Source: an uncultured Candidatus Saccharibacteria bacterium
Lineage (GTDB): Bacteria; Patescibacteriota; Minisyncoccia; Phycocordibacterales; UBA9973
Length of the DNA: 64,000 bases
NCBI GenBank assembly: GCA_964398205.1
Contig: CAYNLU010000001.1
Location: 417-64,416 of the forward strand
Direction of reading: 5' to 3'
Shown here: one piece after another, positions 1-64,000 of the stretch
Numbering within the stretch: position 1 is the first letter of the stretch
Layout of the letters: each line of letters begins with the position of its first letter
Notes under the pieces: model-generated
What the model was told of the DNA's origin: nothing
Database searches by the model: none
The model's input: only the letters and a program-made list of their open reading frames with translations
Made by a program: the position numbers and the translations under genes

Positions 1-8
1 TTTATATT

Positions 9-314
9 TTAAACAATCAAATCATACAATTTATTAATTTTACCCAAAGGTATTAAACACTCAGCTCCTATTTCACGATGTTTTATATTAATTTCTTTTT
101 GTAAGTTAGGTTGTAGTATACCTGTTTCAACATCTTTTAAACCAATAGTATAATATTCCTGGTTTATCTGAAAGATAAAAAAAATTTCTCTTTTTATCTT
201 TTCTTCTGTTAATGTTAAAATAGCCTCTTCTTTATAAATAGTTTCGAGTTTTTGGCACCAAGAAATCCACAAATCTTTTTTGCCTTCTTTAATTTTAAAT
301 AAATTCCCTTTCAT
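9..314 (-). CDS. hypothetical protein (101 aa)
   Basis: Intact ORF from the six-frame track. No motif recognised. Confidence 0.35.
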   Translation of the reverse strand: MKGNLFKIKEGKKDLWISWCQKLETIYKEEAILTLTEEKIKREIFFIFQINQEYYTIGLKDVETGILQPNLQKEINIKHREIGAECLIPLGKINKLYDLIV

Positions 315-364
315 TTTTACTATTTAAAAAGAACCTGTAAATCTCATACAGGTTCTTTTGTTAA

Positions 365-826
365 TTAATCGTCATCACCATCATCAATATCATAAGTACA
401 TACACATACTTTTCTATCCCAAATAGATTCGTCGACTACACCGAACAGTTTCTCCATTATAGGAATAGTTGAAAGTAAATAACTAGGCAGTAAAGCATTT
501 CTTTCCTCTTCGTTTTTGGTAGGAGTATGATGAACATATCCTCCCATAACATTTGAACAGAAATCATGATACGATCTTGTGTGTGAAATATGAGCATGAG
601 CAAAATGATCTACTGGAGCAGACATTGGAAATTTTTTACCTTTATTTAAATAAATCATACAAAGATATTTTTTCCATTCAATTTCTAATAATATAAGGTA
701 AGATTCGGCTAAACCTTCCTTATCTTTAATGTGCCCCCTGACATCACTCATATCGGTACTCATAATTCCGGCAAAGACGTTTTTGTCCATACCAACAGGA
801 CAACTAACTGATAAACAACCATTCAT
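365..826 (-). CDS. hypothetical protein, His/Cys-rich with acidic C-terminal tail (DIDDGDDD)
   Basis: 153-aa ORF. The cluster HFAHAHISHTRSYHDFC suggests metal binding. No family assigned. Confidence 0.4.
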   Translation of the reverse strand: MNGCLSVSCPVGMDKNVFAGIMSTDMSDVRGHIKDKEGLAESYLILLEIEWKKYLCMIYLNKGKKFPMSAPVDHFAHAHISHTRSYHDFCSNVMGGYVHHTPTKNEEERNALLPSYLLSTIPIMEKLFGVVDESIWDRKVCVCTYDIDDGDDD

Positions 827-929
827 TTGTTTAAATATTTAAAAAATAAAATAACAATATTGTTATAAATACTATACAAAATTAAATAACATTTGTAAAT
901 ACATACATATGCACTCAAGTTATATCACA

Positions 930-1898
930 TTAAATAAAAAGTAATAAAGAACCTAGGAGCATAAGTATCATTGAAGCAAATTTAATTTTTAAATTTTCTT
1001 TTGAAATATCTTCTTTGATTAATTTTGGCAAAAATTTCGTACCTAAAATAGCGAGGATTAGAACTATTGCTGGCTGGAAACTTCCTACGAGATAAACTAA
1101 AGTTACCGGCGCGAGTAATAAAGCATAATTTGTAAGCAAGTTGCCTGCTATAGTTAAAAACTCACTAAAAATATTTAAAATAAAAATTTTCTTGCCTCCT
1201 GTTTTATTCATAAAATGAAATTCATTGCGATATTTAGGAACAAAAAGATAAATTAAAATCCCAGTAACTCCAAGCCCAATATATTCCCAAAAAGAAGCAA
1301 TCCAGAAATTATTATCTATAGTTACATATTTAAAAATTACTCCTGACACTGCTACTAATAAACAAGCAATAGACATATATAAAACTGGTTTATGCTTTAA
1401 TTTTCTACTTCCTTTTTGCCAATCTATAGATACTAAAGCAACTCCAATCAGTATTATTAAAGAACCTAATAATTCTTTATTAGACAAAGTCTCGCCCAAG
1501 AAAAAATATCCTAAGATATAACCGAAAATAGGTACAGTTAAAAACCAAGGAACAACATTCGAAACCTCTTCTATCTCAAGAGCAAAAAGATAAAACACAA
1601 TCCAAACAATAGTAAGTATTCCAGTAATAAAGAGTAATACCTTATCCCCTAAAGAAATTGAAAATAAATTTGGAGTAAATAAAAATATTAAAACTGCAAT
1701 CAAAATTCCTATTAAACTAGAAAATAAAACTAAACCGCCCGAGCTACGTTCACGTTCTTTCGTAGAAAAATTCGCAACTAAATAGTTATCAAAAATATTT
1801 ACAATTGCCCACAAAAAAGGAGCTCCTAAAGCAATTAAAAACCAATTCATATAAATATGATAACATAAATAAAAATTAGACTCTATTTTAATGTCCAC
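930..1898 (-). CDS. DMT/EamA-family membrane transporter (about 10 TM helices)
   Basis: 322 aa, strongly hydrophobic with repeated TM segments. Two-domain architecture typical of drug/metabolite transporters. Confidence 0.65.
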   Translation of the reverse strand: MDIKIESNFYLCYHIYMNWFLIALGAPFLWAIVNIFDNYLVANFSTKERERSSGGLVLFSSLIGILIAVLIFLFTPNLFSISLGDKVLLFITGILTIVWIVFYLFALEIEEVSNVVPWFLTVPIFGYILGYFFLGETLSNKELLGSLIILIGVALVSIDWQKGSRKLKHKPVLYMSIACLLVAVSGVIFKYVTIDNNFWIASFWEYIGLGVTGILIYLFVPKYRNEFHFMNKTGGKKIFILNIFSEFLTIAGNLLTNYALLLAPVTLVYLVGSFQPAIVLILAILGTKFLPKLIKEDISKENLKIKFASMILMLLGSLLLFI

Positions 1899-2310
1899 TT
1901 ATTCTAGCATTTGCGCGAACCTTTTTCGAGAGCCAAACGGACTAATCGCATACCGTTGCGCTTGCGCGCCTCTGTGCGAAGCACAGAGATTTCCTAAAGG
2001 GAAAGTACGGATATGCGAATACACTGCGGACTCGGTTTTGCGAAGCTATCTTTTCTGGGAAAAGGATTCGCAAAACCTCGGCTGTTTTCCGCGCGCAAGG
2101 AAGGGTCTGGGAGGGAATGCGCGCGGGATTCTCGGCGGGATTTTTGGGGCGGGTAAAAACGAAAAGCAAAACTCAAAACAGAAAATCAAATTGATATTGT
2201 CTCGGCTATTTCTTTTGCTATTGGTTGTCCGAGTCTAAAGGAGATAAGCCCTCGGTATCCGCGTAAGTACACGCGGATACTTTGCCCACCCATGCGCGCA
2301 TGAATTTTGC
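1895..2310 (+). ncRNA. unclassified GC-rich, highly structured element (candidate structured ncRNA; class unknown)
   Basis: About 55% GC and G-rich on the plus strand, inside a roughly 30% GC genome. Several perfect nested helices are visible: CUCUGUGC-GAA-GCACAGAG (1969-1987); GGUUUUGCG...CGCAAAACC enclosing CUUUUC-UGG-GAAAAG (2034-2077); CCGCGCGCA...UGCGCGCGG (2090-2126); AUCCGCGU-AAGUAC-ACGCGGAU (2259-2280). Overlapping antisense ORFs without protein-like features argue against coding. Confidence 0.35.
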
Positions 2311-2313
2311 TCC

Positions 2314-3414
2314 CTAATTAATCCAAATATTTATATCTATTTTTTCTCCAACAATTTGCTCAAAATAAGTTGCTCCTATAGCAATACCAACAGAGGTTAG
2401 ATTTAAATGCTTTAAATTTTTATCCCAAATTTCAAAAACCTTTTTCCCAACATTAATCTTATCTTCAATTTCTTTTCTTACCTCGCCAGTAGATTTAATT
2501 TTATTTTCAAACAGACTCTTTATTTTAGTTCCAATATCAGGTTCAATGGATTCTTTTTTAATGTAATCCTCAATAGAATTTTTATTTCTAAATCGAATAG
2601 ACAAGTTTTCCTTTTCATTTTTACCAATAACTTTTACCTTTAGATCTTCGGGGAGTGAAAGATTATTAATTTCTTCTTCACTTATATCGTTCTGAAACAA
2701 AAAGGAATATTCTTGCTGATAAATCTGATCAAGATTCCATGATCCTATCCCAATACTTCCACACCCCGCATATTCTATATGCTGAAATTGAGAATCTGTA
2801 TTATTAAAATCTATAAAAGGTGATATATTTTTTGCGAAGTAGTTTTTAAATGCGTCCCAAGAGTTGATGTTTAAAAAAGAGACATATCTTAATAAGTAAC
2901 AAAGTGTAATAATTTTTAATTGATCAGAAGTAATTTTACCAATTGTCGTTATTGCCTCATTGTAAACAATATTCTTTAATTCTTCTTTTCCACTTTGGTC
3001 GTTCTTTATGCGGTTTATAACTAAGTCTGCTAATACTGCTCTAAGGTCAGGATTTTGTTTGCGTCCGCTAATAGTCGCAGCTTCCAATAAAGCCATTTGC
3101 GTATCAGGTTCTTTTAGTTTTAAAATTTCTTCTTCTGGCAGAGTAGCTAACTTCTCTTTAAGAATATTTCCAAACTCTTGAGTCCTAAGTCGGTATTCAT
3201 CCTTCGCTTCATTTTTAAAAACCATTAATTTTTGATCAATAACAGACTCGACTAAATCTTTTGCTTCTGTATATGAAAGCCCTTGATAAATAACCGCTTT
3301 ATCAATTTTATTTTCTATCTCCTGGTTAATTTTTACTGTCGGCGAATTAACCTTTTCAGATTTTACACTGATGTTAAATTTGCCAATTATATTTTTAAAC
3401 CAAGATAAATCCAT
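2314..3414 (-). CDS. hypothetical protein (366 aa), third gene of a three-gene operon
   Basis: Intact ORF separated from the upstream gene by a 3-nt gap. No confident family. Confidence 0.55.
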   Translation of the reverse strand: MDLSWFKNIIGKFNISVKSEKVNSPTVKINQEIENKIDKAVIYQGLSYTEAKDLVESVIDQKLMVFKNEAKDEYRLRTQEFGNILKEKLATLPEEEILKLKEPDTQMALLEAATISGRKQNPDLRAVLADLVINRIKNDQSGKEELKNIVYNEAITTIGKITSDQLKIITLCYLLRYVSFLNINSWDAFKNYFAKNISPFIDFNNTDSQFQHIEYAGCGSIGIGSWNLDQIYQQEYSFLFQNDISEEEINNLSLPEDLKVKVIGKNEKENLSIRFRNKNSIEDYIKKESIEPDIGTKIKSLFENKIKSTGEVRKEIEDKINVGKKVFEIWDKNLKHLNLTSVGIAIGATYFEQIVGEKIDINIWIN

Positions 3415-3417
3415 AAA

Positions 3418-4284
3418 TTAAAAGTAAATTTTATTTATTTGATGACCAGTATGTTCATTATCGTAATTTTTGACAATAATTCTATCTCCAGTTTTTTCTA
3501 TTTGAATATTAGACTTGTAATCAGAGTCAATATTTTTATTAAAATCAAACATACTAAACTCATGGACATTAAATTCTAACTTGGGTTCAAATGAAACAAG
3601 TTCAGCTGGAAAATCTATAGAATTTACTTTTTCAATGTCATTAAAAGTTTCCCTCACATCTAAATCTCTTCTTTGTTTTTCTCTTTGATTAAAAAACATA
3701 ATAAGTTCTTGTGGCTTTTGTAAAACTGCCTTAAGACCATCTGTCATCAAGAGATCTTTTTTAAGTCGTAGAGATAAACCTGATTTACTTACATAATAAA
3801 TTGAATCTCTGCCTTGTCCAGCATAGGAATTAAGTTGGTCATAATATTCCGATTCTGAAGCATCACCTTTAAAGTTAAAATCGTGATACTGACTAAGTAC
3901 AAAGGCATGATTAGTGCTAAACTTATGTTTCCATATTTCTTTACTTTCAATATATTGGACTAATTTCTCAAACTGGTCATTAGTAAAATCAATGTCCCCC
4001 TGATTGGCTTCATATTGTGATTCTCTTTTTATCTTCCGCCTTAAGGTAGAAGCATCATCCTCAGACAAAGAATTGATGGTCTTGTTTAACTCTTCAGTTT
4101 TCATTTCTTCAATCTCGGTGGCTGTAAAATTATGATTTGAACGTGCATAAGTACTGTCATCAGAGTAACTTTCTTTTGAAAGTTGTTCCAAAAATGAAAA
4201 AATATCTTGAACAGACCGAAGTTCTTCTTTTGGAATTTCAATATGCTTTTCAAAATTATTAAATTGTGGTTTTTCTAAATTCAT
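3418..4284 (-). CDS. hypothetical protein (288 aa), second gene of a three-gene operon
   Basis: Intact ORF, 4-nt gap to the upstream gene. Acidic and polar, no known motif. Confidence 0.55.
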   Translation of the reverse strand: MNLEKPQFNNFEKHIEIPKEELRSVQDIFSFLEQLSKESYSDDSTYARSNHNFTATEIEEMKTEELNKTINSLSEDDASTLRRKIKRESQYEANQGDIDFTNDQFEKLVQYIESKEIWKHKFSTNHAFVLSQYHDFNFKGDASESEYYDQLNSYAGQGRDSIYYVSKSGLSLRLKKDLLMTDGLKAVLQKPQELIMFFNQREKQRRDLDVRETFNDIEKVNSIDFPAELVSFEPKLEFNVHEFSMFDFNKNIDSDYKSNIQIEKTGDRIIVKNYDNEHTGHQINKIYF

Positions 4285-4288
4285 AAAA

Positions 4289-4882
4289 TTATTTTTTATT
4301 CTTTCCCAAATATAAATTTCTTTCTTTCAATACAAAATTCCAATAATCGGGAATGAACTCTTGATTGCATCTTGATAGGAAATCCCCGAAAAACTTTCTC
4401 GATTCAGGAGTATCTTTTGCTAAATATTCTTTTAATTTTTCTTCACCTAGTTCGTCAAATATCTTATTATCTTTCAAAACTCTAAGCGCCGTTGAAACGT
4501 GAACCCCAGGACGAAGATCGGTGGTAAATTTATTCTCTTTTCTCCCGTTAAAAGCTAATTGCCAAATATAATGTCTAAATTCTTTTCCGTCTAACTTTCG
4601 CATCCAGTCGTAAGTATAAAAAGCTTTTTGTCCTTCTTTTAAATTAGTACGATCTAAGTTTGCGTATTCACCGCGATCGTCTGTAGAGCTTAATACTATT
4701 TTTTGATTACTTTGATCAAAATGATAGTCAGATTGCCCACAAAGATCTCCGTGCCCAGTTAAATTGCCATTTATCGATACAACGTATTGAAAATTAGGAT
4801 TTGTTTTAACAAGATCAAGCATCTTTTTAACCCTTTCCTTTTCTAAATTATTTTCATTATTTTCCGGTAATTTTTCGTACAT
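4289..4882 (-). CDS. hypothetical protein (197 aa), first gene of a three-gene operon
   Basis: Intact ORF directly downstream of tRNA-Ile. Motifs GHGDLCGQSDYHFD and STDDRGEY suggest an enzymatic fold, but none could be assigned. Confidence 0.55.
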   Translation of the reverse strand: MYEKLPENNENNLEKERVKKMLDLVKTNPNFQYVVSINGNLTGHGDLCGQSDYHFDQSNQKIVLSSTDDRGEYANLDRTNLKEGQKAFYTYDWMRKLDGKEFRHYIWQLAFNGRKENKFTTDLRPGVHVSTALRVLKDNKIFDELGEEKLKEYLAKDTPESRKFFGDFLSRCNQEFIPDYWNFVLKERNLYLGKNKK

Positions 4883-4919
4883 AAAAAAAATTAATAATTT
4901 TTAATAAAATTAAACAATG

Positions 4920-4993
4920 TCCGCCCTCTTGGACTCGAACCAAGGACACTTCGAGTATAAGTCGAATGCTCTACCAACTGAGCTAAGGGCGGA
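4920..4993 (-). tRNA. tRNA-Ile (anticodon UAU)
   Basis: Full cloverleaf on the minus strand: acceptor CCGCCCU/AGGGCGG, D-arm GCUC-AGUUGGUA-GAGC, anticodon arm UUCGA-CUUAUAC-UCGAA, 5-nt variable loop, T-arm CUUGG-UUCGAGU-CCAAG, discriminator A. CCA is not encoded. Confidence 0.8.
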
Positions 4994-5651
4994 TTTTAGA
5001 AATTACTGATAAATATTTTAAGGAAGTTAAAATATATTCATATAAATCTCTATTATTAAATATTACGGAGCAAGTTCCTTTACCGAAACCTTTTTGATAA
5101 TTCAAGCTTTTTTTAATACTTTTCTTAACATAAGGCTTATAAAACTGCTCTTTATCTATTCTAAGCTCTTTTTGCCAAAAATCAATAGCTTCATCAATAT
5201 TCATGTCTTGATATAGATGAAGTTTAATTCTTAGGTGAGATTTTTTAACTTTAAATAATTCTAGCCATCTAAGAAAAAATTTAATCATGTTTGGATTGGT
5301 ATTCGTAAATTCAACAGAACAATTTTTAGTTTTTGTCCCTTCTCCCCAATACAAAAATAAACCTGATATGAATAAATCTCTTTTTGATAATTTTCCTATA
5401 TCTTTTGAAACTTTCTTAAAAACTTGATCCAATCTAGCTTCTTTTTTAGCTTTCATGGTATTCCTAAATCTTTCAATTCTAATAGGATTATCATCTCTCA
5501 ATATTTTAATACGTGCATCAGACAAGGGCATATCAGAAAGCCAATTACTCAAAGTACTTTTACTTATTTTTAGACTATCTTTTATTTGACTATAACTCAT
5601 ACCTTTCTTACGCATGGTTATAGCTTTTTGTTTATCTAATTTTCTTGCCAT
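4983..5651 (-). CDS. HTH-domain protein with a LAGLIDADG-like motif (putative homing-endonuclease-like DNA-binding protein)
   Basis: N-terminal resolvase/Hin-like HTH (GMSYSQIKDSLKISKSTLSNWL). Central LFISGLFLYWGEGTK resembles the LAGLIDADG motif. The 3' end overlaps the tRNA by about 10 nt. Confidence 0.5.
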   Translation of the reverse strand: MARKLDKQKAITMRKKGMSYSQIKDSLKISKSTLSNWLSDMPLSDARIKILRDDNPIRIERFRNTMKAKKEARLDQVFKKVSKDIGKLSKRDLFISGLFLYWGEGTKTKNCSVEFTNTNPNMIKFFLRWLELFKVKKSHLRIKLHLYQDMNIDEAIDFWQKELRIDKEQFYKPYVKKSIKKSLNYQKGFGKGTCSVIFNNRDLYEYILTSLKYLSVISKIRP

Positions 5652-5715
5652 AAATACGAACCTACAAATTACTACTATATAAATAGTATACCATAGTTCA
5701 TATATCTAATTATAG

Positions 5716-7599
5716 TTACACTGCTTTAAATTCCTCAGATTTTTTCGGGACGATTCCAAAAGAAGAAATAAGCTCATCGTATTCGGCTTGCTCTAAAGTT
5801 TCTACTTCAATCAATTTCTTTGCGATAGCATCTAAGACTTCTTTTTTATCTTTTAGAACTTGCTCTGCTTTTTCTAATGCTTCGTGAATAATCTTTGAAA
5901 CTTCATTATCTATACTTTTCGCAACTTCTTCAGAGTAAGGCTTTTCGTCATTATTCCGTCCGATATATGCAATAGGTCCGATAACGTTAGACATACCCCA
6001 ACGTGTGACCATAGCGCGAGCCATATTAGTCGCAACTTGCAAATCTGAAGAAGGACCAGTAGTCAAATCTCCGAAAATCATTTTCTCGGCAACGTAACCT
6101 CCGAGAGACATAGCGATATCATCTTGGAATTCTTTACGAGATTGCAATTTTCTATCTTCTAGAGGAAGCTTCAAAGTATATCCTCCTGCAGATCCACGAG
6201 AAATAATCGAAACTTTATGCACAGGATCCGCATCAGGCAAAACCGAAGCCACAAGAGCGTGACCTGCTTCGTGATAAGCAGTTATTTCTTTTTCCTTTTT
6301 AGAAAGCAAATGACTCTTGCGTTCAGGTCCGAGCATAACTTTTTCGATAGCTTTTATCAAGTCTAATTGCGCAACCTTTTTCCTATCTTCACGAGCAGCA
6401 AGTATAGCTCCTTCATTCATCACAGAATATAAATCCGCCCCTGAAAATCCAGGAGTTCGTTCTGCTATAACTCGCAAATTTACATCCGCCTCTAAAGGCT
6501 TTTTCATAGAATGAATTTTAAGAATCTCTTCACGGTCATTACGATCAGGTAAATCTAAAGTTACCTTACGATCAAAACGTCCTGGGCGAACGAGTGCCGG
6601 ATCAAGTACGTCAGCTCGATTAGTCGCTGCCATAACGATAACTTTATCAGTCGGCTCGAAACCATCCATCTCAACTAAGATTTGATTTAAAGTTTGTTCA
6701 CGTTCATCATTACCTCCCCCTACTCCAGTTCCACGTACGCGTCCAATAGCATCTATCTCATCTACGAATATTATCGACGGAGATGCACGCTTTGCCATCT
6801 TGAAAAGATCTCGCACACGAGAAGCTCCAACTCCTACGAACATCTCCACGAATTCAGATCCTGAAAGATGAAAGAAAGGCACTCCTGCTTCCCCTGCTAC
6901 AGCTCGCGCAAGCATAGTTTTACCTGTACCTGGAGCACCGGTAAGCATAACTCCTTTAGGGATACGAGCTCCGATATCTAAGAACTTTTTAGGACTTTTT
7001 AAGAAATCTACTATCTCTCCAAGCTCTTCTTTAGCTTCTTTGGCTCCGGCTACGTCTTTAAAGGTAACGCGATTATTCTTATCATTTGGGTCTGTGATAC
7101 GAGCTTTAGATTGACCGAAAGTAAAAGCTTGCATACCTTGCCCTTTGACTTGACGAGAAAGATACCAAAAGAAAAATACAATAAATAATATAGGTAAAAG
7201 AAAAGGTAAAATATTTAATAAAACTACCATAAATCCGCTAGGATTTTTAACTTCGATATTTACGTTTTGAAGAGCAGTCTTATCTACTCCTAATTCGGAA
7301 AAGGTTTGAGAAAGCGATGCTTCAGCTTCTTTTTTAGTTTTTTTGATTTCTTCATTCAAGAAAACAGCTTCGATTTCTTCACCTTCTACTTTAATACTTT
7401 TAACTTGATTAGTAGATACAGCGTTTGCTAATTCAGAGATTGAGATTTCGGTAGTCTTTTTATTCTCTCCACTAATAGCGAGATAAAGAGCGGTCAAGAT
7501 CATCATAATCAAAATAGTAGAAACTATTGAAGATGATAAAGATCCTTCACTTTTTTTCTTTTTTTTATTACCCTTTTCATTTAAAAAATTTAAATTCAT
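5716..7599 (-). CDS. ftsH: ATP-dependent zinc metalloprotease FtsH
   Basis: N-terminal TM region, AAA+ Walker A GAPGTGKT, second region of homology, and protease HEAGHALV zinc motif. Confidence 0.95.
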
Positions 7600-7664
7600 A
7601 GCTATATGATAGCATAAAAAGTGTTAAAAACGAATAAAAAATAAAAATATGATAGAATCAATAT

Positions 7665-8108
7665 GTGAGTAGTTATATAGAAAACCGCAAAGCATATTTT
7701 GACTATGAAGTCCTCGAAAAATACGAAGGCGGTTTAGAATTACTCGGAACTGAAGTGAAATCTATCCGTAAAGGTAAAGCTTCCCTGCAAGGATCATTTA
7801 TCATCGTACGCGGAGGTGAGGTTTTCCTAATTAATGCAAATATCCAACCTTATCAAGTAAATAATATAGATAAAGATTACGATACTTTAAGGAATCGCAA
7901 AATCCTTTTAACTAAAAAAGAAATCCGAGAATTAGTAGAGACTGACCAAAATAAAAGTTTGACAATAGTACCTTTAGCCTTGTATAATAAAGGACGCAAA
8001 ATCAAAATAGAGATTGCAGTCGTTCGCGGTAAAAAGAAATTCGACAAAAGAGAAAGTATTAAGAAACGAGAAACCGATCGGATTATCAGACGCGAATACA
8101 AGAGGTAG
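7665..8108 (+). CDS. smpB: SsrA-binding protein SmpB
   Basis: Sequence NRKAYFDYEVLEKYEGGLELLGTEVKSIRKGKASLQGSF is typical SmpB. It sits immediately upstream of the tmRNA. Confidence 0.9.
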   Translation: MSSYIENRKAYFDYEVLEKYEGGLELLGTEVKSIRKGKASLQGSFIIVRGGEVFLINANIQPYQVNNIDKDYDTLRNRKILLTKKEIRELVETDQNKSLTIVPLALYNKGRKIKIEIAVVRGKKKFDKRESIKKRETDRIIRREYKR

Positions 8109-8128
8109 TTTTTTGAAAATTGTAAATT

Positions 8129-8511
8129 GGGGATGCAAGGCATAGACAAGAGCCGTATTTATTTATGCATACCGAGATGGATTCTCTCGTAAACTAATCC
8201 AAAGCCTAATTGCAAAATTAGCATCTAAGGTAAAAGTAGCTTCTCCATACTTCAGTATGAAGAACTTTGCTTTTGCTCCAGCTTTCGCTTAAGGAAGCCG
8301 GTGTCAGTTTTATAGACTTCCGATATATAAAAACTGGCAACATTTATCGGGATAAGAAATATATTGCCGAATATGTTTACGAAAATTTAGGCTCGATTAA
8401 AAAATATTTTGCTTATTTAATAATTTTTTAATCTAAAACGATAAATATGCTAAGTATGTAGATTTAAATGAAGAAACCTTTTGCACGGGGGTTCGATTCC
8501 CCCCTTCTCCA
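8129..8511 (+). ncRNA. ssrA: tmRNA (SsrA)
   Basis: 5' GGGGAUGCAAGGCAUAGAC resembles the tmRNA 5' end and D-loop analogue. The 3' tRNA-like domain is GGGGG-UUCGAUU-CCCCC plus acceptor CUUCUCC-A. An internal tag ORF ends ...NFAFAPAFA-UAA (8281-8292). The smpB-ssrA linkage supports the call. Confidence 0.75.
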
Positions 8512-8943
8512 CAAAATAAAAAACCACTTTGTACTTTTACTTAGGTGGTTTTTTGTTTTTTCAATTTAATAACTTTAATAATTATTTTTGATTTAAAAAT
8601 ATAAATCAAGACTATTTTTACCTTAAATAAGAATTTTGGAGTAAAAAGTTTTTTTATTAAAAAAGTTACTAATTGCTCAGTTGAGTTCCTGTTAGGATCT
8701 AAATCTACAATATACTCATATACCGTAAACTCTAAAGTATCTCGAATTGATTTAATTATTTTTCTCATTTCCAAGAACAATTTGATACAAATCCTAGTAT
8801 AGCAAAATGTATAAAAATACGAAGATAACCCTTCATAAAGTTATCCACAGGTTAAAGGTTTTAAGTATTGATTCTATATATAAAAGGAGTATATTAATAC
8901 TTATATTAGTTCTTTCAAAAGACTTGTGAAAGTTAGGTTGTTG

Positions 8944-8980
8944 GATTCGTTTTAAGCTTATATCGAGCTTAAAACGAATC
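8944..8980. repeat. 15-bp perfect inverted repeat (GATTCGTTTTAAGCT / AGCTTAAAACGAATC) with a 7-nt spacer
   Basis: Seen directly in the sequence, about 37 nt upstream of the 9017 ORF and its GGAG Shine-Dalgarno. Confidence 0.6.
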
Positions 8981-9016
8981 TAATAACTTTCTTAACTTTT
9001 TTAAAACACGGAGATA

Positions 9017-9376
9017 ATGAAGAAAATTTTTCTGATTTTATTTCTGGGGTTGATAGCATTAATTTGCGGTCCCCCACAAAGATTGTTCGCTTCAGCGAAT
9101 AGCAACGCCACAACAGTGGCACAGAAAATATATTTTAAGAATACCATCGCCGGCGCAATTGCCAGCACCATTACAAACCAGGAGCTTTCCTGGACAAAAA
9201 CGGTAGCTGCCGAACAGCCTGCATTGCCTGAATACACGGGCAAAACAAATTATTTTTTAAATAACCGGCAATTTGCCAAAATCCCTGATAGTAAACTTTT
9301 CAAGATCATTTATGATAATAATCTAAAAAACAAACTCATCCTGGGTTTCGGGCAACGCCTCCATCAGGAGGCATAA
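9017..9376 (+). CDS. small secreted hypothetical protein (signal peptide), GC-rich codon usage
   Basis: N-terminal MKKIFLILFLGLIALICG signal-like segment, preceded by a GGAG RBS. Local GC is clearly higher than in neighbouring genes. Confidence 0.45.
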   Translation: MKKIFLILFLGLIALICGPPQRLFASANSNATTVAQKIYFKNTIAGAIASTITNQELSWTKTVAAEQPALPEYTGKTNYFLNNRQFAKIPDSKLFKIIYDNNLKNKLILGFGQRLHQEA

Positions 9377-9486
9377 TCAAAGATGTCACCCCGTGGCATC
9401 CCCCTTAGCTACTCTGTAGCACAAGTCTGTACTGATTAGATCCTTATGGGTCAGATCAAAAAAACATAGTAGCAATACTAAATATT

Positions 9487-9514
9487 GACCCGTCCTCCGG
9501 ATGGGTCTTTTTTA
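9487..9514 (+). terminator. rho-independent terminator (GACCCGUCC...GGAUGGGUC + U-tract)
   Basis: 9-bp stem followed by TTTTTTATT, downstream of the 9017-9376 gene. Confidence 0.6.
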
Positions 9515-9543
9515 TTCCCATTTTTATATGATAAAATTAAATT

Positions 9544-10917
9544 ATGAATAAACCAACTTTAACTGTTTCGGGATATCGCGGGATTTGGGGCGAGAGTTTG
9601 ACTACCGATATTGCTCGCGAATATACTCGCGCTTTTATTAAATACTTGAAAGAATACGTAGGCTTAGAAAGACCGAAGGTTCTAGTAGCTATCGACGGAC
9701 GCGAAAGCGGTAAAGAAATTAAAGAGAATATTATCGAAGAATTTTTAAAATATGGCGTCGATGTAATCAACGGCGAATTACTCCCTACCCCGGTACTAAT
9801 CTGGAGTATTAGAAAATTCAGCTATGACGGCGGAATAATGATAACCGCAAGTCACAACCCTCGCGAATATAACGGACTGAAATTTATAAATAAAAATGCT
9901 TCTTTCTTAAATCAAACTGAGATAAATCAGATAAATTTATATAAAGAGAAAAATGATTTAGAAGTCGCGAGCGTACCCGGAACTTTACTAAATAAAGAGA
10001 TAGAAATTCCAAACTTTGTAGATACTTACGTAGATAATCTGATTGCAAACTTTGATAAAGAATTAATAAGTAGCAAAAGGTTCAAGGTAGTTGCCGATAT
10101 GATAAATGCTTCGGCTTGTGCTATCGATCCGGATTTATTCGCGGAGCTTGGTATCGAACTTGTACCGCTTAATAATATTCCTGACGGAGACTTTGGGCAT
10201 AAACCGGAGCCACTTGCCGAAAACCTAACAAATTTATCAGAATTCGTAAAAGATAATAATGCTGATATTGGTTTTGCTCATGATCCAGATGGAGATAGAC
10301 TAGTCGTCGTTGATGAGCATGGTGAAATAATTTTTGAAGAATATACTTTGGCACTTTGCATAGAAAGCGTTTTGAGTAAAGAAGAAAATCAAGGTCGCGA
10401 TATTGTCGTAAATTTATCAACTTCAAATACTAATCGAGATATTGCAGAGAAATACGGTGGTACAACTTACCTTTCTCCAGTTGGAGAACTAAATGTAGTA
10501 GAAGAAATGAAAAAAAGAAACGCAATTATCGGAGGTGAAGGTAGCGGAGGGGTTATCTACCCTAAGCTCAACTTTGCTCGAGACGGTTTCGTGGCGATAT
10601 TACTCATACTCGATATGCTCGCTCGTGAAAATAAAAAGCTAAGTGAAAAAGTAGCTGAATTACCTAAATACTTTATGCAAAAAATTAAAGGAGAAATCAA
10701 AGAGAACTTTCCTAATAGTCTAGAGCAATTTAAAGAAACTTTTAAAGACGGCAAAATAACTGATACTGACGGATTGCGGTACGATTTCCCAGATAAATCC
10801 TTTATTCATTTTAGACGTTCGAATACAGAGCCAATCTGGCGTTTACTTGCAGAAGCAAAAGACGAAAATAGACTAAAAGAGCTAATAAAACAAGCACAGG
10901 AAATATTAAATGCTTAA
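9544..10917 (+). CDS. alpha-D-phosphohexomutase family protein (phosphoglucosamine mutase / phosphomannomutase-like)
   Basis: Active-site loop TASHNP, and SGYRGIWGE resembles the GxSGxRG motif. The 457-aa, four-domain length fits the family. Confidence 0.8.
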   Translation: MNKPTLTVSGYRGIWGESLTTDIAREYTRAFIKYLKEYVGLERPKVLVAIDGRESGKEIKENIIEEFLKYGVDVINGELLPTPVLIWSIRKFSYDGGIMITASHNPREYNGLKFINKNASFLNQTEINQINLYKEKNDLEVASVPGTLLNKEIEIPNFVDTYVDNLIANFDKELISSKRFKVVADMINASACAIDPDLFAELGIELVPLNNIPDGDFGHKPEPLAENLTNLSEFVKDNNADIGFAHDPDGDRLVVVDEHGEIIFEEYTLALCIESVLSKEENQGRDIVVNLSTSNTNRDIAEKYGGTTYLSPVGELNVVEEMKKRNAIIGGEGSGGVIYPKLNFARDGFVAILLILDMLARENKKLSEKVAELPKYFMQKIKGEIKENFPNSLEQFKETFKDGKITDTDGLRYDFPDKSFIHFRRSNTEPIWRLLAEAKDENRLKELIKQAQEILNA

Positions 10918-10988
10918 AGTATGGATTCAAGGCTTTAAAATTGACTTTTTAACTAAATTAAGCTATTATTCTTAATAGCTAAAATACA

Positions 10989-11492
10989 TTGCGAGAAAGA
11001 ATAAACAACCAAATAAGGGCTAAAGAATTACGAGTTATAGATAATAACAATCAAAATCTCGGAGTTTTGACTTTAGCGGAAGCTTTAAGGATGGCAGAAA
11101 ATTCTGGTTTAGATTTAATTGAAATCTCACCAAATGCATTCCCTCCTGTCGCAAAGATAGCTGATTTTGGCAAACATCAATACGAAGCAAACAAAAAAGC
11201 TAAAAAGGCTAAAGCGAATGCTAGTACTACTGAAACTAAATCAATTCAAGTAAAAGTAGCTACTGGTGATCACGATTTAGAATTAAAAGCAAAAAATGCT
11301 TCAAAGTGGCTCAAAGAGGGTCATCGTATAAAGGTTGAGCTTTTCTTATCGGGAAGATCAAAATTTATGAAAGAAGATTTTTTGAAAGAAAGATTAGATA
11401 GGGTTTTACGTTTAATTACTGAAGAATATAAAATATCTCAACCTATCACGAAAGGTCCGAAAGGTTTCGTAACAACAATAGAAAAGAAATAA
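10989..11492 (+). CDS. infC: translation initiation factor IF-3
   Basis: LRVIDNNNQNLGVLTLAEALRMAENSGLDLIEISPNAFPPVAKIADFGKHQYE. Non-AUG (TTG/ATT) start as usual for infC. First gene of infC-rpmI-rplT. Confidence 0.85.
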   Translation: MRERINNQIRAKELRVIDNNNQNLGVLTLAEALRMAENSGLDLIEISPNAFPPVAKIADFGKHQYEANKKAKKAKANASTTETKSIQVKVATGDHDLELKAKNASKWLKEGHRIKVELFLSGRSKFMKEDFLKERLDRVLRLITEEYKISQPITKGPKGFVTTIEKK

Positions 11493-11518
11493 ATTAATAT
11501 TATTAATAAAAAGCAAAT

Positions 11519-11704
11519 ATGAAAACAAATAAATCATATACAAAAAGATTGAAATTGACGAAAAATGGTAAAGTTATCGCTCGCAAGCCTGGCTTTAATC
11601 ATTTTAATTCAAGACAAACTCGAACAAGTCAATTAGCAGGTCGTAAAGGTATCGCTCTTGTAATCAAGAACAAGCCTAAGAGTCACTTATTACCATTTAA
11701 TTAA
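11519..11704 (+). CDS. rpmI: 50S ribosomal protein L35
   Basis: 61-aa basic protein between infC and rplT. Confidence 0.85.
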   Translation: MKTNKSYTKRLKLTKNGKVIARKPGFNHFNSRQTRTSQLAGRKGIALVIKNKPKSHLLPFN

Positions 11705-11713
11705 TAAAATAAA

Positions 11714-12058
11714 ATGACAAGAGTTAAGAAAGGAGTACATGCCTTAAAAAGAAGAAGAAGTACATTAAAGCAAACTAAAGGTATGCGTCACGGTCGTAGT
11801 ACCAAAGAAAGACAAGCAAAAGACGCTTTATTGCACGCTGGAGCTTATGCTTTCGCTCACCGTAGAGACAAAAAATCAGACAATCGTAAACTTTGGAATG
11901 TGAAGATTAATGCAGGTAGTAGAGAAGAAGGTTTATCATATTCAAAACTTATAAATTCTTTAAAGAAAAATAAGATTGAATTAGATAGAAAAATCTTAGC
12001 TTCCCTAGCAGAAAACAATCCTGAGACTTTCAAAAGAGTACTCGCTAAAGTTAAATAA
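11714..12058 (+). CDS. rplT: 50S ribosomal protein L20
   Basis: MTRVKKGVHALKRRR...HAGAYAFAHRRDKK is a typical L20 N-terminus. Confidence 0.9.
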   Translation: MTRVKKGVHALKRRRSTLKQTKGMRHGRSTKERQAKDALLHAGAYAFAHRRDKKSDNRKLWNVKINAGSREEGLSYSKLINSLKKNKIELDRKILASLAENNPETFKRVLAKVK

Positions 12059-12061
12059 AAT

Positions 12062-12090
12062 AAAATCCGCTAACAGCGGATTTTATTTTT
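12062..12090. terminator. bidirectional intrinsic terminator (AAAAUCCGC-UAACA-GCGGAUUUU)
   Basis: Perfect 9-bp stem with flanking A and U tracts, between convergent rplT and the LOG-like gene. Confidence 0.7.
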
Positions 12091-12680
12091 TATAATTTAA
12101 ATTCATCTATTTTTTCTTTATGAATCATAGAGAAAAGTGCATCCAATAACTTATTGGGATCATCGATCGAAACCACTTTCGCATCAGACTTATGACCCTT
12201 AGAAAGAATTTCTTTTAATTCTTCCCCGGTCTCCCAAGGGCCTTCATAAATTCCGATAGGCTTACCTTCTTCTAGAGCTGTAGTAAAGTTGTGAATAGTT
12301 CCAATACGTCCACAACCGCATATCAGAGCATCAGTAGAACGAACAAGCAAAATATCTCGGCCAGCATAACCGAAACCTGTATAAATAACTAAATCCATAT
12401 AATCAACAGGAAGTTTATAAACTTCTACATGTTCACGCTCACTCGCTGCTGGAGAAAAACCTATTACGAGCCCACCTTCTTCTTTAGCCCCCATAGCCAC
12501 CCACATCGAAAACCCAGTAGAAGCTCCGGTAACAAGCACAGCTCCCCTTTTTGCGATTTGGCGACCAAGTTCTTTTGCTTTATCTAGAGCATCAATACCA
12601 CAATGCCCAGTCTCAGCGGCGCCAGAAACACAAACTTTTACAACCTTATGACCATGTTTAATTAAATTATTTGGATTCAT
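12090..12680 (-). CDS. LOG/SLOG-type Rossmann-fold nucleotide-binding protein (TIGR00725-like)
   Basis: Motifs VCVSGAAETGHCG and VLVTGASTGFSM, 196 aa. Confidence 0.55.
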   Translation of the reverse strand: MNPNNLIKHGHKVVKVCVSGAAETGHCGIDALDKAKELGRQIAKRGAVLVTGASTGFSMWVAMGAKEEGGLVIGFSPAASEREHVEVYKLPVDYMDLVIYTGFGYAGRDILLVRSTDALICGCGRIGTIHNFTTALEEGKPIGIYEGPWETGEELKEILSKGHKSDAKVVSIDDPNKLLDALFSMIHKEKIDEFKL

Positions 12681-12695
12681 ATATAAAAAATTATT

Positions 12696-14081
12696 TTATA
12701 AACTTAATGTTATTACTTCTCCTTGATCAGGAGCATAAGCATCAATACCTAGATTATCTTTTAATTTTTGTACCAAGAAAAGAGAACTTTTAGGTTCACC
12801 CATAACTACAAAAACCTTCTTCAATCTATCTTGACTATCTGATACGAAATTGACTAAGCCATCTGAATCCTTGTGACCCGAATATCCTGAAATCGTAACT
12901 ATATGCGCCCTAACTTCTACATATTCTCCTCCAATTCGAACAGTCTTAACTCCTTCTTGGATCATACGTCCTGGAGTGCCCGCAGACTGATAGCCTGTAA
13001 GCAATATAGTATTGTTTGGATCAGGCAAAAAATGACGCTCATGATAGACAATACGACCTCCAGAGGACATACCACTACCAGCTATGATGACTTTGGGATT
13101 TGGAGCATCGTTAATCTTACGAGATTCATCGGACTTTAGAGTTGAACGTAAGCCAGGAAAATCAAAAATATATTTATCATGAACCATCGCCTTTTTTGCA
13201 TCTTCATTTAAATATTCTTTATTTTGTTTAAAAATCTCAGTCAATTTTATTGCCAAAGGAGAATCGAAAAAAATAGGCATAAAAGGTATACGTTTATTTT
13301 CAACTAATTCATTGAGCTCAAATAATAATTCTTGAGAACGTTCGAGCGAAAAAGTAGGTATAATTAAAGTTCCCTTTCTTTTATAATTATCTTCGATAGC
13401 AGCTTCTAAGAATTTACGTCTTTCTTCGCGTAGTTCGTGATTACGGTCTCCGTATACAGATTCCATTATAATATAATCAATATCAGTGATCTTGTCTGTA
13501 TCTGGTAAAATTGGTGACGGACTGTTACCCAAATCTCCAGTAAATAAAATATTTTTACCATTAGAAGTAAATTTAATCATTGATGAACCTAAAATGTGAC
13601 CAGCATTCAAAAAAGTAAATTCTAAATCATTGGAGATTTTAGTTGTTTCATAATATTTAAATCCTTTCCAGAGACCCATAGCAGTTTTTAAGTTTTCAAC
13701 AGTATAAATTTTGTCTAAATTAAACTCTTCATTTTTAGATAAAATCATAGCAGTATCTTCCATCATAGGATAAGCTAAATCATGAGTAGGAAAAGTAGAA
13801 TAAATCTTACCACGAAAACCTTCTGAGATAAGTTTAGGGATTCGGCCGACGTGATCGATATGTGCGTGAGTTATAAAAAGTATATCAATCTCTTTCGGAT
13901 CATAAGGAAAAGGATCCCAATTAAGATCATCTGCGAGTTTTACACCTTGAGTCAATCCACAATCGATTAAAATTTTATTACCATCAATCTCAAAAAGAAA
14001 GTTCGCTCCGGTGACTGTACCCGTACCTCCAGCAAAAGTTATTTTAGCTATTTTTTTATTTTTATTTTCTACGATTTCCAT
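12696..14081 (-). CDS. MBL-fold metallo-hydrolase, beta-CASP family ribonuclease
   Basis: HAHIDHVGRIPK (HxHxDH) metallo-beta-lactamase motif, FTGDLG, and the beta-CASP C-terminal module. 461 aa. Confidence 0.75.
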   Translation of the reverse strand: MEIVENKNKKIAKITFAGGTGTVTGANFLFEIDGNKILIDCGLTQGVKLADDLNWDPFPYDPKEIDILFITHAHIDHVGRIPKLISEGFRGKIYSTFPTHDLAYPMMEDTAMILSKNEEFNLDKIYTVENLKTAMGLWKGFKYYETTKISNDLEFTFLNAGHILGSSMIKFTSNGKNILFTGDLGNSPSPILPDTDKITDIDYIIMESVYGDRNHELREERRKFLEAAIEDNYKRKGTLIIPTFSLERSQELLFELNELVENKRIPFMPIFFDSPLAIKLTEIFKQNKEYLNEDAKKAMVHDKYIFDFPGLRSTLKSDESRKINDAPNPKVIIAGSGMSSGGRIVYHERHFLPDPNNTILLTGYQSAGTPGRMIQEGVKTVRIGGEYVEVRAHIVTISGYSGHKDSDGLVNFVSDSQDRLKKVFVVMGEPKSSLFLVQKLKDNLGIDAYAPDQGEVITLSL

Positions 14082-14088
14082 ATTTAAA

Positions 14089-14490
14089 TTATAAACTATC
14101 TTCTGTGCTTTTAATAATTCTTTTTAGTCCGAAATAACTAACTAATCCTCCTGTAGTGTCACAAATCAAATCAGAAATAGTATCACTTAGGTTAAAAGCA
14201 TCTTTCGCAAAAGAAGCGTTAACAACTATTTCATATAATTCCCAAATCAATCCTATAGAAAAAACTCCGATCATTATATAAACAAAGTATTTAGTTGGGA
14301 ATTTTGGGAAAACTTTATCATAAAAATACCAAAAGAAAAATAAACCAAGCCAAAATCCCCCCAAGAAATGCATAATCATATCAAAATAACTCAAAGAGGA
14401 ATACAAATATAATTTATTTGCAATAAAATTTAAAATAAATATAAAAATTATAAAAAATGCATTATAGGAAAATAAACTTTTACGATTCAT
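14089..14490 (-). CDS. small hypothetical membrane protein
   Basis: 133 aa with 3-4 hydrophobic helices. Confidence 0.45.
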   Translation of the reverse strand: MNRKSLFSYNAFFIIFIFILNFIANKLYLYSSLSYFDMIMHFLGGFWLGLFFFWYFYDKVFPKFPTKYFVYIMIGVFSIGLIWELYEIVVNASFAKDAFNLSDTISDLICDTTGGLVSYFGLKRIIKSTEDSL

Positions 14491-14776
14491 ATAAATATTA
14501 TACCTTAAATTTTATATAAAAGAAAAATCCGCACCTCGCTTGCGCTTAGTACGGATACTTCTTAGGGCTATCTTTCAATTATTACTGTAGCATTTATACT
14601 ACGTGGGTGATAGACGGATATATCCACGGATATATCTGATCGAATCTCCCATAATTTAGTGTTCTAAGTAATTATTAAAAATAACCCTACTCATATTCTA
14701 ACTAATTTAGAACCCTATGCAAGTGGATTACTAAAAAAACACATCTTTTACTTTGTTTCAAATGTGTTTCCTAAAC

Positions 14777-14803
14777 AAAAATCCCTTTGACAAGGGATTT
14801 TTG
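14777..14803 (-). terminator. intrinsic terminator downstream of ndk (AAAAAUCCCUU-UGAC-AAGGGAUUUUU)
   Basis: Perfect hairpin with flanking U-tract immediately 3' of ndk on the minus strand. Confidence 0.7.
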
Positions 14804-14812
14804 GATATTTTT

Positions 14813-15334
14813 TTATTTTTTATGATGCTTTTTTGTTTGAGTAAACTTTTCATGCACAGTTTCATATTCAAAAAGTTCAGATTCTGAAAACCAGTGTGCT
14901 ACTTCTGCTTTTGCTTCCTCGCTATCACCAGAAGCGTGAATCAAATTTGGAATACCTACTTCTTCTTTATCAGCATAACCAAAACTCATATGAGAATAAT
15001 CACCACGAACAGTACCAGGCAAAGCTGACTTAGGCTCTGTAGTTCCTACCATTTTACGAACGAGTGATACAGCCTCGACACCTTCAAGCACCATAGCTAT
15101 CACAGGGCCACTAGCCATCATATCTAGTGTAATATCGAAGACCTTTTGACCTCTTCGTGAAATAACTTTTCCTATATTTTCATAATGATGAAAAAATTGA
15201 TTATAATCAGGCTTAAGCATTTTTGTTCCTACAATTTTTAACCCAGCTTTTTCAAATCTAGATAGAATTTCCCCTACAATCCCTCTTTGCACTGCATCTG
15301 GCTTAAATATAATAAGTGTTTTTTCTTGTGTCAT
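14813..15334 (-). CDS. ndk: nucleoside diphosphate kinase
   Basis: ERTLIIFKPDAVQRG-like start, NLIHASGDSEEAKAEVAHWF active-site His region, and a C-terminal extension. Confidence 0.9.
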   Translation of the reverse strand: MTQEKTLIIFKPDAVQRGIVGEILSRFEKAGLKIVGTKMLKPDYNQFFHHYENIGKVISRRGQKVFDITLDMMASGPVIAMVLEGVEAVSLVRKMVGTTEPKSALPGTVRGDYSHMSFGYADKEEVGIPNLIHASGDSEEAKAEVAHWFSESELFEYETVHEKFTQTKKHHKK

Positions 15335-15404
15335 AATAATTCTTTTTTAATTAATAATAAATTACAATACAGCTATACTAGCAGATTTTCATAAAAATTC
15401 AAAA

Positions 15405-18167
15405 TTACATACTTTTATACCTCGCCATGATTTCTTCTTCCACTTCATCTCTATCTCTACCGTATCTTAGATACGAGAGTTCTTTCAAGCTATTTACTAT
15501 ATCTGTATTACCTTTTTCTGGAGCCAAAGTTTTAATATTAAATGGCTTAGTCGGCTGACCTTTGACCAGCATAGACATATAAGCATTATAATTATCGAGT
15601 TTAGTAATATCATTTGCCGAAAAAATTGGCTTAAACTTTGCTTCTAAGAAATTAGCATCCTCAGGTGAAACCCGAAATACAGCCATAGAACCTACGTTAC
15701 CGAAAACCGCATTCTTAATCTTTTCATCTAGTTGGGAAATATATTGATGAGCGACGTTTAATGATAAACGATACTTACGAGCCTCAGAAAGAATAGAAGA
15801 GATAGAATCCGTAGTGACATTTTGGAACTCGTCGATATAAAGATAAAAATCATTCATAGGCTTACCAAACATATCAACCCGAGAAAGAGCCGCCATTTGA
15901 ATTTTACCTACAAGAACGAGACCAATAAGGTTAGCATTAATATCCCCTAGTCTACCTTTTGATAAATTCACAAGTAGGATTTTCTTTTCATCCATAATTT
16001 TTCTAAAATTAAAAACTGATTCTTGTTGCAATACTACGGGACGCATAATATCGTTCGAAATAAAGTTGTCGAACTTAGAAGAAATATAAGGAACGAAGTT
16101 TGCTAGAGATTGATCTCCGCTGGTTTCTTCGGCAGATTTCCAGAATTGTTTAATGATAGGATTTTTACAACGAGCAAGTTTATAATCACGAAATTCTTTA
16201 TCAGCCAATACCCGAGTAATCTCGAGCAAAGTTGAACCGGATTCCGGATCTTCCATCACCAAGAAAGCGCTATTTCTAAAATATTGCTCAAACATAGCTC
16301 CTCCACCTATCTTCATATCAAATAGTTTATTAAAAATACCCATAAGTTCGTTCACAACGAAAGTCTTTTGCTCTGGATATTTAGGATCAAATTCGAGCAT
16401 ATTAAGCCCCATAGGTCGTAAAGTATAAGCAGGGTCAAAATAAATCACGTCATCAATACGCTCTTTTGGAATACGAGAAAGTATAGTTTGAATATCTGTA
16501 CCGTGAGGATCAATATAACAAACTCCATCTCCATTTCTAATATCCTGAGTAATCATATTAAGAAGTATGTTAGTTTTACCTGTACCAGTCTGACCGATAA
16601 CATAAAAGTGACGCATACGATCTTCGCGATTCATATGAATCATCATATCCCGACCTCTATAACTATTTACCCCTAATACAATACCTTCATTACCCATCTC
16701 AAGCGGTGCAGGTGCGATACCGGCTTTAGCTTCTTTAAGTTGAGCCATATTAGAAATACCGACTGGAAAATGGAAAATCGTTGCTAACTCTTTTAAATTA
16801 AGAGGCATAATCTTATCATGAGAAAAAATACGATAAGAAAAATCATGAAAAAGTCTCTTAAGGTGACTACCATTATATTTTTCAAAAATTATAGAATTAC
16901 TTGCAGGTTCTTCGAATTGATTAAAAACTGATTCCATCTCTGTTAAAATCGCATCAGCGCGCTCTTTAGTTTCAGCTGAAGTAATAATACGAATATTCGC
17001 TTTCATGATTGAGCTTTTTAACTTATTAGTTATTTTTTCTGTGGCATTCGTATCAACAGCTCGACGGCCTTTCATATATTTTTCTTTGTTTTCTGGCGCT
17101 TTATCATAAATACCAAAAAGCATTTCTTTACCTGCTTTTATAAAAGCTGAAGAAAATTTATAGAAATTATCATTTGCATTTTTAATAGACATACCGTCTT
17201 TAACATCGTCGAGAATCATATGAAATTCATTTATGAACTTATCGCCAGCTGGAGCAATCAGCATCTGAATAGCCGCGCCTTCACCTTCGGTTTTAAGTTT
17301 AGAAAATACATTCAAAATATTTTTCATCGGATCGTGATCTATATTTTCATAAGTCCGAATAGGCAAAACTGCTCTTTGAGCTAAATAAGCATAAGCTCCC
17401 GCAGAATGACCTTGTTCATTAAAAATATTAAAATCATCATCTACTGATTTAATTTTTGCGTCATTATAAAAAGCTAGAATTTGCTTTTCAAATAAAGTTA
17501 AATGCTTATTAGGGATACCTGCATAAATCACAACTTGGTCCGTCTTGCTATCAAGTGCTATTTCTAAAGTAAAATAATCTTCATTAATATTTCTTCTATC
17601 TAAAGATATAGATTGCATTCCGGCGTAAAATTGCTCCATAGCTCCTATGAAATCTTTGAAGCTTTTATTTTTATCAGCTTCATCTTTAGGTGCAGGTAGA
17701 GTAATTTCAAAGAGAGTCATGTGTAAAGATTTAAAAATAGCACTACCCTCTTTAAGGTCTCGAATAAGTTGACCGGTCTTTAAATATTGAACTAAAATCC
17801 GATGAAAATCATCATCAATATGAGGATTATTCATAGCTTCTACTATTTCTAAAGTATTTTTTATACCTTTAGTTAAAACAAAGCCGAGCAACTCCTCCAT
17901 AACAGTATCGTGCATTTCAGGTTTCAATTTTAATACGATAGCTTCGTTTTCTTTATTTGATAGTTGATTATCTTTATGAATTACGTCTTCGATAGAAGTA
18001 TTTTTATAAGACGAAATAGTATCTAAAACAGCATTCTCTGTAGCGTTCTCAAAATGACCGAGTTTTTGTAATTCTTGCTCTTTTTTTTCTACTTGAGCAC
18101 GCAAAAAATTTAACTCTTCTTCTGGAGTTTTAAATTTAGAAATATTGCTAAAGATATTTCCTTCCAT
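15405..18167 (-). CDS. VirD4/TraD/TraG-like type IV coupling-protein family ATPase with an uncharacterised 500-aa N-terminal region
   Basis: C-terminal half has Walker A YVIGQTGTGKTN, IDPHG, Walker B LYIDEFQN and the AHQ motif of TrwB/TraD-type ATPases. The N-terminal half is unassigned. Confidence 0.65.
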   Translation of the reverse strand: MEGNIFSNISKFKTPEEELNFLRAQVEKKEQELQKLGHFENATENAVLDTISSYKNTSIEDVIHKDNQLSNKENEAIVLKLKPEMHDTVMEELLGFVLTKGIKNTLEIVEAMNNPHIDDDFHRILVQYLKTGQLIRDLKEGSAIFKSLHMTLFEITLPAPKDEADKNKSFKDFIGAMEQFYAGMQSISLDRRNINEDYFTLEIALDSKTDQVVIYAGIPNKHLTLFEKQILAFYNDAKIKSVDDDFNIFNEQGHSAGAYAYLAQRAVLPIRTYENIDHDPMKNILNVFSKLKTEGEGAAIQMLIAPAGDKFINEFHMILDDVKDGMSIKNANDNFYKFSSAFIKAGKEMLFGIYDKAPENKEKYMKGRRAVDTNATEKITNKLKSSIMKANIRIITSAETKERADAILTEMESVFNQFEEPASNSIIFEKYNGSHLKRLFHDFSYRIFSHDKIMPLNLKELATIFHFPVGISNMAQLKEAKAGIAPAPLEMGNEGIVLGVNSYRGRDMMIHMNREDRMRHFYVIGQTGTGKTNILLNMITQDIRNGDGVCYIDPHGTDIQTILSRIPKERIDDVIYFDPAYTLRPMGLNMLEFDPKYPEQKTFVVNELMGIFNKLFDMKIGGGAMFEQYFRNSAFLVMEDPESGSTLLEITRVLADKEFRDYKLARCKNPIIKQFWKSAEETSGDQSLANFVPYISSKFDNFISNDIMRPVVLQQESVFNFRKIMDEKKILLVNLSKGRLGDINANLIGLVLVGKIQMAALSRVDMFGKPMNDFYLYIDEFQNVTTDSISSILSEARKYRLSLNVAHQYISQLDEKIKNAVFGNVGSMAVFRVSPEDANFLEAKFKPIFSANDITKLDNYNAYMSMLVKGQPTKPFNIKTLAPEKGNTDIVNSLKELSYLRYGRDRDEVEEEIMARYKSM

Positions 18168-18193
18168 ATTTTAATTATAGCAAGAAAAAACAA

Positions 18194-18293
18194 AAAACAA
18201 AGATAATATTTAGAGGCTTGCGAGCGCGGCGGCGTGAGCACGAGGAATTTTTCAGTAGAAAAATATCCGTACTCTAAATATTATCTTTGTTTT
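18194..18293. repeat. 22-bp perfect inverted repeat (AAAACAAAGATAATATTTAGAG) enclosing a 56-nt GC-rich core; likely a compound bidirectional terminator downstream of map
   Basis: Arms at 18194-18215 and 18272-18293 are exact reverse complements. The core GCTTGCGAGCGCGGCGGCGTGAGCACGAGG... is far more GC-rich than its surroundings. T-tracts lie on both sides. Confidence 0.6.
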
Positions 18294-19075
18294 TATTTAG
18301 CTATGGTTAAAATCTCTCCACCATTTTTACCAACAGCAATAGTTAATTCGAAGTGAGCACTTTTTTTACCATCCCGAGTTTTAAAAGTCCAATTATCTCC
18401 TTTGTCTAAGAAAACATTTTTAGTACCGAGGTTAAGCATCGGTTCTAAAGCAAGCACCATACCTTCTACGAGTTTTTCTCCAGTATTTTTATCTCCAAAA
18501 TTAGGAACGAAAGGATCTTCGTGAATATATTTGCCTACTCCGTGACCCGAGAGAATATCTACAATACCGTAATTATGCTTTTGCTTGCGAACGAAGCTCT
18601 CTATTGCGTAGCCTATATCTCCTACTCTTTTACCTATTTTAGCAGCCTTAATTCCTATCATCAAAGCTTCCCGAGTAATTTCTAAAAGCTTTTTATCTTC
18701 TTTCGAAATTTTTCCTACAGCTACAGTTATCGCCATATCAGTAAAATAGCCTCGGTGATTAATCCCGCAATCCAAAGATACAATATCCCCTTCTTTTAGG
18801 ATACAATCTGCTTTAGGAATTCCGTGCACAACTTCATCATTCACTGAAATGCACAAAGTTGCAGGAAAAGGAGTTTTCGCACCGTAAGGTTTATAATTTT
18901 TAAAAGCTGGTTTATCTCCGTATTCACGAATTAATTTTTCAGCATATTCGTCTAATTCCAACGTAGAAATTCCTGGACGCACTAAAAGAGCTGTTTTATT
19001 TAAAACAGTAGCTAACCTCTTTCCGCATTCTCGAATAATCTCAATTTCTTCTTTTGTTTTGATAATTATAGACAT
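18293..19075 (-). CDS. map: type I methionine aminopeptidase
   Basis: 260 aa with the pita-bread fold metal ligands (D..D..H..E..E pattern). Typical position downstream of adk. Confidence 0.9.
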   Translation of the reverse strand: MSIIIKTKEEIEIIRECGKRLATVLNKTALLVRPGISTLELDEYAEKLIREYGDKPAFKNYKPYGAKTPFPATLCISVNDEVVHGIPKADCILKEGDIVSLDCGINHRGYFTDMAITVAVGKISKEDKKLLEITREALMIGIKAAKIGKRVGDIGYAIESFVRKQKHNYGIVDILSGHGVGKYIHEDPFVPNFGDKNTGEKLVEGMVLALEPMLNLGTKNVFLDKGDNWTFKTRDGKKSAHFELTIAVGKNGGEILTIAK

Positions 19076-19759
19076 TTAATAAATCTTAGTTCCCATAAAA
19101 TTCTCGCCATTTAGATATTTTGCAAAGTTTTCGATATTTTTACCATTTAGGATTGCAACTTCGATATTATTCTCTTCTGCTAATTTAGAAGCTATAGGGT
19201 CGAAGGGGGTCGAAAGTCCAGGGTTCCACTCGGAAGGTATAAGTTCGCGATATTCTTTCCAAGTTATGCTTTCGATCTTCTTCGCATCTATAAATTTATT
19301 AGGATCTTTATCATAAGCATAATCAATATTTGAAAGATTGATAATCTTTTTAGAATTTAGTTGCTTTGCAATTAAGACAGCGTCAAGGTCAGTACTGAAA
19401 CCAGGTTTCCACCCTCCCCCTAAGATTATCGGTTTATCCATATTAATAGGTAAATTTGGGTCAGTAATAATATTTGGAAAAGCGAGATTCCCGAAAAGAG
19501 TTTTTATAAATTCTGCATTTAATCGAGTAGTATAGATACCAATCCAATCAAGCTCGTCAGAATTTAAATCTAAGATTGCTTTACCTTTATCTTGATATCG
19601 ACGGCAGATCTTACCTCCACCAGTAATAATCACAAATTTATGACCTTCGGAAACTTTTGATAAAATCAATTCTTTAAATTGTTTTAAAAATTCCACATCA
19701 ATCTCATCAGGAACAATAAGCGAACCACCGAGTGAAATTACAAAAGTTTCTTTTTCCAT
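19076..19759 (-). CDS. pyrH: UMP kinase, archaeal-type (amino acid kinase family)
   Basis: VISLGGSLI, VIITGGG, ILGGGWKPGFSTD and NIDYAYDKDP match short archaeal-type uridylate kinases. Confidence 0.65.
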   Translation of the reverse strand: MEKETFVISLGGSLIVPDEIDVEFLKQFKELILSKVSEGHKFVIITGGGKICRRYQDKGKAILDLNSDELDWIGIYTTRLNAEFIKTLFGNLAFPNIITDPNLPINMDKPIILGGGWKPGFSTDLDAVLIAKQLNSKKIINLSNIDYAYDKDPNKFIDAKKIESITWKEYRELIPSEWNPGLSTPFDPIASKLAEENNIEVAILNGKNIENFAKYLNGENFMGTKIY

Positions 19760-19760
19760 A

Positions 19761-20369
19761 TTAATTATTTAAATTTAAAGCTTTTAAAATATCATTATGA
19801 ACAGCTTCTATAACTTGCTCTCCATTAATCTCTACAACTTCAATATCTTTATCTTTAAGGAATTCCATAGAAGGAACTACGTTATTCTTGTATTCTGCGA
19901 ATCTTCTCTTTAATCCTTCTTCGGTATCATCACTACGGCCACGGAGCAAATTTCTCTTCATTGCTTCTTCTTCAGAAAGTTTAATATAAATAATTTTTAT
20001 ATTTTCTCTTTTATAAAAATTCATTTGAGCGAGAAAGTCTTCAGATTGAGCTATCGTACGCGGATAACCGTCAGCAATAAGAACAATATTTTCGTTTAAG
20101 GAATTAATTAAAATATTTGTAAAAATAGCATTCGTTAAAAAGTCAGGTTGCAATTTACCTTTTTCTAAAGTTTCTTTAACCAAAGATGCAGTTTGAGTAT
20201 CGCTAGCAGTAATCTTGCGATATTCGTTGCCTGGATAAGCGTGCAAAGATTCTAAGTTGTATTTTTGTTTTAAAAAGTCTTGCAAAAGAGTGATTTGAGT
20301 CCCCTTTCCAGATCCAACTATTCCAAAAAACACAAAAGTTTTACCTTGCATATTAATTCTATAATACAT
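19761..20369 (-). CDS. adk: adenylate kinase
   Basis: P-loop GIVGSGKGTQ, GKLxPD, DGYPRT and RxDD lid motifs. Position between secY region and map. Confidence 0.75.
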   Translation of the reverse strand: MYYRINMQGKTFVFFGIVGSGKGTQITLLQDFLKQKYNLESLHAYPGNEYRKITASDTQTASLVKETLEKGKLQPDFLTNAIFTNILINSLNENIVLIADGYPRTIAQSEDFLAQMNFYKRENIKIIYIKLSEEEAMKRNLLRGRSDDTEEGLKRRFAEYKNNVVPSMEFLKDKDIEVVEINGEQVIEAVHNDILKALNLNN

Positions 20370-20414
20370 TATTTAGCTTGAAAAATCAACGTTTTTAGCA
20401 TAGAATAAATTTAT

Positions 20415-20984
20415 ATGAAAAAAGAAATTATTACTATATCAGGATTACCTGGTAGTGGTAAAAGTAGCACAGCAGACAAAGTAGCTAAAGCTCTAAATTA
20501 CAGCAGGTTTTCTTCTGGGGATTTTATGAGGAAAATTGCAATAGAAAAAAATATTACATTAAACCAACTTTCTAAAATTGCCGAAAACGATAATGGCGAA
20601 ATAGATAATCAAATCGATAATGAGGTTTCAAAATTAAACGAAACTCAAAAAATCGTTGTTGATTCTAGGCTTGCTTTTCATTTCTTAAAAAATAGTTTTA
20701 AGGTATTTCTAGATTTAAATCCAGAAATTTCCAAAGATAGAGTTATAGAAAATTTAAAATCAAATCCTCTAAGATTAGAGAGCGAAGGATTAACTCGCCC
20801 AGAAGAAGTCTATGAAAAAATCATAGAAAGATTAAATAGTGAGAAAAAGAGGTATAGAGAATTATATAACTTAGATTACACTAATAAAGAAAACTTCGAT
20901 TTAGTAATCGACACCGAGAAAAATAATCTCGATCAAGTAGTTGAGATTATTCTAAACGAATATAAAAATTGGTTGAACTCTTAA
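20415..20984 (+). CDS. cmk: cytidylate kinase, archaeal/short type
   Basis: ITISGLPGSGKSSTA P-loop with typical NMP-kinase length. Opposite strand to its neighbours. Confidence 0.65.
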   Translation: MKKEIITISGLPGSGKSSTADKVAKALNYSRFSSGDFMRKIAIEKNITLNQLSKIAENDNGEIDNQIDNEVSKLNETQKIVVDSRLAFHFLKNSFKVFLDLNPEISKDRVIENLKSNPLRLESEGLTRPEEVYEKIIERLNSEKKRYRELYNLDYTNKENFDLVIDTEKNNLDQVVEIILNEYKNWLNS

Positions 20985-20985
20985 A

Positions 20986-21020
20986 TAAAAATCCCCACAA
21001 ACCTGTGGGGATTTTTATTT
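20986..21020. terminator. bidirectional terminator (AAAAAUCCCCACA-AACC-UGUGGGGAUUUUU)
   Basis: Perfect 9-bp G/C-containing stem with A and U tracts, between convergent cmk and secY. Confidence 0.75.
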
Positions 21021-21025
21021 ATATA

Positions 21026-22297
21026 TTAGTATTCTCTCATTGAAAGTTGAGCATCAACTTTCTTGATTATATCTAGCACAACTGAAACCACGATAAGCAA
21101 AGCTGTACCTCCTAAAGCAATAGTATTAATACCTGTTATGTTTTGCATAATTATAGGTAAAACTGCTATAAAGCCTAAGAATAAAGCTCCAAATAAAGTA
21201 ATACGAGTTAAAACTTTTGAAACATAATCACGAGTAGATCCTCCTGGACGAACTCCTGGGATGAAAGCTCCATTTTTTTGCAAATTAGTAGCTAATTGAT
21301 CCGGGTCGAAAGTAACTGCAGTATAAAAATAAGTAAACAAGAATACGAATATAAAATATAGAATTCCGTATAATACTGAAGTTTGACTAAATCCTTGAAG
21401 TGAAACAGCAATACTTTTTATAGTTTCATTAGAAGAAGAAACTAATAAATTACCAGCGATTTGAGGTAAAAGCAAGATAGATAAAGCGAAAATAATAGGC
21501 ATAACTCCAGCTTGATTCATACGAAGTGGTAAATAAGTACTACCTCCTCCATAAACTTTATTTCCTCTAACTTGTTTAGCATAAGTTACAGATATAGGTC
21601 TTTCAGCTTCAGTAATAAATACAACTCCTGCAACAACCAATAATCCAACAATTGCAAATCCTATATAACTAGGAATCAAAGACGGATCAAAAGTAAACAA
21701 AAGTTGACTAACTTTAGCAGGTAAGTTTGCTACGATACCAGCAAAGATAATCATAGAAACTCCATTACCAACACCAAACTCACTCATAAGTTCTCCTAAC
21801 CACATAGTTAACACTGCTCCAGCAATAACTATTATCAAATTAGTAATTCTTTCAAAAGAAGTTAATTCTCCTAGAATACCTTGATTTTCAAGTATAGCTA
21901 AAAGTGAGAAACCTTGAATAGCAGCGAAAATAACAGTAAATACACGAGAGTATTGAGTGAATTTTTTTCTTCCAATCTCACCTTCTTCTTGATACATTCT
22001 CTTTAGAGCGGGTACCATGATAGTAAGAAGTTGCATTATGATTGATGAAGTAATATAAGGACCTACTCCAAGCATAATAATAGAAAGATTAGACAATCCT
22101 CCTCCTGAGAAAATATTTAAAATTCCAAAAAATTGATTATTAGATAAGAAACGATTAAGTTGCAATACATCTACTCCAGGAATAGGTATAGTAGAGAGTA
22201 ATCTGAAAATAAACAATGAACCTATAACAAATAGAATTTTGTTTCTGATTTGTTTATCTGTAAATATCATTTTTATTTTACTAAAGAATTTTTGCAT
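21026..22297 (-). CDS. secY: preprotein translocase subunit SecY
   Basis: 423 aa with 10 TM segments. Conserved SecY segments GIMPYI-like (GVGPYITSSIIMQLL), at the spc-operon position. Confidence 0.95.
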   Translation of the reverse strand: MQKFFSKIKMIFTDKQIRNKILFVIGSLFIFRLLSTIPIPGVDVLQLNRFLSNNQFFGILNIFSGGGLSNLSIIMLGVGPYITSSIIMQLLTIMVPALKRMYQEEGEIGRKKFTQYSRVFTVIFAAIQGFSLLAILENQGILGELTSFERITNLIIVIAGAVLTMWLGELMSEFGVGNGVSMIIFAGIVANLPAKVSQLLFTFDPSLIPSYIGFAIVGLLVVAGVVFITEAERPISVTYAKQVRGNKVYGGGSTYLPLRMNQAGVMPIIFALSILLLPQIAGNLLVSSSNETIKSIAVSLQGFSQTSVLYGILYFIFVFLFTYFYTAVTFDPDQLATNLQKNGAFIPGVRPGGSTRDYVSKVLTRITLFGALFLGFIAVLPIIMQNITGINTIALGGTALLIVVSVVLDIIKKVDAQLSMREY

Positions 22298-22310
22298 ATA
22301 TTTTTATTGT

Positions 22311-22745
22311 TTAAGCAATACTTCCTCCAGATGCTAAGATTTTTTCTTTTGCTGTAGATGAAACCTCTACTTCAGAGAAAGAAAGCTTTGTATTAAAGTC
22401 TTCTTTACCGTTTAAGATTTTAACTTTTGGAATTAAACCTTTTACTTGTGAAATAACTTTTGCTTCGATTAATGATTTCGGATTAACTGTAGAACCTGCT
22501 TTGAAAGCTTTTGCAACCTTATCTAAAGATACACATACAGGTTTTTCTTGATAAGAATTAAATCTATAACCACGGAGTTTAGGGAATTTCTTGATAATAA
22601 CTCTCATTTCTGGGCGACGTTTGTTACCAGCACGAGCTGTTTGACCCTTTCCTCCACGTCCAGAAGTCTTTGCGTGCTTTCCTCCACGTCCCACAATACG
22701 ATCCTTTTTATTTTTATTTTTTCTTTTTAATTCGTTGATTTGCAT
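22311..22745 (-). CDS. rplO: 50S ribosomal protein L15
   Basis: Gly/Arg-rich N-terminus, at the position directly before secY. Confidence 0.9.
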   Translation of the reverse strand: MQINELKRKNKNKKDRIVGRGGKHAKTSGRGGKGQTARAGNKRRPEMRVIIKKFPKLRGYRFNSYQEKPVCVSLDKVAKAFKAGSTVNPKSLIEAKVISQVKGLIPKVKILNGKEDFNTKLSFSEVEVSSTAKEKILASGGSIA

Positions 22746-22755
22746 GGCTTTTTTA

Positions 22756-23307
22756 TTATTCTACTACTTTTGATACTTCTTGATTATTTACAACTGTGGT
22801 TTCAGTTGGCTTTTTGTACTTTGAAGCAACTTGAGAAAGTGCAGCCATAGTTGCTTTAGAGTTATTTAATTTATTTTTTGTACCTGCCATAACTTTTGCA
22901 GTTACATCTTTTACTCCAGCTAAATTCAAAATATCACGAACTACTGTACCAGCTACTAATCCACGTCCTTTGTTTGGTAAAATTTGAACTTTTGAACTTC
23001 CGTATTTTGCAAAAACTTCATGAGGTAAAGACATAGATTTAGTCAAAGAAAGTTTAATCATATTTTTCTTTGCATCACGTAAAGCTTTATTGATAGCGAG
23101 CGCTGTATCACCTGCTTTACCTAAACCTAAACCTACATTACCCTTGCGATCTCCTGCGATTAAAGCTACAGAGAAAGAAAATCTACGTCCTCCAGAAACA
23201 ACACGAGTAACACGACGAATACTAACCATCTTTTGATCGAATTCTGGCTTTGGTCTACCGAAAGTACTATTCTTTCTCATATTCTTTTTTTGATTTTCTT
23301 TTTCCAT
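22756..23307 (-). CDS. rpsE: 30S ribosomal protein S5
   Basis: IRRVTRVVSGGRRFSFSVALIAGD motif. No rpmD lies between it and rplO. Confidence 0.9.
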   Translation of the reverse strand: MEKENQKKNMRKNSTFGRPKPEFDQKMVSIRRVTRVVSGGRRFSFSVALIAGDRKGNVGLGLGKAGDTALAINKALRDAKKNMIKLSLTKSMSLPHEVFAKYGSSKVQILPNKGRGLVAGTVVRDILNLAGVKDVTAKVMAGTKNKLNNSKATMAALSQVASKYKKPTETTVVNNQEVSKVVE

Positions 23308-23329
23308 AATTAATTATTATATATTTTAA

Positions 23330-23671
23330 TTAAAACTTAAGTCCCCCACTGCGAGCAGCTTCAGCAACTAATTTCACACGACCGGTATATTTAAAACCGT
23401 TACGATCGAAAACTACAGCGGAAATATTTTTTTCTTTTGCTTTTTTAGCGATCTCTGCACCAACCTTTTGTGCTCTTTCAGTTTTAGTACCTTTTTCGAT
23501 TTTGATATCACTAGCTTCAACTAAAGTATTACCTTTAACATCATCGATGATTTGAGCATAAATAAATTTATTAGAACGAAATACAGAAAGTCTAGGAAAT
23601 TCGGTAGTACCGCTCATCTTTGATCTAATCTTTGCTTTTAATCTTATTCTTTTTTCTATTTTTGTTTTCAT
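23330..23671 (-). CDS. rplR: 50S ribosomal protein L18
   Basis: [18 protein letters not shown] is a typical L18 motif. Confidence 0.9.
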
Positions 23672-23717
23672 TGTTTTTTTGTTTTATAACTTTTTACTTT
23701 GAATTTTAAAACTAAGA

Positions 23718-24251
23718 TTATGCAGTTTTCTTACCTTGTTTTCTTCTAATAACTTCATCGTGATAACGGAAACCTTTACCTTTATAAGGTTCTGGCTTTT
23801 TGAGTGATCTCACTCCTGCAGTAAAACTACCTACTAATTCTTTATCAATTCCAGAAACTCCGATATTGTTTTTATCTACAGTTACAGTTAAACCTTCAGG
23901 GATTGCTACTACAACTGGATGAGAAAAACCTAAAGCTAAATGAATTTCTTTACCTTTTAATTCTGATTTAAAACCAACTCCTTCTAAGATTAATTTCTTT
24001 TCAAAAGGAGTTACTACGCCTTTAATCATATTCATCAAGTGAGATGCATAAGTACCCCAAAGTGCTTTTGAAAATTTATCGTTTCTTTTTACAGCTAAGG
24101 TAATATTTGCTCCTTCGATTTTTATTTCGATATCATCACGAAATTCGCGAATTAAAGTTCCCTTTGGTCCTTTTACAGATATATTAAAACCGTCTTTTTT
24201 AACTTCGACGCCTTGTGGGATAACTATTTCTTTTTTTCCTATTCTACTCAT
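23718..24251 (-). CDS. rplF: 50S ribosomal protein L6
   Basis: MSRIGKKEIVIPQGVEV start and duplicated domain. Confidence 0.9.
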   Translation of the reverse strand: MSRIGKKEIVIPQGVEVKKDGFNISVKGPKGTLIREFRDDIEIKIEGANITLAVKRNDKFSKALWGTYASHLMNMIKGVVTPFEKKLILEGVGFKSELKGKEIHLALGFSHPVVVAIPEGLTVTVDKNNIGVSGIDKELVGSFTAGVRSLKKPEPYKGKGFRYHDEVIRRKQGKKTA

Positions 24252-24263
24252 ATATTTATATAA

Positions 24264-24650
24264 CTACCAAACTTTAAATAAAATTTCTCCTCCAACTTGT
24301 TCCTTGCGAGCTTCTTTACCAGAAAGAATACCTTTTGGAGTAGATAAAACCATCAGACCTTTACCATTTTTAACAGGGAAAATTTCTTTTACGCCGATAT
24401 AAACACGTTTTGAAGGTTTTGAAACTCTTTCTACGTCACTGATTTTTGGTTTATTATCTCCGTAAACTAAACCGATTTCTAAGAAAGGTTGACCTTTTTT
24501 AGACTTTTTAGCAACAGAAGAAACAAATCCTTCTTTTACTAAACAATCCAAAATCGCATTTTTTAATTTTGAATAAGGAACTAAAACAGACTCCTTGCCT
24601 ACAAGACTTCCGTTTTTAATTGATATTATCATTTGTGAAATTGTATCCAT
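24264..24650 (-). CDS. rpsH: 30S ribosomal protein S8
   Basis: DTISDMLTRIRN-like N-terminus (DTISQMIISIKN). C-terminal GGEILFKVW. Confidence 0.9.
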   Translation of the reverse strand: MDTISQMIISIKNGSLVGKESVLVPYSKLKNAILDCLVKEGFVSSVAKKSKKGQPFLEIGLVYGDNKPKISDVERVSKPSKRVYIGVKEIFPVKNGKGLMVLSTPKGILSGKEARKEQVGGEILFKVW

Positions 24651-24690
24651 ATTTTTGTATTTTTTTAGTTGTGACCAACTAGTTTAACTA

Positions 24691-24876
24691 TTACCAAGAA
24701 GACTTACGTACACCTGGTAAATTACCTTCGTTTGCTTGCTCTCTGAAACAGATACGACACAAATCGAAGTCTCTCATAAAACCTCTTCCACGACCACAAC
24801 GAAAACAACGGTTTTTAGCCCGTGTAGAAAACTTTGGTGTTTTTAGCGATCTCGCTACTACTGATTTTTTTGCCAT
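24691..24876 (-). CDS. rpsN: 30S ribosomal protein S14, zinc-binding type Z
   Basis: 61 aa with a CxxC...CxxC zinc ribbon (CFRCGRGRG...CRICFRE). Confidence 0.9.
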
Positions 24877-24984
24877 AATATTAAATATCGTCTTTTATTA
24901 GAAAGATATCTTGTGTATTTTCTTAAAGTTTCCTAAAAACCTTAAGGAGAAACACAGATCTTACCTAATAGCTAAGACTTCTAT

Positions 24985-25013
24985 ATACTAGCAAATCTAA
25001 ATAAATAAGTCAA
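24985..25013 (-). promoter_or_regulatory. sigma70-like promoter upstream of rpsN (TTGACT-N17-TAGTAT on the minus strand)
   Basis: The same -35/-10 arrangement recurs upstream of rpsS and tuf. Confidence 0.5.
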
Positions 25014-25052
25014 ATCTTAAGTCGCGATTGATAGGATAAAATAAAAAGGAAC

Positions 25053-25090
25053 GGGACTAAACCCGTTCCACCGCTTGTTTTTAACCTAAC
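25053..25090 (-). terminator. intrinsic terminator-like hairpin (GGAACGGG-ACUAAA-CCCGUUCC) followed by a U-tract on the minus strand
   Basis: 8-bp perfect stem inside the 335-bp rplE-rpsN spacer. Confidence 0.5.
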
Positions 25091-25179
25091 TAGATATCTC
25101 TTTTCATGTTTAAAACATTTTAAAAGTTAAACAATATATTTATACTAATTCAAGTTAATTATATTATAAAACCAAGACA

Positions 25180-25210
25180 AAATCAAAATCCCCTTTCGGG
25201 GATTTTTTAG
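25180..25210. terminator. hairpin AAAAUCCCCUUUCGGGGAUUUUUU immediately 3' of rplE
   Basis: Perfect stem with a GNRA-like loop. The U-tract is strongest on the plus strand, so it is a possible bidirectional element. Confidence 0.5.
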
Positions 25211-25212
25211 TT

Positions 25213-25779
25213 TTATTTCTTTTTCTTTTCGTCTTCTTTTTTGAAAGGAATACCTAGGTATTCATAGAAAGCGAAACCTTCTTCTTTAGTTTTAGCACTT
25301 GATACGATAGTGATAGCAAGTCCGAATACGTCTTTGATATCTTCGTCTGCGGTTTCTGGGAAGATTGTGTGTTCTTTGATACCGATAGTTGCGTTTCCAA
25401 TACTATCTACTACAGAGCGGTTAATACCTCTGAAGTCTTTAGTACGAGGTAATGCTACGTTGAAAAGCTTTTCTAAGAAAGAATACATACGGTCTCCACG
25501 TAGAGTTACAGTTACACCCACAGGATCACCTTGACGAATTTTGAAAGAAGCGATTGATTTCTTTGCTCCTCTTTTTGAAGGTTTTTGACCTGTGATTTTT
25601 GCTAAACGATCAGCGATTTGGTCATTCTTCTTGTTATCTTTCTTCATCATAGTTCCAGTTCCAACGTTAATTACAACTTTTTGTAATTTTGGAGCAGACA
25701 TTTGGTTTTTATATCCGAAAACTGGTTTCAAAACTTGGAAAGCCTCACTATTTTTTTCTTTTACGGTTAAGTGTTTCAT
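25213..25779 (-). CDS. rplE: 50S ribosomal protein L5
   Basis: Typical L5 sequence and position. Lys-rich C-terminal tail. Confidence 0.9.
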   Translation of the reverse strand: MKHLTVKEKNSEAFQVLKPVFGYKNQMSAPKLQKVVINVGTGTMMKKDNKKNDQIADRLAKITGQKPSKRGAKKSIASFKIRQGDPVGVTVTLRGDRMYSFLEKLFNVALPRTKDFRGINRSVVDSIGNATIGIKEHTIFPETADEDIKDVFGLAITIVSSAKTKEEGFAFYEYLGIPFKKEDEKKKK

Positions 25780-25781
25780 AA

Positions 25782-26087
25782 TTAAATTTCTTGATTACTT
25801 TTCTTTGCAATACGAACAAATTTATCTCCAACTTTTTTCTTGCCGATACGAGAACCTACTCCCTTTTTAGGATCAACTATCATCACATTTGAAACATGCA
25901 TAGGCATAGCTAGAGTTATAGTAGTACCCTTTTCACCTTGACGGCGAGGTTTTTGATGCTTTTTGTACATATTCAAACCTTCGACAATAACTTTGTCTTC
26001 CTTTGGTAAAGCTTTAATTATCTTACCTTTTTTACCTTTATCTTTACCTTTGATCAATATTACATTGTCTCCTTTTTTTAATTTCAT
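25782..26087 (-). CDS. rplX: 50S ribosomal protein L24
   Basis: KOW motif KLKKGDNVILIKGKDKGKKGKI. Confidence 0.9.
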   Translation of the reverse strand: MKLKKGDNVILIKGKDKGKKGKIIKALPKEDKVIVEGLNMYKKHQKPRRQGEKGTTITLAMPMHVSNVMIVDPKKGVGSRIGKKKVGDKFVRIAKKSNQEI

Positions 26088-26140
26088 ATTTTTAAATTTC
26101 TATTTATAACTTTCTTGTTATCTAAAACTTAATGGCTAGT

Positions 26141-26512
26141 TTAGATAACTTCTGGAGCTAGAGAGATAATCTTTTGGAAACCTTTCTCTGCTAGTTCGCG
26201 TGGAATTGGACCGAAGATACGACCCGCTTTTGGATCTTTCTTTCCTTTATCTAAAATTACCACAGCGTTATCATCAAAACGAATATATGAACCATCTTTA
26301 CGGCGGTATGCATTACGAGTACGTACTACAACAGCTTGATGAACATCCTTCTTTTTTACTGCTTTACGAGGAGTTGCTGTTTGTACAGAAATAACGATGA
26401 TTTCACCGATATTTGCATATCTCTTTTTTGAAGAGCCTAAAATCTTAAATACTCTTCCTATAGTACCTCCTGCATTATCTGTTATTTTAACTAAACTTCT
26501 ATCTTGTATCAT
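26141..26512 (-). CDS. rplN: 50S ribosomal protein L14
   Basis: MIQDRSLVKITDNAGG... typical L14. Confidence 0.95.
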   Translation of the reverse strand: MIQDRSLVKITDNAGGTIGRVFKILGSSKKRYANIGEIIVISVQTATPRKAVKKKDVHQAVVVRTRNAYRRKDGSYIRFDDNAVVILDKGKKDPKAGRIFGPIPRELAEKGFQKIISLAPEVI

Positions 26513-26522
26513 ATAATTTAAA

Positions 26523-26795
26523 TTATTCTACTACTATAAATTTTTTATCTTTTGAAATAGGACGAGTCTCAGCCAAGAAAACCTTGTCCCCTTTATTATA
26601 TTTATTATTCTCGTCGTGAGCTTTGTATTTCTTGCTTACTTTATAGAATTTTCCGTATTTAGGATGCTTTACGAAACGAGAAACAGAAACAACAACAGTC
26701 TTGTCCATTTTATTAGACACTACTACACCAGAAAGCAAACTTTTTGCTTTTCCTTCTTTCTTTATTTCTTTTTCATTTGTTGTTTTCTTTGCCAT
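26523..26795 (-). CDS. rpsQ: 30S ribosomal protein S17
   Basis: Typical S17 core with a Lys-rich N-terminus. Confidence 0.85.
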
Positions 26796-26798
26796 ATA

Positions 26799-26984
26799 CT
26801 ATTTATTTTTATTATTTTTACTTAATTCTGTCAAGATACGAGCGATTTTTTTCTTTAAATTCTTTTGCTCTTTTGTATTCTTTGACTTTGGGTTCAATTT
26901 ATTCCACTTAAGATCATAAAGCTCTTTTTGCAACTTTGTTAAATCTTCAGTTAAGTTTTCTTTTTTCAATTCTTTCTTTGCCAT
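26799..26984 (-). CDS. rpmC: 50S ribosomal protein L29
   Basis: 61-aa helical protein between rplP and rpsQ. Confidence 0.8.
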   Translation of the reverse strand: MAKKELKKENLTEDLTKLQKELYDLKWNKLNPKSKNTKEQKNLKKKIARILTELSKNNKNK

Positions 26985-26988
26985 AAAA

Positions 26989-27414
26989 TTATTTGTTTAC
27001 TCTTGCTATAATTCTTGTTTTTAGAGGGAGCTTACTTCCTGCTTTTCTTAGAGCTTCGCGAGCTGTGTGTTCATCTACTCCATCAACTTCAAAAATTAAA
27101 CGACCTGGTAATACTTCTGCACAATATCCTTGTGGATCTCCTTTACCCTTACCCATACCTACTTGAGCAGCTTTTTGAGTATAAGGACGGTCTGGGAAAA
27201 CACGAATCCAATACTTACCAGTCTTAGTCAAAGTACGAGATACTACTTTACGCGCTGCTTCTAATTGATTAGAACGAATACGAGCTTCAGTTTCTGCTTT
27301 AAGTCCAAAAGATCCAAAAGCGAGTTTTGTACCTCTTGTTTCTGCGGTAACCTTTTTAGGGTTAGTACGCTTGCTGTGCCATTTTCTAAATTTTACTTTT
27401 TTCGGTGTAAACAT
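26989..27414 (-). CDS. rplP: 50S ribosomal protein L16
   Basis: MFTPKKVKFRKWHSKR... typical L16. Confidence 0.95.
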   Translation of the reverse strand: MFTPKKVKFRKWHSKRTNPKKVTAETRGTKLAFGSFGLKAETEARIRSNQLEAARKVVSRTLTKTGKYWIRVFPDRPYTQKAAQVGMGKGKGDPQGYCAEVLPGRLIFEVDGVDEHTAREALRKAGSKLPLKTRIIARVNK

Positions 27415-27451
27415 ATATTTAAATTAATTATATTGTAGTAAATTTATTCTA

Positions 27452-28114
27452 CTATTTATTCTTTGCAAAAACTTTACCTCTATAAATCCAAACTTTAATA
27501 CCGATAACTCCGTAAGCGAGGGTTGCTCTTTCTCTCTTGTAATCAATATCAGCACGGAAAGTTTGAAGTGGGATAGAACCTCTTTTTAGTTCTTCAGAGC
27601 GAGCAATTTCTGCTCCTCCTAAACGACCACCTAAAACTATACGAGCTCCTTCTACTCCTGGCGCTTGCATAACTTTATCTAAAACTTGCTTCATAACGCG
27701 ACGGTAAGGCATTCTTTTCTCTAAACCTTCAGCAATCATATAAGCCACGATAGATGCGTCTGCTTCTGGATTAGTTATTTCTACAACTTCTAGTTTTAAA
27801 TCTAAAGGACGAGGAAGACCTAATTTATCAATTTTTTTCAAAATATCTTCTTTGAGTTTTGTAGCTCCTTCACCGTTTCTACCGATAAGTAAACCTGGGC
27901 GAGAAGTTTTAATTATAAAACGAGTAGTTTTTTGATTTCTTTCGATTTCTAAAGAAGATACGTAAAGTCCGCGTAATTTCTTTTCTAAATATTCACGTAA
28001 TAAAACATCCCCTTTTAGGAATTTTTTATAATCTTTCGGATCAGCAAACCAGCGAGATTTCCAGTCTCTAAGAATTATCAATCTATGTGCATATGGATGT
28101 ACTATTTTTGACAT
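27452..28114 (-). CDS. rpsC: 30S ribosomal protein S3
   Basis: KH domain plus the S3 C-terminal domain, 220 aa. Confidence 0.95.
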   Translation of the reverse strand: MSKIVHPYAHRLIILRDWKSRWFADPKDYKKFLKGDVLLREYLEKKLRGLYVSSLEIERNQKTTRFIIKTSRPGLLIGRNGEGATKLKEDILKKIDKLGLPRPLDLKLEVVEITNPEADASIVAYMIAEGLEKRMPYRRVMKQVLDKVMQAPGVEGARIVLGGRLGGAEIARSEELKRGSIPLQTFRADIDYKRERATLAYGVIGIKVWIYRGKVFAKNK

Positions 28115-28115
28115 A

Positions 28116-28508
28116 TTATTTTTCTACTTTTTTAGTTGCTGTCTTTTTTGCAACCTTTTTACTTGCTAATTTTTTAACTTTTGAAATTTTTTCACCTAAA
28201 ACTACAGTCAAATGACTTGTTCTTTTGTTGATTCTTGCTCCACGTCCCATAGCACGAGGCATCATTCTTTTCATTACTATACCTTTATCTACTCTTAGTT
28301 CTTTGATGAAAAGATTTGCTTCATCTACTCCTAAAACCTTTGCATTCGCTACTGCTGATTTAATTAATTTTTGGATTGGTAAAGAAGCACGCTTTACTAA
28401 AAAGTCTAACTCTAAAATAGCGTCTTCTATCTTTTTACCTTTTACTAAATTCGCTACTAAACGAACTTTTCTAGGACTTTGTCTGTAATTTTTTAAAAAT
28501 GCTTTCAT
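28116..28508 (-). CDS. rplV: 50S ribosomal protein L22
   Basis: Typical L22 with a Lys/Ala-rich C-terminal tail. Confidence 0.9.
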   Translation of the reverse strand: MKAFLKNYRQSPRKVRLVANLVKGKKIEDAILELDFLVKRASLPIQKLIKSAVANAKVLGVDEANLFIKELRVDKGIVMKRMMPRAMGRGARINKRTSHLTVVLGEKISKVKKLASKKVAKKTATKKVEK

Positions 28509-28547
28509 TTGATTTATTGTTTTTATTAAATATTTTTAGATGCAAAA

Positions 28548-28901
28548 TTATTTCTTCTTAGCTCCTGCTGCTCCAGCGTTAGCTGTAGCTGCTTTTGCTT
28601 GAGCTATTTCGGCTTCTTTCTTCTTTTGCTCTAATTCTTTTTGCATTTTACCTCCGTGCTTAGTAAATTTCTTTGTAGGAGAAAATTCACCTAATTTGTG
28701 ACCTACCATATCTTCAGTTACTAAAACTTCGATATGGACTTTACCGTTATAAACACCAAAAGTAAAACCTAACATCTCAGGTGAAATAACAGCCGCTCTT
28801 TTCCAAGTTTTTATCATTGGAGTTTGTAGAGGGTTTTTACCTGCTATTTTCTTTAATAGTCTCTCGTCAACATTTATTCCTTTTTTGATTGATCTTGTCA
28901 T
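28548..28901 (-). CDS. rpsS: 30S ribosomal protein S19 with an Ala/Lys-rich C-terminal extension
   Basis: MTRSIKKGINVDERLLKKI...GHKLGEFSPTKKF is canonical S19. The extra tail is KKKEAEIAQAKAATANAGAAGAKKK. Confidence 0.9.
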   Translation of the reverse strand: MTRSIKKGINVDERLLKKIAGKNPLQTPMIKTWKRAAVISPEMLGFTFGVYNGKVHIEVLVTEDMVGHKLGEFSPTKKFTKHGGKMQKELEQKKKEAEIAQAKAATANAGAAGAKKK

Positions 28902-28940
28902 AATTTATATAAATAAAAAGCTCTAAAGCGAGCTTATACT

Positions 28941-28968
28941 ATACTAACAAATTTAAAAATAAAGTCAA
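28941..28968 (-). promoter_or_regulatory. sigma70-like promoter upstream of rpsS (TTGACT-N16-TAGTAT)
   Basis: The 24-nt string TAACAAATTTAAAAATAAAGTCAA is shared with the tuf upstream region. Confidence 0.5.
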
Positions 28969-29062
28969 CTACTCGCCAATATACCCTTGATTTTATTACT
29001 TCAAATAAAAAACCCGCTTTTTTTGAAATTATTTTTATAATATTTTTTAAAATAAAAAAGCC

Positions 29063-29434
29063 CTATGTTCTAAGGCTTTCGTTGTTTCTTGATAGCAATT
29101 GAAAATATTTATTTTGCCAATCTTCTACATTTTTAAGAGCTTTTTCTAATTTTTCTTCAAGCTCTTTAATTTTTGGATTTTCTTTTTTGGAACGCTTCCA
29201 GGAAGAGAGCTCCTCTTTAGACATCTTTTGAAATCTTAAAAGACGATTTTCCAATTCAGCAATGTAGGAAATATTTTTCCCATTTTCTATCTTAATTTTT
29301 TTAAGTTCTTCTTCAAGTAATTGAATTCCCTCACTTTCAGGGTGATTTCTTTTAATCTTTAAAAGAATCTTATCAAGATAAGGATCCTCTATTGTAAATC
29401 CCTTTTTAGTTTGTGATTTTCCCATGAATAACAA
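29063..29434 (-). CDS. hypothetical coiled-coil protein (123 aa)
   Basis: Heptad-rich, K/E-rich ORF between the repeat copy and the rpsS promoter. Confidence 0.45.
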   Translation of the reverse strand: MLFMGKSQTKKGFTIEDPYLDKILLKIKRNHPESEGIQLLEEELKKIKIENGKNISYIAELENRLLRFQKMSKEELSSWKRSKKENPKIKELEEKLEKALKNVEDWQNKYFQLLSRNNESLRT

Positions 29435-29471
29435 TTTTTATTGACTTTAACACAAAAATACATTTTTGTAA

Positions 29472-29508
29472 ACAAAAAACCACTAGTTTTGCTAGTGATT
29501 TTTGTTTT
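29472..29508. terminator. copy A of a 36-bp repeated terminator hairpin (ACAAAAAACCACTAGTTTTGCTAGTGATTTTTGTTTT)
   Basis: Nearly identical (one A indel) to copy B at 31621-31656. Stem CACUAG/CUAGUG with A and U tracts. Confidence 0.6.
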
Positions 29509-29532
29509 TTATAGTAAAATCTTCATTTTTTA

Positions 29533-29895
29533 TCGCTGTATTCTTGCAAAAACTATATCATTAGTTACAGCATCGAATAAAAGATGTAATCCATTTAAAT
29601 CAAAAACCCTACCTAATTTTAATTCAACATTTCCTGTCTTTAGATCAATAAATTCATAATAAAATATGTCACTAGTTAATCTTTTTTCAACCTTTCCTGT
29701 TTTTCTATCAGTAATAACTTCTTCGTAAACTTTAGTTGCTAGATTTTCCTTTCGATTATTGTCATCCAGAAAATAAAATTTATGTGCAGGAACATATGGG
29801 CAAGGTGTCGGATTAGGATCATTAGGAATAGGGTCGCATGGGTAATAAATTGCTTGTGACTCACCATAATAACCATCTAGTTTTTTGCCATTTCT
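29533..29895 (-). other. 121-codon -1-frame extension of the upstream CDS, open from the slippery site A_AAA_AAC (mRNA 29888-29880) to TAA at 29530-29532, with 115 codons beyond the zero-frame stop; no start codon of its own
   Basis: The frame contains no ATG, GTG or TTG. It begins exactly at the heptamer GCA AAA AAC that precedes the zero-frame TAG at 29877-29879. The translation is Pro/Tyr-rich (YYPCDPIPNDPNPTPCPYVP) followed by KTG repeats. Confidence 0.5.
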
Positions 29896-30614
29896 TCATA
29901 AGAAAAAACCGGTTTTAAATCCAACACCTCGGGCCATAAATGTCCGATTATTGTTAATTTATCATCACTTGGTATTATTACAATATTTTTATTTAAGAAA
30001 TCATTTTTTTCTTTATTGTATTCTAATACATTTATATTAGTTTCAACTTTTAATCCAGATGATATAAACACACCGTTTTTAGAAAAAATATTTTTTCCAC
30101 TAATATTTAGTTTATCATAGGAATTTAAACCGAAGAAATCTTTATTTTTATAGAGAAAATCTTTGTAATTTGTTGCGATTTCAAAAGCAAAAGTTTGTTT
30201 ATATTTATTATGATCCTGTAAAAAATCCTCAGTTGACTTGCCTAAATGTATTTTTTTTATTAAATCTTTATTTGTGGTTTCAATCTTTTTTATGAATCCG
30301 TACTCGTTTAAATCAACTGTCCAGTCTTTTCCATTTAGTAAAATAAAATCTTGGACTCGTTTTTGTATTTCTTTTTCATTGAGTTTTTTATAAACTGAAG
30401 TTTTATAATAAGAAGGAGTAGTTTCTAGTTTTTCCTTCACATTAGATATATCTATGAATTTATTTTGGTCATAAAAATCTTCTGTAATTTTAGTATCGTT
30501 TAGATTATTTTTTATAGAAGAATTGTCATTTATTTTAATAATTTTATCTTTAAATTTAAAAAAAATTACTAAAATTATTACAAAAACAGAAATCAAAACT
30601 ATGCTTTTTTTCAT
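29877..30614 (-). CDS. secreted or membrane-anchored hypothetical protein (245 aa as called; probably longer via the -1 frame)
   Basis: N-terminal signal/TM anchor KKSIVLISVFVIILVIFF. See the -1 frame continuation at 29533-29895. Confidence 0.55.
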   Translation of the reverse strand: MKKSIVLISVFVIILVIFFKFKDKIIKINDNSSIKNNLNDTKITEDFYDQNKFIDISNVKEKLETTPSYYKTSVYKKLNEKEIQKRVQDFILLNGKDWTVDLNEYGFIKKIETTNKDLIKKIHLGKSTEDFLQDHNKYKQTFAFEIATNYKDFLYKNKDFFGLNSYDKLNISGKNIFSKNGVFISSGLKVETNINVLEYNKEKNDFLNKNIVIIPSDDKLTIIGHLWPEVLDLKPVFSYEEMAKN

Positions 30615-30673
30615 GTTATTAATTATAACATAACATAAAAAATAAATTATTGAGGTAATTTTTAAGCAATTAT

Positions 30674-31597
30674 TTATTCTTCACAGAATATATTTTTAAT
30701 AGGTTTATCTATTGGTTTTGTACCAGAAACATCACTACAAAAATAACCTTCTTCATTCTCTAGCTTTACCGCAAAAGCCCAACCTTTATCTGGGACACTA
30801 AAACAATACATTTCTTTTATATTTTGTTCTTTTAAACTGTTCAAGGTAGTAGCAATATTTTCTGAGTAACCATTATTACCGGGATTAAACAAAGAACCTG
30901 ATACAGGAGCAAAACAATCTCCATTATTTTCAACTGCTCCATAGCCAACTTTATCATATAAAATATTTGCTGTCGTAAAAACAGAAGCCACAGTTTGTTT
31001 TATATAAAGATCTATTTCTTTTTTGGAAACCGATTTTTCAGGTACAACAAGTTTTAATTCATCTGGGCCTAGAATATAAGGAATATTACTTAAAACTTGA
31101 GGGTTTTTATCTACATATTCAATATATGAATTTTCTTGTTTTTCAATAGAAATAAAACCGAGTTCTTTTAAAAAATAAAGAGTGAAGAATAAATATAATA
31201 TATTGAAAATGATAATTATAATTGAAGTAATTATATTTAACTTTCCGTATTTATTTTTTCTAAAAATTATACCTATAATTAATTGAGGTAATGATAATAA
31301 GAAAATTATATTTAAGGCTATTGATGATGTATTTAACAATAAAACTAAAAGCCCTTTTGAAGTATCACTATGTGGTAAAAATCCAAGCAATACTCTTGCA
31401 ATGAGAAAAATAAGAATAGCAAAAGAAATTACAAAAAATATTATCTTTTCTATGCCTAGTCGATTTAGTGAAGAAAATGCTTGATTTAAATCCTCCTGAC
31501 TCCATCCTTCTTTCATTAAATTTTCTTGAATAACTTCTTCTTTTATCCCCTTCGCTTTTTCTTCTTTAACATATTTAATTAATTCTTCTGTAATCAT
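30674..31597 (-). CDS. hypothetical membrane protein (cytoplasmic N-domain, 4-5 TM helices, Cys-containing extracytoplasmic C-domain)
   Basis: The ORF track extends to 31624, but that start overlaps the terminator hairpin. The internal Met at 31597 (MITEEL...) is the more likely start. Confidence 0.5.
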   Translation of the reverse strand: MITEELIKYVKEEKAKGIKEEVIQENLMKEGWSQEDLNQAFSSLNRLGIEKIIFFVISFAILIFLIARVLLGFLPHSDTSKGLLVLLLNTSSIALNIIFLLSLPQLIIGIIFRKNKYGKLNIITSIIIIIFNILYLFFTLYFLKELGFISIEKQENSYIEYVDKNPQVLSNIPYILGPDELKLVVPEKSVSKKEIDLYIKQTVASVFTTANILYDKVGYGAVENNGDCFAPVSGSLFNPGNNGYSENIATTLNSLKEQNIKEMYCFSVPDKGWAFAVKLENEEGYFCSDVSGTKPIDKPIKNIFCEE

Positions 31598-31620
31598 TAA
31601 TCTAATTATAACCAAACAAA

Positions 31621-31656
31621 ACAAAAACCACTAGTTTTGCTAGTGATTTTTGTTTT
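31621..31656. terminator. copy B of the 36-bp repeated terminator hairpin, immediately 3' of rplB
   Basis: ACAAAAACCACTAGTTTTGCTAGTGATTTTTGTTTT. Separates rplB from the inserted cassette. Confidence 0.6.
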
Positions 31657-31660
31657 AGAA

Positions 31661-32500
31661 TTATTTCTTTTTACCAACTTTTCTTCGAGATACGATGAAT
31701 ACGTTTGAGTATTTCTTAGGAGTACGAGTTTTGCGTCCACCTGTAACCTTACCCCAAAGAGTTTTAGGTCTCTTAGTACCGCGACCTTGACGGCCTTCAC
31801 CTCCTCCGTATGGGTGATCTACTGGGTTCATAGCAGTACCACGAACCTTAGGACGAATACCCTTCCAACGTGAACGTCCAGCTTTACCGAAGTTTACTAA
31901 GTGATGCTCTTCATTTGAAACTGTACCAATACAAGCCCAAGCATTTTCAGAAACTTTACGAACTTCTGAAGATGGCATTTTAAGTGAAGTATAACCTTCA
32001 GCATTCGCTACAACTTGAGCAAAGATACCAGCAGAACGAGCTATTTTAGAACCTGTACCTGCTTTGATTTCAGCGTTATATACAAAAGTACCTACTGGAA
32101 TATTCTTTAAAGGAAGTCTATTTGCTGGAGTTAAAGAAGCTTTTTCAGATACTATGAAAGTTGTACCTGGCTTTACGTCTTTTGGTAAAACTACATATCT
32201 CTTTTCACCGTCTTTATAAACTGCAAGTCCAATAAAAGCACTGCGGTTTGGATCATATTCAACAGTTTTAATAACTGCAGGAATATCTTTTTTATCATAT
32301 TTAAAATCAACATCACGATAAAGTCTCTTGTGACCTCCTCCACGATGTCTTGAAGTAAGACGACCAGCGGAATTTCTTCCCATAGCTCTTTTGAAACCTC
32401 CTGTTAAGGATTTTTCTGGAGCTACTTTTGACAACACACCTTTATAGGTAACAGTTGTCATTTGTCTTCTTGATTTACTTGTAGGTTTGTATGTTTTCAT
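31661..32500 (-). CDS. rplB: 50S ribosomal protein L2
   Basis: 279 aa with canonical L2 motifs (GRNSAGRLTSRHRGGGHKRLYR, HPYGGGEG). Confidence 0.95.
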   Translation of the reverse strand: MKTYKPTSKSRRQMTTVTYKGVLSKVAPEKSLTGGFKRAMGRNSAGRLTSRHRGGGHKRLYRDVDFKYDKKDIPAVIKTVEYDPNRSAFIGLAVYKDGEKRYVVLPKDVKPGTTFIVSEKASLTPANRLPLKNIPVGTFVYNAEIKAGTGSKIARSAGIFAQVVANAEGYTSLKMPSSEVRKVSENAWACIGTVSNEEHHLVNFGKAGRSRWKGIRPKVRGTAMNPVDHPYGGGEGRQGRGTKRPKTLWGKVTGGRKTRTPKKYSNVFIVSRRKVGKKK

Positions 32501-32510
32501 ATCTTTATAA

Positions 32511-32789
32511 TTATGCTATTTCTATTTTATCTCCCTTTTTTAAATATACATACGCCTTTCTACCACCTTCTTTTAAAGAAGTTTTATAACGAAAAGAAGT
32601 TCTTTTCTCTGGCATATTCACAATATTGACTTTAACAGGGGTAACTTTAAAAAGTGAAAAAATTGCTTTTTTAACTTCATTCTTAGTTGCACTTTTACCT
32701 ACATCAAAAGTATAGATATTTTGCTCGTAAGCAAAAGATGCTTTTTCAGTTACTCTTGGATTTTTAATTATTTCTTTATCGTTTTTCAT
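32511..32789 (-). CDS. rplW: 50S ribosomal protein L23
   Basis: 92 aa, between rplD and rplB. Confidence 0.85.
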   Translation of the reverse strand: MKNDKEIIKNPRVTEKASFAYEQNIYTFDVGKSATKNEVKKAIFSLFKVTPVKVNIVNMPEKRTSFRYKTSLKEGGRKAYVYLKKGDKIEIA

Positions 32790-32790
32790 A

Positions 32791-33456
32791 TTATTTATTT
32801 CTTCTTCCAGCTAAGAATTTAACACTTTCTTCCGCGTTTTCAATCACTAAATATTTATGATTTAAAACATCAAGCGGATTTAAGTTTTTTACGAAAACTA
32901 AATCAAGGGCTGGTAAATTTCTAAAGCTTTTAACTTTATTATCTTCTTTATCAAATAAAGCAGTTAATAATTTTGGTTTTTTGGAAGTAGCTAATTTGTC
33001 GTCTTTTAGGATTTTAGCAATATTTTCTAAAACAACTTCTGCATTTTTAGTTTTCAATTCTGTCATTGCTAAACTATCTATAAATAGTATTTCTCCGTCT
33101 TTTAATTTACGAGAAAGTACTGAGTATAAAGCTTCAGCACGCATTTTCTTTGAAATTTTTCTGTCGTAATTTTTCTCTGAAAGTGGACCGTGAGTCACAC
33201 CTCCCCCTACCCAGATAGGTGAACGAGTAGATCCATGACGAGCACGTCCTGTACCTTTTTGTTTCCAAGGTTTGCGACCACCTCCACGTACTTCTCCACG
33301 ATCTTTAGTATCTGCAGTACCACTACGTGCGTTAGAACGCATAGATTCGACTACTTGGTGAACTAAATCACTTCTCCATTTTGCACCGAAAACATTTTCC
33401 GGCAAATTTATAGAGCCTACTTCTTTTCCTTTTTGGTTGTAAATCTTTGCTTCCAT
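32791..33456 (-). CDS. rplD: 50S ribosomal protein L4
   Basis: Typical L4 with a Gly/Arg-rich loop (RGGGRKPWKQKGTGRAR). Confidence 0.9.
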   Translation of the reverse strand: MEAKIYNQKGKEVGSINLPENVFGAKWRSDLVHQVVESMRSNARSGTADTKDRGEVRGGGRKPWKQKGTGRARHGSTRSPIWVGGGVTHGPLSEKNYDRKISKKMRAEALYSVLSRKLKDGEILFIDSLAMTELKTKNAEVVLENIAKILKDDKLATSKKPKLLTALFDKEDNKVKSFRNLPALDLVFVKNLNPLDVLNHKYLVIENAEESVKFLAGRRNK

Positions 33457-33459
33457 ATT

Positions 33460-34083
33460 TTAATTATATATTTCTACTAAACTTCCAGTAACACCAGGGA
33501 TAGCTCCCTTCAAAAGAATTAAGTTGTTTTCATTATCAAGCATAACTACTTTTAAATTCTTTTGGGTGATTCTGTCAGAACCTGTACGACCAGCCATACG
33601 CATACCTTTCGGTACGTGAGTACGAAGACCTCCACCGATACTACCTGGTTCGCGTTCTGAGTGCTTTTGACCGTGAGTTCGAGGTCCTCCAGCGAATCCA
33701 TGACGTTTTACAACACCTTGAAAACCTTTACCTTTTGAAGTACCAGATACCATTACCTTATCACCAACTGCAAGCATATCGAATACATTAAGAGTATCGC
33801 CTACTTTATATTTCTCTACTTCATCAGTATGAAATTCCTTTAAGACTTTAAAAGAACCTAAATCTTTCATATGACCTTTTAATGGTTTTGAAATATTTTT
33901 TGTTTTTCTCGTGCCAAAACCAACTTGAATAGCATTGTATCCATCAGTTGCTTTAGTCTTGATTTGAGTTACTATCATCGGTGAAGTAGAAATAGCGGTC
34001 ACAGGTACCACTACACCATCTTCGGTGAAGTACTCAGTCATTTTTTCTTTTGTTCCTAAAATAAATTTCATTTTGTCTTTCAT
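33460..34083 (-). CDS. rplC: 50S ribosomal protein L3
   Basis: Typical L3 (KGKGFQGVVKRHGF). Confidence 0.9.
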   Translation of the reverse strand: MKDKMKFILGTKEKMTEYFTEDGVVVPVTAISTSPMIVTQIKTKATDGYNAIQVGFGTRKTKNISKPLKGHMKDLGSFKVLKEFHTDEVEKYKVGDTLNVFDMLAVGDKVMVSGTSKGKGFQGVVKRHGFAGGPRTHGQKHSEREPGSIGGGLRTHVPKGMRMAGRTGSDRITQKNLKVVMLDNENNLILLKGAIPGVTGSLVEIYN

Positions 34084-34093
34084 TGATTTATAA

Positions 34094-34483
34094 TTACATC
34101 ATTTTAACATCAATATCAACTCCTGAAGGTAAAGATAAGTTAGTCAAAGACTCAACTATGTTAGCGCCAGGATTTATAATATCGATTAATCTTTTGTGAA
34201 CTCTGATTTCAAATTGTTCTCGTGCATTTTTGTAAACAAAAGAAGCTCTGTTTACTGTATATTTTTTTATCTCAGTTGGTAGAGGTACTGGTCCTAGAAC
34301 TTTACCATCATAACGTAGTGCGGTATCGATGATTTGTTTTACAGAAGAGTCTAAAATCTTACTATCGTAAGCACGAACTCTTATACGCAAAACAACATCT
34401 CCCCCTTCCTTTTTGGTAGCTTTAGGTACTTTAATAGTAGCCTTTTTTGAACCTGTCTTCTTTTTTGTTTCTGTGTTTGCCAT
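34094..34483 (-). CDS. rpsJ: 30S ribosomal protein S10 with a Lys-rich N-terminal extension (or a mis-called upstream start)
   Basis: Core VLRIRVRAYDSKILDSSV...GPVPLPT is canonical S10. About 30 extra N-terminal residues precede it, and an internal TTG start is possible. Confidence 0.85.
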   Translation of the reverse strand: MANTETKKKTGSKKATIKVPKATKKEGGDVVLRIRVRAYDSKILDSSVKQIIDTALRYDGKVLGPVPLPTEIKKYTVNRASFVYKNAREQFEIRVHKRLIDIINPGANIVESLTNLSLPSGVDIDVKMM

Positions 34484-34503
34484 ATTTTTTAGGCGTTAGT
34501 ATT

Positions 34504-34534
34504 GGTATAGATTAATTATTAATTAATCTATACC
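34504..34534. repeat. 31-bp perfect AT-rich palindrome (GGTATAGATTAATTA-T-TAATTAATCTATACC) between tuf and rpsJ
   Basis: Exact reverse-complement symmetry in the sequence. Possible operator or weak terminator. Confidence 0.6.
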
Positions 34535-34549
34535 AACTAATCGCTAATA

Positions 34550-35743
34550 CTATCCTAATATTTTTGTAACAACTCCTGCACCAACAGTTTTACCTCCTTC
34601 ACGGATAGCAAACTTTTGTGATTCTTCAAGAGCTACTGGAGTAACTAATTTAACTGTAATCTTAACATTGTCTCCAGGCATAACCATTTCCTTTCCTTCT
34701 TCTAACATAACTTCACCAGTTACGTCTGTTGTACGGATATAGAATTGAGGTTTATAACCTTTGAAGAATGGAGTGTGACGACCACCTTCTTCTTTCTTTA
34801 ATACATAGATTTCAGCTGTGAAATTATCATGAGGAGTAACTGTACCTGTCTTTGCTAGAACTTGTCCACGAGTAATGTCTTCTTTCTTAAGACCACGTAG
34901 CAAGATACCTGCATTGTCTCCAGCCATACCTTCTTGGAGGTTTTTGTTGAACATTTCGATACCTGTAACTGTAGATTTTACAGTTGCTTTAATACCAACG
35001 ATTTCAACTTCTTCACCTACTTTAACAACACCTCTTTCGATTTTACCAGTAACAACAGTTCCACGTCCTTCGATTGAGAAGATATCTTCTACAGGCATAA
35101 GGAAAGGTTTTGCTATATCACGTTCTGGAACTGGGATATAAGTATCAAGAGCGTTTGTTAATTCAAGGATTTTCTTTGCCCATTCGTCTTCAGCTGAAGT
35201 AGCTTCAAGACCTTTTAGAGCTGATCCACGGATTACAGGAGCACCTGCGCCGTCGAAACCTTGTTTTGTTAACAATTCACGGATTTCTTCTTCAACTAGG
35301 TCGATCATATCTTTATCATCAACCATATCACATTTGTTAAGGAAAACGATAATCTTTGGAACACCAACTTGTTTAGCAAGCAAAATGTGTTCACGAGTTT
35401 GTGGCATTGCACCGTCTGTTGCAGCAACTACTAAAATAGCACCGTCCATTTGGGCAGCACCTGTGATCATGTTTTTGATGTAGTCAGCGTGTCCTGGAGC
35501 ATCGATGTGAGCATAGTGACGAGTGTCTGTTGAGTACTCGTTGTGAGAAATGTTAATAGTAATACCACGAGCTTTTTCTTCTGGGGCATTGTCAATATCA
35601 TTAACACCTTTCATCTTAACTTGCTTACCTGCTAGGTTAAGACAGTTTAGGATAGCTGCTGTTAATGTTGTTTTACCGTGGTCAACGTGACCGATAGTAC
35701 CTACGTTTACGTGAGGTTTATCTCTTTTAAATTCTTCTGCCAT
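34550..35743 (-). CDS. tuf: elongation factor Tu
   Basis: [18 protein letters not shown]-like (DAPGHADY) and NKCD G-motifs, 397 aa. Confidence 0.97.
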
Positions 35744-35896
35744 ATATATTTTCTTTAATAATTAGGGCTTAATCCACGAGAAGTAAAAAGCTCTAACTAC
35801 TAATTATATAAATTATTAATAATATTAAGTTTGGTGACTAACCAAGCTTTTTTATAAAATTACCAACTAAAAAACTGCGAAAGTGCAGTTGTTTCT

Positions 35897-35924
35897 ATAT
35901 TAACAAATTTAAAAATAAAGTCAA
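35897..35924 (-). promoter_or_regulatory. sigma70-like promoter upstream of tuf (TTGACT-N16-TAATAT), followed by a 5'-UTR hairpin ACUGCGAAAGUGCAGU
   Basis: Consensus-like -35 and -10 boxes. The same 24-nt string occurs upstream of rpsS. Confidence 0.55.
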
Positions 35925-35979
35925 ATTGTGAATAAATTAAAATGCCAGGTTTTAGAATAATCTAAAACCTGGCTAAATC

Positions 35980-36285
35980 TTAAGGCAAGCTAAGTTGTTG
36001 TTTTAAAGAAAACATAGCATTATTATAAAGCTTTTGAGCCAAAATCGGCTTTTTCTGCTTTATATTAAAAATTCTTTTATTAATTTCAGGAATCTTATTT
36101 TCCTTGAAAAATAAAGAAATCTGGTTGTCATCCATTAATGGAACATACAAACAGTCTCCTGTTCTGTAAAAAAATAATTTTAAAAAATCTTCAAAAATTA
36201 AAGCATTTCTAGGTACTCCTAACTTGTCTTTAAGTAATGAATAGGCTGCGTTTTTGGTGTAAACACCATCGTTTTTACTTAACAT
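35980..36285 (-). CDS. hypothetical protein (101 aa)
   Basis: ORF followed by a 10-bp hairpin GCCAGGUUUU...AAAACCUGGC. Confidence 0.4.
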   Translation of the reverse strand: MLSKNDGVYTKNAAYSLLKDKLGVPRNALIFEDFLKLFFYRTGDCLYVPLMDDNQISLFFKENKIPEINKRIFNIKQKKPILAQKLYNNAMFSLKQQLSLP

Positions 36286-36368
36286 AATTACATGTTTTAA
36301 GTTTTAAAAAAGAATTATTTCAAAATTAGCTTACCATATATAGGTAAAAAGTAAACCTGGCAAATTAT

Positions 36369-36932
36369 TTAATCAATATCTTCATAGACTTTATAATAAG
36401 CGAAACCTAAATTTTCCTTATGATTCTTAAATTCCATCACTTCAACTACTTCTACTTTGGATGTTTTTCGGTCTTGAATTACAAGCAAAGTAGCTATTTT
36501 AATATCAAATTCGGTTTTTTTATCAATTTTTAGTTGTTTTTCAGCTTTTTTATTATTATCTTTCGTATCAGGTAAAGATAATTCATACGTATCAGTAAAA
36601 AACTCAAATAAAAGTTTTCCACCACTAGAATTTTTAACGTCTTTAACATTGTCTAAAGCAATTGGGGGAATTTGATTTTTTTGGATATATTCATCCAAAA
36701 AATACATATTTTCCTGGGAACAGGAATTGAATAATTCCCTTTCCCAGGCAATATATTTTTCTATTTCTTTTATCCAATAAATTGGAGGTTTATTGTCATA
36801 GAAAGAATCCCCAATTATTTTGGTTTTTTGCTGAATCCGTTCTTGATCCTGCTTACTATCTTTAATCAAAAGAATATTTTCTTTAAACAAAAGAAAGAAT
36901 TTTTTTGTGAGCTTAATAATTAAAATTAACAT
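36369..36932 (-). CDS. hypothetical protein (187 aa)
   Basis: ORF between the ABC exporter operon and tuf. No motif recognised. Confidence 0.45.
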   Translation of the reverse strand: MLILIIKLTKKFFLLFKENILLIKDSKQDQERIQQKTKIIGDSFYDNKPPIYWIKEIEKYIAWERELFNSCSQENMYFLDEYIQKNQIPPIALDNVKDVKNSSGGKLLFEFFTDTYELSLPDTKDNNKKAEKQLKIDKKTEFDIKIATLLVIQDRKTSKVEVVEVMEFKNHKENLGFAYYKVYEDID

Positions 36933-37041
36933 ATTTAATTTTTAAAGGTACAATATAATTTATATCAAATAAATGATAACACATTTTATTGAAAATGTAA
37001 ATCTAGTGCAACGAAATACCTATAATATATTAACTATAAAT

Positions 37042-37071
37042 AAAGGACATTCATATTTATGAATGTCCTTT
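37042..37071 (-). terminator. intrinsic terminator 3' of the ABC exporter operon (AAAGGACAUUCAUA-UU-UAUGAAUGUCCUUU)
   Basis: 14-bp perfect palindrome. Confidence 0.65.
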
Positions 37072-37083
37072 AGAAAGTTTATA

Positions 37084-37761
37084 TTATCTATTCATGATAT
37101 CGCTAATGATTTTACCGTCAGCCATTTTGATAGTCCGATCTGCGAGTTTAGCATACTCTTCTTCGTGAGTGACCATAACGATAGTTTGGCCTTCTTTGTT
37201 TAAAGCAAGGAAAGCTTCCATTACTTGATGAGAAGTTTCAGAATCAAGGTTAGCGGTAGGTTCATCCGCAAAGATAATCTTAGGATCGTGAGCAATAGCG
37301 CGAGCTATCGATACGCGTTGCTGTTGACCTCCTGAAAGAGCACTAGGTAGATTATTCATTCTATCTAAAAGCCCGACTTTATCTAAAGCTTTTTTAGCTT
37401 TTTCTTCAGCAGTCTTATTATCATAACCTTGCATTAAAAGAGGTAGCATGGTGTTTTCAAGCGCAGTCAAAGAAGGCATAATTGCATAGTCTTGAAAGAT
37501 ATATCCTAAATCATCGAGACGAATCTTGGTTCTTTCTCCTTCATTACGATCTACGCACTCTTTACCGTCTATATAAACTTCTCCTGAAGTAGGTAAATCG
37601 AGTAAACCAAGTTGATAAAGCAAAGTTGATTTACCGCTCCCCGATTTCCCTGTGATAGTCAAAAATTGTCCGTTCGGTACGCTAAAAGATAAATTATTTA
37701 AAGCAATAATTTGCGAATCTCCACTTTGAAATATTTTTGTTAAATTTTTTGTTTCAATCAT
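37084..37761 (-). CDS. ABC transporter ATP-binding protein, MacB/LolD-type
   Basis: Walker A GKSGSGKST, signature LSGGQQQRVSIARA, Walker B IIFADEPT. Confidence 0.9.
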   Translation of the reverse strand: MIETKNLTKIFQSGDSQIIALNNLSFSVPNGQFLTITGKSGSGKSTLLYQLGLLDLPTSGEVYIDGKECVDRNEGERTKIRLDDLGYIFQDYAIMPSLTALENTMLPLLMQGYDNKTAEEKAKKALDKVGLLDRMNNLPSALSGGQQQRVSIARAIAHDPKIIFADEPTANLDSETSHQVMEAFLALNKEGQTIVMVTHEEEYAKLADRTIKMADGKIISDIMNR

Positions 37762-37762
37762 T

Positions 37763-39034
37763 TTATCTTCCTAAGATTGCTGATAATGTATTTTGCTTGA
37801 TAACCATTCTAGCTGGAATATAACCGGCTATCATTGTAGTTACAAGGAGTATAAAAGCCCGAGTCAAAGTTCCTGATAAAGTAGCTACGAGTATACCGTC
37901 TGAGAATGGAAAATCGATAGGGTTATCCGTGAAATAAGGTTTTATCATACCAAAAATCAAAACCATACCTACGATAATACCGAGAGATGCATAAATCGTC
38001 GCTTGATACATATAAGAAAAGAGTATGGCTTGCTTGTTAATACCGATACCTTTTAGAATTCCGATATAGCGACGGCGAGTAATAGCGTTAACGAAAATCA
38101 CGATAAAGATAGTAATAGACGCTACAACTAAACCAATACCCGAGATAGCGCTACCTAAAATCCCGAAGGTTGCTTTAATATCTTTCAAGAATTTAGGAAA
38201 AGCTTCTTCGGCAGTTTGGACCCGAGCGTATTCTCCTACTCCACTATCAATCAAAAATTGCTTTGCGACGTTAGGATCGAAATTCGGTTGTAATTGAATA
38301 GCTATAGAACCAGCATTTAAATCAGTTTGATTAGATAGTTTGCGTGCTTCAGAAGCGAGCATCACTACTGAGAAATCGAAAGTGTCCACTTTAGAACTCA
38401 AAATTCCTTTTACAAAATATTCTTTACTTGTATTTCCGGAAGTTAATTTAACTCGGGAACCTACGTTTGTGTTTTTTAAACTTTCAAAACCCGGAGCATC
38501 GATAGGAGTAAATTCATAAAGAAAGTTTTTACCGATTAAGATACTATCAGCGTCGTTCTCATTTAAATATTCTCCTCTAAGTACGAATTTAGAAACTCCA
38601 GAAAATTTATCTTCGAGTTTAGGATCAATACCAAGTATAGGAGCTCCAGCTCCCCCCTTCTTCTCTCCAGGCTTAATAGTTTCTCTATAGGTATCTTCGA
38701 CACGAGCGGAGCCTCCGTATCTAACAGTATGATTTCTATATCCTGGCATAGTTTTAACTATCTCTTCAACTAAAGGAGTTTGTAAAATCAAATTACGATT
38801 TAAGAATGGAGAAATTATCAAGTCCCCAATCGCGTACTTCTTCTGAGCATCTTCGGAACCTTGAATAAGCCCGATCAAAATTCCAGAAACTACAACCAGA
38901 TTTAGGAAAGTCAAAGTCATAACAGCTACGATTAGCATCGTAGTCCATTTATTAGCCCGAAGTAGTTCTCTTTTTGCTAAAAACCAACCTACAGCTATAT
39001 TTCTTCCGAATGAATTTTTACTATTAATATGCAT
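37763..39034 (-). CDS. ABC transporter permease, FtsX/MacB-like
   Basis: N-terminal TM, large periplasmic domain, then three C-terminal TM helices. Adjacent to a MacB-type ATPase. Confidence 0.8.
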   Translation of the reverse strand: MHINSKNSFGRNIAVGWFLAKRELLRANKWTTMLIVAVMTLTFLNLVVVSGILIGLIQGSEDAQKKYAIGDLIISPFLNRNLILQTPLVEEIVKTMPGYRNHTVRYGGSARVEDTYRETIKPGEKKGGAGAPILGIDPKLEDKFSGVSKFVLRGEYLNENDADSILIGKNFLYEFTPIDAPGFESLKNTNVGSRVKLTSGNTSKEYFVKGILSSKVDTFDFSVVMLASEARKLSNQTDLNAGSIAIQLQPNFDPNVAKQFLIDSGVGEYARVQTAEEAFPKFLKDIKATFGILGSAISGIGLVVASITIFIVIFVNAITRRRYIGILKGIGINKQAILFSYMYQATIYASLGIIVGMVLIFGMIKPYFTDNPIDFPFSDGILVATLSGTLTRAFILLVTTMIAGYIPARMVIKQNTLSAILGR

Positions 39035-40587
39035 TATTTTAATTTAGGTAAAACTATTTTATCTTCTTTGTTAATTCCGTTTACAATTTCAATAGTATTT
39101 CCGTCACCAATATTACCAGTTAACACTAAAACTTCTTCGTATTTTTCTTTTTTAAGATTAGTGATTTTGTTTAAGTAAGTTTTACCATCTTCTTTCTTTA
39201 TCAAACTTGCTTCTGGCACAGAAATAACATCATTTTTCTCGAAAGTAGTGATTACAATCTCAGCATTCATACCTGGTCTAATATTTGAATCATTACTATC
39301 TAAGAAAACTTTAATTTTATAATTCACTACTCCGTCTTTAGTATCAGAAGAAGGATCTATATGAGAAACTTTACCGGAAAAAATATTATTTACTCCTAAA
39401 GCGTCAAAGGTAATATCAACTTTTTGATCAAGTTTGATATTTTTAATATTAGATTCGTTAATTAAAGCTTCTACGTACAGATTAGAAACATCTTCCAAGA
39501 CTAAAGCTGGTTTTGAAATATCTACGATTTCACCGTATTTAATATCAACTTTAGTTATAGTTCCTTCTTCAGGAGCACGAATAATTGTATCTTCGTAATT
39601 AGCGAGCGCTTGAGACAAGCTTGCACGAGCAGATAATACCTCAGCTTCTCCTAAAGCAATCTCAGAAGGTCTAGCGGAAGCTACTTTTAAAGCAAGTTCA
39701 GCTTCTCTTTGAGCTACCAAGGATTCTGCAGAAGACAAAGCGCTCTCACGAGTTTTCAACGCAGAATTATAAGCATTTTCATTTGCTAAATAATCACTAG
39801 CTTTTTTATTAGGAATATCAATCACAAAAGTTGAAGGTGCGAGATTAGTTGTAGAACTAAACAATAGGTATAATCCGGAATCCCCTATTTTTTGAGGATT
39901 AGTAGTATTTACATAACCAGTACTAGTAGCCAAACCTGAAGTTGAGAAAGTTAAACCTGCGCCAGTATTATAAATACTTACAGTTATTCTACCCTCTTTA
40001 CCGAGAGCATAAGTACCGCTTACGGTCGGAGCTGTGCGAGTATCATTTATATTTTCAGAAACTGCTTCTAAACTAGAATTCAATAACTTATTGTATGCAT
40101 TACTAACTAGAGTATCTTGAGTGTTTTTTGTATTAGCTAAATCAGTCTTCGCATTATTCAAAGCTACTTTTGCTAAAGTTATTTCTTCACTAGTAGCACC
40201 TTCTTTGATCTTTTGTAATTTTGCTTCTGCTAATGCTACTCCGGCACGAGCTTGAGCCACAGAAGCACCTTCGCTTCCAGAAGACAAAGTTGCTAGAATT
40301 TGACCTTTTTTAACTTTATCACCCACCGCAAAGTTAACTGATTTTACCGTACCAGCTTTTTTAAAAGATAAATCTAAATCTACCTTTGAAGTCACCACGC
40401 CGGTTGCTTTCACAGTTTCTACTAATTTACCATAAGTAGGATCGATAATAGTTAATTCTTCTTTGTCTTTTCTAAAAACAAAAAACAAAATTACTAAAAC
40501 TAAAATACCTAAAATCCATAAATTTCTTTTAACTTTAAAGAAATTTTTAATTATTTCAAATTTTTCTTTCATAATATTATTATACAT
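39034..40587 (-). CDS. HlyD/MacA-family periplasmic adaptor (membrane fusion protein)
   Basis: N-terminal TM anchor, lipoyl/barrel segments flanking a long Ala-rich coiled-coil. First gene of the adaptor-permease-ATPase operon. Confidence 0.75.
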   Translation of the reverse strand: MYNNIMKEKFEIIKNFFKVKRNLWILGILVLVILFFVFRKDKEELTIIDPTYGKLVETVKATGVVTSKVDLDLSFKKAGTVKSVNFAVGDKVKKGQILATLSSGSEGASVAQARAGVALAEAKLQKIKEGATSEEITLAKVALNNAKTDLANTKNTQDTLVSNAYNKLLNSSLEAVSENINDTRTAPTVSGTYALGKEGRITVSIYNTGAGLTFSTSGLATSTGYVNTTNPQKIGDSGLYLLFSSTTNLAPSTFVIDIPNKKASDYLANENAYNSALKTRESALSSAESLVAQREAELALKVASARPSEIALGEAEVLSARASLSQALANYEDTIIRAPEEGTITKVDIKYGEIVDISKPALVLEDVSNLYVEALINESNIKNIKLDQKVDITFDALGVNNIFSGKVSHIDPSSDTKDGVVNYKIKVFLDSNDSNIRPGMNAEIVITTFEKNDVISVPEASLIKKEDGKTYLNKITNLKKEKYEEVLVLTGNIGDGNTIEIVNGINKEDKIVLPKLK

Positions 40588-40604
40588 TTTTTATTAATAT
40601 AAAT

Positions 40605-40634
40605 AAAATCCCTTCTTTTTAAAGAAGGGATTTT
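40605..40634 (-). terminator. intrinsic terminator 3' of fusA (AAAAUCCCUUCUUU-UUAA-AAGAAGGGAUUUU)
   Basis: Perfect 13-bp stem. Confidence 0.7.
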
Positions 40635-40643
40635 ATTTCAAAA

Positions 40644-42791
40644 TTACTTACGAGAATTTATAATCTCTTGAGCTACGTTTTGAGGAACAATATCGTAACG
40701 CAAGAATTCCATAGTAAATGAAGCACGCCCTTCAGTCATAGAACGAAGACCTGTCATATAACCGAACATTTCAGATAGTGGTACAACAGCTTTTACAACT
40801 TGATTCATACCACGAGCTTCCATACCTTCGATCAAACCACGTTTTGAAGATAAGTTTCCAGCTACATCTCCCATAAATTTATCAGGAGTTACAACTTCTA
40901 CCTTCATCATTGGTTCTAGGATAACAGCATTTGCTCTCTTACAAGCGTCTTGGATAGCCATACTAGCTGCGATTTTGAAAGCCATTTCGTTTGAGTCAAC
41001 TTCGTGATAACTTCCATCCCAAAGATCTACAGAAACGTTTACCATTTTGAATCCTGCTAAGATACCGCGATCTAAACCTTCTTTAAATCCTTTTTCACAA
41101 GCTGGAATATATTCTTGAGGGATAACACCTCCTTTAATATTGTTAACGAATTCAAAACCTTCACTTCTTTTAGTATTCTTAGGTAAATCAGCAATTTCTT
41201 CTTTAGTTAAAGCCACCATAGGTTTAACTTTAATTTTCACGTGACCGTAGTTACCACGACCTCCAGATTGCTTGATATATTTACCTTCTGCTTCACCAGC
41301 ACCATTAATAGTTTCACGGTAAGCAACTTGAGGTTTACCAACATTAGCCTCCACAGCAAATTCTCTCTTTAAGCGATCTACGATAATTTCAAGGTGAAGT
41401 TCTCCCATACCTGCGATAATAGTTTCTCCGGTTTCTTGATCAGTAGAAACTTTGAAAGTTGGGTCTTCTTGAGCTAAACGATTTAACGCCATACCCATTT
41501 TCTCTTGGTCAGCTTTAGTTTTCGGTTCAATACGTAGAGAAATAACTGGTTCAGGGAAAACAATACGGTTTAATTCTACTGGTGCATTTTCGTCACACAA
41601 AGTATCAGAAGTAATAGTATCTTTAAGTCCTACTGCTGCTGCAATTTCTCCAGCGAAAACTTTCTTTACTTCTTCACGGTCATTAGCATGCATACGCAAA
41701 ATACGTCCAATTCTTTCTTTAGTTCTTGTACGAGGATTATATACATAACTACCTGCAGTCAAAGTTCCAGAATAAACACGGAAGAAAATAAGTTGTCCTA
41801 CGAAAGGATCGGCTGCGATTTTAAAAGCTAGAGCAGAAAAAGGTTCAGTATCAGAAGCGTTTCTTACTACTGCTTCTTCGGTATTAGCATCGATACCTGG
41901 AATAGGAGGAATATCTGTTGGAGCTGGAAGATAATCTACCACAGCATCAAGTACTAATTGCACTCCTTTATTTTTTAGAGCAGAACCTGCGAAAACTGGG
42001 AAAATTTCGTTTGCAATAACTGCTTTTCTTAATACTTTTTTCAAAGTATCTACGTTTGGAGTCATACCATCTAAATATTCAGCCATCAAAGCTTCATCTT
42101 GTTCAACTATTTTTTCAACTAATTCTGCATGCAAACCTTCTGCTTCTTTTTTATATTCTTCTGGAATTTCTTTTTCGATAACTTCGTTACCCATAGTACC
42201 TTCAAAATAATAAGCTTTCATTTTTAGAAGATCGATAACTCCTTCGTGCTTATCTTCAAGTCCGATAGGAATTTGTACACGAACAGCTTTCTTAGAAAGT
42301 CTTTCTAAAATAGTTTTATATGAATGTTCAAAACTTGCACCTGTACGGTCAAGCTTGTTAATGAAACAAATACGAGGCACGTTAGCTTCATCAGCATAAC
42401 GCCAGTTAGTTTCAGATTGAGGTTCAACACCAGCAACACCATCGAAAACCACCACAGCTCCATCTAACACACGAAGAGATCTTTTAACCTCTACTGTGAA
42501 GTCGATGTGACCTGGAGTATCGATAATATTAAAACGGTGTTTAAGCGCCTTATTAGTAAGATCATATGTAGGAGTCCAGAAACAAGTAATAGCCGCAGAA
42601 GTAATAGTAATACCTCTTTCGCGTTCTTGTTCCATCCAGTCAGTAGTAGCTGCTCCATCGTGAACTTCACCTATTTTGTGAGACATACCTGTATAATACA
42701 AGATACGTTCACTAGTTGTGGTTTTACCGGCATCGATGTGAGCGATAATTCCGAAATTTCTAACTTTTGATAAAGGATAATCTCTTTCCAT
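40644..42791 (-). CDS. fusA: elongation factor G
   Basis: [23 protein letters not shown]-motifs, 715 aa. Confidence 0.97.
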
Positions 42792-42916
42792 ATGATTTTA
42801 TATAATTTAATAAATTACTTAATAATAAAAAAAGCGCTTGTGCACTTAGCTAAACTATATAACATAAACACTTTTTTTGCAAACCCTAAAAACTGTATTC
42901 TACAACAAATAAAAAA

Positions 42917-42933
42917 GCCGGAACTAGTCCGGC
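42917..42933 (-). terminator. hairpin GCCGGACUAGUUCCGGC plus U-tract, 3' of the Zn-ribbon gene
   Basis: 6-bp GC stem followed by TTTTTTATTT on the minus strand. Confidence 0.55.
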
Positions 42934-42938
42934 ATTAT

Positions 42939-43460
42939 TCAAAATTTAAAATACTCGAAAGGAATATAAACTTCTGCGTAGTTTAAACTTTTTACAAAAG
43001 TTTTTAATACAGGCAAAAGAAGGCCGTTTGTATTTTCTGTGGTAATGAACAATTGGTGGTTTTCTTGACCACCAAGCCAATGGTTTGGTTTTTGTTCAAT
43101 AAAATCTTTATTTAATACATGAACAGACCTGATGTTTAACTGAATTTTTTTAATCTGATTTTTCTGACTATAAAAATATCCAGGTATTTCAAGAATATCA
43201 TGTCTTAGAGAAACTAAATGAGTTTCTTCGAAAAGAAACTTGGCTTTTTCAAACCTGTCTTTATCTCCTATATCAAGACGGTTTTTTTGAGTAGGCATAA
43301 CCGGAACACCACAATGCCCACAATGATAAATCCCCCGCAATGATTCTTCTGCACCGTTGTGATAAGTAAAAGAATGCGTGATTTTTGTAATTTCCCCAGA
43401 AAAATTACAAACAGGACAATTATTATTAGTCTCCAGTTCTATAATTTTAAAATTACACAT
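42939..43460 (-). CDS. Zn-ribbon-containing hypothetical protein inserted between rpsG and fusA
   Basis: CPVC...(30 aa)...CGHC pattern, then a 120-aa domain of unknown function. Confidence 0.5.
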   Translation of the reverse strand: MCNFKIIELETNNNCPVCNFSGEITKITHSFTYHNGAEESLRGIYHCGHCGVPVMPTQKNRLDIGDKDRFEKAKFLFEETHLVSLRHDILEIPGYFYSQKNQIKKIQLNIRSVHVLNKDFIEQKPNHWLGGQENHQLFITTENTNGLLLPVLKTFVKSLNYAEVYIPFEYFKF

Positions 43461-43531
43461 AATATTTGGTTTTAAAAGATTAAAAAGAATTTGATTTCCC
43501 CTTTACCTTAACCTAAAACTAAACAAAAAGC

Positions 43532-43558
43532 AAAGCGTCGCCCGAAGGGCGACGCTTT
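43532..43558 (-). terminator. intrinsic terminator 3' of rpsG (GCGUCGCCC-GAA-GGGCGACGC)
   Basis: Perfect 9-bp GC-rich stem with flanking A and U tracts. Confidence 0.7.
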
Positions 43559-43577
43559 TGAGTTTCTCTTATATATA

Positions 43578-44048
43578 TTACCAAGCGAAGTGAGCGAAAG
43601 CTTTGTTTGATTCTGCCATTTTGTGAGTATCTTCTTTCTTCTTAACAGCAGCACCTTCGTTCTTAGAAGCTAGTATTAATTCATCAGCAAGTTTCATATG
43701 TACAGGACGTCCTTTACCCTTACGAGCTGCATCACGAATCCAACGCATAGCGAGAGCAAGTTTACGAGAAGCTGAAACTTCACGAGGAACTTGATAGTTC
43801 GCACCTCCGATTCTCTTTGAACGAACTTCAGTAGTTGGTCCAGCATTTCTCATAGCTAGGTCAAAGATTTCTAAAGGATTAGGATTTCCAGTCTTTTCTT
43901 TGATAACTTCGAATGCTCCGTAAACTACGTTGCGAGCAGTTTCTTTCTTGCCGTGAAGCATCATGTAGTTGATAAACTTTTCTACTTTTTCAGAATTATA
44001 TACTGAATCCTTCCCTACTATATTTCTATTTTTTACTTTTCTTCTCAT
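43578..44048 (-). CDS. rpsG: 30S ribosomal protein S7
   Basis: Canonical S7, 156 aa. Confidence 0.95.
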   Translation of the reverse strand: MRRKVKNRNIVGKDSVYNSEKVEKFINYMMLHGKKETARNVVYGAFEVIKEKTGNPNPLEIFDLAMRNAGPTTEVRSKRIGGANYQVPREVSASRKLALAMRWIRDAARKGKGRPVHMKLADELILASKNEGAAVKKKEDTHKMAESNKAFAHFAW

Positions 44049-44103
44049 ATTTTTATTTTAGGTTTAAAATTTTCAGGCTTGGCCTTACTCCTAATATTAA
44101 TAA

Positions 44104-44529
44104 TTATTTTTTAGCGTCAGCTTTTGGCTTCTTGTTACCGTATAGAGATCTACCTTGACGTCTCTTTTCAACTCCTTGAGTATCTAGAACTCCACGAACT
44201 ATATGATAACGAACTCCGATCAAGTCCTTCACACGGCCTCCACGTAGCATAACTACTGAGTGCTCTTGCAAATTGTGACCTTCACCTGGAATATAAGCTG
44301 TTACTTCCATACCGTTAGTCAAACGTACACGAGCGATCTTACGAAGCGCTGAGTTAGGTTTCTTTGGGGTTGTTGTTGTAACTTTAGTACAAACTCCTCT
44401 TTTAAAAGGTGCAGGATAAAATATCGGTGCATTCTTAAGAGTATTAAAACCACGTGCTAAAGCCACAGTCTTAGACTTGCGGACTACTTTTGTTCTATTC
44501 TTTTTAATTAATTGATTTATTGTTGGCAT
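44104..44529 (-). CDS. rpsL: 30S ribosomal protein S12
   Basis: [10 protein letters not shown]...[10 protein letters not shown] canonical S12. Confidence 0.97.
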
Positions 44530-44606
44530 TTATTTGTTTTCTATAAAATAAAAGAGTCCAAAGACTCGTAGAAATAATATACTACATACTCAAAAAAAAT
44601 GCAAAT

Positions 44607-45221
44607 CTATAAACCGTAGCCTGTGAGTAAGGTGAACAAGAACCCTACCAAAGGTCCTAAAAAGTCAGATAAGAAAAATACGAAGATTAAGAAAAAGACT
44701 AAAGAATATTGCTCTATAAATTCAATAATATTAGAAAAGGAAGCCGGCAATAATGCAAAAAGTATCTTAGAACCGTCTAGTGGAGGTACAGGAATAAGGT
44801 TAAAAATTCCTAAAGCAAGATTAATAATAACGATAGTTGAAAGTATAAATCCTAAATCTTGATCTGGATAATAAGGAAAAACAAAACGTAGAATTAAACC
44901 GAAAAAGATAGCGAGTACGAAGTTGACGAAAACTCCAGCCGACGCAACCGCTAAAGTCCCCTTTTTAATATTATTAAAATTCCTCGGATCATAAGGTACC
45001 GGTTTCGCCCAACCTATCATAAACGGAGATTTCGTTATAGCGAGCAAGGCCGGTAAAGCGATAGAACCAATAGGGTCTAGATGCGGAATCGGGTTTATAG
45101 TCAATCTTCCTAAGTCTTTCGCAGTATTATCTCCAAAATATAATGCAGCATAGCCGTGCGCTACTTCGTGAAGCACTACAGAGAATATTAATATAGCTAT
45201 ATAAAAAATAATTTCTAACAT
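44607..45221 (-). CDS. site-2 protease (peptidase M50) family membrane metalloprotease
   Basis: HEVAHG (HExxH) inside the first TM helix. Multi-pass, 204 aa. Confidence 0.7.
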   Translation of the reverse strand: MLEIIFYIAILIFSVVLHEVAHGYAALYFGDNTAKDLGRLTINPIPHLDPIGSIALPALLAITKSPFMIGWAKPVPYDPRNFNNIKKGTLAVASAGVFVNFVLAIFFGLILRFVFPYYPDQDLGFILSTIVIINLALGIFNLIPVPPLDGSKILFALLPASFSNIIEFIEQYSLVFFLIFVFFLSDFLGPLVGFLFTLLTGYGL

Positions 45222-45281
45222 AATTTAACTAAAAGCTAACATATTGCTTTTTGTATAACTATATGATAACATAAAAACACT

Positions 45282-45524
45282 ATGGCGAAAATATGCGCAA
45301 TTACAAATAAAACAAGTGTTATGGGAGGAGGTTATTCAAACCGCACTCGTGCAACAAAATTCAACCCGACTGGAAAAGTTCGCAAGAATATTAACCTGCA
45401 AACAAAGAAGATTTTTGTTCCTGAACTTAATAAAGCTGTTAAAGTTTCAGTTTCTACTCGCGGTCTTAAAACTATCAAGAAAAACGGAGTCTACCCTACT
45501 CTTAAAAAAGCTGGATTAATCTAA
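45282..45524 (+). CDS. rpmB: 50S ribosomal protein L28
   Basis: MAKICAITNK...GGGYSNRTRATK resembles the L28 N-terminus, 80 aa. Confidence 0.8.
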   Translation: MAKICAITNKTSVMGGGYSNRTRATKFNPTGKVRKNINLQTKKIFVPELNKAVKVSVSTRGLKTIKKNGVYPTLKKAGLI

Positions 45525-45533
45525 ATAAGCAAT

Positions 45534-45563
45534 AAAAAAACCTCACAATTGTGAGGTTTTTTT
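45534..45563. terminator. bidirectional terminator (AAAAAAACCUCACAAUUGUGAGGUUUUUUU)
   Basis: Perfect palindrome between convergent rpmB and the helicase gene. Confidence 0.75.
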
Positions 45564-45573
45564 ATTGCTTATT

Positions 45574-46901
45574 TTAAGATACGAAAGTTAAAGAATGACC
45601 TTTTTTGTCTCCTCTACCTGTACGACCAATACGGTGAACGTAAGTATCGTAATTTTGAGGGATATCGTAGTTAATCACGTGAGATACGTTTGGGATATCA
45701 AGTCCGCGAGCTGCGACGTCGGTTGCGATTAGGACGTTTAATTTACCTTCTTTGAAAGCAGCTAAGGTTCGTAATCTTTCACGACTTCTTTTATCTCCGT
45801 GAATACCCGCAGCTTTGAAACCTTTACCTCTTAATTCTTTTTCGAGTTCGTCTACTGCGTATTTCATCTCTCTAAAAATTAGAATCTTATCAGTTCCTTC
45901 AGAAGCTAAAATTTCACAAAGTTTAGAAAATTTATTTTCTTTATTTATCCGAACTACGTCTTGATCTATATTGCGAGAAGTTTCACCTTTGATAACAGAT
46001 ATAAATACTGGGTCTTTCAAGAATTTAGAAGTTAAAGCCTTGATATCATCTGAGAGAGTTGCTGAGAAGAAAAGAGTTTGCTTGTCAGGATGAGTATTAG
46101 ATAAAATACTAACCATATCATCTCTAAAGCCCATATCGAGCATCCGATCCGCTTCATCTAAAACTATATTTTTATAATTCGATAAATCTAAAACTTTTCT
46201 TTTAATCAAATCCATAACGCGTCCCGGAGTCCCAATAACGAAAGATACTCCTCTTTTGATTTCGATGATTTGTTTATTGATAGGCAATCCTCCTACGACT
46301 GATACTCCAAAAAGTCCAGAACCAAAAGCTAGCGAACGAAGTTCTTCTTCGATTTGAATAGCGAGCTCACGAGTCGGCGCAAGCACTAAAACTTTTTCGT
46401 TTTTATCTTGCATAACTTTGTTAATAAGAGGAAGCAAGAAAGCTGCAGTTTTACCTGTACCTGTATTCGCTAAACCAAAAACGTCTTTCCCTTCTAAAAT
46501 AGAAGGTATCGCTTGATCTTGAATAGGGCGAGGCGAAATATAACCCTTGCGAGCAATATTGCTTTGCAGTTTCTCTACGAAAGGAAAATCTATAAAATGA
46601 TGCTTTGATTCGTAAGGCTTTTCTTCTTTGAATACAGCTTTACTAATAAAGCGAGAGTAATCTATGCGTTCTCCTCTTTGTTTTCTACCTCCACTAGATT
46701 TACGAGCACCTCTACGTCCACCTCCAAAAGAAGGTCTCCCAAAAGGTACTTTTTTAGCTCCTCCGAAAGAAGAACTTTTCTTAAAACTTTTTCTCACTGG
46801 TTTACCAGCAAAACTTTTACGCGGACCAGACGAAGCTGATTTCGCGCCACTCGGACGAGCCGAGCTGAAACTACGTTTGTTAATCATATTTTTTTGTGTC
46901 A
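45574..46901 (-). CDS. DEAD-box ATP-dependent RNA helicase with a Gly/Arg/Ser-rich N-terminal region
   Basis: Q-motif, AxTGTGKT, PTRELA, DEAD, SAT and HRIGRTGR motifs. The ORF track extends to 47028, but the start is more plausible at MTQKN (46901). Confidence 0.85.
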
Positions 46902-47075
46902 TGGATATCAATCCTACTAGACACAAAAGCCTTAGATGATTTCCATAATCGTCAGTCTCATTATTATTAAGATTGTCTGCTCGTTTGCAGAACTGAGATT
47001 GATACTCAAATATTAGCATTATTACCAAACTTTGTCAAATTTGTGAAGTATTTTATTAAAAGTTAAAATAGAAAT

Positions 47076-48014
47076 ATGAATAAACATCCTGACTTATCAT
47101 ATATTGAACTCTTAGAGCATTTACTCGCGAATGGAAATATTAAAACTGATAGAACTGGGACTGGAACTCGGAGCGTGCTCGGTTATCAAATGCGTTTTGA
47201 TTTGAGCGAAGGCTTCCCTCTCTTAACTACTAAAAAAGTTCCTATCAAAGCGATAATTCACGAATTACTTTGGTTCTTGCGTGGAGATACAAATTTGAAA
47301 TATCTTGCCGACAATAACGTTCATATTTGGGATGAATGGCCTTATAAGGCATATTTGATTAAGAATAATATCGAAGTCCCGAAAACTGGTAGCGAAGAAT
47401 GGAATACTGGGATTAAAGAATTTGTCGAACGTATTAAAACTGACGAAGCTTTCGCGAAAGAATACGGAGAACTCGGACCTATTTATGGATATCAATGGAG
47501 AGCTTGGCCTACTCCAAGCGGAGGGCATATCGACCAAATTAAAAACGTCATAGAGCAAATCAAAAAATCCCCTGACTCTCGACGGATGATAGTATCAGCT
47601 TGGAACGTAGCGGATATAGACGAGATGGCGAAAGCTGGACTTCCTCCTTGTCATTGTCTTTTTCAATTCTACGTCGCAGATGGCAAGCTTTCTTGTCAGC
47701 TTTATCAAAGATCTTGTGATACTTTTCTAGGAGTACCTTTTAATATAGCTTCATACGCATTACTCGTTATGATAATCGCGCAAATCTGTGATCTTGAAGT
47801 TGGTGAATTTGTTTGGACTGGTGGCGACGTGCATCTATATAGTAATCACGAAGAGCAAGCTCGTCTTCAAATCTCTCGCAAAAACGATATCCGCCCACTT
47901 CCAAAAATGAAAATCAATAAAGATAAAAAAAATATTGAGGACTTCGCAATAGAAGATTTTGAATTAACAGATTATAATCCACACGATGCTATCAAAGCAC
48001 CGATAGCAGTTTAA
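47076..48014 (+). CDS. thyA: thymidylate synthase (long, eukaryote-like form)
   Basis: Active-site [12 protein letters not shown] region, 312 aa. Confidence 0.95.
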
Positions 48015-48043
48015 CCCCTTAATCCCCTTATCAGGGGAAATTT

Positions 48044-48538
48044 ATGAAATTATCTATAATAGTAGCAATTGGAGAGAATAATGAAATCGGGCAAAATAAT
48101 GCTCTTCTTTGGAATATGCCGGAAGATATGAAATACTTCCGAGAAATTACTCGTGGCCATACGGTGATAATGGGCCGGAAAACTTTTGAAAGTATTGGGC
48201 GACCTTTACCTAATAGGAGAAATATAATTATAACTAGAGATAAAAGTTTTCAAAGTGAAGGGATAGAAATAACTCATTCTTTAGAAGAAGCTATAGAGAA
48301 AGTAAAAGACGAGATTGAGCAAGAAGTTTTTATTATTGGCGGAGCGGAAATCTACAAGCAAGGCATAGATAAAGCAAATAAATTATATATAACTGAAATC
48401 AAAGCGACTTTCAAAGATGCCGATACTTTCTTCCCTACTATCGATAAAAATATTTGGGTAGAAATCAAAAGAGAAAATCATACGAAAGACGAATCTAATC
48501 CGTACGATTATACATTTGTAGTTTACGAGAGAAAATAA
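48044..48538 (+). CDS. folA: dihydrofolate reductase
   Basis: IVAIGENNEIGQNNALLW and MGRKTFESIG motifs. Confidence 0.9.
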   Translation: MKLSIIVAIGENNEIGQNNALLWNMPEDMKYFREITRGHTVIMGRKTFESIGRPLPNRRNIIITRDKSFQSEGIEITHSLEEAIEKVKDEIEQEVFIIGGAEIYKQGIDKANKLYITEIKATFKDADTFFPTIDKNIWVEIKRENHTKDESNPYDYTFVVYERK

Positions 48539-48868
48539 TTACGGATCGATATCAGTTTTAACTCGAATAAAAATATCTTTACCGTCTGGGGTTTTGCTTT
48601 TCATATATTGACGATTTTTATTAATTTCTATTTTCCTTACTAATTCTTTTTCTAGATCATAACCTAGCATTTCAGAAATACCCAAAAGGAATATCGCAAC
48701 GTCTGCAAATTCTTCAGCTACCCCCTCTTGATTCTTATTAAATTTCGAAAACGCTTCTGATAACTCTTCGTGAGCACGACAAAATTCTAAAGCAATATCA
48801 GTAGTATTAAATCCTTTTTCTGTTTTATTTCGCATTACTTCTTCTTGAAGTTTTTTTAGATCTACCAT
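48539..48868 (-). CDS. MazG-like nucleotide pyrophosphohydrolase (all-alpha NTP-PPase)
   Basis: EELSEAF...EEFADVAIFLL metal-binding EExxE/D motifs. Confidence 0.7.
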   Translation of the reverse strand: MVDLKKLQEEVMRNKTEKGFNTTDIALEFCRAHEELSEAFSKFNKNQEGVAEEFADVAIFLLGISEMLGYDLEKELVRKIEINKNRQYMKSKTPDGKDIFIRVKTDIDP

Positions 48869-48869
48869 A

Positions 48870-49370
48870 TTATTGATTCTTATATTTTTGCACTTCTTTA
48901 TTTATAATTTCTAATTTCACTTTAGCTTTTTTAAAAATTTCTTTACTTATCTTTCCTGCATGATAATCATTCTCTGCTACAACTCGTTCAATACCGACAT
49001 TAATAATACTTTGAGCGCATTTATAACAAGGCACCATTTTACAATACAAAGTAGAACCTAAGAGAGCGACTCCGCTCCGAGCTGCGTTATTAATCGCGTT
49101 TTGTTCCGCATGAGCAGTTCGAATACAATGCATAGATTTAGTTCCGTCTTCATGAACAACAGTATGCATTTGATGCCCAGCTTCATCACAGTGAGGAAGT
49201 CCTATAGGCGAACCAACATATCCAGTAGTAAGTATTCTTTTATCTTTAACTATAACTGTACCGGCTCTGCCCCGATCACAAGTCCCCCGAGTCCCAACTA
49301 GTTTAGCAAGTTCTAAAAAATATTCATCCCAAGAAGGTCTTTTATAATCACTTTTAGTAACTTTTTTCAT
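48870..49370 (-). CDS. dCMP (deoxycytidylate) deaminase
   Basis: HAEQNAI and PCYKCAQ zinc-binding motifs of the CMP/dCMP deaminase family. Confidence 0.85.
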   Translation of the reverse strand: MKKVTKSDYKRPSWDEYFLELAKLVGTRGTCDRGRAGTVIVKDKRILTTGYVGSPIGLPHCDEAGHQMHTVVHEDGTKSMHCIRTAHAEQNAINNAARSGVALLGSTLYCKMVPCYKCAQSIINVGIERVVAENDYHAGKISKEIFKKAKVKLEIINKEVQKYKNQ

Positions 49371-49414
49371 AATATAAATATACTATTTCCAAATAAAAAA
49401 AGCCAACAAAAGTA

Positions 49415-49444
49415 AAGAGCCTCGCGTACGCGAGGCTCTTTTAT
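49415..49444. terminator. bidirectional terminator (AGAGCCUCGCGUACGCGAGGCUCU)
   Basis: Perfect 11-bp stem, 3' of rplK and of the dCMP deaminase block. Confidence 0.7.
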
Positions 49445-49460
49445 CTTTAGTTTTAATTTA

Positions 49461-49886
49461 TTAGTCTTTAACTTCGATTCCCATACTGCGAGCAGAGCCG
49501 GCAATGATATTGATTAATCCTTCGTCGTCTTTCGCATTAAGATCAGCAGCTTTTTTCTTACCGATTTCTAAAGCTTGAGCGCGAGTGATTTTACCAACTT
49601 TACTTGTAGCATTCTTGCCTGAACCTTTAGGTATACCAGCAGCTTTAAGGATTAAACCTGTAGCTGGAGGAGTTTTAATCACGAAATCATAAGTACGATC
49701 TTCATAAACTGAAATCTTTACTCCAACCTTGTCTCCCATCATCTTTGAGGTAGCTGCGTTGAATTTAGTAACGAAATCTCCGATATTAATACCTGCTTGT
49801 CCAAGTGCCGGTCCAAGAGGTGGAGCAGGAGTAGCTTTACCTGCCTCTATTTCTAACTTTATCTTTTTGGTAATTTTCTTTGACAT
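49461..49886 (-). CDS. rplK: 50S ribosomal protein L11
   Basis: Canonical L11. It is followed by a terminator, not by rplA. Confidence 0.95.
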   Translation of the reverse strand: MSKKITKKIKLEIEAGKATPAPPLGPALGQAGINIGDFVTKFNAATSKMMGDKVGVKISVYEDRTYDFVIKTPPATGLILKAAGIPKGSGKNATSKVGKITRAQALEIGKKKAADLNAKDDEGLINIIAGSARSMGIEVKD

Positions 49887-49917
49887 ATATTTATCTAATT
49901 AATTTACTTAATATATA

Positions 49918-50463
49918 CTATATTTTCTTAACTTGCAAGAAGTCTAATTCGACCGGGGTTTCACGACCGAACATAGAGACTAATACTTTTACCTTACCTC
50001 TATCTTCTTCTACTTGACTCACCTTGCCTTCTAAATCTTTAAACGGTCCGTCTGTAATCAATACCATTTCATCTATAGCGAGGTCTATCTTATGCTTTAC
50101 TTGACCTCCATCCATCTTCTTGAACAAGAAATCAACTTCATCTGGACGTAAAGGAACTGGATTTACTCCTGCTCCTACGAAACCTGTAACCCGAGGAGTA
50201 TTTCGTACTACGTACCAAGAATCATCCGTCACAATCATATCTACTAATACATATCCTGGATAAACTTTCTCTTCTGTTTCTACCCGTTTACCAGCTTTAA
50301 TCTTAATCTTTTTCTCGGTAGGTACTATAACATTAAAAATCTTATCGTTCATACCTAGAGAGTCGATACGTTGTTTTAAATTACGCAAAACAACATTCTC
50401 ATACCCTGCATAAGTATGAATCGCATACCAATTTCTTTTACCTGCTACTTCTTGTTTTGACAT
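49918..50463 (-). CDS. nusG: transcription antitermination factor NusG
   Basis: NGN domain (WYAIHTYAGYE) plus KOW, 181 aa. Confidence 0.9.
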   Translation of the reverse strand: MSKQEVAGKRNWYAIHTYAGYENVVLRNLKQRIDSLGMNDKIFNVIVPTEKKIKIKAGKRVETEEKVYPGYVLVDMIVTDDSWYVVRNTPRVTGFVGAGVNPVPLRPDEVDFLFKKMDGGQVKHKIDLAIDEMVLITDGPFKDLEGKVSQVEEDRGKVKVLVSMFGRETPVELDFLQVKKI

Positions 50464-50494
50464 ATAAATTATGTTTAAAGTTAAAAGTGATAAA

Positions 50495-50680
50495 TTAAAA
50501 ACCTAAAAGCTTTTCTAAACCTTTAGAAAAACCAAAATCAAATAAACCTAATAAATAAGCAACAAGTACAGAAAGAATAATCACTACTAAAGTATAGCTA
50601 ATAGTTTGGCTTCTTGAAGGCCAAGTCATATGCTTTAATTCAGTTTTAGTTTCATTTAAAAATGTAGTAATTTTTGACAT
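50495..50680 (-). CDS. secE: preprotein translocase subunit SecE
   Basis: 61 aa with a single TM helix, upstream of nusG. Confidence 0.8.
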   Translation of the reverse strand: MSKITTFLNETKTELKHMTWPSRSQTISYTLVVIILSVLVAYLLGLFDFGFSKGLEKLLGF

Positions 50681-50769
50681 AGATTTATTTTATTCCTTAT
50701 AAAAAAGCCCTTTTGGGGCTCTTTTAATATTACTCTTTTTTAGACTAAAAGTCAATGATAATAAATTAT

Positions 50770-53067
50770 TTATTGATTTAAAAGTTTAATAGTATTAAAT
50801 CCTAGGATTCCATCTACCTTGAGATTATTAGCTTTTTGGAATTTCTTCAAAGCAAGCTCGGTATTATATCCAAAGAAAGTTATTTCTTTAGAATTTTCTG
50901 TGCCTTTTACTTTATAGCCTTTTTCATTCAATTTCTTTTGTAAACATTTTACTTCTTGATTGTCGATCCCCTTCATTAGATTTTTAGATAAAGTACAAGA
51001 ATTTGATGTTAAAGTAGTTTCTGCCCCTAAAACCTTACTAGGTCCACTATGAGTACCACCTACACATTTATAACTAAAATGATTGCTATAAAAAGTTTCG
51101 CTAGCGCCAGTAGAAAGATTTATCCAATTAGGAATATATTCTTCTTTGTAATATTCGAGTGAAGTAGTAGCTGGATACCATTTTTTACAGAAGTTTAGTA
51201 TTTCATTTGTATGAACATAACCACTATTTAAATCAGTTACCCAAAAACCTTTATCATTCAAATATTGAGAAAGTTTAGTCCCCCAAATACTTACTCGAGG
51301 AGTTAAATCTAAAGAAGCAGTATTAGCAACCGGAGGATTAATTACTGTAATATTGCAAGATTGACCAGTAGTCATACTATAACCATTATTAGAAGCACAT
51401 CCAGGTAGATAATTAGGATTTTGAGTTGCATTAATAGTTATTGATTTTTCTACTAGTAAAGGACCTCCTTGATTTTTACAGGTTAAGGTATAAGTTTTTG
51501 ATCCCAAGAAATCTATATTGATAGTTAAGTTATCTTCTTCATCTTTACTACCAGTCCATGCACCCGAAGCTTCACAGAGTGATACCCCAGTAGCTTTCCA
51601 AGATAAATTAGTTTGACCTCCAAAATACAAATTAGTTGGATTTGCGGTAAATGCTAAACTCGCAGTTGGAGGTATAGGGTAACAATTTGGATAAGTACCA
51701 GTCGTACCGGTAGGACAAACTGTTTTTATACAATTTGGATAAGTGCCTGTATAACCTGAAGGACAAAATACTGGATCAACTATATAAACCCCAACTTGAA
51801 CACTATTAGCTGCAATTCCCCCAATTCCGGTACAAGTTAACGTGAAAGTTGTAGTTGTATTTAAATTATAAATAATTTCAGAACCACTTGTAGGTTTTGT
51901 TCCAGACCATCCACCCCCTGCAACACAAGAAGTAGCATTAGTAGAATTCCAAGTTAAAGTAACAGCTTGACCTGACTCTACACTATTTGTAGATGCATTA
52001 ATATTTACAGTAATTATTCCTGGTTTTTTAACTTCAACTGTTCTTGAAATAACTTTACTTATTCCTACAGATTCTCCAGTACAAGTTAATGTAAACTTCG
52101 TTGGAGTTGTAATATTTGAAATTACTTCGCTACCTGAGAGAGGTTTAGCTCCAGTCCAACCATCGCTTGCAGTACACTCTTTTGCATTTTTTGTACTCCA
52201 AGTTAGAGTTGTACTACCCCCATAATCAATTCCAAGAGGATTTATATTGAAAGTTATAATAGGTATAATTGGATTTGCGACTGATACTGTTTTAGAAGCA
52301 AAAGCAGAACCTTGAGTATTGTTACAAGTTATACTAAATATAGTAGGAAGTATTAAATTTGAAACTACTTCGCTACCTGAGAGAGGTTTATTACCTGACC
52401 ATCCTCCGCTAGCAATACAAGAATCTGCATTAGTAGAAGTCCAAGTTAAAGTTGTACTACCTCCGTAACTAACTCCAATAGGGTCTAGAGAGAAATTAAC
52501 ACTTGGTTTAGGTATAAATACAGGTAAACAGTTTGGCCAAGTTCCAGTCATTCCTTCTGGGCAAGATTTAACACAACTACCCCCAGTATCTACACCAGTC
52601 TCATCTCCGTTTAAAATACCATCAAAACAACTTTCAGTTATAGTTGTACAATTTCCACCTTGATCAATTCCAGTTTCTCCCCAATCTTGAATACCGTTAA
52701 AACAATTTTCATTTGAAGTTTCTGCACAACTCAAATCTTTAATTTTTTCTTTAGTCAAAGAACCTACGAAACCTAAAGCTGGTTTTATATTATTAGCTTT
52801 TTGAAAATTAAGCACAGCTTTCAAAGTAGAAGTTCCAAAATATCCACTAGGATTAACACTTAAATAACCTTGAGATTTTAGATATTTTTGCAAAATTGTA
52901 ACTTCACCTTTTTTATTAATATCTCTATCTCCGAATTTAAGATTATTTTGTAAATCTATACATTCCGAAGTACTACCGCTCCCAGTCTGAGCTTTCGCAA
53001 GATTAGGTGCTAATACAAAACTAAACAAAAGGATAAAAACTAACGAGATTTTTAAATATTTTTTCAT
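50770..53067 (-). CDS. secreted surface protein with N- and C-terminal peptidoglycan-binding-like domains, a Cys-rich module and four tandem Ig-like repeats
   Basis: Signal peptide. PG_binding-like segments (YLKSQGY...GYFGTSTLKAVLNFQKANNI and KFQKANNLKVDGILGFNTI). Repeated 70-aa units (...GGSTTLTW.T.NA..C.ASGGWSG.KP.SGSE...). Confidence 0.6.
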   Translation of the reverse strand: MKKYLKISLVFILLFSFVLAPNLAKAQTGSGSTSECIDLQNNLKFGDRDINKKGEVTILQKYLKSQGYLSVNPSGYFGTSTLKAVLNFQKANNIKPALGFVGSLTKEKIKDLSCAETSNENCFNGIQDWGETGIDQGGNCTTITESCFDGILNGDETGVDTGGSCVKSCPEGMTGTWPNCLPVFIPKPSVNFSLDPIGVSYGGSTTLTWTSTNADSCIASGGWSGNKPLSGSEVVSNLILPTIFSITCNNTQGSAFASKTVSVANPIIPIITFNINPLGIDYGGSTTLTWSTKNAKECTASDGWTGAKPLSGSEVISNITTPTKFTLTCTGESVGISKVISRTVEVKKPGIITVNINASTNSVESGQAVTLTWNSTNATSCVAGGGWSGTKPTSGSEIIYNLNTTTTFTLTCTGIGGIAANSVQVGVYIVDPVFCPSGYTGTYPNCIKTVCPTGTTGTYPNCYPIPPTASLAFTANPTNLYFGGQTNLSWKATGVSLCEASGAWTGSKDEEDNLTINIDFLGSKTYTLTCKNQGGPLLVEKSITINATQNPNYLPGCASNNGYSMTTGQSCNITVINPPVANTASLDLTPRVSIWGTKLSQYLNDKGFWVTDLNSGYVHTNEILNFCKKWYPATTSLEYYKEEYIPNWINLSTGASETFYSNHFSYKCVGGTHSGPSKVLGAETTLTSNSCTLSKNLMKGIDNQEVKCLQKKLNEKGYKVKGTENSKEITFFGYNTELALKKFQKANNLKVDGILGFNTIKLLNQ
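51450..52500 (-). repeat. intragenic tandem repeats (about four 210-230 bp units) encoding Ig-like modules of the surface protein
   Basis: Repeated protein motif LTW(T/S)STNA..C.A.GGW(S/T)G.KP.SGSE. Coordinates are approximate. Confidence 0.5.
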
Positions 53068-53114
53068 AACTTGTAAATTATTTTTAATAATTAAATTATA
53101 CTAGTTTACAAAGA

Positions 53115-53147
53115 AAAAAGACAATCGTTTTTGCGATTGTCTTTTTT
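53115..53147 (-). terminator. intrinsic terminator 3' of the SIMPL gene (AGACAAUCG-UUUUUG-CGAUUGUCU)
   Basis: Perfect 9-bp stem with flanking A and U tracts. Confidence 0.65.
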
Positions 53148-53160
53148 AAAAATCTAAAAT

Positions 53161-53961
53161 TTATTTGATTTTATAAGTAATACTAACCTCAGAAGTAATT
53201 GTATTTTCTCCTTTTGGTAAAGAAAGATTTGCTCCGGCATCCGCACTCTCTAAGCTTGCTTTTGCATAGTAGATAGGAGTTCCATAACTAGGAGTTTCAC
53301 TAAAACTAGTAATACGTCCTAAACGAACACCTAAATCTTTAGCTAAAACTTTTGCTTTTGCTCGAGCGTCTTCGATAGCTTCTTTGCGAGCTTGGGCTTT
53401 AAGGTTATCTTCGTCATCAATCTTAAAATTAGGACCTGAGAGATCAGTAATTCCTAAAGTTCCTAAATCAGTAATAACCTTACCAGCATTATCAGTATCA
53501 CGAACTTTAACTTCAATACTTAGAGTTGCAGTATATCCTACTATAACGCTTTTAGTATTTACCGGAGGATAGATAGCGATTTCTGGAGCGTATTTACTAG
53601 AAGTAGTTTGATATTCATACTTTGGATAGAAAGAAGAATTTATAGTCTTGATGTCTTTTTCTTCTATTTTATTTTCTTTCAAATTCTCTAGAGCTTTCGC
53701 TTCTATTTCGGCTACTAATGCTTGCGCTTCTTTCACAGTTTTTCCATCTTTAGTAATAGAGAAATTTACAGTTGCAATATCTGGAACTGCATTTATTTCT
53801 GATTTACCAGTAACTGTAATAGTACTTGGATTTGTAGAATCACCTTTGTATCCTTTACCTTCGTTATCAAAAGCATTTACTAAAACCAAAGCACACACAA
53901 AAATAACTAAAACTTTAAAAACGAAAACTTTATTTTCTTTAAATAATTCTTTGATATTCAT
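53161..53961 (-). CDS. SIMPL-domain (DUF541, YggE-like) secreted protein
   Basis: Signal anchor plus the characteristic periplasmic immunogenic-protein-like layout, 266 aa. Confidence 0.65.
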   Translation of the reverse strand: MNIKELFKENKVFVFKVLVIFVCALVLVNAFDNEGKGYKGDSTNPSTITVTGKSEINAVPDIATVNFSITKDGKTVKEAQALVAEIEAKALENLKENKIEEKDIKTINSSFYPKYEYQTTSSKYAPEIAIYPPVNTKSVIVGYTATLSIEVKVRDTDNAGKVITDLGTLGITDLSGPNFKIDDEDNLKAQARKEAIEDARAKAKVLAKDLGVRLGRITSFSETPSYGTPIYYAKASLESADAGANLSLPKGENTITSEVSITYKIK

Positions 53962-53962
53962 A

Positions 53963-54364
53963 CTATTGTTGTGGATTGATTGCTAAAACTTCAACTTCGA
54001 AAATTAAAGTAGAATTTGCAGGGATAGGACCAACTGCATTTTCTCCGTAACCTTTTTCAGGAGGAACTGTTAAAGTTTTCTTCTCACCAACTTTCATACC
54101 TACAATACCTTCATCCCAACCAGGAATAACTTGACCAATACCTAAAGGAAATACAAAAGGTTCTACGTGACCAAAAGAAGGATCAACATTAGAGTCAAAA
54201 ACAGTTCCGTCTTCAAGACGACCTGTATAATTTACAGATACTACGTCCCCTGCTTTTGCTACTTTAGAAGATGAAGGAGAACCACCTTTATTTAAAGTTA
54301 AATAAGCGAGTACTCCTAAAACTACTAAAACTACAACAATACCGATTGCTAAACTTTTATTCAT
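53963..54364 (-). CDS. FKBP-type peptidyl-prolyl cis-trans isomerase (membrane-anchored)
   Basis: GDVVSVNYTGRLEDGTVFDSN, GVGQVIPGWDEG-like and LIFEVELL motifs. Confidence 0.9.
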   Translation of the reverse strand: MNKSLAIGIVVVLVVLGVLAYLTLNKGGSPSSSKVAKAGDVVSVNYTGRLEDGTVFDSNVDPSFGHVEPFVFPLGIGQVIPGWDEGIVGMKVGEKKTLTVPPEKGYGENAVGPIPANSTLIFEVEVLAINPQQ

Positions 54365-54430
54365 AATTTTAATTAAAAAGTTAAACTACTAATACTATAA
54401 TTATACAAAAAATGAAAAGAAAATACAAAA

Positions 54431-55444
54431 CTAGAGAATATTAACTTCGGGTTCGATTTTAATACCGAACTTTTTATCTACTTCCGCCATTATATGGTAA
54501 GCTAAATCTCTAATTTCTTCTCCTTTACCACCTCCGTGATGAACTAAAATCAAAGATTGCTTATCGTGAACTCCAATATTTCCGAAAACTTTACCTTTAA
54601 AACCGCAAGTTTCGATAAGCCAAGCAGTGGGGATTTTAATTAGCTCATCTTCTAAGAAATACGGGATTTCAGGATAAGACTTTTGCAATTCTGCTAACTT
54701 TTCTTTATTAACATAAGAATTTTTAAAAAAACTTCCGGCATTCCCTAAAACTTTCGGATCAGGTAATTTGCTTTTACGGATACTTGAAACTATAGCACTA
54801 ATATCTTTAGAATTTTTGATTACTAATTTATTTTCTTCTATATAATTTTTAAGAATTCTATATTCTGTATTTGGATTTTGATTTTTAGATAATTTAAAAA
54901 TTACCGAAACAATAAAATATTTTCCTTTATATTTATTTTTAAAAACACTATCGCGATAACCAAACTCACATTCATCTTTACTAAAGTCACGGAAACTTGC
55001 ATTTTCAATATCTAACGCCGTCAAAGAATAAAAAACGTCTTTTAACTCACTACCATAAGCCCCTATATTTTGTACCGGACTTGCCCCGACAGTACCCGGT
55101 ATTAAAGCTAAGTTTTCAAGACCCCAATACCCTTTATCGGTAGAAAAAACTACTAAATCATCCCAAAGCTCACCTCCCAAAGCTTTAATATAAACTTCAT
55201 TTTCATCTTCTTTTAAGATTTCAATTCCTTTTAGTTTATTTAAAATTACTAAACCTTCATAATCTTTAGTAAATAAAATATTACTTCCTCCTCCTAAAAA
55301 CAAACGTGAGTTTTCAGCAAATACTTTTTCTTTTAATAAGTTTAGTAAATCACTTTCATTTTCAAGCTCCACAAAATACCTGGCATTAGTTTTCAGGCCG
55401 AATGTGTTGAATTTAGTTATATCTACATTTTCTCTAATTTGCAT
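54431..55444 (-). CDS. murB: UDP-N-acetylenolpyruvoylglucosamine reductase
   Basis: FAD-binding RLFLGGGSNILF motif plus the C-terminal MurB domain. Confidence 0.85.
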   Translation of the reverse strand: MQIRENVDITKFNTFGLKTNARYFVELENESDLLNLLKEKVFAENSRLFLGGGSNILFTKDYEGLVILNKLKGIEILKEDENEVYIKALGGELWDDLVVFSTDKGYWGLENLALIPGTVGASPVQNIGAYGSELKDVFYSLTALDIENASFRDFSKDECEFGYRDSVFKNKYKGKYFIVSVIFKLSKNQNPNTEYRILKNYIEENKLVIKNSKDISAIVSSIRKSKLPDPKVLGNAGSFFKNSYVNKEKLAELQKSYPEIPYFLEDELIKIPTAWLIETCGFKGKVFGNIGVHDKQSLILVHHGGGKGEEIRDLAYHIMAEVDKKFGIKIEPEVNIL

Positions 55445-55446
55445 TT

Positions 55447-55977
55447 TTACATTATTTCTTTCTCTAAGGTTTTTTGGATTTCTTCTTCGGTGACTGGGTG
55501 TATCATCTTTTGAAATTCTTTATCCTGACTTATATCTATACCGTTTTTCTCTAAAAGTAGCGAAGTCATCTTCATAAGTTTAGTGATTTCTCTTTCTGCA
55601 ATAAAATTTAGTTGCAAATGAATTTCTTCGCGGAGGTCGTCTATCTTACTGCTACGATTTTGAGCTATCAAAACAAAGATAGATAGAAATATCGCTTCTA
55701 GAGATACAATAGTAGTTAAAAGCATAAAAGGAAAAGGATCAAAAGCTTCTAACCCTTTTATCATATTCGTATTCACAATAATCCAAAATATAAAAACTAA
55801 AGCATTAAAAGTCAAAAATACATTACTTCCAAAAAAAGAAGACATATTATCAGCAACCTTCTCAGTTAAAGTTCTTTTAGAATCGAACTTAGCTTTAATA
55901 CTGTGGAACATTCTACGTCTTTCTTTTTGATGATGCTCTGAGAAAACTCTAAATATATTTTTATGATTATTATTCAT
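55447..55977 (-). CDS. DUF1003 family membrane protein
   Basis: Two TM helices with the FDPFPFMLLTTIVSLEAIFLS segment typical of DUF1003. Confidence 0.6.
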   Translation of the reverse strand: MNNNHKNIFRVFSEHHQKERRRMFHSIKAKFDSKRTLTEKVADNMSSFFGSNVFLTFNALVFIFWIIVNTNMIKGLEAFDPFPFMLLTTIVSLEAIFLSIFVLIAQNRSSKIDDLREEIHLQLNFIAEREITKLMKMTSLLLEKNGIDISQDKEFQKMIHPVTEEEIQKTLEKEIM

Positions 55978-56012
55978 AGCTATATTATAATTTATATAAA
56001 GTTAAAAAGAAA

Positions 56013-56573
56013 CTAGTCACGAATTATACTAATATTCCCGTCTTTATCAAATTTGATTATTTTAGAAGGCTCACCCGCAATCTCGCCTCCATCTAGATAT
56101 AAGTCTACCCTATCACCAAAATACTCTTTCGCTTCTTTGATATTAGAAGCGGGCTTGAGTCCTGCAATATTCGCCGAAGGGGCTATCAAAGGTCCGGTTA
56201 ATCTAAGCAAATTTCTTAAATTCTCATTTTTAGGGATTCGAAAAGCTAGGCTTTTAGTACCTCTATCTAAATAAATTAAATCTTGATTTTCGCAATTTAA
56301 AATAAAAGTTAAAGCGCGAAATTTTTCATTTTCGACAAACTCTCTCTCGGTATCAGTAATAGCTAAATTAAATTTCTCTAAATCTGAAAAATCACTAATT
56401 AAAATAATACAAGGCTTTTCTTTCTCTCTTTGACGGATTTCATATATTCTCTCTACAGTCTCGGGTAAAAATGCATTCCCCAAAATCCCGTAAATCGTAT
56501 CCGTCGGCATCACCACTACCCCACCGTTTTTGAGAGTATCTATTAAATTAGAATTATCAAAAATATTTTGCAT
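56013..56573 (-). CDS. tsaC: L-threonylcarbamoyladenylate synthase (YrdC/TsaC family)
   Basis: GGVVVMPTDTIYGILGNAF and the SANIAG region. Confidence 0.8.
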   Translation of the reverse strand: MQNIFDNSNLIDTLKNGGVVVMPTDTIYGILGNAFLPETVERIYEIRQREKEKPCIILISDFSDLEKFNLAITDTEREFVENEKFRALTFILNCENQDLIYLDRGTKSLAFRIPKNENLRNLLRLTGPLIAPSANIAGLKPASNIKEAKEYFGDRVDLYLDGGEIAGEPSKIIKFDKDGNISIIRD

Positions 56574-57137
56574 TTAGTTTAAAGAAGGGTTTTCAGGAAA
56601 CCAAGTTTTTTCTAAAAGTTCATACTTTGCATTTAGTTTCTTGTACTCTTTTCGCAAAGAATCTATATCTTCTAAAGTAATATTTTCCTCATTAATTTTT
56701 TTACTCAGAAAATCAACTTGTATTTTTAAAAAATAAATTTGTTTTTCTAAATCAGTAGTCTCAGGTATACCGTCCTCTAGAGAAAAACTACCGTGTAGTT
56801 GAAAATTCTTCTTGTTTAATTCTTTTAACTTTTCGGTATCTGAATTTAGTTGATTTAATAAATCTTCCTTTTTTTGAATCAAAGAAACAATATTGTATAG
56901 TTGGTCTTTTAAATCAGTAAAATATTCTTTTTGTTTATCTTGAAATGAATCAATAAAATCATTCATTTTTTCTAATTTTTCGGTATTTTGCATATCCTCC
57001 TCTCTACCTATAATCTTACGAATACGATAATCTTCTTCTAAAGTATCTTCATTGTTTTTTAATAAATCTAAACCTCCCACAATTTTCTTTGCTTCTTCTT
57101 TAGCCTTATCACTTTTAAACCAATTAAATCCTTCCAT
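56574..57137 (-). CDS. hypothetical coiled-coil protein
   Basis: 187 aa, E/K/L-rich heptads. Confidence 0.4.
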   Translation of the reverse strand: MEGFNWFKSDKAKEEAKKIVGGLDLLKNNEDTLEEDYRIRKIIGREEDMQNTEKLEKMNDFIDSFQDKQKEYFTDLKDQLYNIVSLIQKKEDLLNQLNSDTEKLKELNKKNFQLHGSFSLEDGIPETTDLEKQIYFLKIQVDFLSKKINEENITLEDIDSLRKEYKKLNAKYELLEKTWFPENPSLN

Positions 57138-57205
57138 ACCTATATTTTATACCCCAAATACAAAAAGTTCAAATATGTAAAATATTTGAACTTTTTGTAT
57201 TTTTG

Positions 57206-57278
57206 GGTGCCTATCGGGAGTCGAACCCGAATTAGCGGAACCACAACCCGCTGTGTTAACCATTACACCATAGGCACC
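57206..57278 (-). tRNA. tRNA-His (GUG) with an encoded G-1
   Basis: Acceptor GUGCCUA/UAGGCAC with an extra 5' G and discriminator C73. Anticodon arm GCGGG-UUGUGGU-UCCGC. T-arm UCGGG-UUCGACU-CCCGA. Confidence 0.8.
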
Positions 57279-57322
57279 ATGTAGCTATATTTATATCAAA
57301 AATTTGAAATAAATGCTACTTT

Positions 57323-59926
57323 TTAAAATAATTTCTTGTGAATTTGCATTAAATATTTTGCGCCTTCTACTAGTATGAGATTAAGAGCTAACCAAAGAAA
57401 TATGAATGGTACCCAAGAGAGAGGCATCGGTGCGAGAGAAAAAGTCTCTCGCATAAGGGGTACTGTCATAGTAGTTATTAATAAACCGAGCGAAATTAAC
57501 AAACTATAATTCAATTTTCTATTTGCAAATATATTATAAGTCCAAATAGGTTTTGATAAAGAACGGAAAGAGTACGTAATAGCTAAAATATAAGATGAGA
57601 AACAAACGAAGAATATAGAACGAGCCACATCTACTTCTAATCCAATATTAATAAGAAAATAATAAAGGATAAAAAGCAAAACTGAAGACAATATACCAAT
57701 ACCTAAAGTTAAAACTTTTACTTCTTTAGAGAAAATTAACTGCAAGTCTTTCCCGCGATATTTTTCACGATCAATATCTTCATCAAAAGCAAAAGATAAA
57801 GCAGGCAGAGATCCAGTAAAAAGATTTACCCAAATGATTTGTAAAGCTGTTAAAGGCAAGGCTAAATTAAATATGAGACTACCTCCAATCACGAATACTT
57901 CATCAAGAGAGTTAGACATAAGGTAAACAAAACTTTTGCGAATATTAGCAAGGATTTTTCTACCTTCATCGATAGCTAGAGATATAGTTTCAAAATTATC
58001 ATCAAGCAAAACTAAATCCGCAGCAGACTTCGCTACGTCGGAACCTGAGCCGAGTGATATCCCGATATCCATAGCTTTGAGTGCTGGGGAATCGTTCACT
58101 CCGTCGCCAGTCATCGCTACTATCTCCCCTAGTTTTTGATATAGAGTTCCTATACGAAGTTTATCTTCGGGAGTAACTCGAGCAAAGATTTTAATATTTG
58201 TTAATATCTCTATTAATTCTTGGTCTGTCTTTTGACGCAAATCAGATCCAGTTAGGACATTCTCTTTCTCGGCGTGCCAATCTAAATCCTTTGCAACTGA
58301 TAAAGCCGTACCAGCTAAGTCTCCAGTCACTAAAACCATTTTGATTCCATGACTCTCGATATTCTTGATAGCTTGTGGCACTTCAGGTCGAATCGGATCA
58401 AAGAAAACTAAAACTCCTAGAAATTCAACATCTTTTATTTCTTCTATAGAAAACTTTGCATTACTACTTTTCTTTAAACGAGCAAGTCCTATCAATCTTT
58501 TGCCTTGATTACTAGTCTCTTCGATAAAGTCCATAATCCGCATATATTCGTCTTTATTTAATTGAGACAATTTCAAAAGAATATCTGGTGCGCCCATAAT
58601 AGTATAAATATCATTCTCTAAAGCCACTGAAAATTTATTAGTTGAGTTAAAAGGTAAAATTATATTTTTCTTGCTTTCGAAAATAGAATCTACTTCAATG
58701 CCGTGCAAAATAGCGGAACGCACAATATTCACTTCAAAAGGTCTTCCTTTTAAACTCCATTTACTTTTTTCATCATTAATATTTTCAACTATAACGTCGA
58801 CATTATTAAGAGAAGCTTCTATTAAAGATTTTTCATCCGCATCAAAATTATTCTTATCAAAATCTTTAATATTATTTATAATGCTATTTTTAGTTTTGAG
58901 GTCCACTAACTGCATATCAGCTTTAGTTAAAGTTCCGGTTTTATCAGTCATAATAAGCGTAGTTGAGCCTAAAGTTTCAGCTGCGGAAAGTTTACGAACA
59001 ATCCCCTTTTTATTTGCTATACGGGTTGCTCCGATTGCAAGTATGACTGTTAATACTATAGGTAAAGCCTCAGGTACAGCTCCTACCGCAACTGCAGAAG
59101 CTAATACAAGCATAGGTAATAATTCTTCTCCTCTCGAAATTCCTAAAAATAAAATTCCCAAAACTATAATTATAACTAAACCGAAAATAAACCAAGCAAG
59201 TTTGCTTACGTTTTTTTGTAGCGGAGTTTCACTACGTTCTACTTTTGAAACAATACCAGCGATTTTACCTATCTCCGTATTGTTCCCAGTCGCATATACA
59301 ATAGCCTCTCCATAACCTTCAACTACTAAAGTCCCTGCATGCACTATATTTTTACGTTCAACTAATTCAGTTCCTATATCTAAAACCGAATCTTCTTTCT
59401 CTATAGGTAATGATTCTCCTGTAAGAATAGCTTCATCAACACGCAAGTTATTTGAAAATAAAACTCGAGCATCGGCTGGGATACGAGAACCATATGACAA
59501 CTTTAAAATATCTCCGGGCACTATTGAATCAGAGTCTACTTCTGCTTCTTTACCTTTACGAACTACCTTTGATCTATCTTTTATATAGCTAGTAAGTTTA
59601 TCTAAAGTATTCTCAGCGTGATATTCATGATAAAAACCTAAACCTATATTAATAAACACCACAGCTAAAATAACAAAAGTATCAATCAACTCAGACAGGA
59701 AAAAGCTTACGATCGAAGCAACAATCAATAAAAATATTAAAGGACTTTTAAATTGCTTAAAGAAAATACTAAAAATAGATTTCTTTTCTTTATTATGAAA
59801 AGTATTAGTACCGTATTTAACTAAACGTATTTCTACTTCTTCTTCATTTAATCCTTTTTCACTAGAATTCAAACTTTGAAATGCCTTTTCTTTATCAAAA
59901 CCCCAAATTTGCAAAAAATGTTCCAT
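57323..59926 (-). CDS. P-type (E1-E2) cation-transporting ATPase, P2 (Ca2+/Mg2+)-like
   Basis: Phosphorylation site DKTGTLT, hinge MTGDGVNDSPALKAMDIG, 10 TM segments, 867 aa. Confidence 0.9.
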   Translation of the reverse strand: MEHFLQIWGFDKEKAFQSLNSSEKGLNEEEVEIRLVKYGTNTFHNKEKKSIFSIFFKQFKSPLIFLLIVASIVSFFLSELIDTFVILAVVFINIGLGFYHEYHAENTLDKLTSYIKDRSKVVRKGKEAEVDSDSIVPGDILKLSYGSRIPADARVLFSNNLRVDEAILTGESLPIEKEDSVLDIGTELVERKNIVHAGTLVVEGYGEAIVYATGNNTEIGKIAGIVSKVERSETPLQKNVSKLAWFIFGLVIIIVLGILFLGISRGEELLPMLVLASAVAVGAVPEALPIVLTVILAIGATRIANKKGIVRKLSAAETLGSTTLIMTDKTGTLTKADMQLVDLKTKNSIINNIKDFDKNNFDADEKSLIEASLNNVDVIVENINDEKSKWSLKGRPFEVNIVRSAILHGIEVDSIFESKKNIILPFNSTNKFSVALENDIYTIMGAPDILLKLSQLNKDEYMRIMDFIEETSNQGKRLIGLARLKKSSNAKFSIEEIKDVEFLGVLVFFDPIRPEVPQAIKNIESHGIKMVLVTGDLAGTALSVAKDLDWHAEKENVLTGSDLRQKTDQELIEILTNIKIFARVTPEDKLRIGTLYQKLGEIVAMTGDGVNDSPALKAMDIGISLGSGSDVAKSAADLVLLDDNFETISLAIDEGRKILANIRKSFVYLMSNSLDEVFVIGGSLIFNLALPLTALQIIWVNLFTGSLPALSFAFDEDIDREKYRGKDLQLIFSKEVKVLTLGIGILSSVLLFILYYFLINIGLEVDVARSIFFVCFSSYILAITYSFRSLSKPIWTYNIFANRKLNYSLLISLGLLITTMTVPLMRETFSLAPMPLSWVPFIFLWLALNLILVEGAKYLMQIHKKLF

Positions 59927-60372
59927 ATTGAGATTTTAACATAAAACGCTTGCATAAAAAATCGATAATGCTATAATAATATCGTGCAATTAAATATGAA
60001 TAATTTAATAAAGAAATCTTACGGGAATCACATTCTCTCTATTTCTATTATTAAATCTCTCTTTACCCAAGAGAACTTGAAGATTCATATTTAATTTTTA
60101 CTCTCAAAAAAATAAAAGTTAAATACGAGTCCTCAAGTGAGGACTTTGTTCATTTTATTTAACAATTAAAAAATTATGCTATGTTTGCATTATTTTTAGC
60201 AAAGGCTTTAACCGTACGCCTAGACGGTTTTTTACTTAAAAATTATAAAAAGCAAAACCCAGATGATGAGTATTGCAATATCTGCAAAAGCCATCACAAA
60301 CCAGGGCATTGCCCCCTCGAATGAGGAAAACTACTGAGTAGGTAAAGAAAAATTATTTCTTTACCTACTTTT

Positions 60373-60831
60373 TTATTTTACAAATACTTCAAAAAGATTT
60401 ACGAAATCGTACGCTTCTATAGTTAATAGAAAAATAAGTGAACAAATAAATGCCGATACCAAGCACCAAGAACAGAATTTACGCAATATAAAAATCTGCA
60501 CTAGTATTAAATACATAGAGAAAAGAAAAGCGAAAACTGAAAGCAATACTAAAAATACTACATAAACTTGAGGTAATACTGATCCTAAAAATGCTAAAGC
60601 TAAATAAGAAGAAAAAATAAAAATATAATAAATCATTCCAAAAACTTCAACCGGCACTCCCAAGAATTTAGAATAATCACTATGCACCACAGTCTGACAA
60701 TCAAACTTAATAGGGCAAATGAGAGGGCGATCTGCTCTCTTTTCTTTATAAATATGCCTTGCAACAAAGAATCCAAACAAGGCTAAAATAGCAGTCGCTA
60801 ATTTAAAAAATACAAATTTATTAAATATCAT
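60373..60831 (-). CDS. vitamin K epoxide reductase (VKOR) family protein
   Basis: Loop cysteines CPIKFDC plus TM CSWC (CxxC). Four-helix membrane protein, 152 aa. Confidence 0.65.
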   Translation of the reverse strand: MIFNKFVFFKLATAILALFGFFVARHIYKEKRADRPLICPIKFDCQTVVHSDYSKFLGVPVEVFGMIYYIFIFSSYLALAFLGSVLPQVYVVFLVLLSVFAFLFSMYLILVQIFILRKFCSWCLVSAFICSLIFLLTIEAYDFVNLFEVFVK

Positions 60832-60868
60832 ATTTAATAAATATAACAGATTTTAAAAGAAAAATAAA

Positions 60869-62368
60869 TTAATTTGATAATTCAGATTCAAGAATTTTTA
60901 CTCTTTCTTTGAGAGCTTCTAATCGAGCACGATATCCTGCTATTTCATCTTGTTGCTCTTGTATGGCTTTCGTCATAGGGGCAATTAACTCAGTATACCT
61001 CATAGTCTTACCTCTAAACTCCGTATTATCAGTCAAAACAATATTAGTATTCTTACCTATAGCACTTTCTACTTCTTGAGCTATGAAGCCGTAGTCTATA
61101 CCATTACCTTGTTTCATAGTATATGATACTGGACGTAGTTTCTTTATGAATTCTAGACCTAAGTCTGAGTCGTTTATGTTTTCTTTGAGGCGGAGGTCGG
61201 AAGGGAAAGACCAAGCCACCTGTAAATCTATAGAAGTTACATTAGTATCACCAATACGAACAGCATTAGAATTATTTGCCACTGCCCCATACCCAATAGC
61301 AATTGCATTACTAAGACTACTTGTTGAAGTCTCTGCATCATATCCTATAGCAGTATTATTATTACCAGTTACATTTGTAGATAAAGCACTAGTTCCAACT
61401 GCTGTATTAGAATCTCCAGTATTATAGTAAAGTGTATTCATTCCTAAACTAGTATTATCATTACCTGGTGGATTAGCTAATAACGAATTTGTACCGATAG
61501 CTGTATTATTATTACCTACAGAGTTATAAAGCAAAGTCGCATAACCAGCTGCTGTATTATTAGAACCTGTATTTATTTTCCATGAAGAATAACTTCCTAA
61601 AGCTGTATTATTAGAACCAGAAGAAAGACTTATCATAGAAGAATAACCAACTCCTGTATTATTAATACCGGTTACAGTTAAATTACCAGCACTTAATCCA
61701 GCAAATATATTACCTGTACCTGTATTATGCATAAACAAAGTAGAACCTCTATAAATATTTGTATTACTACCTAATACAACATTATCTAAAACATTAAACA
61801 AAGAAACTACGGCTCCTGCATCAACCCAACCATTATTTCCAGAACTCGCTCCATTTACTGCTGTTGTTACAAAAGCAGTGGTAGCTAATTTATCGCTATT
61901 ATCATTACTACTTGGAGTTGGGGCTTGCAATGAACCTAAAAAGGTAGGTCCATCTAAATTAGCTTTTAAGTTTAAAGCAGAATTAAGATCAGCTTGCTGA
62001 GTATATAAGTCACCGTTCACATTACCAATACTACCCCAAACAGTTCCAGACCCAGCTCCCAAGTTCTGCCAAGTAGCATTACCATAAGCATCAGAAGTTA
62101 GAACTTTACTAGCTCCTGCTCCTGTAGGAATTTGAATAGTATTATCAAATATTACCGGGCCCAATACTCGAAAACCATTTACTACCATCAAACCATTTTT
62201 AGTTTGATAATCAGGCCCTACATTGATAGGATAAGAAATATTATTATTAGGTGGAGTAGAGCTTGTATTAAAAAATAGTGCTGAAACCGAGTCCGCAAAA
62301 GAAAACACCATCATAAATAAAATGATTAAAGTAATTAATATTTTATGTTTTAAAAAGTTATTTGGCAT
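60869..62368 (-). CDS. fibre-like surface protein with Gly/Asn/Thr repeats and a C-terminal peptidase S74 (tail-fibre intramolecular chaperone) domain; paralog 1
   Basis: Signal/TM anchor, KVLTSDA.G.ATW and LATTAFV motifs, repeats G.NNTA.G, and C-terminal SDLRLKENI...YGFIAQEVE chaperone-domain signature followed by a coiled-coil. Confidence 0.7.
   Translation of the reverse strand: MPNNFLKHKILITLIILFMMVFSFADSVSALFFNTSSTPPNNNISYPINVGPDYQTKNGLMVVNGFRVLGPVIFDNTIQIPTGAGASKVLTSDAYGNATWQNLGAGSGTVWGSIGNVNGDLYTQQADLNSALNLKANLDGPTFLGSLQAPTPSSNDNSDKLATTAFVTTAVNGASSGNNGWVDAGAVVSLFNVLDNVVLGSNTNIYRGSTLFMHNTGTGNIFAGLSAGNLTVTGINNTGVGYSSMISLSSGSNNTALGSYSSWKINTGSNNTAAGYATLLYNSVGNNNTAIGTNSLLANPPGNDNTSLGMNTLYYNTGDSNTAVGTSALSTNVTGNNNTAIGYDAETSTSSLSNAIAIGYGAVANNSNAVRIGDTNVTSIDLQVAWSFPSDLRLKENINDSDLGLEFIKKLRPVSYTMKQGNGIDYGFIAQEVESAIGKNTNIVLTDNTEFRGKTMRYTELIAPMTKAIQEQQDEIAGYRARLEALKERVKILESELSN
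61016..61204. repeat. 189-bp segment 100% identical to 62519-62707 (encodes the S74 chaperone core of both paralogs)
   Basis: Verified by direct reading of both copies. Flanks diverge on both sides. Confidence 0.85.
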
Positions 62369-63943
62369 TTAATTTTTATTTTTTAAACTTTCTAAATATT
62401 CGACTCGTTTTTCATATTCTTCAACAGTTTTTTTATACTCTTCTATCACCTCTTGTTGTTCTTGGATTGCTTTAGTTAAAGGAGAAATTAAACTTGCATA
62501 ACGTAAAGTTTTCATACCAAACTCCGTATTATCAGTCAAAACAATATTAGTATTCTTACCTATAGCACTTTCTACTTCTTGAGCTATGAAGCCGTAGTCT
62601 ATACCATTACCTTGTTTCATAGTATATGATACTGGACGTAGTTTCTTTATGAATTCTAGACCTAAGTCTGAGTCGTTTATGTTTTCTTTGAGGCGGAGGT
62701 CGGAAGGAACTGAGTAATTAACTTGTCCTTCTATAACCGAAGTAGCTCCTCCATTATTAGGATCAGTATCATTATCAGGATTACCAATCCTAATTTTATT
62801 AGAATTAATAACTTCAATATTGTGACCAATAGCGGTACTATTACTGTAAAGATTAGCTACCCCTGCACTATATCCGATAGCAGTATTAACGTCACCGATT
62901 TGATTGTAACTTAAAGTTAAAGCTCCAACTCCAGTATTATTATTTCCAGAAGTATTCGGATACAAAGCATTATAACCAATAGCTACATTAGAATCTCCAC
63001 TAGTATTACTATACAAAGAATTAGCTCCAGCAGAAGTAAGATAATACCCATCATTTAAATTATTAAAAGCGGATTTATAGCCTAAAGCAATATTTTGACC
63101 TACAGCATTTGCTCCTGTGTTATACAAAGATTGATATCCTAAAGCAACCATCTGACCTGTAGATCCGTTTAATAACCTTAAAGCTCCCTCTCCAATACCC
63201 ACAGTATGACTAGAAACAGTACCTGAAATTGGACCAGCGCTCTTACCTAAAAATAAATTATACGAACCATAAGTATGTAAAAATCTTTCACTAGAAGCTG
63301 GAGAACCTACAGCATCAGATTTATATAAAACTGTATTACTTTCTAATTTAAGGTTATCAGTTAGAGTTGTTAAGGTTACGTTATTACCTGAATCTGTCCA
63401 ACCTCCTCCTGAGTTAGAACCTAAAAGAATTGCGTTATTTACAAAGGCAGTAGTAGCTAATCTAGTTGAATTATCTGAACCTGGAATTGCATTTAATGCT
63501 CTTGGTATGCCTGTAAAAATATTTAATCCTGACAAATTAGCTTTAGTGTTTAATGCTGATTGTAAATCTATTTGATTAGCTAAAGTTCCAGAAATTGAAC
63601 CCCAATTAATTTGCAAACTACTAGTTTGAGTTTTCCAGGTGGCAAAACCTTGCGCATCGGAGGTTAGAACCTTACCGGCTCCATACCCCGAAATCGGCAA
63701 AAGTAAGGTTGTATCGAAAATCACAGGCCCTAAAGATCTAAAACCTTCATCTATAACTAAAGCTCCTAGTTTTTGCTGAGAAGATAAACTTGTATTAAAT
63801 ACCGGCAAAAATCTAGAAGAACTTACTCCAGGGTTAGTATTCGGTATTTGCCAACCAGCAAAAGCAGTCAAAGTAAAAGAAATAAATAAAATTATTATTA
63901 CTAACTTTCCAACATATTTAATTTTAAATTTATTAAAATTCAT
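62369..63943 (-). CDS. fibre-like surface protein with C-terminal peptidase S74 chaperone domain; paralog 2
   Basis: Same architecture as paralog 1, with a divergent repeat region and an identical 62-aa chaperone core. Confidence 0.7.
   Translation of the reverse strand: MNFNKFKIKYVGKLVIIILFISFTLTAFAGWQIPNTNPGVSSSRFLPVFNTSLSSQQKLGALVIDEGFRSLGPVIFDTTLLLPISGYGAGKVLTSDAQGFATWKTQTSSLQINWGSISGTLANQIDLQSALNTKANLSGLNIFTGIPRALNAIPGSDNSTRLATTAFVNNAILLGSNSGGGWTDSGNNVTLTTLTDNLKLESNTVLYKSDAVGSPASSERFLHTYGSYNLFLGKSAGPISGTVSSHTVGIGEGALRLLNGSTGQMVALGYQSLYNTGANAVGQNIALGYKSAFNNLNDGYYLTSAGANSLYSNTSGDSNVAIGYNALYPNTSGNNNTGVGALTLSYNQIGDVNTAIGYSAGVANLYSNSTAIGHNIEVINSNKIRIGNPDNDTDPNNGGATSVIEGQVNYSVPSDLRLKENINDSDLGLEFIKKLRPVSYTMKQGNGIDYGFIAQEVESAIGKNTNIVLTDNTEFGMKTLRYASLISPLTKAIQEQQEVIEEYKKTVEEYEKRVEYLESLKNKN
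62519..62707. repeat. second copy of the 189-bp identical segment
   Basis: See 61016-61204. Confidence 0.85.
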
Positions 63944-64000
63944 TATTTTAATTTATTTTCTAATTCAACTAATCTTTTCTCAAAATCTTGTAATTCTTTC
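63943..64000 (-). CDS. 3' end of a third, partial fibre-like paralog (coiled-coil C-terminus ...KELQDFEKRLVELENKLK)
   Basis: Open minus-strand frame running to the window edge. The TAA stop at 63943-63945 overlaps the ATG of paralog 2 (TAATG). Confidence 0.4.
   Translation of the reverse strand, partial: KELQDFEKRLVELENKLK

Follow-up and report, generated by a model that had tools for sequence, protein, structure and literature searches.

The variable locus described here is best explained, with a probability of roughly 0.5, by three layers: a conserved core of genes, a mosaic of three accessory genes (P1-P3), and a structured repeat, the arm, which would form the boundary of a cargo-exchange site. 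The locus lies in a window of 64,000 nt, the whole stretch of DNA that was analysed, from an uncultured Candidatus Saccharibacteria bacterium. Its architecture (the repeat family, the geometry of the pairs, the diversity of the cargo, the covariation of the helices and the conservation of the promoter) is well supported by sequence comparison, as are the mosaic make-up and horizontal exchange of P1-P3; what we infer is that the arms insulate, that their promoter is active, and how the cargo is recombined. How CPR/Patescibacteria, with their tiny genomes in which few mobile elements are recognised, acquire and lose accessory genes is poorly understood. That a conserved, structured repeat with a predicted promoter flanks highly diverse cargo on more than 120 contigs suggests an architecture dedicated to exchange. 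The features of the locus are:

930-1850, minus strand: EamA/DMT transporter gene (306 aa from the ATG at 1850; Pfam EamA, E = 9.8e-18)
~1893-2160, plus strand: arm, a multi-copy structured repeat of ~270 nt, window-type, inner (3') end towards the cargo
1901-1929, minus strand: predicted outward promoter at the outer end of the arm, sigma-70-like with an extended -10 (TCGAAA-17 nt-TGcTAGAAT; consensus scan)
2031-2077, plus strand: helix 1, a near-invariant palindrome of ~47-50 bp, CTCGGTTTTGCGAA ... TTCGCAAAACC
2089-2126, plus strand: helix 2, an 8-bp stem (CCGCGCGC/GCGCGCGG) with the conserved purine-rich loop AAGGAAGGGTCTGGGAGGGAAT
~2160-2313: module B, an optional structured extension from the inner end of the arm to the P3 stop
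2314-3414, minus strand: P3 (366 aa), LPO_1073/Vpar_1526 family, predicted all-alpha with a wHTH-like subdomain
3418-4284, minus strand: P2 (288 aa), a CPR-restricted orphan
4289-4882, minus strand: P1 (197 aa), a CPR-restricted orphan protein
4919-4992, minus strand: tRNA-Ile(UAU) (ARAGORN and Rfam), a conserved core gene, 3' end towards the island
4983-5651, minus strand: HTH gene (222 aa), N-terminal HTH of resolvase/transposase type (HTH_23, E = 1.7e-5)
5716-7599: ftsH, core gene beside the HTH gene

Conserved core genes and outer flank

As the original prediction had it, ftsH lies on one side of the block and the DMT transporter gene on the other, and the end of the HTH gene overlaps the tRNA, by 10 nt. 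The gene order tmRNA-smpB-ftsH-tRNA-Ile(UAU) is kept in about 20 relatives, with tRNA-Ile downstream of ftsH. A homologue of the HTH gene sits between ftsH and tRNA-Ile in L022, and a same-strand tRNA is found directly downstream of 8 of 9 homologues. We assign ftsH, the HTH gene and tRNA-Ile(UAU) to the core synteny of Paceibacteria, outside the island, and regard the HTH gene as a member of a tRNA-linked family, not as island cargo. The tRNA and the HTH gene had been taken as marks of mobile DNA; the core synteny in ~20 relatives and the general occurrence of HTH homologues upstream of tRNAs speak against this.

The same gene had been described as HTH plus LAGLIDADG-like, and the HTH half of that description stands, through HTH_23. 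Its C-terminal domain carries an invariant LYWGEGxK motif (alignment of 8 homologues), and its predicted secondary-structure order is compatible with the alpha-beta-beta-alpha-beta-beta-alpha core of LAGLIDADG proteins; the AF2 model has a pLDDT of 46. No LAGLIDADG profile of Pfam (LAGLIDADG_1/2/3) or NCBIfam matched at E ≤ 1, and PDB searches with the protein and with the 8-sequence family profile returned matches to the N-terminal HTH only, with no solved LAGLIDADG enzyme among them; the LAGLIDADG half was not confirmed by these searches. On the other flank, the DMT gene has an alternative start, GTG 1898; gene callers use the position equivalent to 1850, and ATG 1850 is most likely the start because the -10 of the predicted promoter ends at 1901.

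An accessory mosaic of three genes

The three minus-strand ORFs are tightly packed, with intergenic gaps of 4 and 3 nt as reported before. Neither P1, P2, P3 nor the DMT gene was found within 10 kb of ftsH in any of 80 ftsH-anchored relatives, in which tRNA-Ile is retained beside ftsH where the block is missing; the expected absence of the block at the same locus in relatives is thus borne out. Outside this species the three genes were not found together, each occurring alone or with other partners, and the DNA homology of their relatives stops at gene boundaries. P1 (11 clusters) and P2 (16 clusters) have homologues that occur singly in housekeeping contexts: P1 stands alone beside gap/gatB in L224, and P2, elsewhere alone, adjoins tRNA-Ile in L222. 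Between two lineages P2 is better conserved than the core proteins, with 85% identity in a relative whose FtsH and SmpB are 69% and 60% identical.

Absence beside ftsH in 80 relatives, lack of co-occurrence, single circulation and the 85% identity of P2 against 69% for FtsH show that P1-P2-P3 is a ~3-kb mosaic of unrelated, horizontally exchanged accessory genes rather than a three-gene system. The genes circulate separately among Paceibacteria and are packed here into one transcription unit just 3' of the tRNA. Of the "compact accessory cassette" proposed originally, accessory DNA beside a tRNA remains; the coherent three-gene unit does not, since the genes never co-occur outside the species. 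Of the features of a classical tRNA-integrated island, absence of the block in relatives was found, and an integrase and a distal direct repeat were not: the island, consisting of P1, P2 and P3 only, contains no integrase or recombinase domain, and within positions 1-12000 of the window the tRNA-Ile 3' end has neither an exact repeat of at least 11 nt nor a match with up to 7 mismatches to its 3' 25 nt.

The statement that none of the three proteins could be assigned to a family holds for P1 and P2, and fails for P3. P3 matches NCBIfam NF045477 along the full profile (positions 1-257 of 257) with E = 3.7e-77 and 259.4 bits, where the curated cutoff is 45, and it also matches Pfam PF28206 (precomputed on an identical protein) and phrog_19542 (E = 6e-24); its sequence places it clearly in the LPO_1073/Vpar_1526 family. 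That family is possibly related to Abi_alpha (PF14337), which a few of the 203 P3 homologues score (precomputed matches in 2 of 120). Homologues lie near restriction-modification (R-M), toxin-antitoxin and recombinase genes with varying partners, and even those at 93% and 73% identity have partners other than those in the window; P3 is a promiscuous accessory gene. Its AF2 model has a pLDDT of 84, and no solved structural relative was found. P2 corresponds by homology, over its entire length, to the C-terminal half found in some Fic/DOC-domain proteins; among 114 representatives from a profile search, four long proteins have a Fic domain at the N terminus. For P1, the only Pfam signal is a sub-threshold one to DUF2326. 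PADLOC-DB 2.0 models gave no significant match (best PtuB, E = 0.0057, and REase_II, E = 0.04; none for P1).

These data bear on the earlier proposal of a defence or toxin-type system, which in its fullest form would have three protein components and the structured element as RNA component. The tight operon, the defence-type neighbours of P3 homologues with their few Abi_alpha scores, the fusion of P2-like modules to Fic/DOC toxin-type domains and the 48 nt past the P3 stop that accompany P3 (see below) would suit such a system. The trio, however, never appears outside the species, its members being found alone or otherwise partnered, PADLOC is silent, and the arm is also found with unrelated cargo (transporter, methyltransferase and NUDIX genes, for example); we consider this reading highly improbable.

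The arm, a widespread structured repeat

The segment 1895-2313 has 42-49% GC against a background of ~28% and folds far better than shuffled sequences on both strands (z = -5.1 and -4.1). The "420-nt GC-rich, highly structured segment" noted originally is therefore real in composition and structure, but is not a single element, as it consists of an arm and module B. Nor is it specific to the island: the arm is one copy of a widespread repeat marking cargo boundaries, and the repeat family accounts for the GC-rich element of the window. The single window copy matches the arms of L014 and L142 (nhmmer E = 1.6e-11 and 4.4e-13) and aligns with those of L156 and L158 and both of L203. Module B is common to L156/L216, L203-right and L182, and L158 and L203-left lack it; its P3-proximal 48 nt accompany P3 in L101. 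As its minus strand ends in a U-rich tract, module B may serve the P1-P3 transcript as 3' UTR or terminator; terminator detection on both strands gave no result. The window has no match at gathering score in Rfam 15 (RNase P, 6S, SRP, group I/II introns, OLE, GOLLD, ROOL, HEARO, raiA and others; best 15-17 bits), and the full-length L142 arm reaches at best 26.6 bits, for DUF805 RNA with a threshold of 51.1. We found no published description of the repeat.

Both helices lie near the cargo side of the arm. Helix 1 is paired in 93.5% of cells, its rare variants being compensatory; this conservation is partly a matter of ascertainment, because all copies were retrieved by one exact pattern. Helix 2 shows compensatory changes in 7 of 8 pairs across 59 copies (for instance G-C in 27 and C-G in 24), with a covariation score of 0.167 against 0.055 in shuffles, a level reached by 0 of 500. 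In all, 93% of cells are paired, and 15 of 22 pairs show double changes. At the outer end, an outward extended -10 element is present in L142 and in 26 of 30 full-length arms (the TG extension in 23), and overlaps the most conserved columns there. It faces the DMT/EamA gene in the window and often a recombinase gene elsewhere; as a consensus match it is a putative promoter.

The pattern of the family occurs on more than 120 metagenome contigs from many environments. Inverted pairs are the usual arrangement of arms in related CPR bacteria: of 35 neighbouring arm copies, 31 form (+,-) pairs 1392-4786 nt apart, mostly with 92-99% identity within the pair, and their inner ends face a hypervariable cargo of 1.4-4.8 kb. 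The 82 ORFs between arms fall into 76 clusters of mixed function, including transporters, methyltransferases, NUDIX, restriction-modification and toxin-antitoxin genes. In 36 comparisons different cargo stands within a matching outer flank; in 6 the reverse holds. Up to 4 arm copies occur within 6.7 kb, and L122 holds two units in tandem. For 18 of 87 arms a tRNA was found no farther than 700 nt away, where 6% would be expected. Of the 54 arms whose outer flank extends for 2 kb or more, 10 (~19%) adjoin a large serine recombinase gene, which is absent from the window and from most arms; the one in L142 (3564-5072) combines Resolvase, Recombinase and Zn_ribbon_recom domains (E = 1.4e-18, 4.6e-15 and 3.6e-08) and by this composition is a canonical large serine recombinase. 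In the window a single arm stands on the opposite side of the cargo from the tRNA; the L014 arm is also single.

Proposed mechanism and alternatives

We propose that arms are boundary modules of cargo-exchange sites. The structured body would insulate neighbouring genes from transcription of the cargo, the promoter would restore expression of the flanking gene (DMT/EamA in the window), and the conserved sequence would supply sites or homology for cargo replacement, either by the serine recombinase or by homologous exchange following DNA uptake. Against arm-mediated exchange stand the consideration that inverted recombination sites would lead to inversion, not excision, the lack of the recombinase gene in the window and beside most arms, and the single arm of the window, which has a tRNA opposite it.

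The arm-cargo-arm unit might instead be a non-autonomous cargo transposon with terminal inverted repeats of ~270-415 bp, similar to a mobile insertion cassette. A recombinase encoded elsewhere, perhaps the serine recombinase, would move it in trans, and the window would then contain a decayed half-element. Near-identical inverted arms would be expected of such an element, outward promoters are common at insertion-sequence ends, and similar cargo in different outer flanks (six cases, such as L113/L212 at 91%), contigs that often break within arms as at dispersed repeats, and the tandem units of L122 all fit. We nevertheless regard it as unlikely: three complete units (L123, L142 and L167) lack target-site duplications at their outer junctions, the cargo encodes no transposase, the same flank with different cargo is six times commoner than the reverse, single arms occur, and no arm matches were found on viral contigs. 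Less plausible still is the reading of the arm as an independent gene for a structured non-coding RNA, with a housekeeping or regulatory role, that lies close to variable genes by coincidence. GC richness within an AT-rich genome, strong fold z-scores, covarying helices flanking conserved loops and sharply conserved boundaries are typical of what it would predict, yet up to four copies lie together, inverted pairs around cargo are systematic, the sole conserved promoter points outwards on the opposite strand while the sequence upstream on the plus strand is not conserved, and neither a terminator nor an Rfam match was detected. We judge it very unlikely.

Significance

Within the preferred reading of arms as exchange boundaries, one extension is quite unlikely, if less so than the RNA gene: arms and the large serine recombinase might constitute an integron-like gene-capture platform specific to CPR/Patescibacteria, in which the recombinase, expressed from the outward promoter, would act on the helix 1 palindrome or on folded arm DNA and insert, invert or exchange cargo between two inverted arms. 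If so, no earlier cassette system based on a serine recombinase would have been described with structured recombination/insulation sites like the arms, and the platform would be one of the main routes by which genes enter and leave these reduced genomes. In practical terms, CTCGGTTTTGCGAA…TTCGCAAAACC…GGGTCTGGG is a sequence handle for variable loci, and the repeat offers a candidate promoter/insulator part and a candidate recombinase-site pair. P1, P2 and P3 call for study as modules in their own right rather than as a single system.

Comparison with known systems

Mobile insertion cassettes, composite-transposon-like elements and MITEs with outward promoters are known, for example Bacillus MIC231 and the Neisseria Correia elements. 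Arms share with them inverted terminal repeats around transposase-less passenger genes, outward promoters, and repeats that form RNA structures and influence adjacent genes, but exceed typical terminal inverted repeats 10-20-fold in length and contain internal covarying helices; no target-site duplications were seen (n = 3) and no cognate insertion sequence was identified.

The likeness to integrons lies in a conserved site with a promoter from which a recombinase gene diverges, next to variable cargo that looks promoterless, in folded DNA resembling a recombination site, and in one platform with different cargo. In contrast to integrons, the recombinase linked to arms belongs to the large serine type rather than to the tyrosine IntI type and accompanies only ~19% of arms; a second, inverted copy of the arm closes off the cargo, and the arm promoter is directed away from the cargo. 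No attC-like repeated site per cassette was seen in multi-gene arm cargo. We rejected the arm system as an integron proper, given a recombinase with Resolvase, Recombinase and Zn_ribbon_recom domains, no IntI and no per-cassette attC.

Tycheposons of Prochlorococcus also combine streamlined genomes, tRNA-adjacent variable cargo with transport, metabolic and defence genes, and site-specific recombinases, a minority of which are large serine recombinases (bioRxiv 10.1101/2020.12.28.424599). Their definition calls for an internal integrase, for hallmark replication genes and for repeats of part of a tRNA (bioRxiv 10.1101/2020.12.28.424599), whereas the window island has no integrase, replication genes or tRNA repeat, and inverted structured arms of 270-415 nt lie outside that definition. 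At the level of single genes, P3 resembles the LPO_1073/Vpar_1526 family in its full-length match and in the defence-rich neighbourhoods of its homologues.

A conserved ftsH neighbourhood with accessory DNA

The three packed genes P1, P2 and P3 lie next to a tRNA-Ile(UAU) gene, and the ORFs, the intergenic gaps, the tRNA and the GC-rich folded segment of the original prediction were all recovered at their positions.

Features of the region (window positions)
930-1850 or 930-1898, minus strand: EamA/DMT transporter gene (DMT gene)
About 1893-2313: GC-rich non-coding segment (arm plus module B, see below)
2314-3414, minus strand: P3, 366 aa
3418-4284, minus strand: P2, 288 aa (3 nt from P3)
4289-4882, minus strand: P1, 197 aa (4 nt from P2)
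4919-4992, minus strand: tRNA-Ile(UAU)
4983-5651, minus strand: HTH protein gene, 222 aa
5716-7599, minus strand: ftsH
Within the first 9 kb, plus strand: smpB and tmRNA

The order tmRNA-smpB-ftsH followed by tRNA-Ile(UAU) was found again in about 20 relatives, and in L022 (L-numbers denote loci or contigs of related bacteria) a homologue of the HTH gene sits between ftsH and tRNA-Ile. The tRNA and the HTH gene are thus conserved neighbours of ftsH, and not the markers of insertion for which they had been taken. In an ftsH-anchored scan of species-representative genomes the organism falls within Patescibacteria/Paceibacteria (Nomurabacteria-like), its closest FtsH being 75% identical. Across Paceibacteria, tRNA-Ile(UAU) lies directly downstream of ftsH (e.g. 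L011:12488-12562, L012:11902-11976, L013:11957-12031). In most bacteria AUA is decoded by a tRNA-Ile(CAU) modified by TilS, and tilS often neighbours ftsH, which makes this placement a curious one.

Members of the HTH-gene family (window 4983-5651; L022:4802-5437; L036:14010-14636; L041:13135-13752; L188:1423-2076; L123:6269-6784; L149:4241-4834; L141:34-375; L212:921-1301) are nearly always found directly upstream of a same-strand tRNA gene, often overlapping it. Outside this species, 8 of 9 homologues have such a tRNA directly downstream (Ile, three Gly, two Asp, Val, Met/Val). The motif LYWGEGxK is invariant in the family; the structure model of the HTH protein, predicted from the single sequence, has a pLDDT of 46.

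An island assembled from independently exchanged genes

In 80 relatives, neither P1, P2 and P3 nor the DMT gene is present in the 10 kb around ftsH, and the block is therefore accessory DNA, missing from this locus as predicted; what did not hold is its coherence, since the three genes do not co-occur outside this species. The layout is identical in all sampled strains of the species (one 52-kb contig stops exactly at the tRNA), and no island-free strain was seen among contigs with an identical HTH protein. Strains of the species diverge just past the DMT gene, where L002 (5442-7928) carries an acetyltransferase and an ADK/GTP-cyclohydrolase fusion, as against a UCP032817-like gene, DUF6176 and a 217-aa gene in L004 (4233-5713) and the window (9-826); the variable region therefore reaches past the GC-rich segment and its arm.

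P3 belongs to the LPO_1073/Vpar_1526 family, scoring 259 bits with NF045477 (cutoff 45), and also matches PF28206 and phrog_19542. The earlier statement that no family could be assigned is thus true of P1 and P2 only, whose weak profile matches (DUF2326 for P1, PtuB and HCBP for P2) were all sub-threshold and were discarded. P3 has 203 detectable homologues, mainly in Patescibacteria, a few of which also score Abi_alpha. Its predicted model (pLDDT 84) is all-alpha with a winged-helix-like subdomain, and fold searches returned no solved relative, the best hits being winged-helix similarities of about 70 residues. P1 and P2 belong to very small families confined to CPR: 5.8 billion sequences yielded 11 clusters for the first and 16 for the second. 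A P2 profile search retrieved 114 representatives among 1.84 billion. Four long, distant relatives among them (P0205, P0216, P0233, P0250; 616-650 aa) have an N-terminal Fic/DOC domain, their C-terminal half being the P2-like region, and from this sequence relationship P2 may be a free-standing form of a Fic-associated module.

In L093 the P3 homologue is found inside a type I R-M operon with a serine recombinase nearby, and in L096 its neighbours are type III-like R-M and toxin-antitoxin genes. It follows a tRNA-binding-domain gene in L091, a trypsin-like protease in L098 (73% identity), and an HTH gene plus a 522-aa protein in L101 (93% identity). None of these five loci contains a relative of P1 or P2, and both were ruled out as P3 partners, no homologue of either lying beside any diverged P3. 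Diverged P1 and P2 members were found alone: P2 between tRNA-Ile(UAU) and ftsH (L222), within a dcw/mur cluster (L223) and beside a metallophosphatase, and P1 beside gap/gatB (L224). DNA homology ends within a few nucleotides of gene boundaries, both for P2 against L222 (window 4267→3418, 86% identity) and for P3 against L101 (window 3416→2266, 90% identity). Two organisms with FtsH and SmpB only 69% and 60% identical share a P2 of 85% identity, a disparity that indicates a recent horizontal exchange. In L222 (7915-8876; FtsH 69%), the 85% identical P2 homologue begins 11 nt after tRNA-Ile(UAU), the pair being inverted relative to ftsH; the tRNA-Ile/P2 junction therefore recurs, and the remainder of the island does not.

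These distributions make it very improbable that P1-P2-P3 is a three-gene defence system: the genes are tightly packed, as had been pointed out in favour of a defence or toxin-type unit, but they do not co-occur elsewhere, and no PADLOC defence-system model matched any of the three proteins. Integration at the tRNA found no support either, as the island holds no recombinase and the 3' end of the tRNA is not repeated anywhere within 12 kb. We conclude that the island is real and specific to this species: a mosaic of three genes, each exchanged on its own, on the 3' side of a conserved tRNA where they have been inserted. This reading is well supported.

A structured repeat in inverted pairs

The non-coding segment has a GC content of 42-49%, against about 28% for the genome, and on either strand its predicted folding is much stronger than that of shuffled sequences (z -5.1 and -4.1). 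The structured element is thus real, but it is not specific to the island: it consists of a copy of a dispersed repeat, which we call the arm (about 1893-2160), and of an optional inner extension, module B (about 2160-2313). The first nhmmer matches to the middle of the segment came from two relatives in unrelated contexts, adjoining csoR-copA in L014 and 3 kb past tRNA-Ile in L011. A single-copy, clade-specific ncRNA gene, suggested by these matches, was dropped as a candidate once multiple copies in inverted pairs appeared.

Metagenome contigs were searched with the hairpin pattern CTCGGTTTTGCGAA-N15-35-TTCGCAAAACC, the sole exact pattern behind all copies, which occurs in at least 120 stretches; groundwater and sediment samples (e.g. 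the SRR14234xxx and Hainich sets) are among the sources of these contigs. Among the matches listed, arm-core homology is significant on 118 contigs, 33 contigs carry at least two copies, and 31 of 35 neighbouring copies form inverted (+,-) pairs with their inner ends facing each other, 1392-4786 nt apart. Many contigs start or end inside an arm (e.g. L131, L136, L172, L181), as expected of a dispersed repeat. Arms of a pair are mostly 92-99% identical; the two in L142, which are sharply bounded, agree at about 94-100% over 415 nt. Two types were distinguished, a long one of about 415 nt (L014, L142) and a window type of about 270 nt (window, L156, L158, both L203 arms), which have in common a 3' module of about 135 nt; the window arm matches that of L142 with an E-value of 4e-13. 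Module B (about 150 nt) is also present in L156/L216, L203-right and L182, and its last 48 nt accompany P3 in L101.

No second arm occurs in the 64-kb window. What the window shows is a half-unit: cargo (the variable genes lying between two arms elsewhere) and a single arm, tRNA-Ile standing where the other arm would be, and no recombinase. L014 (2440-5421) is another single-arm case: its long-type arm, the only one in the locus, precedes a hairpin with a T-run, beyond which come a csoR-like repressor gene and one for a copper P-type ATPase.

Neither arm type has an Rfam match at gathering score; only noise of 15-27 bits was seen at E<=10, and known RNAs (RNase P, group I introns and others) were ruled out. 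The hairpin pattern is absent from viral contigs, which ruled out a viral origin. The identification of the structured element as a boundary repeat, part of an architecture widespread in CPR, is well supported.

Helices and predicted promoter of the arm

Pairing was counted explicitly on 59 distinct copies.

Elements of the arm
Window 2031-2044 with 2067-2077: helix 1, almost invariant
Window 2089-2096 with 2119-2126: helix 2, enclosing a nearly constant purine-rich loop
Window 1929→1901, outer end, opposite strand, pointing outward: predicted extended -10 promoter, TCGAAA-17-TGcTAGAAT
L142, outer end of arm: predicted promoter, TTCAAA-16-TACAAT

Within the shared module, pairing reaches 93% across the two helices, with double changes at 15 of 22 pairs, and their covariation score of 0.167 compares with 0.055 in column shuffles (reached in 0 of 500) and 0.02-0.08 with slid partners. 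Helix 2 provides the main signal (one position is G-C in 27 copies and C-G in 24); the near-invariance of helix 1 is partly an effect of recruiting copies by one pattern, and its rare variants are compensatory. Long arms contain additional nested helices with compensatory changes. Counts of G·U versus A·C do not indicate which strand folds.

A near-consensus extended -10 promoter match is present in 26 of 30 full-length arms, 23 of these with the TG extension, and its hexamers are the best-conserved columns of the outer end. In the window the predicted promoter faces the DMT gene, whose start is for this reason probably ATG 1850. The reading of the arm as an RNA gene on the plus strand, with a promoter and terminator of its own, found no support: the conserved promoter match lies on the minus strand and is directed outward, the plus-strand sequence preceding the arm is not conserved, and no intrinsic terminator was detected. 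The outer end had also been considered as a decayed tRNA 3' half (TGGCGG…ATTCGAAC); these bases are the -10/-35 region of the predicted outward promoter, and the idea was dropped.

Cargo and outer flanks

Paired arms enclose one to six genes in either orientation, and the 82 ORFs fall into 76 sequence clusters; among them are ABC transporters, SAM methyltransferases, a DpnII-type R-M system, DNA methylases, NUDIX, NYN, a vitamin transporter, OMP decarboxylase, SPFH and one IS110. No recombinase is common to these 82 ORFs. A Panacea-type antitoxin adjoins the L156 arm. A 135-aa cargo protein of L156 (201-608) is homologous to the C-terminus of the 522-aa protein preceding the 93% identical P3 homologue (L101:299-1867), which shows that cargo parts shuffle between arm-linked loci.

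Outside the arms, the sole recurrent gene is a canonical large serine recombinase (Resolvase, Recombinase and Zn_ribbon_recom domains), found beside 10 of the 54 arms whose outer flank is visible for 2 kb or more. In the usual arrangement the gene points away from the arm, its start is 300-580 nt distant from the core, and its 3' end meets that of a tRNA gene, which differs between contigs (Ser, Leu, Gly, Val, Thr, Arg, Ala). Of 87 arms, 18 have a tRNA gene no more than 700 nt away, against an expected 6%. In L142, inverted repeats of about 120 nt (3279-3397 and 4959-5078; 97-100% complementary) bracket the recombinase gene, and through them either the 5' UTR of its mRNA would base-pair with the 3' UTR or the DNA would fold into a cruciform; a third, more diverged copy (18-92) lies outside the left arm. 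In L122 (804-6715), two arm-cargo-arm units stand back to back (+,-,+,-) in 6.7 kb, about 0.9 kb apart, with a serine-recombinase fragment in the spacer; units can therefore form arrays.

A model for arm function

We propose that arms insulate, promote and enable cargo replacement. They would shield neighbouring genes from cargo transcription, provide the flanking gene with a standard promoter (the DMT gene here, the recombinase elsewhere) and offer conserved sites or homology through which cargo is replaced; the putative promoter and insulator roles are suggested by consensus matches.

Identical arms, together with a few cases of the same cargo in different flanks, would also suit a cargo transposon with long terminal inverted repeats. 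We consider this unlikely, though the least so of the alternatives: no transposase is present, target-site duplications are absent from the three complete units examined, and cross-contig comparison of arms gave 36 pairs with a shared outer flank and different cargo against 6 of the reverse. That the arm is a free-standing ncRNA gene is less probable again, given the copy number, the inverted-pair geometry and the orientation of the promoter.

Our literature search found no description of such an element in CPR. The arms could conceivably be part of a gene-capture platform resembling an integron and driven by the serine recombinase, a doubtful proposition that we place between the transposon and the ncRNA gene in likelihood.

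Follow-up and report, generated by a model that had tools for sequence, protein, structure and literature searches.

The window, by which we mean the whole 64-kb stretch of DNA that was analyzed, contains at 1899–2314 a GC-rich region flanked by two minus-strand genes, namely an EamA gene and a gene encoding a 366-aa protein. The region is present in a single copy within the window and is made up of two modules, element E and module A, whose G-rich strands are convergent. The order along the locus is tRNA, cargo, E, and the features are as follows.

930–1850, minus strand: EamA-family transporter gene (Pfam EamA, E = 9.8e-18), just outside E and not in the repeat family
1899–2155, plus strand: element E, a repeat unit of ∼257 nt with its G-rich strand on the plus strand
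1899–1945, minus strand: outer end of E, like an inverted tRNA 3′ third, with an outward sigma-70-like promoter site
1946–2018, plus strand: four-way junction taken from the fold, with a closing stem (1946–1956/2007–2018) around three hairpins
2028–2083, plus strand: hairpin C, with a stem at 2034–2044/2067–2077 (GGTTTTGCGAA/TTCGCAAAACC) that encloses a small hairpin
2089–2126, plus strand: hairpin B, with a 9-bp stem, CCGCGCGCA (2089–2097)/TGCGCGCGG (2118–2126), and a purine-rich loop
2127–2155, plus strand: inner tip of E, a T-run and then GGGGCGGGTA
2156–2314, minus strand: module A region, starting with GGGAG (2314–2310), with its G-rich strand on the minus strand
∼2305–2264, minus strand: module A hairpin with the loop GCATGGGTGGGCAAA
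2255–2264/2271–2280: 10-bp hairpin, GTATCCGCGT/ACGCGGATAC
2314–4882, minus strand: cargo, comprising the 366-aa gene (2314–3414), a 288-aa gene (3418–4284) and a 197-aa gene (4289–4882)
4919–4992, minus strand: tRNA-Ile gene (anticodon TAT), with 36 nt from its 3′ end to the cargo start

The GC content was 49.3% at 1895–2310 and 52.7% in the inner part (1898–2157), against 32.7% across the whole window. The GC jump described in an earlier note on this DNA is therefore real, although its figure of 55% was slightly high. The same note had described a single 420-nt element with a G-rich plus strand. The G skew of the plus strand (+0.15) was confined to 1898–2157, where that description stands; in 2158–2313 the G-rich strand was the minus strand (skew −0.09), and the single element resolves into two modules with opposite G-rich strands. 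The minimum free energy was −153.7 kcal/mol for the plus strand (z = −5.1) and −142.1 kcal/mol for the minus strand (z = −4.1), with none of 100 shuffles folding as well on either strand. The four helices that had been picked out earlier were all present, within 1–4 nt of the positions first assigned to them. Open reading frames overlap the region on both strands, and the 115-aa ORF among them had no Pfam match. The proposal of a real, structured, non-coding element is supported.

The scan against Rfam 15 that the earlier note had asked for, read at the gathering score, listed only a tmRNA and a pair of tRNAs for the window; in 18 related loci it gave only tRNAs. When matches at E ≤ 10 were admitted for 1750–2450, the best reached 14–17 bits against gathering thresholds of 39–86, with RNase P models absent; the suggested RNase P RNA, riboswitch, ribozyme or other catalogued large RNA was thus not recovered. 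The region had no blastn match in phage and plasmid records, and two motif scans of viral contigs gave no match. A small-ORF idea, in which GGGAG followed 7–8 nt on by ATG would resemble a ribosome site and start, was dropped since the frame of the conserved motif differs among copies and several copies have no ATG. G-quadruplex formation and a loop–loop kissing of module A with hairpin B, both judged by eye, were also rejected: neither the required G-runs nor the needed complementarity is conserved, the window included.

Element E is one member of a large repeat family. The window copy was 83% identical to positions 1160–1417 of a related locus (L019), which has another gene context. A covariance model, R1, was built on hairpins C and B only, because a full-length MAFFT alignment of 64 copies was unusable, its 5′ parts being mosaic. 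In the window, R1 matched the E core (100.9 bits, E = 1.6e-21) and found no second E; on related DNA it gave 96 strong matches in 70 loci. A scan of metagenomes with the loop motif found at least 120 stretches, and the database labels of the E-bearing loci were mostly CPR/Patescibacteria. The copies are many, diverged and modular or mosaic in make-up. Contigs break inside E. Searches of the literature, covering the repeat family, Vpar_1526, and serine recombinases or repeats in Patescibacteria, did not turn up a description of the family.

The related copies carried the covariation in homologous loci that the earlier note had asked for. According to the model of hairpins C and B, both partners vary in 15 of the 23 pairs. 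Paired cells amounted to 90.9%, compared with 73.3% in shuffles, and none of 500 shuffles reached the observed pairing or covariation score; the latter was 0.42, whereas slid partners scored no higher than 0.18. Ten contigs with an identical 366-aa protein were uninformative in this respect, since the element was 100% identical in all of them. The four-way junction is a subfamily-specific insert common to the window, L019, L057 and L092. In the 8-bp hairpin CTCTGTGC-GAA-GCACAGAG, read from the sequence at 1970–1988, three stacked pairs differ between the window and L019 (CTCTGTGC/GCACAGAG vs. CTCCACGC/GCGTGGAG), each of them compensated. The loop of hairpin C is conserved family-wide (..TTTTCTGGG(G)AAAGGATT); in its main helix, 9 of 12 pairs vary on both sides among 28 copies, and the arm variants include GTTTTGCGAA, CGGGGCAAAC, GCAGGGCGAA and GCAAAACGGAAAA. 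The loop of hairpin B is the family signature, 21 nt long and G-rich (AGGAAGGGTCTGGGAGGGAAT in the window), beneath which at least eight fully compensated stem variants occur. The structure of hairpin B was supplied by hand for this analysis; RNAalifold mis-drew it, with three rows out of register.

The kinds of pairs were also counted. Stems overall comprised 1460 pairs (1346 Watson–Crick, 20 G·T and 10 A·C), but 14 of the 20 G·T fall at one terminal pair, without which 6 G·T stand against 10 A·C. The same caveat applies to the 9-bp stem of hairpin B, which in 66 distinct copies gave 563 Watson–Crick, 20 G·T and 7 A·C pairs, plus 4 of other kinds. Moreover, in type 2 copies, which form a second subfamily, the hairpin-B loop has switched to the opposite strand. 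Loops in small hairpins were purine-rich in 40 cases and pyrimidine-rich in 24, which does not decide a strand bias. Because the stems covary under conserved G-rich loops without an excess of G·U, and because the loop strand differs between subfamilies, the comparison of copies favors a role of the E family mainly at the DNA level.

Module A was traced by nhmmer to 19 copies in 17 loci, and 11 of these copies are convergent with an E copy at a distance of 64–481 nt. Its conservation starts sharply at GGGAG, the cargo side being unrelated among copies, and its stems covary (TGCGC/GCGCA, TTGTGC/GCACAA, GTTGCCC/GGGCAAC, GTTGTGT/ACACAAC) beneath a conserved loop, GCGAACGGGAGGGTGGGTCAA. In the window, GGGAG and the TAG stop codon that ends the 366-aa gene have 1 nt in common, and the module ends in a U-rich tail that runs into the E tip. 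In related loci, module A is positioned just inside one E tip, often 3′ of a stop codon and on the strand of that gene, and in several loci it is divergent from the nearest gene. The ends of the cassettes differ in a fixed way, with module A and a type b hairpin at one end and a type a hairpin at the other.

The 366-aa gene belongs to the LPO_1073/Vpar_1526 family (PF28206), and some relatives add PF14337, which we take to be Abi_alpha. Among Vpar_1526 relatives the upstream genes vary, while module A or the E tip stays flush with the stop codon. Since close homologs of the 366-aa gene in varied contexts keep the GC-rich module A or E tip after the stop, the region travels with the cassette and not with EamA. 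A link to the neighboring cassette was one of several options given in the earlier note. In L019 a second E copy stands upstream of the operon, which places two E copies within 5 kb.

At the outer end, 45 nt of E look like an inverted tRNA 3′ third, which in related loci is oriented as the tRNA is, and the E consensus GGTTCGAGCTTGGTACAATAAATACACCA resembles the tRNA-Ile end GGTTCGAGTCCAGGTACGCGCACCA of locus L048. The window copy has lost the terminal CACCA, carrying GTGGAC instead. In a search for a direct repeat of the window's own tRNA-Ile 3′ end within the element, GGTTCG alone proved common to both, and the CACCA end is absent. The two termini of E carry similar short motifs (GAATTTCGCC.. 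and ..TTTTGGCG), which are weak similarities of 8–13 nt seen by eye. The promoter scan yielded a sole site, with a −35 box TCGAAA (1929–1924), a 17-nt spacer and TGn-TAGAAT (1906–1901), which points outward to the EamA start at 1850. A site of the form TTGAAA-N16-18-TGnTAnAAT-N7-CACCA was present in about 20 distinct E copies, as read by eye from the scan table. Outward sites were found in 29 of 62 regions and inward sites in 5 of 62, compared with 16.5 in shuffles. The EamA gene is possibly driven by this predicted promoter. For the G-rich strand of the window region the promoter consensus scan found none, and a terminator scan of 1700–2500 gave no match.

Related loci showed how E copies are arranged around cargo. 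Where a locus has two copies, 24 of 26 are convergent (inverted) pairs, with one divergent and one tandem case. The inverted copies lie 1.5–7.8 kb apart with their hairpin-B tips toward the cargo, and they are 91–100% identical as far as the tip; identity ends exactly past the tip motif ..TTTTGGCG..GGCGGGCTA, with unrelated cargo beyond. The enclosed cargo differs by locus and includes restriction-modification genes, methyltransferases and others. A tRNA gene (tRNA-Ser, -Gly, -Val, -Ala, -Ile or -Leu) occupies the matching position relative to E and cargo, and the usual layout is a tRNA gene, often a large serine recombinase (LSR) unit of ∼1.75 kb, E, cargo and an inverted E. The recombinase (Resolvase + Recombinase + Zn_ribbon_recom) stands beside E in 21 of 80 metagenome loci, and in 7 of these its 3′ end is at or within ∼130 nt of a tRNA 3′ end.

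The LSR unit consists of the recombinase only, with terminal inverted repeats of ∼130 nt, and it is placed exactly between ...CCA| of the tRNA (or another E) and |TGG... of E. In L065, for instance, the junctions read tRNA..CCGCCA|ATTTTCAC..rec..GTGAAAAT|TGGCGG..E, and in L073 the unit lies between two E ends. In L048, L019 and L098, a short terminator-like hairpin is found where the unit stands in other loci, and these are read as putative empty sites. Where the unit is lacking, the tRNA-like halves are 30–35 nt apart, compared with the contiguous 40–50 bp of known LSR sites; the window copy has no TGGTG end. A tblastn search of the window with six recombinases of the family found none, and protein clustering revealed no recurrent transposase near E other than the serine recombinase. 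Filled/empty site pairs, a target duplication, a circular junction and an inversion variant were all absent among ∼110 loci, so we infer mobility from the architecture alone.

Taken together, E and module A appear to be a widespread repeat found at the boundaries of variable gene cassettes, beside tRNA genes and serine recombinases, in bacteria that are apparently ultra-small (CPR/Patescibacteria). For the window, we hold with moderate confidence that 1899–2314 makes up the whole distal end module of a small island of the cassette type next to tRNA-Ile, belonging to a GC-rich end-repeat family (E plus module A) that acts mainly as DNA and is not an RNA gene. The tRNA-Ile gene is likely the proximal boundary. 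The window copy is solo, with no recombinase, partner E or CACCA, and is probably an immobilized island end whose remaining activity drives EamA. In such islands, E would supply the second, inverted half of a palindromic recombinase site, and the inverted pair bracketing the cargo could permit its inversion, excision or strain-to-strain swap through recombination, either site-specific or homologous. Hairpins that keep their G-rich loops fixed on free stems may serve as structure-specific recognition modules for a protein, and the outward promoter-like site would transcribe whatever adjoins outside. Two points weigh against this reading: known LSR att sites measure ∼40–50 bp and do not require 250-nt arms (PMC12286644), and a conserved loop on free stems is the opposite of the selection expected from a dimer that binds dsDNA.

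This organization resembles that of tRNA-linked islands (Islander/TIGER type), as related loci have a tRNA at one end, an adjacent site-specific recombinase, variable and often defense-type cargo, and a far end like a tRNA 3′ end in the same direction. As for the window itself, a tRNA gene is present at the boundary and a recombinase gene is absent inside (present in 21 related loci). According to PMC4383910, a tyrosine integrase is the usual enzyme of tRNA-linked islands. The E loci differ in using an LSR in a recombinase-only unit with terminal inverted repeats of ∼130 nt, in bracketing the cargo with long (250–330 nt) inverted structured repeats, and in having a second, inverted tRNA-like third beside the recombinase; classical islands are not known to have any of these. 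With the staphylococcal cassette chromosome (SCC) the family shares LSRs, a line-up of cassettes, recombinase-less cassettes and restriction-modification cargo. SCC cassettes are arrayed where a single conserved gene has its 3′ end, have LSRs, frequently carry restriction-modification genes and in some cases have no recombinase and depend on an outside supply; they use direct repeats of only ∼18 bp at rlmH, along with terminal inverted repeats that are short and imperfect. We know of no conserved-loop hairpins or tRNA mimicry in SCC, and in both respects the E family is unlike it.

CPR/Patescibacteria have tiny genomes, and their acquisition and shuffling of accessory genes are little understood. 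A recent survey counted hundreds of genomic islands in them (PMC12455944); in its main text, the words recombinase, integrase, tRNA, inverted repeat and hairpin are all absent. The family described here gives such islands a signature, consisting of the 21-nt loop motif and the covariance model, which is usable for mapping cassette boundaries in metagenomes and for explaining assembly breaks there. It also suggests that a minimal serine-recombinase element acts together with a tRNA-mimicking repeat, a partnership that can be tested, and the recombinases with their unusually defined sites may be of interest as genome-engineering tools.

The alternative that survives best, which we nevertheless consider unlikely, is that E (∼250 nt, plus strand) and module A (∼150 nt, minus strand) are genes for two convergent structured ncRNAs of a new class borne by the cassette, for example regulators, decoys with GGAGG-like loops, or cofactors that serve the recombinase or proteins of the cargo. 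GC-rich stems, covariation and conserved purine-rich loops are also expected of a structured RNA, and the excess folding of both strands, the 15 of 23 pairs changed on both sides, the pairing and covariation beyond all 500 shuffles, the loops kept while stems vary and the GC enrichment in an AT-rich genome would all suit such genes. The T-run after hairpin B at the tip and the frequent location of module A just past the stop of a gene, on the strand which that gene occupies, point the same way. Type 1 E copies share the orientation of the tRNA upstream of them, and in one case E and tRNA-Leu are fused: in L096, E lies directly 3′ of the tRNA-Leu gene in the same direction and could be co-transcribed with it. 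Against RNA genes, however, G·U does not exceed A·C (6 vs. 10 without the one terminal pair), and type 2 copies carry the hairpin-B loop on the other strand. Directly after terminator-like hairpins, and without a conserved promoter, the G-rich strand of E begins, the sole conserved promoter-like site faces the opposite way, the terminator scan of 1700–2500 was empty, Rfam families did not match, and at several loci module A and the gene closest to it diverge. The region shares with RNase P RNA and the OLE, GOLLD and ROOL RNAs a length of several hundred nt, a GC content raised above that of an AT-rich genome, numerous helices and stem covariation; it is unlike them in lacking a model match and a G·U signature, and in having opposite-strand modules, inverted pairs and loops that flip strand. 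Strong folding, GC enrichment and even covariation alone do not establish an RNA gene, which calls for caution in annotation.

It is improbable that E is a selfish MITE-like element (cf. BOX, Correia, REPIN) which would insert close to tRNA genes and the ends of genes, its association with recombinase and cargo being incidental. Pneumococcal BOX, Neisseria Correia and REP/REPIN elements are non-coding, multi-copy, modular and hairpin-rich, lie at gene ends, sometimes carry outward promoters and are able to break assemblies. E is likewise non-coding, multi-copy, modular and hairpin-rich, and its many diverged, mosaic copies, the similar short terminal motifs seen by eye, the outward promoter-like site (common in such elements) and the contig breaks within E, as expected of a repeat, fit this account. 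Independent insertion, however, predicts four equal orientations, whereas 24 convergent, one divergent and one tandem pair were observed, and the cassette ends are asymmetric in a fixed way (module A and type b vs. type a hairpin). Terminal repeats are only weakly similar (8–13 nt, by eye), neither a target-site duplication nor a filled/empty pair was found among ∼110 loci, the 64-kb window holds a single copy, and the serine recombinase is the sole recurrent transposase-type enzyme nearby. The orientation rule around cargo (24 of 26 convergent), the asymmetric cassette ends, the link to serine recombinase and tRNA, and the larger size set E apart from BOX, Correia and REPIN; it also has no GTAG-type REP head and no RAYT transposase.

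The island-end reading has a further-reaching version, to which we give little credence: that E and module A are recognition sites of an LSR-run, integron-like cassette exchange in CPR, in which hairpins with fixed G-rich loops, as extruded DNA or as RNA made from the element, would be read by structure and the inverted tRNA-end mimic would build the landing site beside tRNA genes. If true, a serine recombinase would here be used in a structure-directed or RNA-assisted way for the first time. The attC sites of integrons are cassette-associated and keep a folded hairpin with free stem sequence; there is one site per cassette in direct orientation, read as ssDNA by the tyrosine integrase IntI. 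E is like attC in its conserved structure, variable stem sequence and association with cassettes, and unlike it in having two inverted copies per cassette, conserved loops and a serine recombinase, with IntI absent.

A cis-regulatory leader (riboswitch-like 5′ UTR) of EamA on the minus strand, suggested by the position of the region directly upstream of EamA on the same strand and by its good folding there, is highly improbable and already contradicted by the distribution of the family: E and module A copies adjoin unrelated genes, EamA neighbors no other E locus according to protein clustering, riboswitch families did not match, and the predicted promoter lies at the EamA-proximal edge, leaving nearly all structure upstream of the transcript start.

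Equally remote is a known large RNA that has diverged too far (RNase P, group I/II intron, OLE/GOLLD/ROOL type) or a decayed coding fragment from a GC-rich donor. A GGGAAAGTACGG stretch does resemble the RNase P CR-I motif, as the earlier note had seen, a weak group I intron match exists in 1750–2450 (15 bits vs. a gathering score of 50, E = 0.34), and ORFs overlap on both strands, but the tests contradict this reading: RNase P models gave no match even at E ≤ 10, the 115-aa ORF had no Pfam match, phage and plasmid records showed no similarity, L019 has two E homologs within 5 kb and 24 loci have them as inverted pairs, unlike any housekeeping RNA and at odds with the single copy of RNase P, and one conserved DNA motif runs through different reading frames among the copies, which speaks against a degraded protein-coding remnant.

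The stretch at 1895-2310 was GC-rich, as the earlier note had claimed, although at the lower figure of 49.3% (52.7% for 1898-2157) instead of about 55%, against 32.7% for the window. The plus strand, said to be G-rich, was so only up to about 2157; farther on, the G-rich strand was the minus strand. All four proposed helices were found, with coordinates right to within 1-4 nt. Folded as RNA, the plus strand reached -153.7 kcal/mol (z = -5.1) and the minus strand -142.1 kcal/mol (z = -4.1), values attained by no shuffled sequence. The element occurred once in the 64-kb window, and a 115-aa ORF overlapping it had no Pfam match. Read along the minus strand, the features of the region were as follows.

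4992-4919, minus strand: tRNA-Ile
three cargo genes ending with the Vpar_1526-family gene of a 366-aa protein (2314-3414, minus strand)
2156-2314, minus strand: module A
1899-2155, plus strand, hence inverted: E, a repeat unit of about 257 nt
930-1850, minus strand: EamA-family transporter gene

The 366-aa protein is a member of the LPO_1073/Vpar_1526 family (PF28206), whose named relatives come from Patescibacteria; it was identical in ten contigs, where the element was identical too. In relatives at 93%, 95%, 76% and 73% identity, the upstream genes differed, and a GC-rich stretch (0.56-0.67) starting with GGGAG..GCGCGC..GGGTGGG, which was named module A, lay directly 3' of the stop codon. 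For distant relatives in four loci outside the window (L030, L021, L023, L027), the gene end was flush with a different GC-rich element, which bore the window's purine-rich loop on either strand. L019, which is among the loci of these relatives, had in addition a copy of window 1901-2083, at 83% identity, upstream of its three-gene operon; in the 8-bp GAA hairpin of this copy three stacked pairs differed from the window, all three compensated. Given module A after the relatives' stop codons and separate copies of E (L019 and others), the region is, by sequence comparison, made of two modules, E and module A, and on the same comparison it is the 366-aa gene, and not EamA, that the element accompanies. 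Module A was present in 19 copies at 17 loci, with an exact conservation boundary at GGGAG; 11 of the 19 lay 64-481 nt inside a tip (the inner, cargo-facing end of E) and were directed towards it.

Genes of the Vpar_1526 family ended directly at module A or at an E tip in the window (2314) and in L011, L012, L019, L020, L024, L021, L023, L027 and L030, with different upstream genes at each locus; the TAG stop overlapped the repeat in L030 and the window. No such gene was seen, among the matches listed, in the 80 loci that the loop motif had picked out. The homolog in L029 was without the GC-rich element, and an IS200/IS605-type TnpA gene (about 5140-5500, named by eye from its translation) lay downstream of it. 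When L002 (5442-8224), from the same species, was compared with window 1-930, the cassette, element and EamA were identical and the genes beyond EamA differed (an acetyltransferase and an ADK/GTP-cyclohydrolase fusion in L002; UCP032817-like and DUF6176 genes in the window); therefore the island flank is also variable between strains.

A motif scan with the G-rich signature loop of hairpin B (2089-2126) identified at least 120 stretches in metagenome contigs. The covariance model R1, covering hairpins C (2028-2083) and B and built from 28 diverse copies, gave 137 matches in 550 kb, of which 96 were strong, in 70 loci; the window had one (2028-2130, 100.9 bits). Of the 26 two-copy loci, 24 held a convergent inverted pair spaced by 1.5-7.8 kb. 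Paired copies had 91-100% identity as far as a sharp tip (a T-run, then ..GGCGGGCTA, about 45-60 nt past hairpin B), beyond which the cargo was unrelated. All cargo labels in related loci come from reading translations, not from a family search. They include a LexA-like methyltransferase and PEP-utilising enzymes, and further operons resemble type I restriction-modification systems. Many cassettes started with a small XRE-type HTH gene, which may be the cassette regulator. This gene was located 60-100 nt inside the tip and read away from E in L046, L053, L067, L078, L093, L094, L101, L106, L110 and others; upstream of it came AT-rich sequence with a TATAAT-like palindrome. The cassette ends were unlike in several pairs: one was a short type b hairpin (ATTTTGC...GCAAAAT GCGCC), with module A next in most of them, and the opposite one a type a hairpin (GCCA..GAAA..TGGC GCGCC). 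In L077, the E copy at 4397-4498 had mixed hairpin-B arms (left CCCGCCCGC, right CCGCGCGGG; two mismatches). The other stem type was present on that contig 3 kb away, a pattern suggestive of short-patch conversion among copies.

A Resolvase + Recombinase + Zn_ribbon_recom protein was encoded beside E in 21 of 80 metagenome loci, among the matches listed, its gene start usually towards E and inverted repeats of about 120-200 nt on both sides. The ORF overlapped or abutted a tRNA 3' end in L032, L065, L083, L070 and L097, and ended about 70-130 nt from one in L047 and L058. The L065 junction, with slashes at the boundaries, was tRNA-Ser..CCGCCA / ATTTTCAC...GTGAAAAT / TGGCGG..E; in L073 the recombinase unit was bordered on either side by the outer end of an E copy. 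Minimal, recombinase-only units about 1.5-2 kb long, each with one large serine recombinase gene, were located as follows.

L065, 405-2015
L073, 3060-4530
L047, 676-2725
L032 and L083, one each

The units of L065, L032, L083 and L073 were positioned exactly between the ..CCA and TGG.. of inverted tRNA(-like) 3' ends, and in minimal units the recombinase ORF extended across the repeat and into the tRNA gene. At the position held elsewhere by the unit, L048, L019 and L098 had a 30-35-nt A-run/hairpin/T-run spacer, and we read these loci as empty sites. The outer 45 nt of E resembled an inverted tRNA 3' third (GGTTCGAGCTTGGTACAATAAATACACCA versus the L048 tRNA-Ile end GGTTCGAGTCCAGGTACGCGCACCA). 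In L047 (2719-2910), a direct repeat of the tRNA-Ser 3' end (GCGGAGAGAGGGAGATTCG) lay upstream of the tRNA at a distance of about 165 nt, adjoining the element tip and with GC-rich filler in between, as though integrations had followed one another at a single tRNA. The right-hand E of L096 (7927-8174) had no inverted tRNA-like end; a full tRNA-Leu gene, reading the same way, ran at its 3' end straight into this copy, so that one transcript could cover both.

The order of features in the window agrees with the distal half of this architecture. Neither a recombinase nor a second E was found in the 64 kb; the window's E has lost the terminal CACCA, and the closing stem of module A is weak. Based on this order and these missing or degraded parts, 1899-2314 is probably the end module of a small, immobilised island adjoining tRNA-Ile. 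The element was rated among mobile-island end repeats and attachment regions. In the family, the recombinase would use the tRNA-like halves as its site, E pairs would permit inversion, excision or exchange of cargo, and some factor would read the conserved loops; filled/empty pairs, circular junctions and inversion variants were not found among about 110 loci.

An outward sigma-70-type site was identified in the outer end of E (in the window TCGAAA-17-TGnTAGAAT, 1929-1901, minus strand, extended -10), the sole promoter-like match in 1700-2500, facing the EamA start at 1850. By reading of the scan table, about 20 distinct E copies had a homologous site; across 62 regions, 29 had an outward and 5 an inward site, versus 16.5 in shuffles. 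Since the site lies inside the repeat's outer end, the EamA gene may be expressed from a mobile-element end, and the promoter-like site of the probably immobilised module may now serve the transporter.

Several observations fit a structured RNA. In the 28-copy alignment, 90.9% of cells were paired versus 73.3% in shuffles (0 of 500 reached this value), 15 of 23 pairs changed on both sides, and the covariation score was 0.42 versus at most 0.18 with slid partners; a common design was seen in hairpins B and C and in module A, with a G-rich loop (about 21-25 nt) that is conserved on a stem that varies freely while staying complementary. Other observations speak against selection on a single RNA strand. 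The stems of 67 distinct copies comprised 1346 Watson-Crick, 20 G·T and 10 A·C pairs, with 14 of the G·T pairs at one terminal position. In the type 2 subfamily the termini were kept and the hairpin-B loop was found on the opposite strand; E and module A were G-rich on opposite strands, which converged on the tip; and neither a conserved promoter upstream of E's G-rich strand nor a terminator was found. These patterns fit palindromes kept up at the DNA level, with transcription also compatible. The forces maintaining such palindromes would be selection favouring hairpins or cruciforms, or template switching that corrects one arm against the other. Known RNA classes were excluded: a permissive Rfam scan of 1750-2450 scored at most 17 bits and returned no model of RNase P RNA, one of the classes suggested earlier, while at the gathering score the whole 64 kb gave a tmRNA and two tRNAs only, and 18 related loci tRNAs only. 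Similar sequence was not found in phage and plasmid records.

SCC cassette arrays are run by large serine recombinases. Together with tRNA-linked islands, structured MITE-like repeats and integron attC sites, they are the nearest known systems; the E family has one or two features in common with each and lacks defining features of every one. Tyrosine integrases are usual in tRNA-linked islands (PMC4383910). No description of the E family was found in full-text literature searches, and a survey from 2025 on genomic islands in Patescibacteria (PMC12455944) mentions in its main text neither recombinases nor tRNA genes, and neither inverted repeats nor hairpins. That the element represents a structure-directed serine-recombinase cassette system was considered improbable.

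The tRNA-Ile at 4919-4992 (minus strand) has the anticodon TAT (UAU); in most bacteria, AUA is read by a modified CAU tRNA. A 222-aa HTH ORF (4983-5651) overlapped the 5' end of this tRNA gene by 10 nt.

Follow-up and report, generated by a model that had tools for sequence, protein, structure and literature searches.

An accessory-gene bay at the rplB-rpsS junction of the S10 cluster in Patescibacteria, probably turned over by homologous recombination

Introduction

Few gene orders in prokaryotes are as well conserved as that of the S10-spc ribosomal-protein cluster, on which '16 ribosomal protein' phylogenies and the contig-level marker sets for uncultivated bacteria are built. The canonical S10 operon of E. 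coli reads rpsJ-rplC-rplD-rplW-rplB-rpsS-rplV-rpsC-rplP-rpmC-rpsQ. Here we analyze a 64-kb stretch of DNA, referred to as the window, from an ultra-small CPR/Patescibacteria bacterium with a genome GC content of 32.7%. Its lineage lies within the Patescibacteria, with Nomurabacteria/Paceibacterota as the nearest named relatives. Gene order is canonical on both sides of the rplB-rpsS junction, but in contrast to the canonical operon we predict that transcription ends behind rplB and begins anew at rpsS, driven by a copy of the tuf promoter. We refer to the DNA in between as a bay, and found no published description in the literature of an S10 cluster split at this junction.

The closest described counterparts are transfer hotspots free of mobile elements, which lie between core genes and owe their diversity to double homologous recombination (Oliveira et al. 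2017, PMC5635113). The bay likewise has fixed core flanks, fast gene turnover and no recognisable mobile element, and differences between its alleles break at the conserved flanks. The same core pair flanks a variable content, with 175 protein clusters of which 161 are singletons, and turnover occurs within species, where empty and filled alleles are found at 99.1-99.8% flank identity. Unlike those hotspots, however, the bay lies inside S10, elsewhere a single universally conserved operon, it spans a class-level clade rather than one species, and it is delimited by a predicted terminator and a duplicated ribosomal-protein promoter. A further likeness is to HVR2, also a hypervariable island that is conserved across its clade, lies in a streamlined genome, splits a conserved translation-machinery operon and is rich in unknown membrane proteins and paralogues. 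HVR2 comprises about 50 or more genes between rRNA-gene flanks in organisms unrelated to the hosts of the bay, whereas the bay holds 0-9 genes in 0.02 to more than 6 kb between protein genes.

Results

Organization of the locus

On the minus strand, 2.76 kb with three non-ribosomal genes separate the following two ribosomal-protein genes:

31661-32500, minus strand: rplB (uL2), Pfam Ribosomal_L2_N (E 1e-30) and Ribosomal_L2_C (E 3e-48)
28548-28901, minus strand: rpsS (uS19), Pfam Ribosomal_S19 (E 1.5e-30)

By gene order, rplB is the final gene of an upstream transcription unit tuf-rpsJ-rplC-rplD-rplW-rplB, and rpsS heads the downstream unit rpsS...rplE. The open reading frames and the strong Pfam matches for both ribosomal genes confirm the separation described in an earlier note on this DNA, and no family could be assigned to any of the three ORFs in between. 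An assembly artefact was rejected, as independent assemblies of other samples, made with MEGAHIT and SPAdes, reproduce 4.2 kb of the locus at 100% identity and span both copies of the repeat described below.

The duplicated hairpin H1

31618-31656, minus strand: hairpin H1, copy A (terminator scan, RNA fold, repeat family D1/D10)
29470-29508, minus strand: hairpin H1, copy B (repeat match, RNA fold)

Copy A, with the sequence AAAACAAAAAUCACUAG-CAAAA-CUAGUGGUUUUUGUUUU, begins 4 nt past the rplB stop codon and folds on the coding strand with -21.7 kcal/mol (z -5.95). Copy B begins 21 nt past the stop codon of SEC part b, the second half of an interrupted cargo gene described below, and folds with -16.6 kcal/mol (z -3.39). 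Both are hairpins of the A-tract/stem/U-tract type on the coding strand, and in both the U-tract UUUUUGUUUU lies directly 3' of the core stem. The earlier proposal of a terminator immediately after rplB is thereby upheld as a prediction, and copy B is the predicted terminator of the module formed by the cargo genes MEM and SEC as well as the second arm of the direct repeat. The stem comprises 17-18 pairs with only 4 G-C, and its core is the 6-bp CACUAG/CUAGUG. As it is mostly A-U with so short a core, H1 should be weaker than a classic GC-rich terminator; the hairpins that relatives carry at its position are richer in GC. Between relatives the hairpin following rplB shows a compensatory change (AACCC...GGGTT versus AGCCC...GGGCT).

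The exact core shared by the two copies is 34 nt (29475-29508 and 31623-31656), the repeat reaches 39 nt with one indel in an A/T run, and the spacing is 2,148 bp. What had been noted as a duplicated 36-bp terminator is therefore indeed duplicated, and the small error in its length stems from an additional base in the second copy. A 32-nt H1 pattern, searched through the 64-kb window with up to three mismatches allowed, returned only the exact matches at 29477-29508 and 31625-31656, and 0 of 100 shuffled sequences matched it. Terminators elsewhere in the window differ from one another, and no second duplicated terminator was found in the 64 kb. The coordinates also agree with the earlier statement that the copies bracket the two larger inserted genes, MEM and SEC. 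The best reading is that H1 marks a module boundary, namely the edges of the 2,148-bp MEM+SEC module.

The rpsS promoter and the right-hand boundary

28939-28968, minus strand: predicted rpsS promoter, TTGACT-N16-(TG)T-TAGTAT (promoter scan)
28918-28935, minus strand: leader stem-loop, downstream of the rpsS promoter and ahead of the start codon
28981-29028, minus strand: right-hand boundary element of the bay, A7-GCGGG-T6 ... AATAAAATCAAGGGTAT, directly upstream of the rpsS promoter

The rpsS promoter is identical in 29 of 30 positions to that of tuf (35895-35924), resembles a site upstream of rpsN, and is identical in relatives. This match and its conservation support the claim that rpsS has a promoter of its own, as predicted from sequence. 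An equivalent of the leader hairpin follows the tuf promoter at 35873-35890, and in relatives substitutions in the rpsS leader stem keep the pairing, by G-U wobble. All genus-level relatives have the boundary element, whether their site is empty or filled, and so does L114; in L104 it is duplicated and found on both sides of a mazEF module. We infer terminator and promoter activity at the locus from consensus matches, folding energy and conservation.

The cargo genes

30674-31597, minus strand: MEM, 307-aa membrane protein (ORF and gene calls)
31605-31610, minus strand: TATAAT box, putative promoter, 7 nt before the start codon of MEM (read from the sequence)
29877-30614, minus strand: SEC part a, 245-aa ORF with an N-terminal signal/anchor helix
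29880-29886, minus strand: heptamer A_AAA_AAC (A6 tract), site of a -1 frame change with a 0-frame stop directly after it (codon listing)
29530-29885, minus strand: SEC part b, -1-frame continuation of SEC, about 117 codons, stop at 29530-29532
29444-29472, minus strand: CC promoter-like site, TTTACA-N17-TAAAGT with an upstream TG, adjoining H1 copy B (promoter scan)
29063-29425, minus strand: CC, 120-aa coiled-coil protein with no TM segment
29056-29080, minus strand: terminator-like hairpin overlapping the CC stop codon (terminator scan, fold)

MEM consists of a 45-aa soluble N-terminal domain, 3-4 TM helices (three TM-like segments were computed) and a C-terminal domain of about 110 aa with 4 Cys. 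Searches of Pfam, NCBIfam, PADLOC, PHROG and PDB gave no match. Its homologues, with 63% (P0003, in L101/L106/L116) and 40% identity (P0023, in L114), all lie between rplB and rpsS. The 7-nt spacing from TATAAT to ATG recurs in L112 and in L106/L116, and no convincing -35 box was found upstream of the TATAAT; the MEM mRNA may be leaderless.

SEC had been described as a gene for a secreted protein, and while the signal/anchor helix is present, the ORF is not intact. Part a ends at GCA AAA AAC TAG, and the gene carries a fixed frameshift at A_AAA_AAC into the -1 frame, which opens just 2 codons before the A6 tract and then stays open for 121 codons; the overlap of the two frames measures only 15 nt. 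The sequence of the tract is identical in the independent assemblies L001, L002 and L019. Part b, with its Cys and Pro-rich stretches, is 100% conserved in the strain variant L103, and a homologue search with part a, an ORFan, returned nothing beyond SEC itself. As in -1 programmed frameshift sites and phase-variable tracts, the shift takes place at an in-frame slippery heptamer of the type X_XXY_YYZ, with the 0-frame stop next to it and in a probable surface protein. A stimulatory structure would be expected 5-9 nt downstream of a programmed site; no strong one was found, the best fold (-8.7 kcal/mol) being unconvincing, and SEC is without homologues. The loss of a single nucleotide from an A7 run would equally explain the picture.

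A CC homologue with 71% identity (P0005) sits directly after rplB in L102, where the promoter-like site is kept as TTTACA-N17-TAAGGT. MEM, SEC and CC are absent from all 80 species-representative loci of our comparison set, which bears out their lineage specificity, and close homologues number only one or two among 5.8 billion proteins. The cargo would probably have cell-surface roles.

The junction across relatives

The comparison set was selected by L2 similarity at a threshold of at least 64% identity, and gaps were counted in the 63 related species genomes with both rplB and rpsS in the fetched locus. The gap between the L2 and S19 genes has a median of 950 bp and spans about 20 bp to more than 6 kb; it exceeds 300 bp in 45/63 genomes and 1 kb in 27/63, and in nine further loci rpsS is absent within 6 kb. 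Only L100 keeps the two genes tightly joined (2 bp from stop to start, about 22 bp by alignment ends). L23-L2, S19-L22 and nine other junctions each have at most one case above 300 bp, and minor hotspots are found at S10-L3 (13/61) and L5-S14 (10/29). The idea of a one-off break is not sustained by these counts: with more than 300 bp in 45/63 relatives a singular insertion must be rejected, the junction being split in most genomes of the clade and filled with hypervariable cargo.

Pfam families in the cargo include dgkA (in 9), DUF3298 (in 5) and PemK (in 4), along with histidine kinases, ComEC, Fic and others. As evidenced by a permissive scan, a hairpin with a T-rich tail follows rplB within 90 nt in 56/79 relatives. 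Repeated regulatory sequences flank or separate the cargo elsewhere too, with 69 nt around mazEF in L104, a promoter-like 32 nt in L059 and 56 nt in L031, and in L114 one hairpin family follows 3-4 different genes. Many bays are without a repeated hairpin.

Variation among strains

Strains whose rplB genes are at least 99% identical have either an empty spacer of 240-300 bp, with the predicted terminator and rpsS promoter, or different cargo, and the divergence between alleles begins at the rplB stop codon or up to 12 nt after it. Empty sites within the same genus (L105, L107, L108, L109-L111 and L113; 240-296 bp) share the order rplB stop codon, hairpin, AT-rich spacer, A7GYGGGT6 element, the same promoter, leader hairpin and rpsS. 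L106, filled with MEM and MEM2, is 99.8% identical to the empty L105 over 3,027 bp that end at the last rplB sense codon, and the stop codon itself switches between TAA and TAG in this pair. L112, with H1 and a MEM homologue, is 99.1% identical to the empty L110, which has a different hairpin, up to 12 nt past the stop codon. Further variants of the bay are found in L101, L106 and L120, and L104 and L102 differ in their first cargo gene.

L102 has the order rplB, a single hairpin, CC promoter and CC, combining the left flank of copy A with the right flank of copy B, and the two H1 copies sit exactly at the boundaries of the difference in presence and absence against it. The arrangement is what recombination between the two repeat copies would be expected to produce. 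Note that the window, L101 and L102 are about equidistant, with 92.5-93.7% identity in the rplB 3' end, and the difference may be a gain or a loss of MEM+SEC. The suggestion that the repeat is the footprint of an insertion is correct as to its place at the indel edges, and duplication of a target terminator becomes one of several possible origins.

Discussion

We consider it probable that the 2.76 kb are the filling, in the strain of the window, of a clade-wide accessory-gene bay without mobile elements that is turned over by homologous recombination. In this lineage the S10 operon would be split after rplB into two transcription units, the first closed by an intrinsic terminator and the second opened by a strong promoter of the ribosomal-protein type with its leader hairpin. 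DNA placed between the two should leave ribosomal-protein expression undisturbed, and for this reason the spacer could gather accessory genes. The present filling would consist of MEM, the frameshifted, secreted or anchored SEC, and CC, each module with a promoter-like site and a terminator, H1 terminating both the rplB and the MEM-SEC transcripts. Incoming DNA would most likely recombine homologously, with the near-invariant ribosomal-protein genes and the boundary elements as arms, a mechanism suggested by the breakpoints at conserved flanks; the lineage plausibly takes up DNA, and ComEC genes are even found among the relatives' cargo. Local duplication or deletion between repeated regulatory sequences may provide a second route, in which the H1 direct repeat would be the substrate for loss of the MEM+SEC module.

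The repeat could instead record a single duplicative insertion, in which MEM and SEC entered an ancestral rplB-H1-CC arrangement at the terminator, either by a Campbell-type single crossover of circular DNA carrying a copy of H1 or with a target duplication of about 39 nt. The repeat arms at the exact edges of the segment missing in L102, the single-hairpin junction there and the analogous long repeats of L104, L059 and L031 speak for it, but L102 is no true empty site, since it comes from another species, about 92.5% identical in the rplB 3' end, and carries a different hairpin, GCCCGCAAGGGC. H1 precedes MEM in L112 while the sister strains are empty and have another hairpin, so that H1 appears to arrive with MEM rather than to be a resident target, and replacement of the whole allele by homologous recombination becomes likelier than insertion at a hairpin. 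MEM-family genes directly follow rplB in three sister clades, so that MEM may be ancestral and its absence from L102 a deletion, and 34-39 nt far exceed known transposase target duplications. Taken together, we regard the two variants as rather unlikely. Target duplications of transposons are short, about 2-15 bp, and a transposon with target-site duplication was rejected given the length of the repeat and the lack of a transposase and of terminal inverted repeats. That the insert is a remnant of any mobile element, be it transposon, prophage or integrative element, with the repeat as target-site duplication or attL/attR, is scarcely credible. Direct repeats do enclose a non-core block of lower GC content (21-30% versus 30-40%), but other non-ribosomal genes of the window (35800-37000) are similarly low, and the repeat is itself a terminator-like hairpin where relatives also have one. 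Pfam, PHROGs and PADLOC gave no meaningful matches to transposases, integrases or phage genes, no integrase or transposase is annotated in about 10 kb on either side, no terminal inverted repeats surround the insert, and it matches nothing in IMG/VR or in phage and plasmid collections.

Integron arrays with their attC hairpins offer another model, in which a site-specific recombinase would capture and shuffle cassettes at attC-like hairpins. The bay resembles them in its mostly co-oriented cargo (109/149 ORFs), in the imperfect palindromes between genes, with locus-specific hairpin copies separating modules in the window and in L114, and in its turnover between strains. Against this reading, which we judge very unlikely, the genes called in about 10 kb to each side include neither an intI-type integrase with attI nor another recombinase, and the relatives' hairpins (H1, the CCCGMAAGGG type, CTGCGGAAG...CTTCCGCAG) share no core motif such as the R/L boxes of attC. 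The hairpins moreover bear the A- and U-tracts typical of terminators, a repeated one is absent from many bays, cargo genes have their own promoter-like sites, and breakpoints at the rplB stop codon are a better fit to homologous recombination. We likewise give little credence to the hairpins being recombination sites of an undescribed Patescibacteria cassette-exchange system with a recombinase possibly encoded elsewhere; were it true, the bay would be a chromosomal cassette array that takes up, rearranges and loses surface-protein and toxin-antitoxin modules from hairpin to hairpin, and the SEC A6 tract could add an on/off layer, phase-variable or by frameshifting. Finally, two independent terminators might have been kept alike by gene conversion or by selection for a single efficient sequence, with no role in gene gain or loss. 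Each copy occupies a terminator position and folds well, and from the window to L112 H1 has hardly changed despite the divergence of the adjoining MEM (74% amino-acid identity over 35 residues), a hint that the hairpin itself is constrained. The terminators elsewhere in the 64 kb all differ, however, and the match to the indel boundaries of L102 would have to be chance, so that we hold a merely incidental repeat to be highly improbable.

Across a large CPR clade the S10 cluster is regularly interrupted between rplB and rpsS, with a gap that varies between strains. Assemblies are likely to fragment at this point, with a risk of chimeric marker concatenations. Strain-specific genes for membrane and secreted proteins and for toxin-antitoxin systems are bracketed here by two near-universal genes, and with primers or read recruitment based on this bracket the accessory pool of uncultivated Paceibacteria, which probably serves host interaction, could be sampled from environmental DNA. 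The bay would also be a natural example of a terminator and promoter pair making an operon junction safe for new genes in a streamlined genome.

Two further observations concern the flanking gene and the repeat. The rpsS product has an Ala/Lys-rich C-terminal extension, a feature of S19 already known from Parcubacteria (PMC9297842). Logan short-k-mer contigs of the window's strain stop at both copies of H1, for which the 32-nt exact repeat alone would suffice.

Gene order between rplB and rpsS

The ribosomal-protein cluster lies on the minus strand in the order tuf (34550-35743), rpsJ, rplC, rplD, rplW and rplB (31661-32500). The cluster is then interrupted by 2,759 bp of non-ribosomal sequence and continues with rpsS (28548-28901), rplV, rpsC and the further genes up to rplE, after which come rpsN, rpsH etc. 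The interval between rplB and rpsS, in the following termed the bay, is filled by three cargo genes as the earlier note had described, encoding a membrane protein (MEM), a secreted protein (SEC) and a coiled-coil protein (CC):

30674-31597, minus strand: MEM, 307 aa, three transmembrane-like segments
29877-30614, minus strand: SEC, 245 aa, N-terminal hydrophobic helix; goes on in the -1 frame to 29530
29063-29425, minus strand: CC, 120 aa, coiled-coil

An assembly artefact is ruled out, as independent assemblies of other samples reproduce the same 4.2 kb, including both copies of the duplicated hairpin H1 discussed below, at 100% identity. We conclude that the locus is most likely an accessory-gene bay that extends across the clade and varies between strains, with a terminator and a promoter as its insulation and with turnover mainly by homologous recombination. 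The observation made in the earlier note is thus confirmed, while its interpretation as the footprint of a single insertion event is supported only in part.

The junction across the clade

The nearest species-representative genomes are those of Patescibacteria, carry titles such as Nomurabacteria and Paceibacterota, and reach at most 83% identity in uL2. Among the 80 loci of this set rplB and rpsS lie between about 20 bp and 5.3 kb apart. Where both genes are present (63 loci), only 16 gaps measure 200 bp or less, and in 9 further loci of the 80 rpsS is absent within 6 kb. As evidenced by the comparison with the other junctions of the cluster, this variability of the gap is specific to L2-S19.

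Gaps between neighbouring genes of the ribosomal-protein cluster in the species-representative loci
L2-S19: median 950 bp; above 300 bp in 45/63; above 1 kb in 27/63
S10-L3: median 55 bp; above 300 bp in 13/61; above 1 kb in 8/61
L5-S14: median 169 bp; above 300 bp in 10/29; above 1 kb in 6/29
14 other junctions: medians -10 to 82 bp; above 300 bp in 0-1 each; above 1 kb in 1 in total

MEM, SEC and CC are missing from all 80 loci, so that the comparison with related S10 operons bears out the restricted occurrence of the three genes, but not the one-off break that the earlier note had assumed, given that 45 of 63 gaps exceed 300 bp. The cargo is almost entirely non-recurrent, with 161 of 175 clusters being singletons. 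Pfam domains recognized in it include dgkA (9 proteins), DUF3298 (5) and PemK toxins (4), as well as histidine kinases, ComEC and Fic, and the widest gaps hold housekeeping genes. Most cargo reading frames (109 of 149) are co-oriented with the operon, and 61 of 149 have a transmembrane-like segment. According to a permissive scan that had no false-positive control, 56 of 79 relatives have a hairpin and T-rich tail downstream of rplB.

Two other junctions take up genes in this clade. In relatives, L105 and L110 among them, rplE-rpsN is a secondary insertion site, with an ABC transporter gene on the opposite strand in locus L110, and in the window this junction is open as well, its 336 bp (24877-25212) containing two bidirectional hairpins, 25048-25069 and 25185-25206, that look like terminators. 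S10-L3 constitutes a third site. Note also that four loci, L097 (5906-11500), L061 (5864-10810), L062 and L090, carry multi-copy intergenic repeats between genes of the ribosomal-protein cluster, some of them built of 9-nt tandem units such as AAGCTAACG.

Hairpins, predicted promoters and the boundary element

Hairpin H1 is terminator-like and occurs twice, as copy A (31618-31656), which starts 4 nt past the rplB stop codon, and as copy B (29470-29508), which starts 21 nt past the SEC stop codon, at a spacing of 2,148 bp. The earlier note had reported a 36-bp direct repeat; the two copies are there, and their length is better given as 34 nt for the exact core, or as 39 nt if one indel within an A/T run is allowed. 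Read on the coding strand, each copy folds into an A-tract/stem/U-tract hairpin, with folding energies of -21.7 kcal/mol (z -5.95) for copy A and -16.6 kcal/mol (z -3.39) for copy B. Terminator-like sites are enriched in this region, with 21 found in a 13-kb stretch versus 4.8 expected, and H1 and the other hairpins are putative terminators by their sequence. The earlier note had suggested a search for further copies of H1. Within the 64-kb window there are none beyond the two, even with 3 mismatches allowed, and 100 shuffles yielded none. Within the window H1 as a multi-copy genome element was rejected, with only 2 copies there, and matches number 0 in both JGI metagenome contigs and IMG/VR. 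Contigs of the Logan collection, assembled with short k-mers, stop exactly at both copies, as is expected for an exact repeat of at least 32 nt.

Further candidate regulatory features were located as follows:

28939-28968, minus strand: predicted rpsS promoter, TTGACTTTATTTTTAAATTTGTTAGTATAG
35895-35924, minus strand: predicted tuf promoter, 29/30 identical to the rpsS site
24985-25013, minus strand: site upstream of rpsN that resembles the rpsS and tuf promoters
28918-28935 and 35873-35890, minus strand: stem-loops in the 5' leaders after the rpsS and tuf promoters, respectively, with a short stem and then a U-run
abutting hairpin B, minus strand: CC promoter-like site, TTTACA-N17-TAAAGT, conserved in one relative
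7 nt before the MEM ATG, minus strand: TATAAT box, at the same spacing in three lineages
28981-29028, minus strand: right-hand boundary element of the bay, A7-GCGGG-T6 ... AATAAAATCAAGGGTAT, present in all close relatives and in L114

A promoter of its own for rpsS, as proposed in the earlier note, is supported as a prediction by the near identity to the tuf site. With one promoter sequence in front of rpsS and tuf, and a similar one in front of rpsN, the cluster is predicted to form three or more units under the control of copies of this promoter; the promoters of CC and MEM are predicted likewise. Pairing in the rpsS/tuf leader hairpin is retained in relatives despite substitutions, and the structure could serve as an mRNA 5'-end stabiliser or as an attenuator.

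Spacer alleles in close relatives

We further compared closer relatives, taken as the members of the uL2 90%-identity cluster, which form three sister groups, A, B and C, by rplB DNA identity. Empty sites show a common architecture. The left part consists of the rplB stop, a CCCGMAAGGG-type hairpin with a T-run and an AT-rich spacer, and the right part of the A7-GYGG(G)-T6...AATAAAATCAAGGGTAT element, the promoter, the leader hairpin and rpsS; window positions 28902-29028 represent this same right-hand end.

Group A comprises the window and a species about 94% identical to it, in which strains L109-L111 have an empty spacer of 240-242 bp, while strain L112, with an rplB 99.2% identical to that of L110, has H1, as in the window, ahead of a MEM homologue. 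Group B is one species with a range of alleles. In it the spacer is empty in L105, L107 and L108 (258 bp) and filled in L106 and, at about 95% identity, in L116-L118, in the order rplB, hairpin, MEM, a second gene (MEM2) and rpsS. Two further group B loci carry shortened MEM genes: L101 has a truncated MEM followed by another membrane-protein gene, and in L120 (913-1100) MEM breaks off after 12 codons and runs into unrelated genes. The bay of L120 is a rearrangement breakpoint, by which rplB and rpsS may be separated. One of the unrelated genes may be scpA, which it resembles by eye from its sequence. Group C is represented by L104 (rplB, a short MEM-family gene, mazE, pemK, a 150-aa gene, rpsS) and L102 (rplB, a CC homologue, mazE). 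The more distant L114 (uL2 83%) has a 7.5-kb bay of nine genes that keeps the same right-hand boundary element and promoter, and its cargo includes a PemK toxin, a 752-aa PG-binding/FKBP protein with the MEM C-terminal domain and three MEM-family paralogues, which share a common 136-nt 5' end (4123-4258, 6993-7128, 7912-8047), two of them at 97% identity. No additional relatives came from metagenome contigs scanned with the CC alignment.

Filled and empty alleles part at sharp breakpoints. Identity between L106 and L105 is 99.8% over the 3,027 bp up to the last sense codon of rplB, whose stop codon already differs (TAG versus TAA); for L112 and L110 it is 99.1% and extends to 12 nt beyond the stop codon.

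Meaning of the repeat and origin of the cargo

In L102 the rplB stop is followed by TTCTAAAA, a single hairpin, GTTTACAAAA... and CC, and this junction joins the left flank of window copy A to the right flank of copy B. A unit of 2,148 bp, consisting of MEM, SEC and one hairpin, is thus present in one and absent from the other, with its edges at the repeat arms. To this extent the repeat would be compatible with the insertion footprint envisaged in the earlier note, but insertion at a resident hairpin fits less well: in L112 H1 comes together with MEM, whereas its sister strains carry another hairpin, a pattern to which replacement of the whole spacer allele would be the better fit. Either a gain or a loss of MEM and SEC may underlie the difference, the three informative lineages being mutually equidistant (92.5-93.7%), with MEM-family genes next to rplB in all three sister groups and with the L112 pattern just described.

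Repeats surround cargo elsewhere too. In L059 a 32-nt promoter-like sequence is found around the first cargo gene, L031 has a 56-nt repeat, and in L104 69-nt copies of the boundary element (8336-8403, 9688-9755) lie on each side of the mazE-pemK-150-aa module (mazEF plus the 150-aa gene). L114 has a family of terminator hairpins (CTGCGGAAG...CTTCCGCAG, 72-78% identity) after three or four different, unrelated cargo genes (1792-1846, 6028-6082, 6446-6481). At the sensitivity used, repeated regulatory sequences were absent from most bays.

A mobile element as the source of the cargo was addressed in several ways. The annotated genes up to about 10 kb away in both directions include neither an integrase nor a transposase, terminal inverted repeats are absent, and the locus fails the tested defining features of integrons and of transposons. 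A phage or plasmid origin was rejected in the absence of any blastn match of the insert in phage or plasmid collections, and IMG/VR likewise has no MEM relative in its viral contigs. The GC content of the insert (21-30%, against 32.7% for the window) equals that of nearby non-ribosomal genes, and is therefore uninformative on origin; foreign composition was discarded accordingly.

In the accessory-gene bay that we consider most likely, the terminator after rplB and the promoter before rpsS would insulate the interval, its cargo would be turned over mainly by homologous recombination, and the duplicated terminator would mark the MEM and SEC module and may mediate its gain or loss. The hotspot principle is already known, and the bay behaves like two described systems. 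One consists of gene-transfer hotspots that lack mobile elements and lie between fixed core genes (Oliveira et al. 2017, PMC5635113). The other is the hypervariable region HVR2 of SAR11, which separates the 23S from the 5S gene within the rRNA operon throughout a whole clade of streamlined genomes (PMC3448164). Genomic islands of Patescibacteria have been the subject of a general study (PMC12455944). In the literature we found no description of a split or hotspot at rplB-rpsS in CPR bacteria, and the location inside the S10 operon and the clade-wide extent appear to be undescribed so far.

Cargo proteins

Searches of Pfam, NCBIfam, PADLOC and PHROGs gave nothing meaningful on the function of MEM, SEC or CC, the best library match being a sub-threshold one of CC to STING_LBD (E 0.0085). 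For MEM there are two homologues of nearly full length, 63% and 40% identical to it and each located in an rplB-rpsS bay; the conservation at 63%, in which transmembrane and Cys positions are invariant, shows that MEM is a real gene. As evidenced by an exhaustive HMM search, the protein is a mosaic of two domains, one of 45 aa at the N-terminus and a Cys-containing one of 110 aa at the C-terminus, each of which occurs separately in about 140 other unannotated proteins; Pfam scans of ten proteins sharing a MEM domain provided no functional clue. The C-terminal motif (YFCSD / YWCVDSTG) may resemble type IV pilin-like domains. A PDB sequence search with MEM gave no match, and its AlphaFold model is poor (pLDDT 54.7). 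CC has one homologue, at 71%, and SEC has none but itself among 5.8 billion clustered proteins.

The SEC reading frame changes by -1 at an in-frame A_AAA_AAC (29877-29886, minus strand), where the sequence reads GCA AAA AAC TAG with the stop directly after the heptamer. As the -1 frame (29530-29885, 27% GC) opens two codons upstream and stays open for 121 codons, the break is recent or else decoded. All independent assemblies have it in identical form, and it may be a fixed 1-nt deletion in an A7 run (a pseudogene), a phase-variable A-tract or a programmed -1 frameshift.

Other features of the window

The uS19 protein has an Ala/Lys-rich C-terminal extension of about 30 residues (28548-28640, minus strand), an already known feature of Parcubacteria (PMC9297842). 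The window contains a tmRNA gene at 8129-8514 (Rfam RF00023, 118 bits) and two tRNA genes at 4920-4992 and 57206-57277. The copies of a 300-nt direct repeat (60932-61231 and 62435-62734, 1.5 kb apart) are 86% identical and share an exact core of 189 nt, and a tandem-like repeat of 188 nt is found at 52080-52510; both are probably paralogous or internally repetitive genes that are unrelated to the bay.
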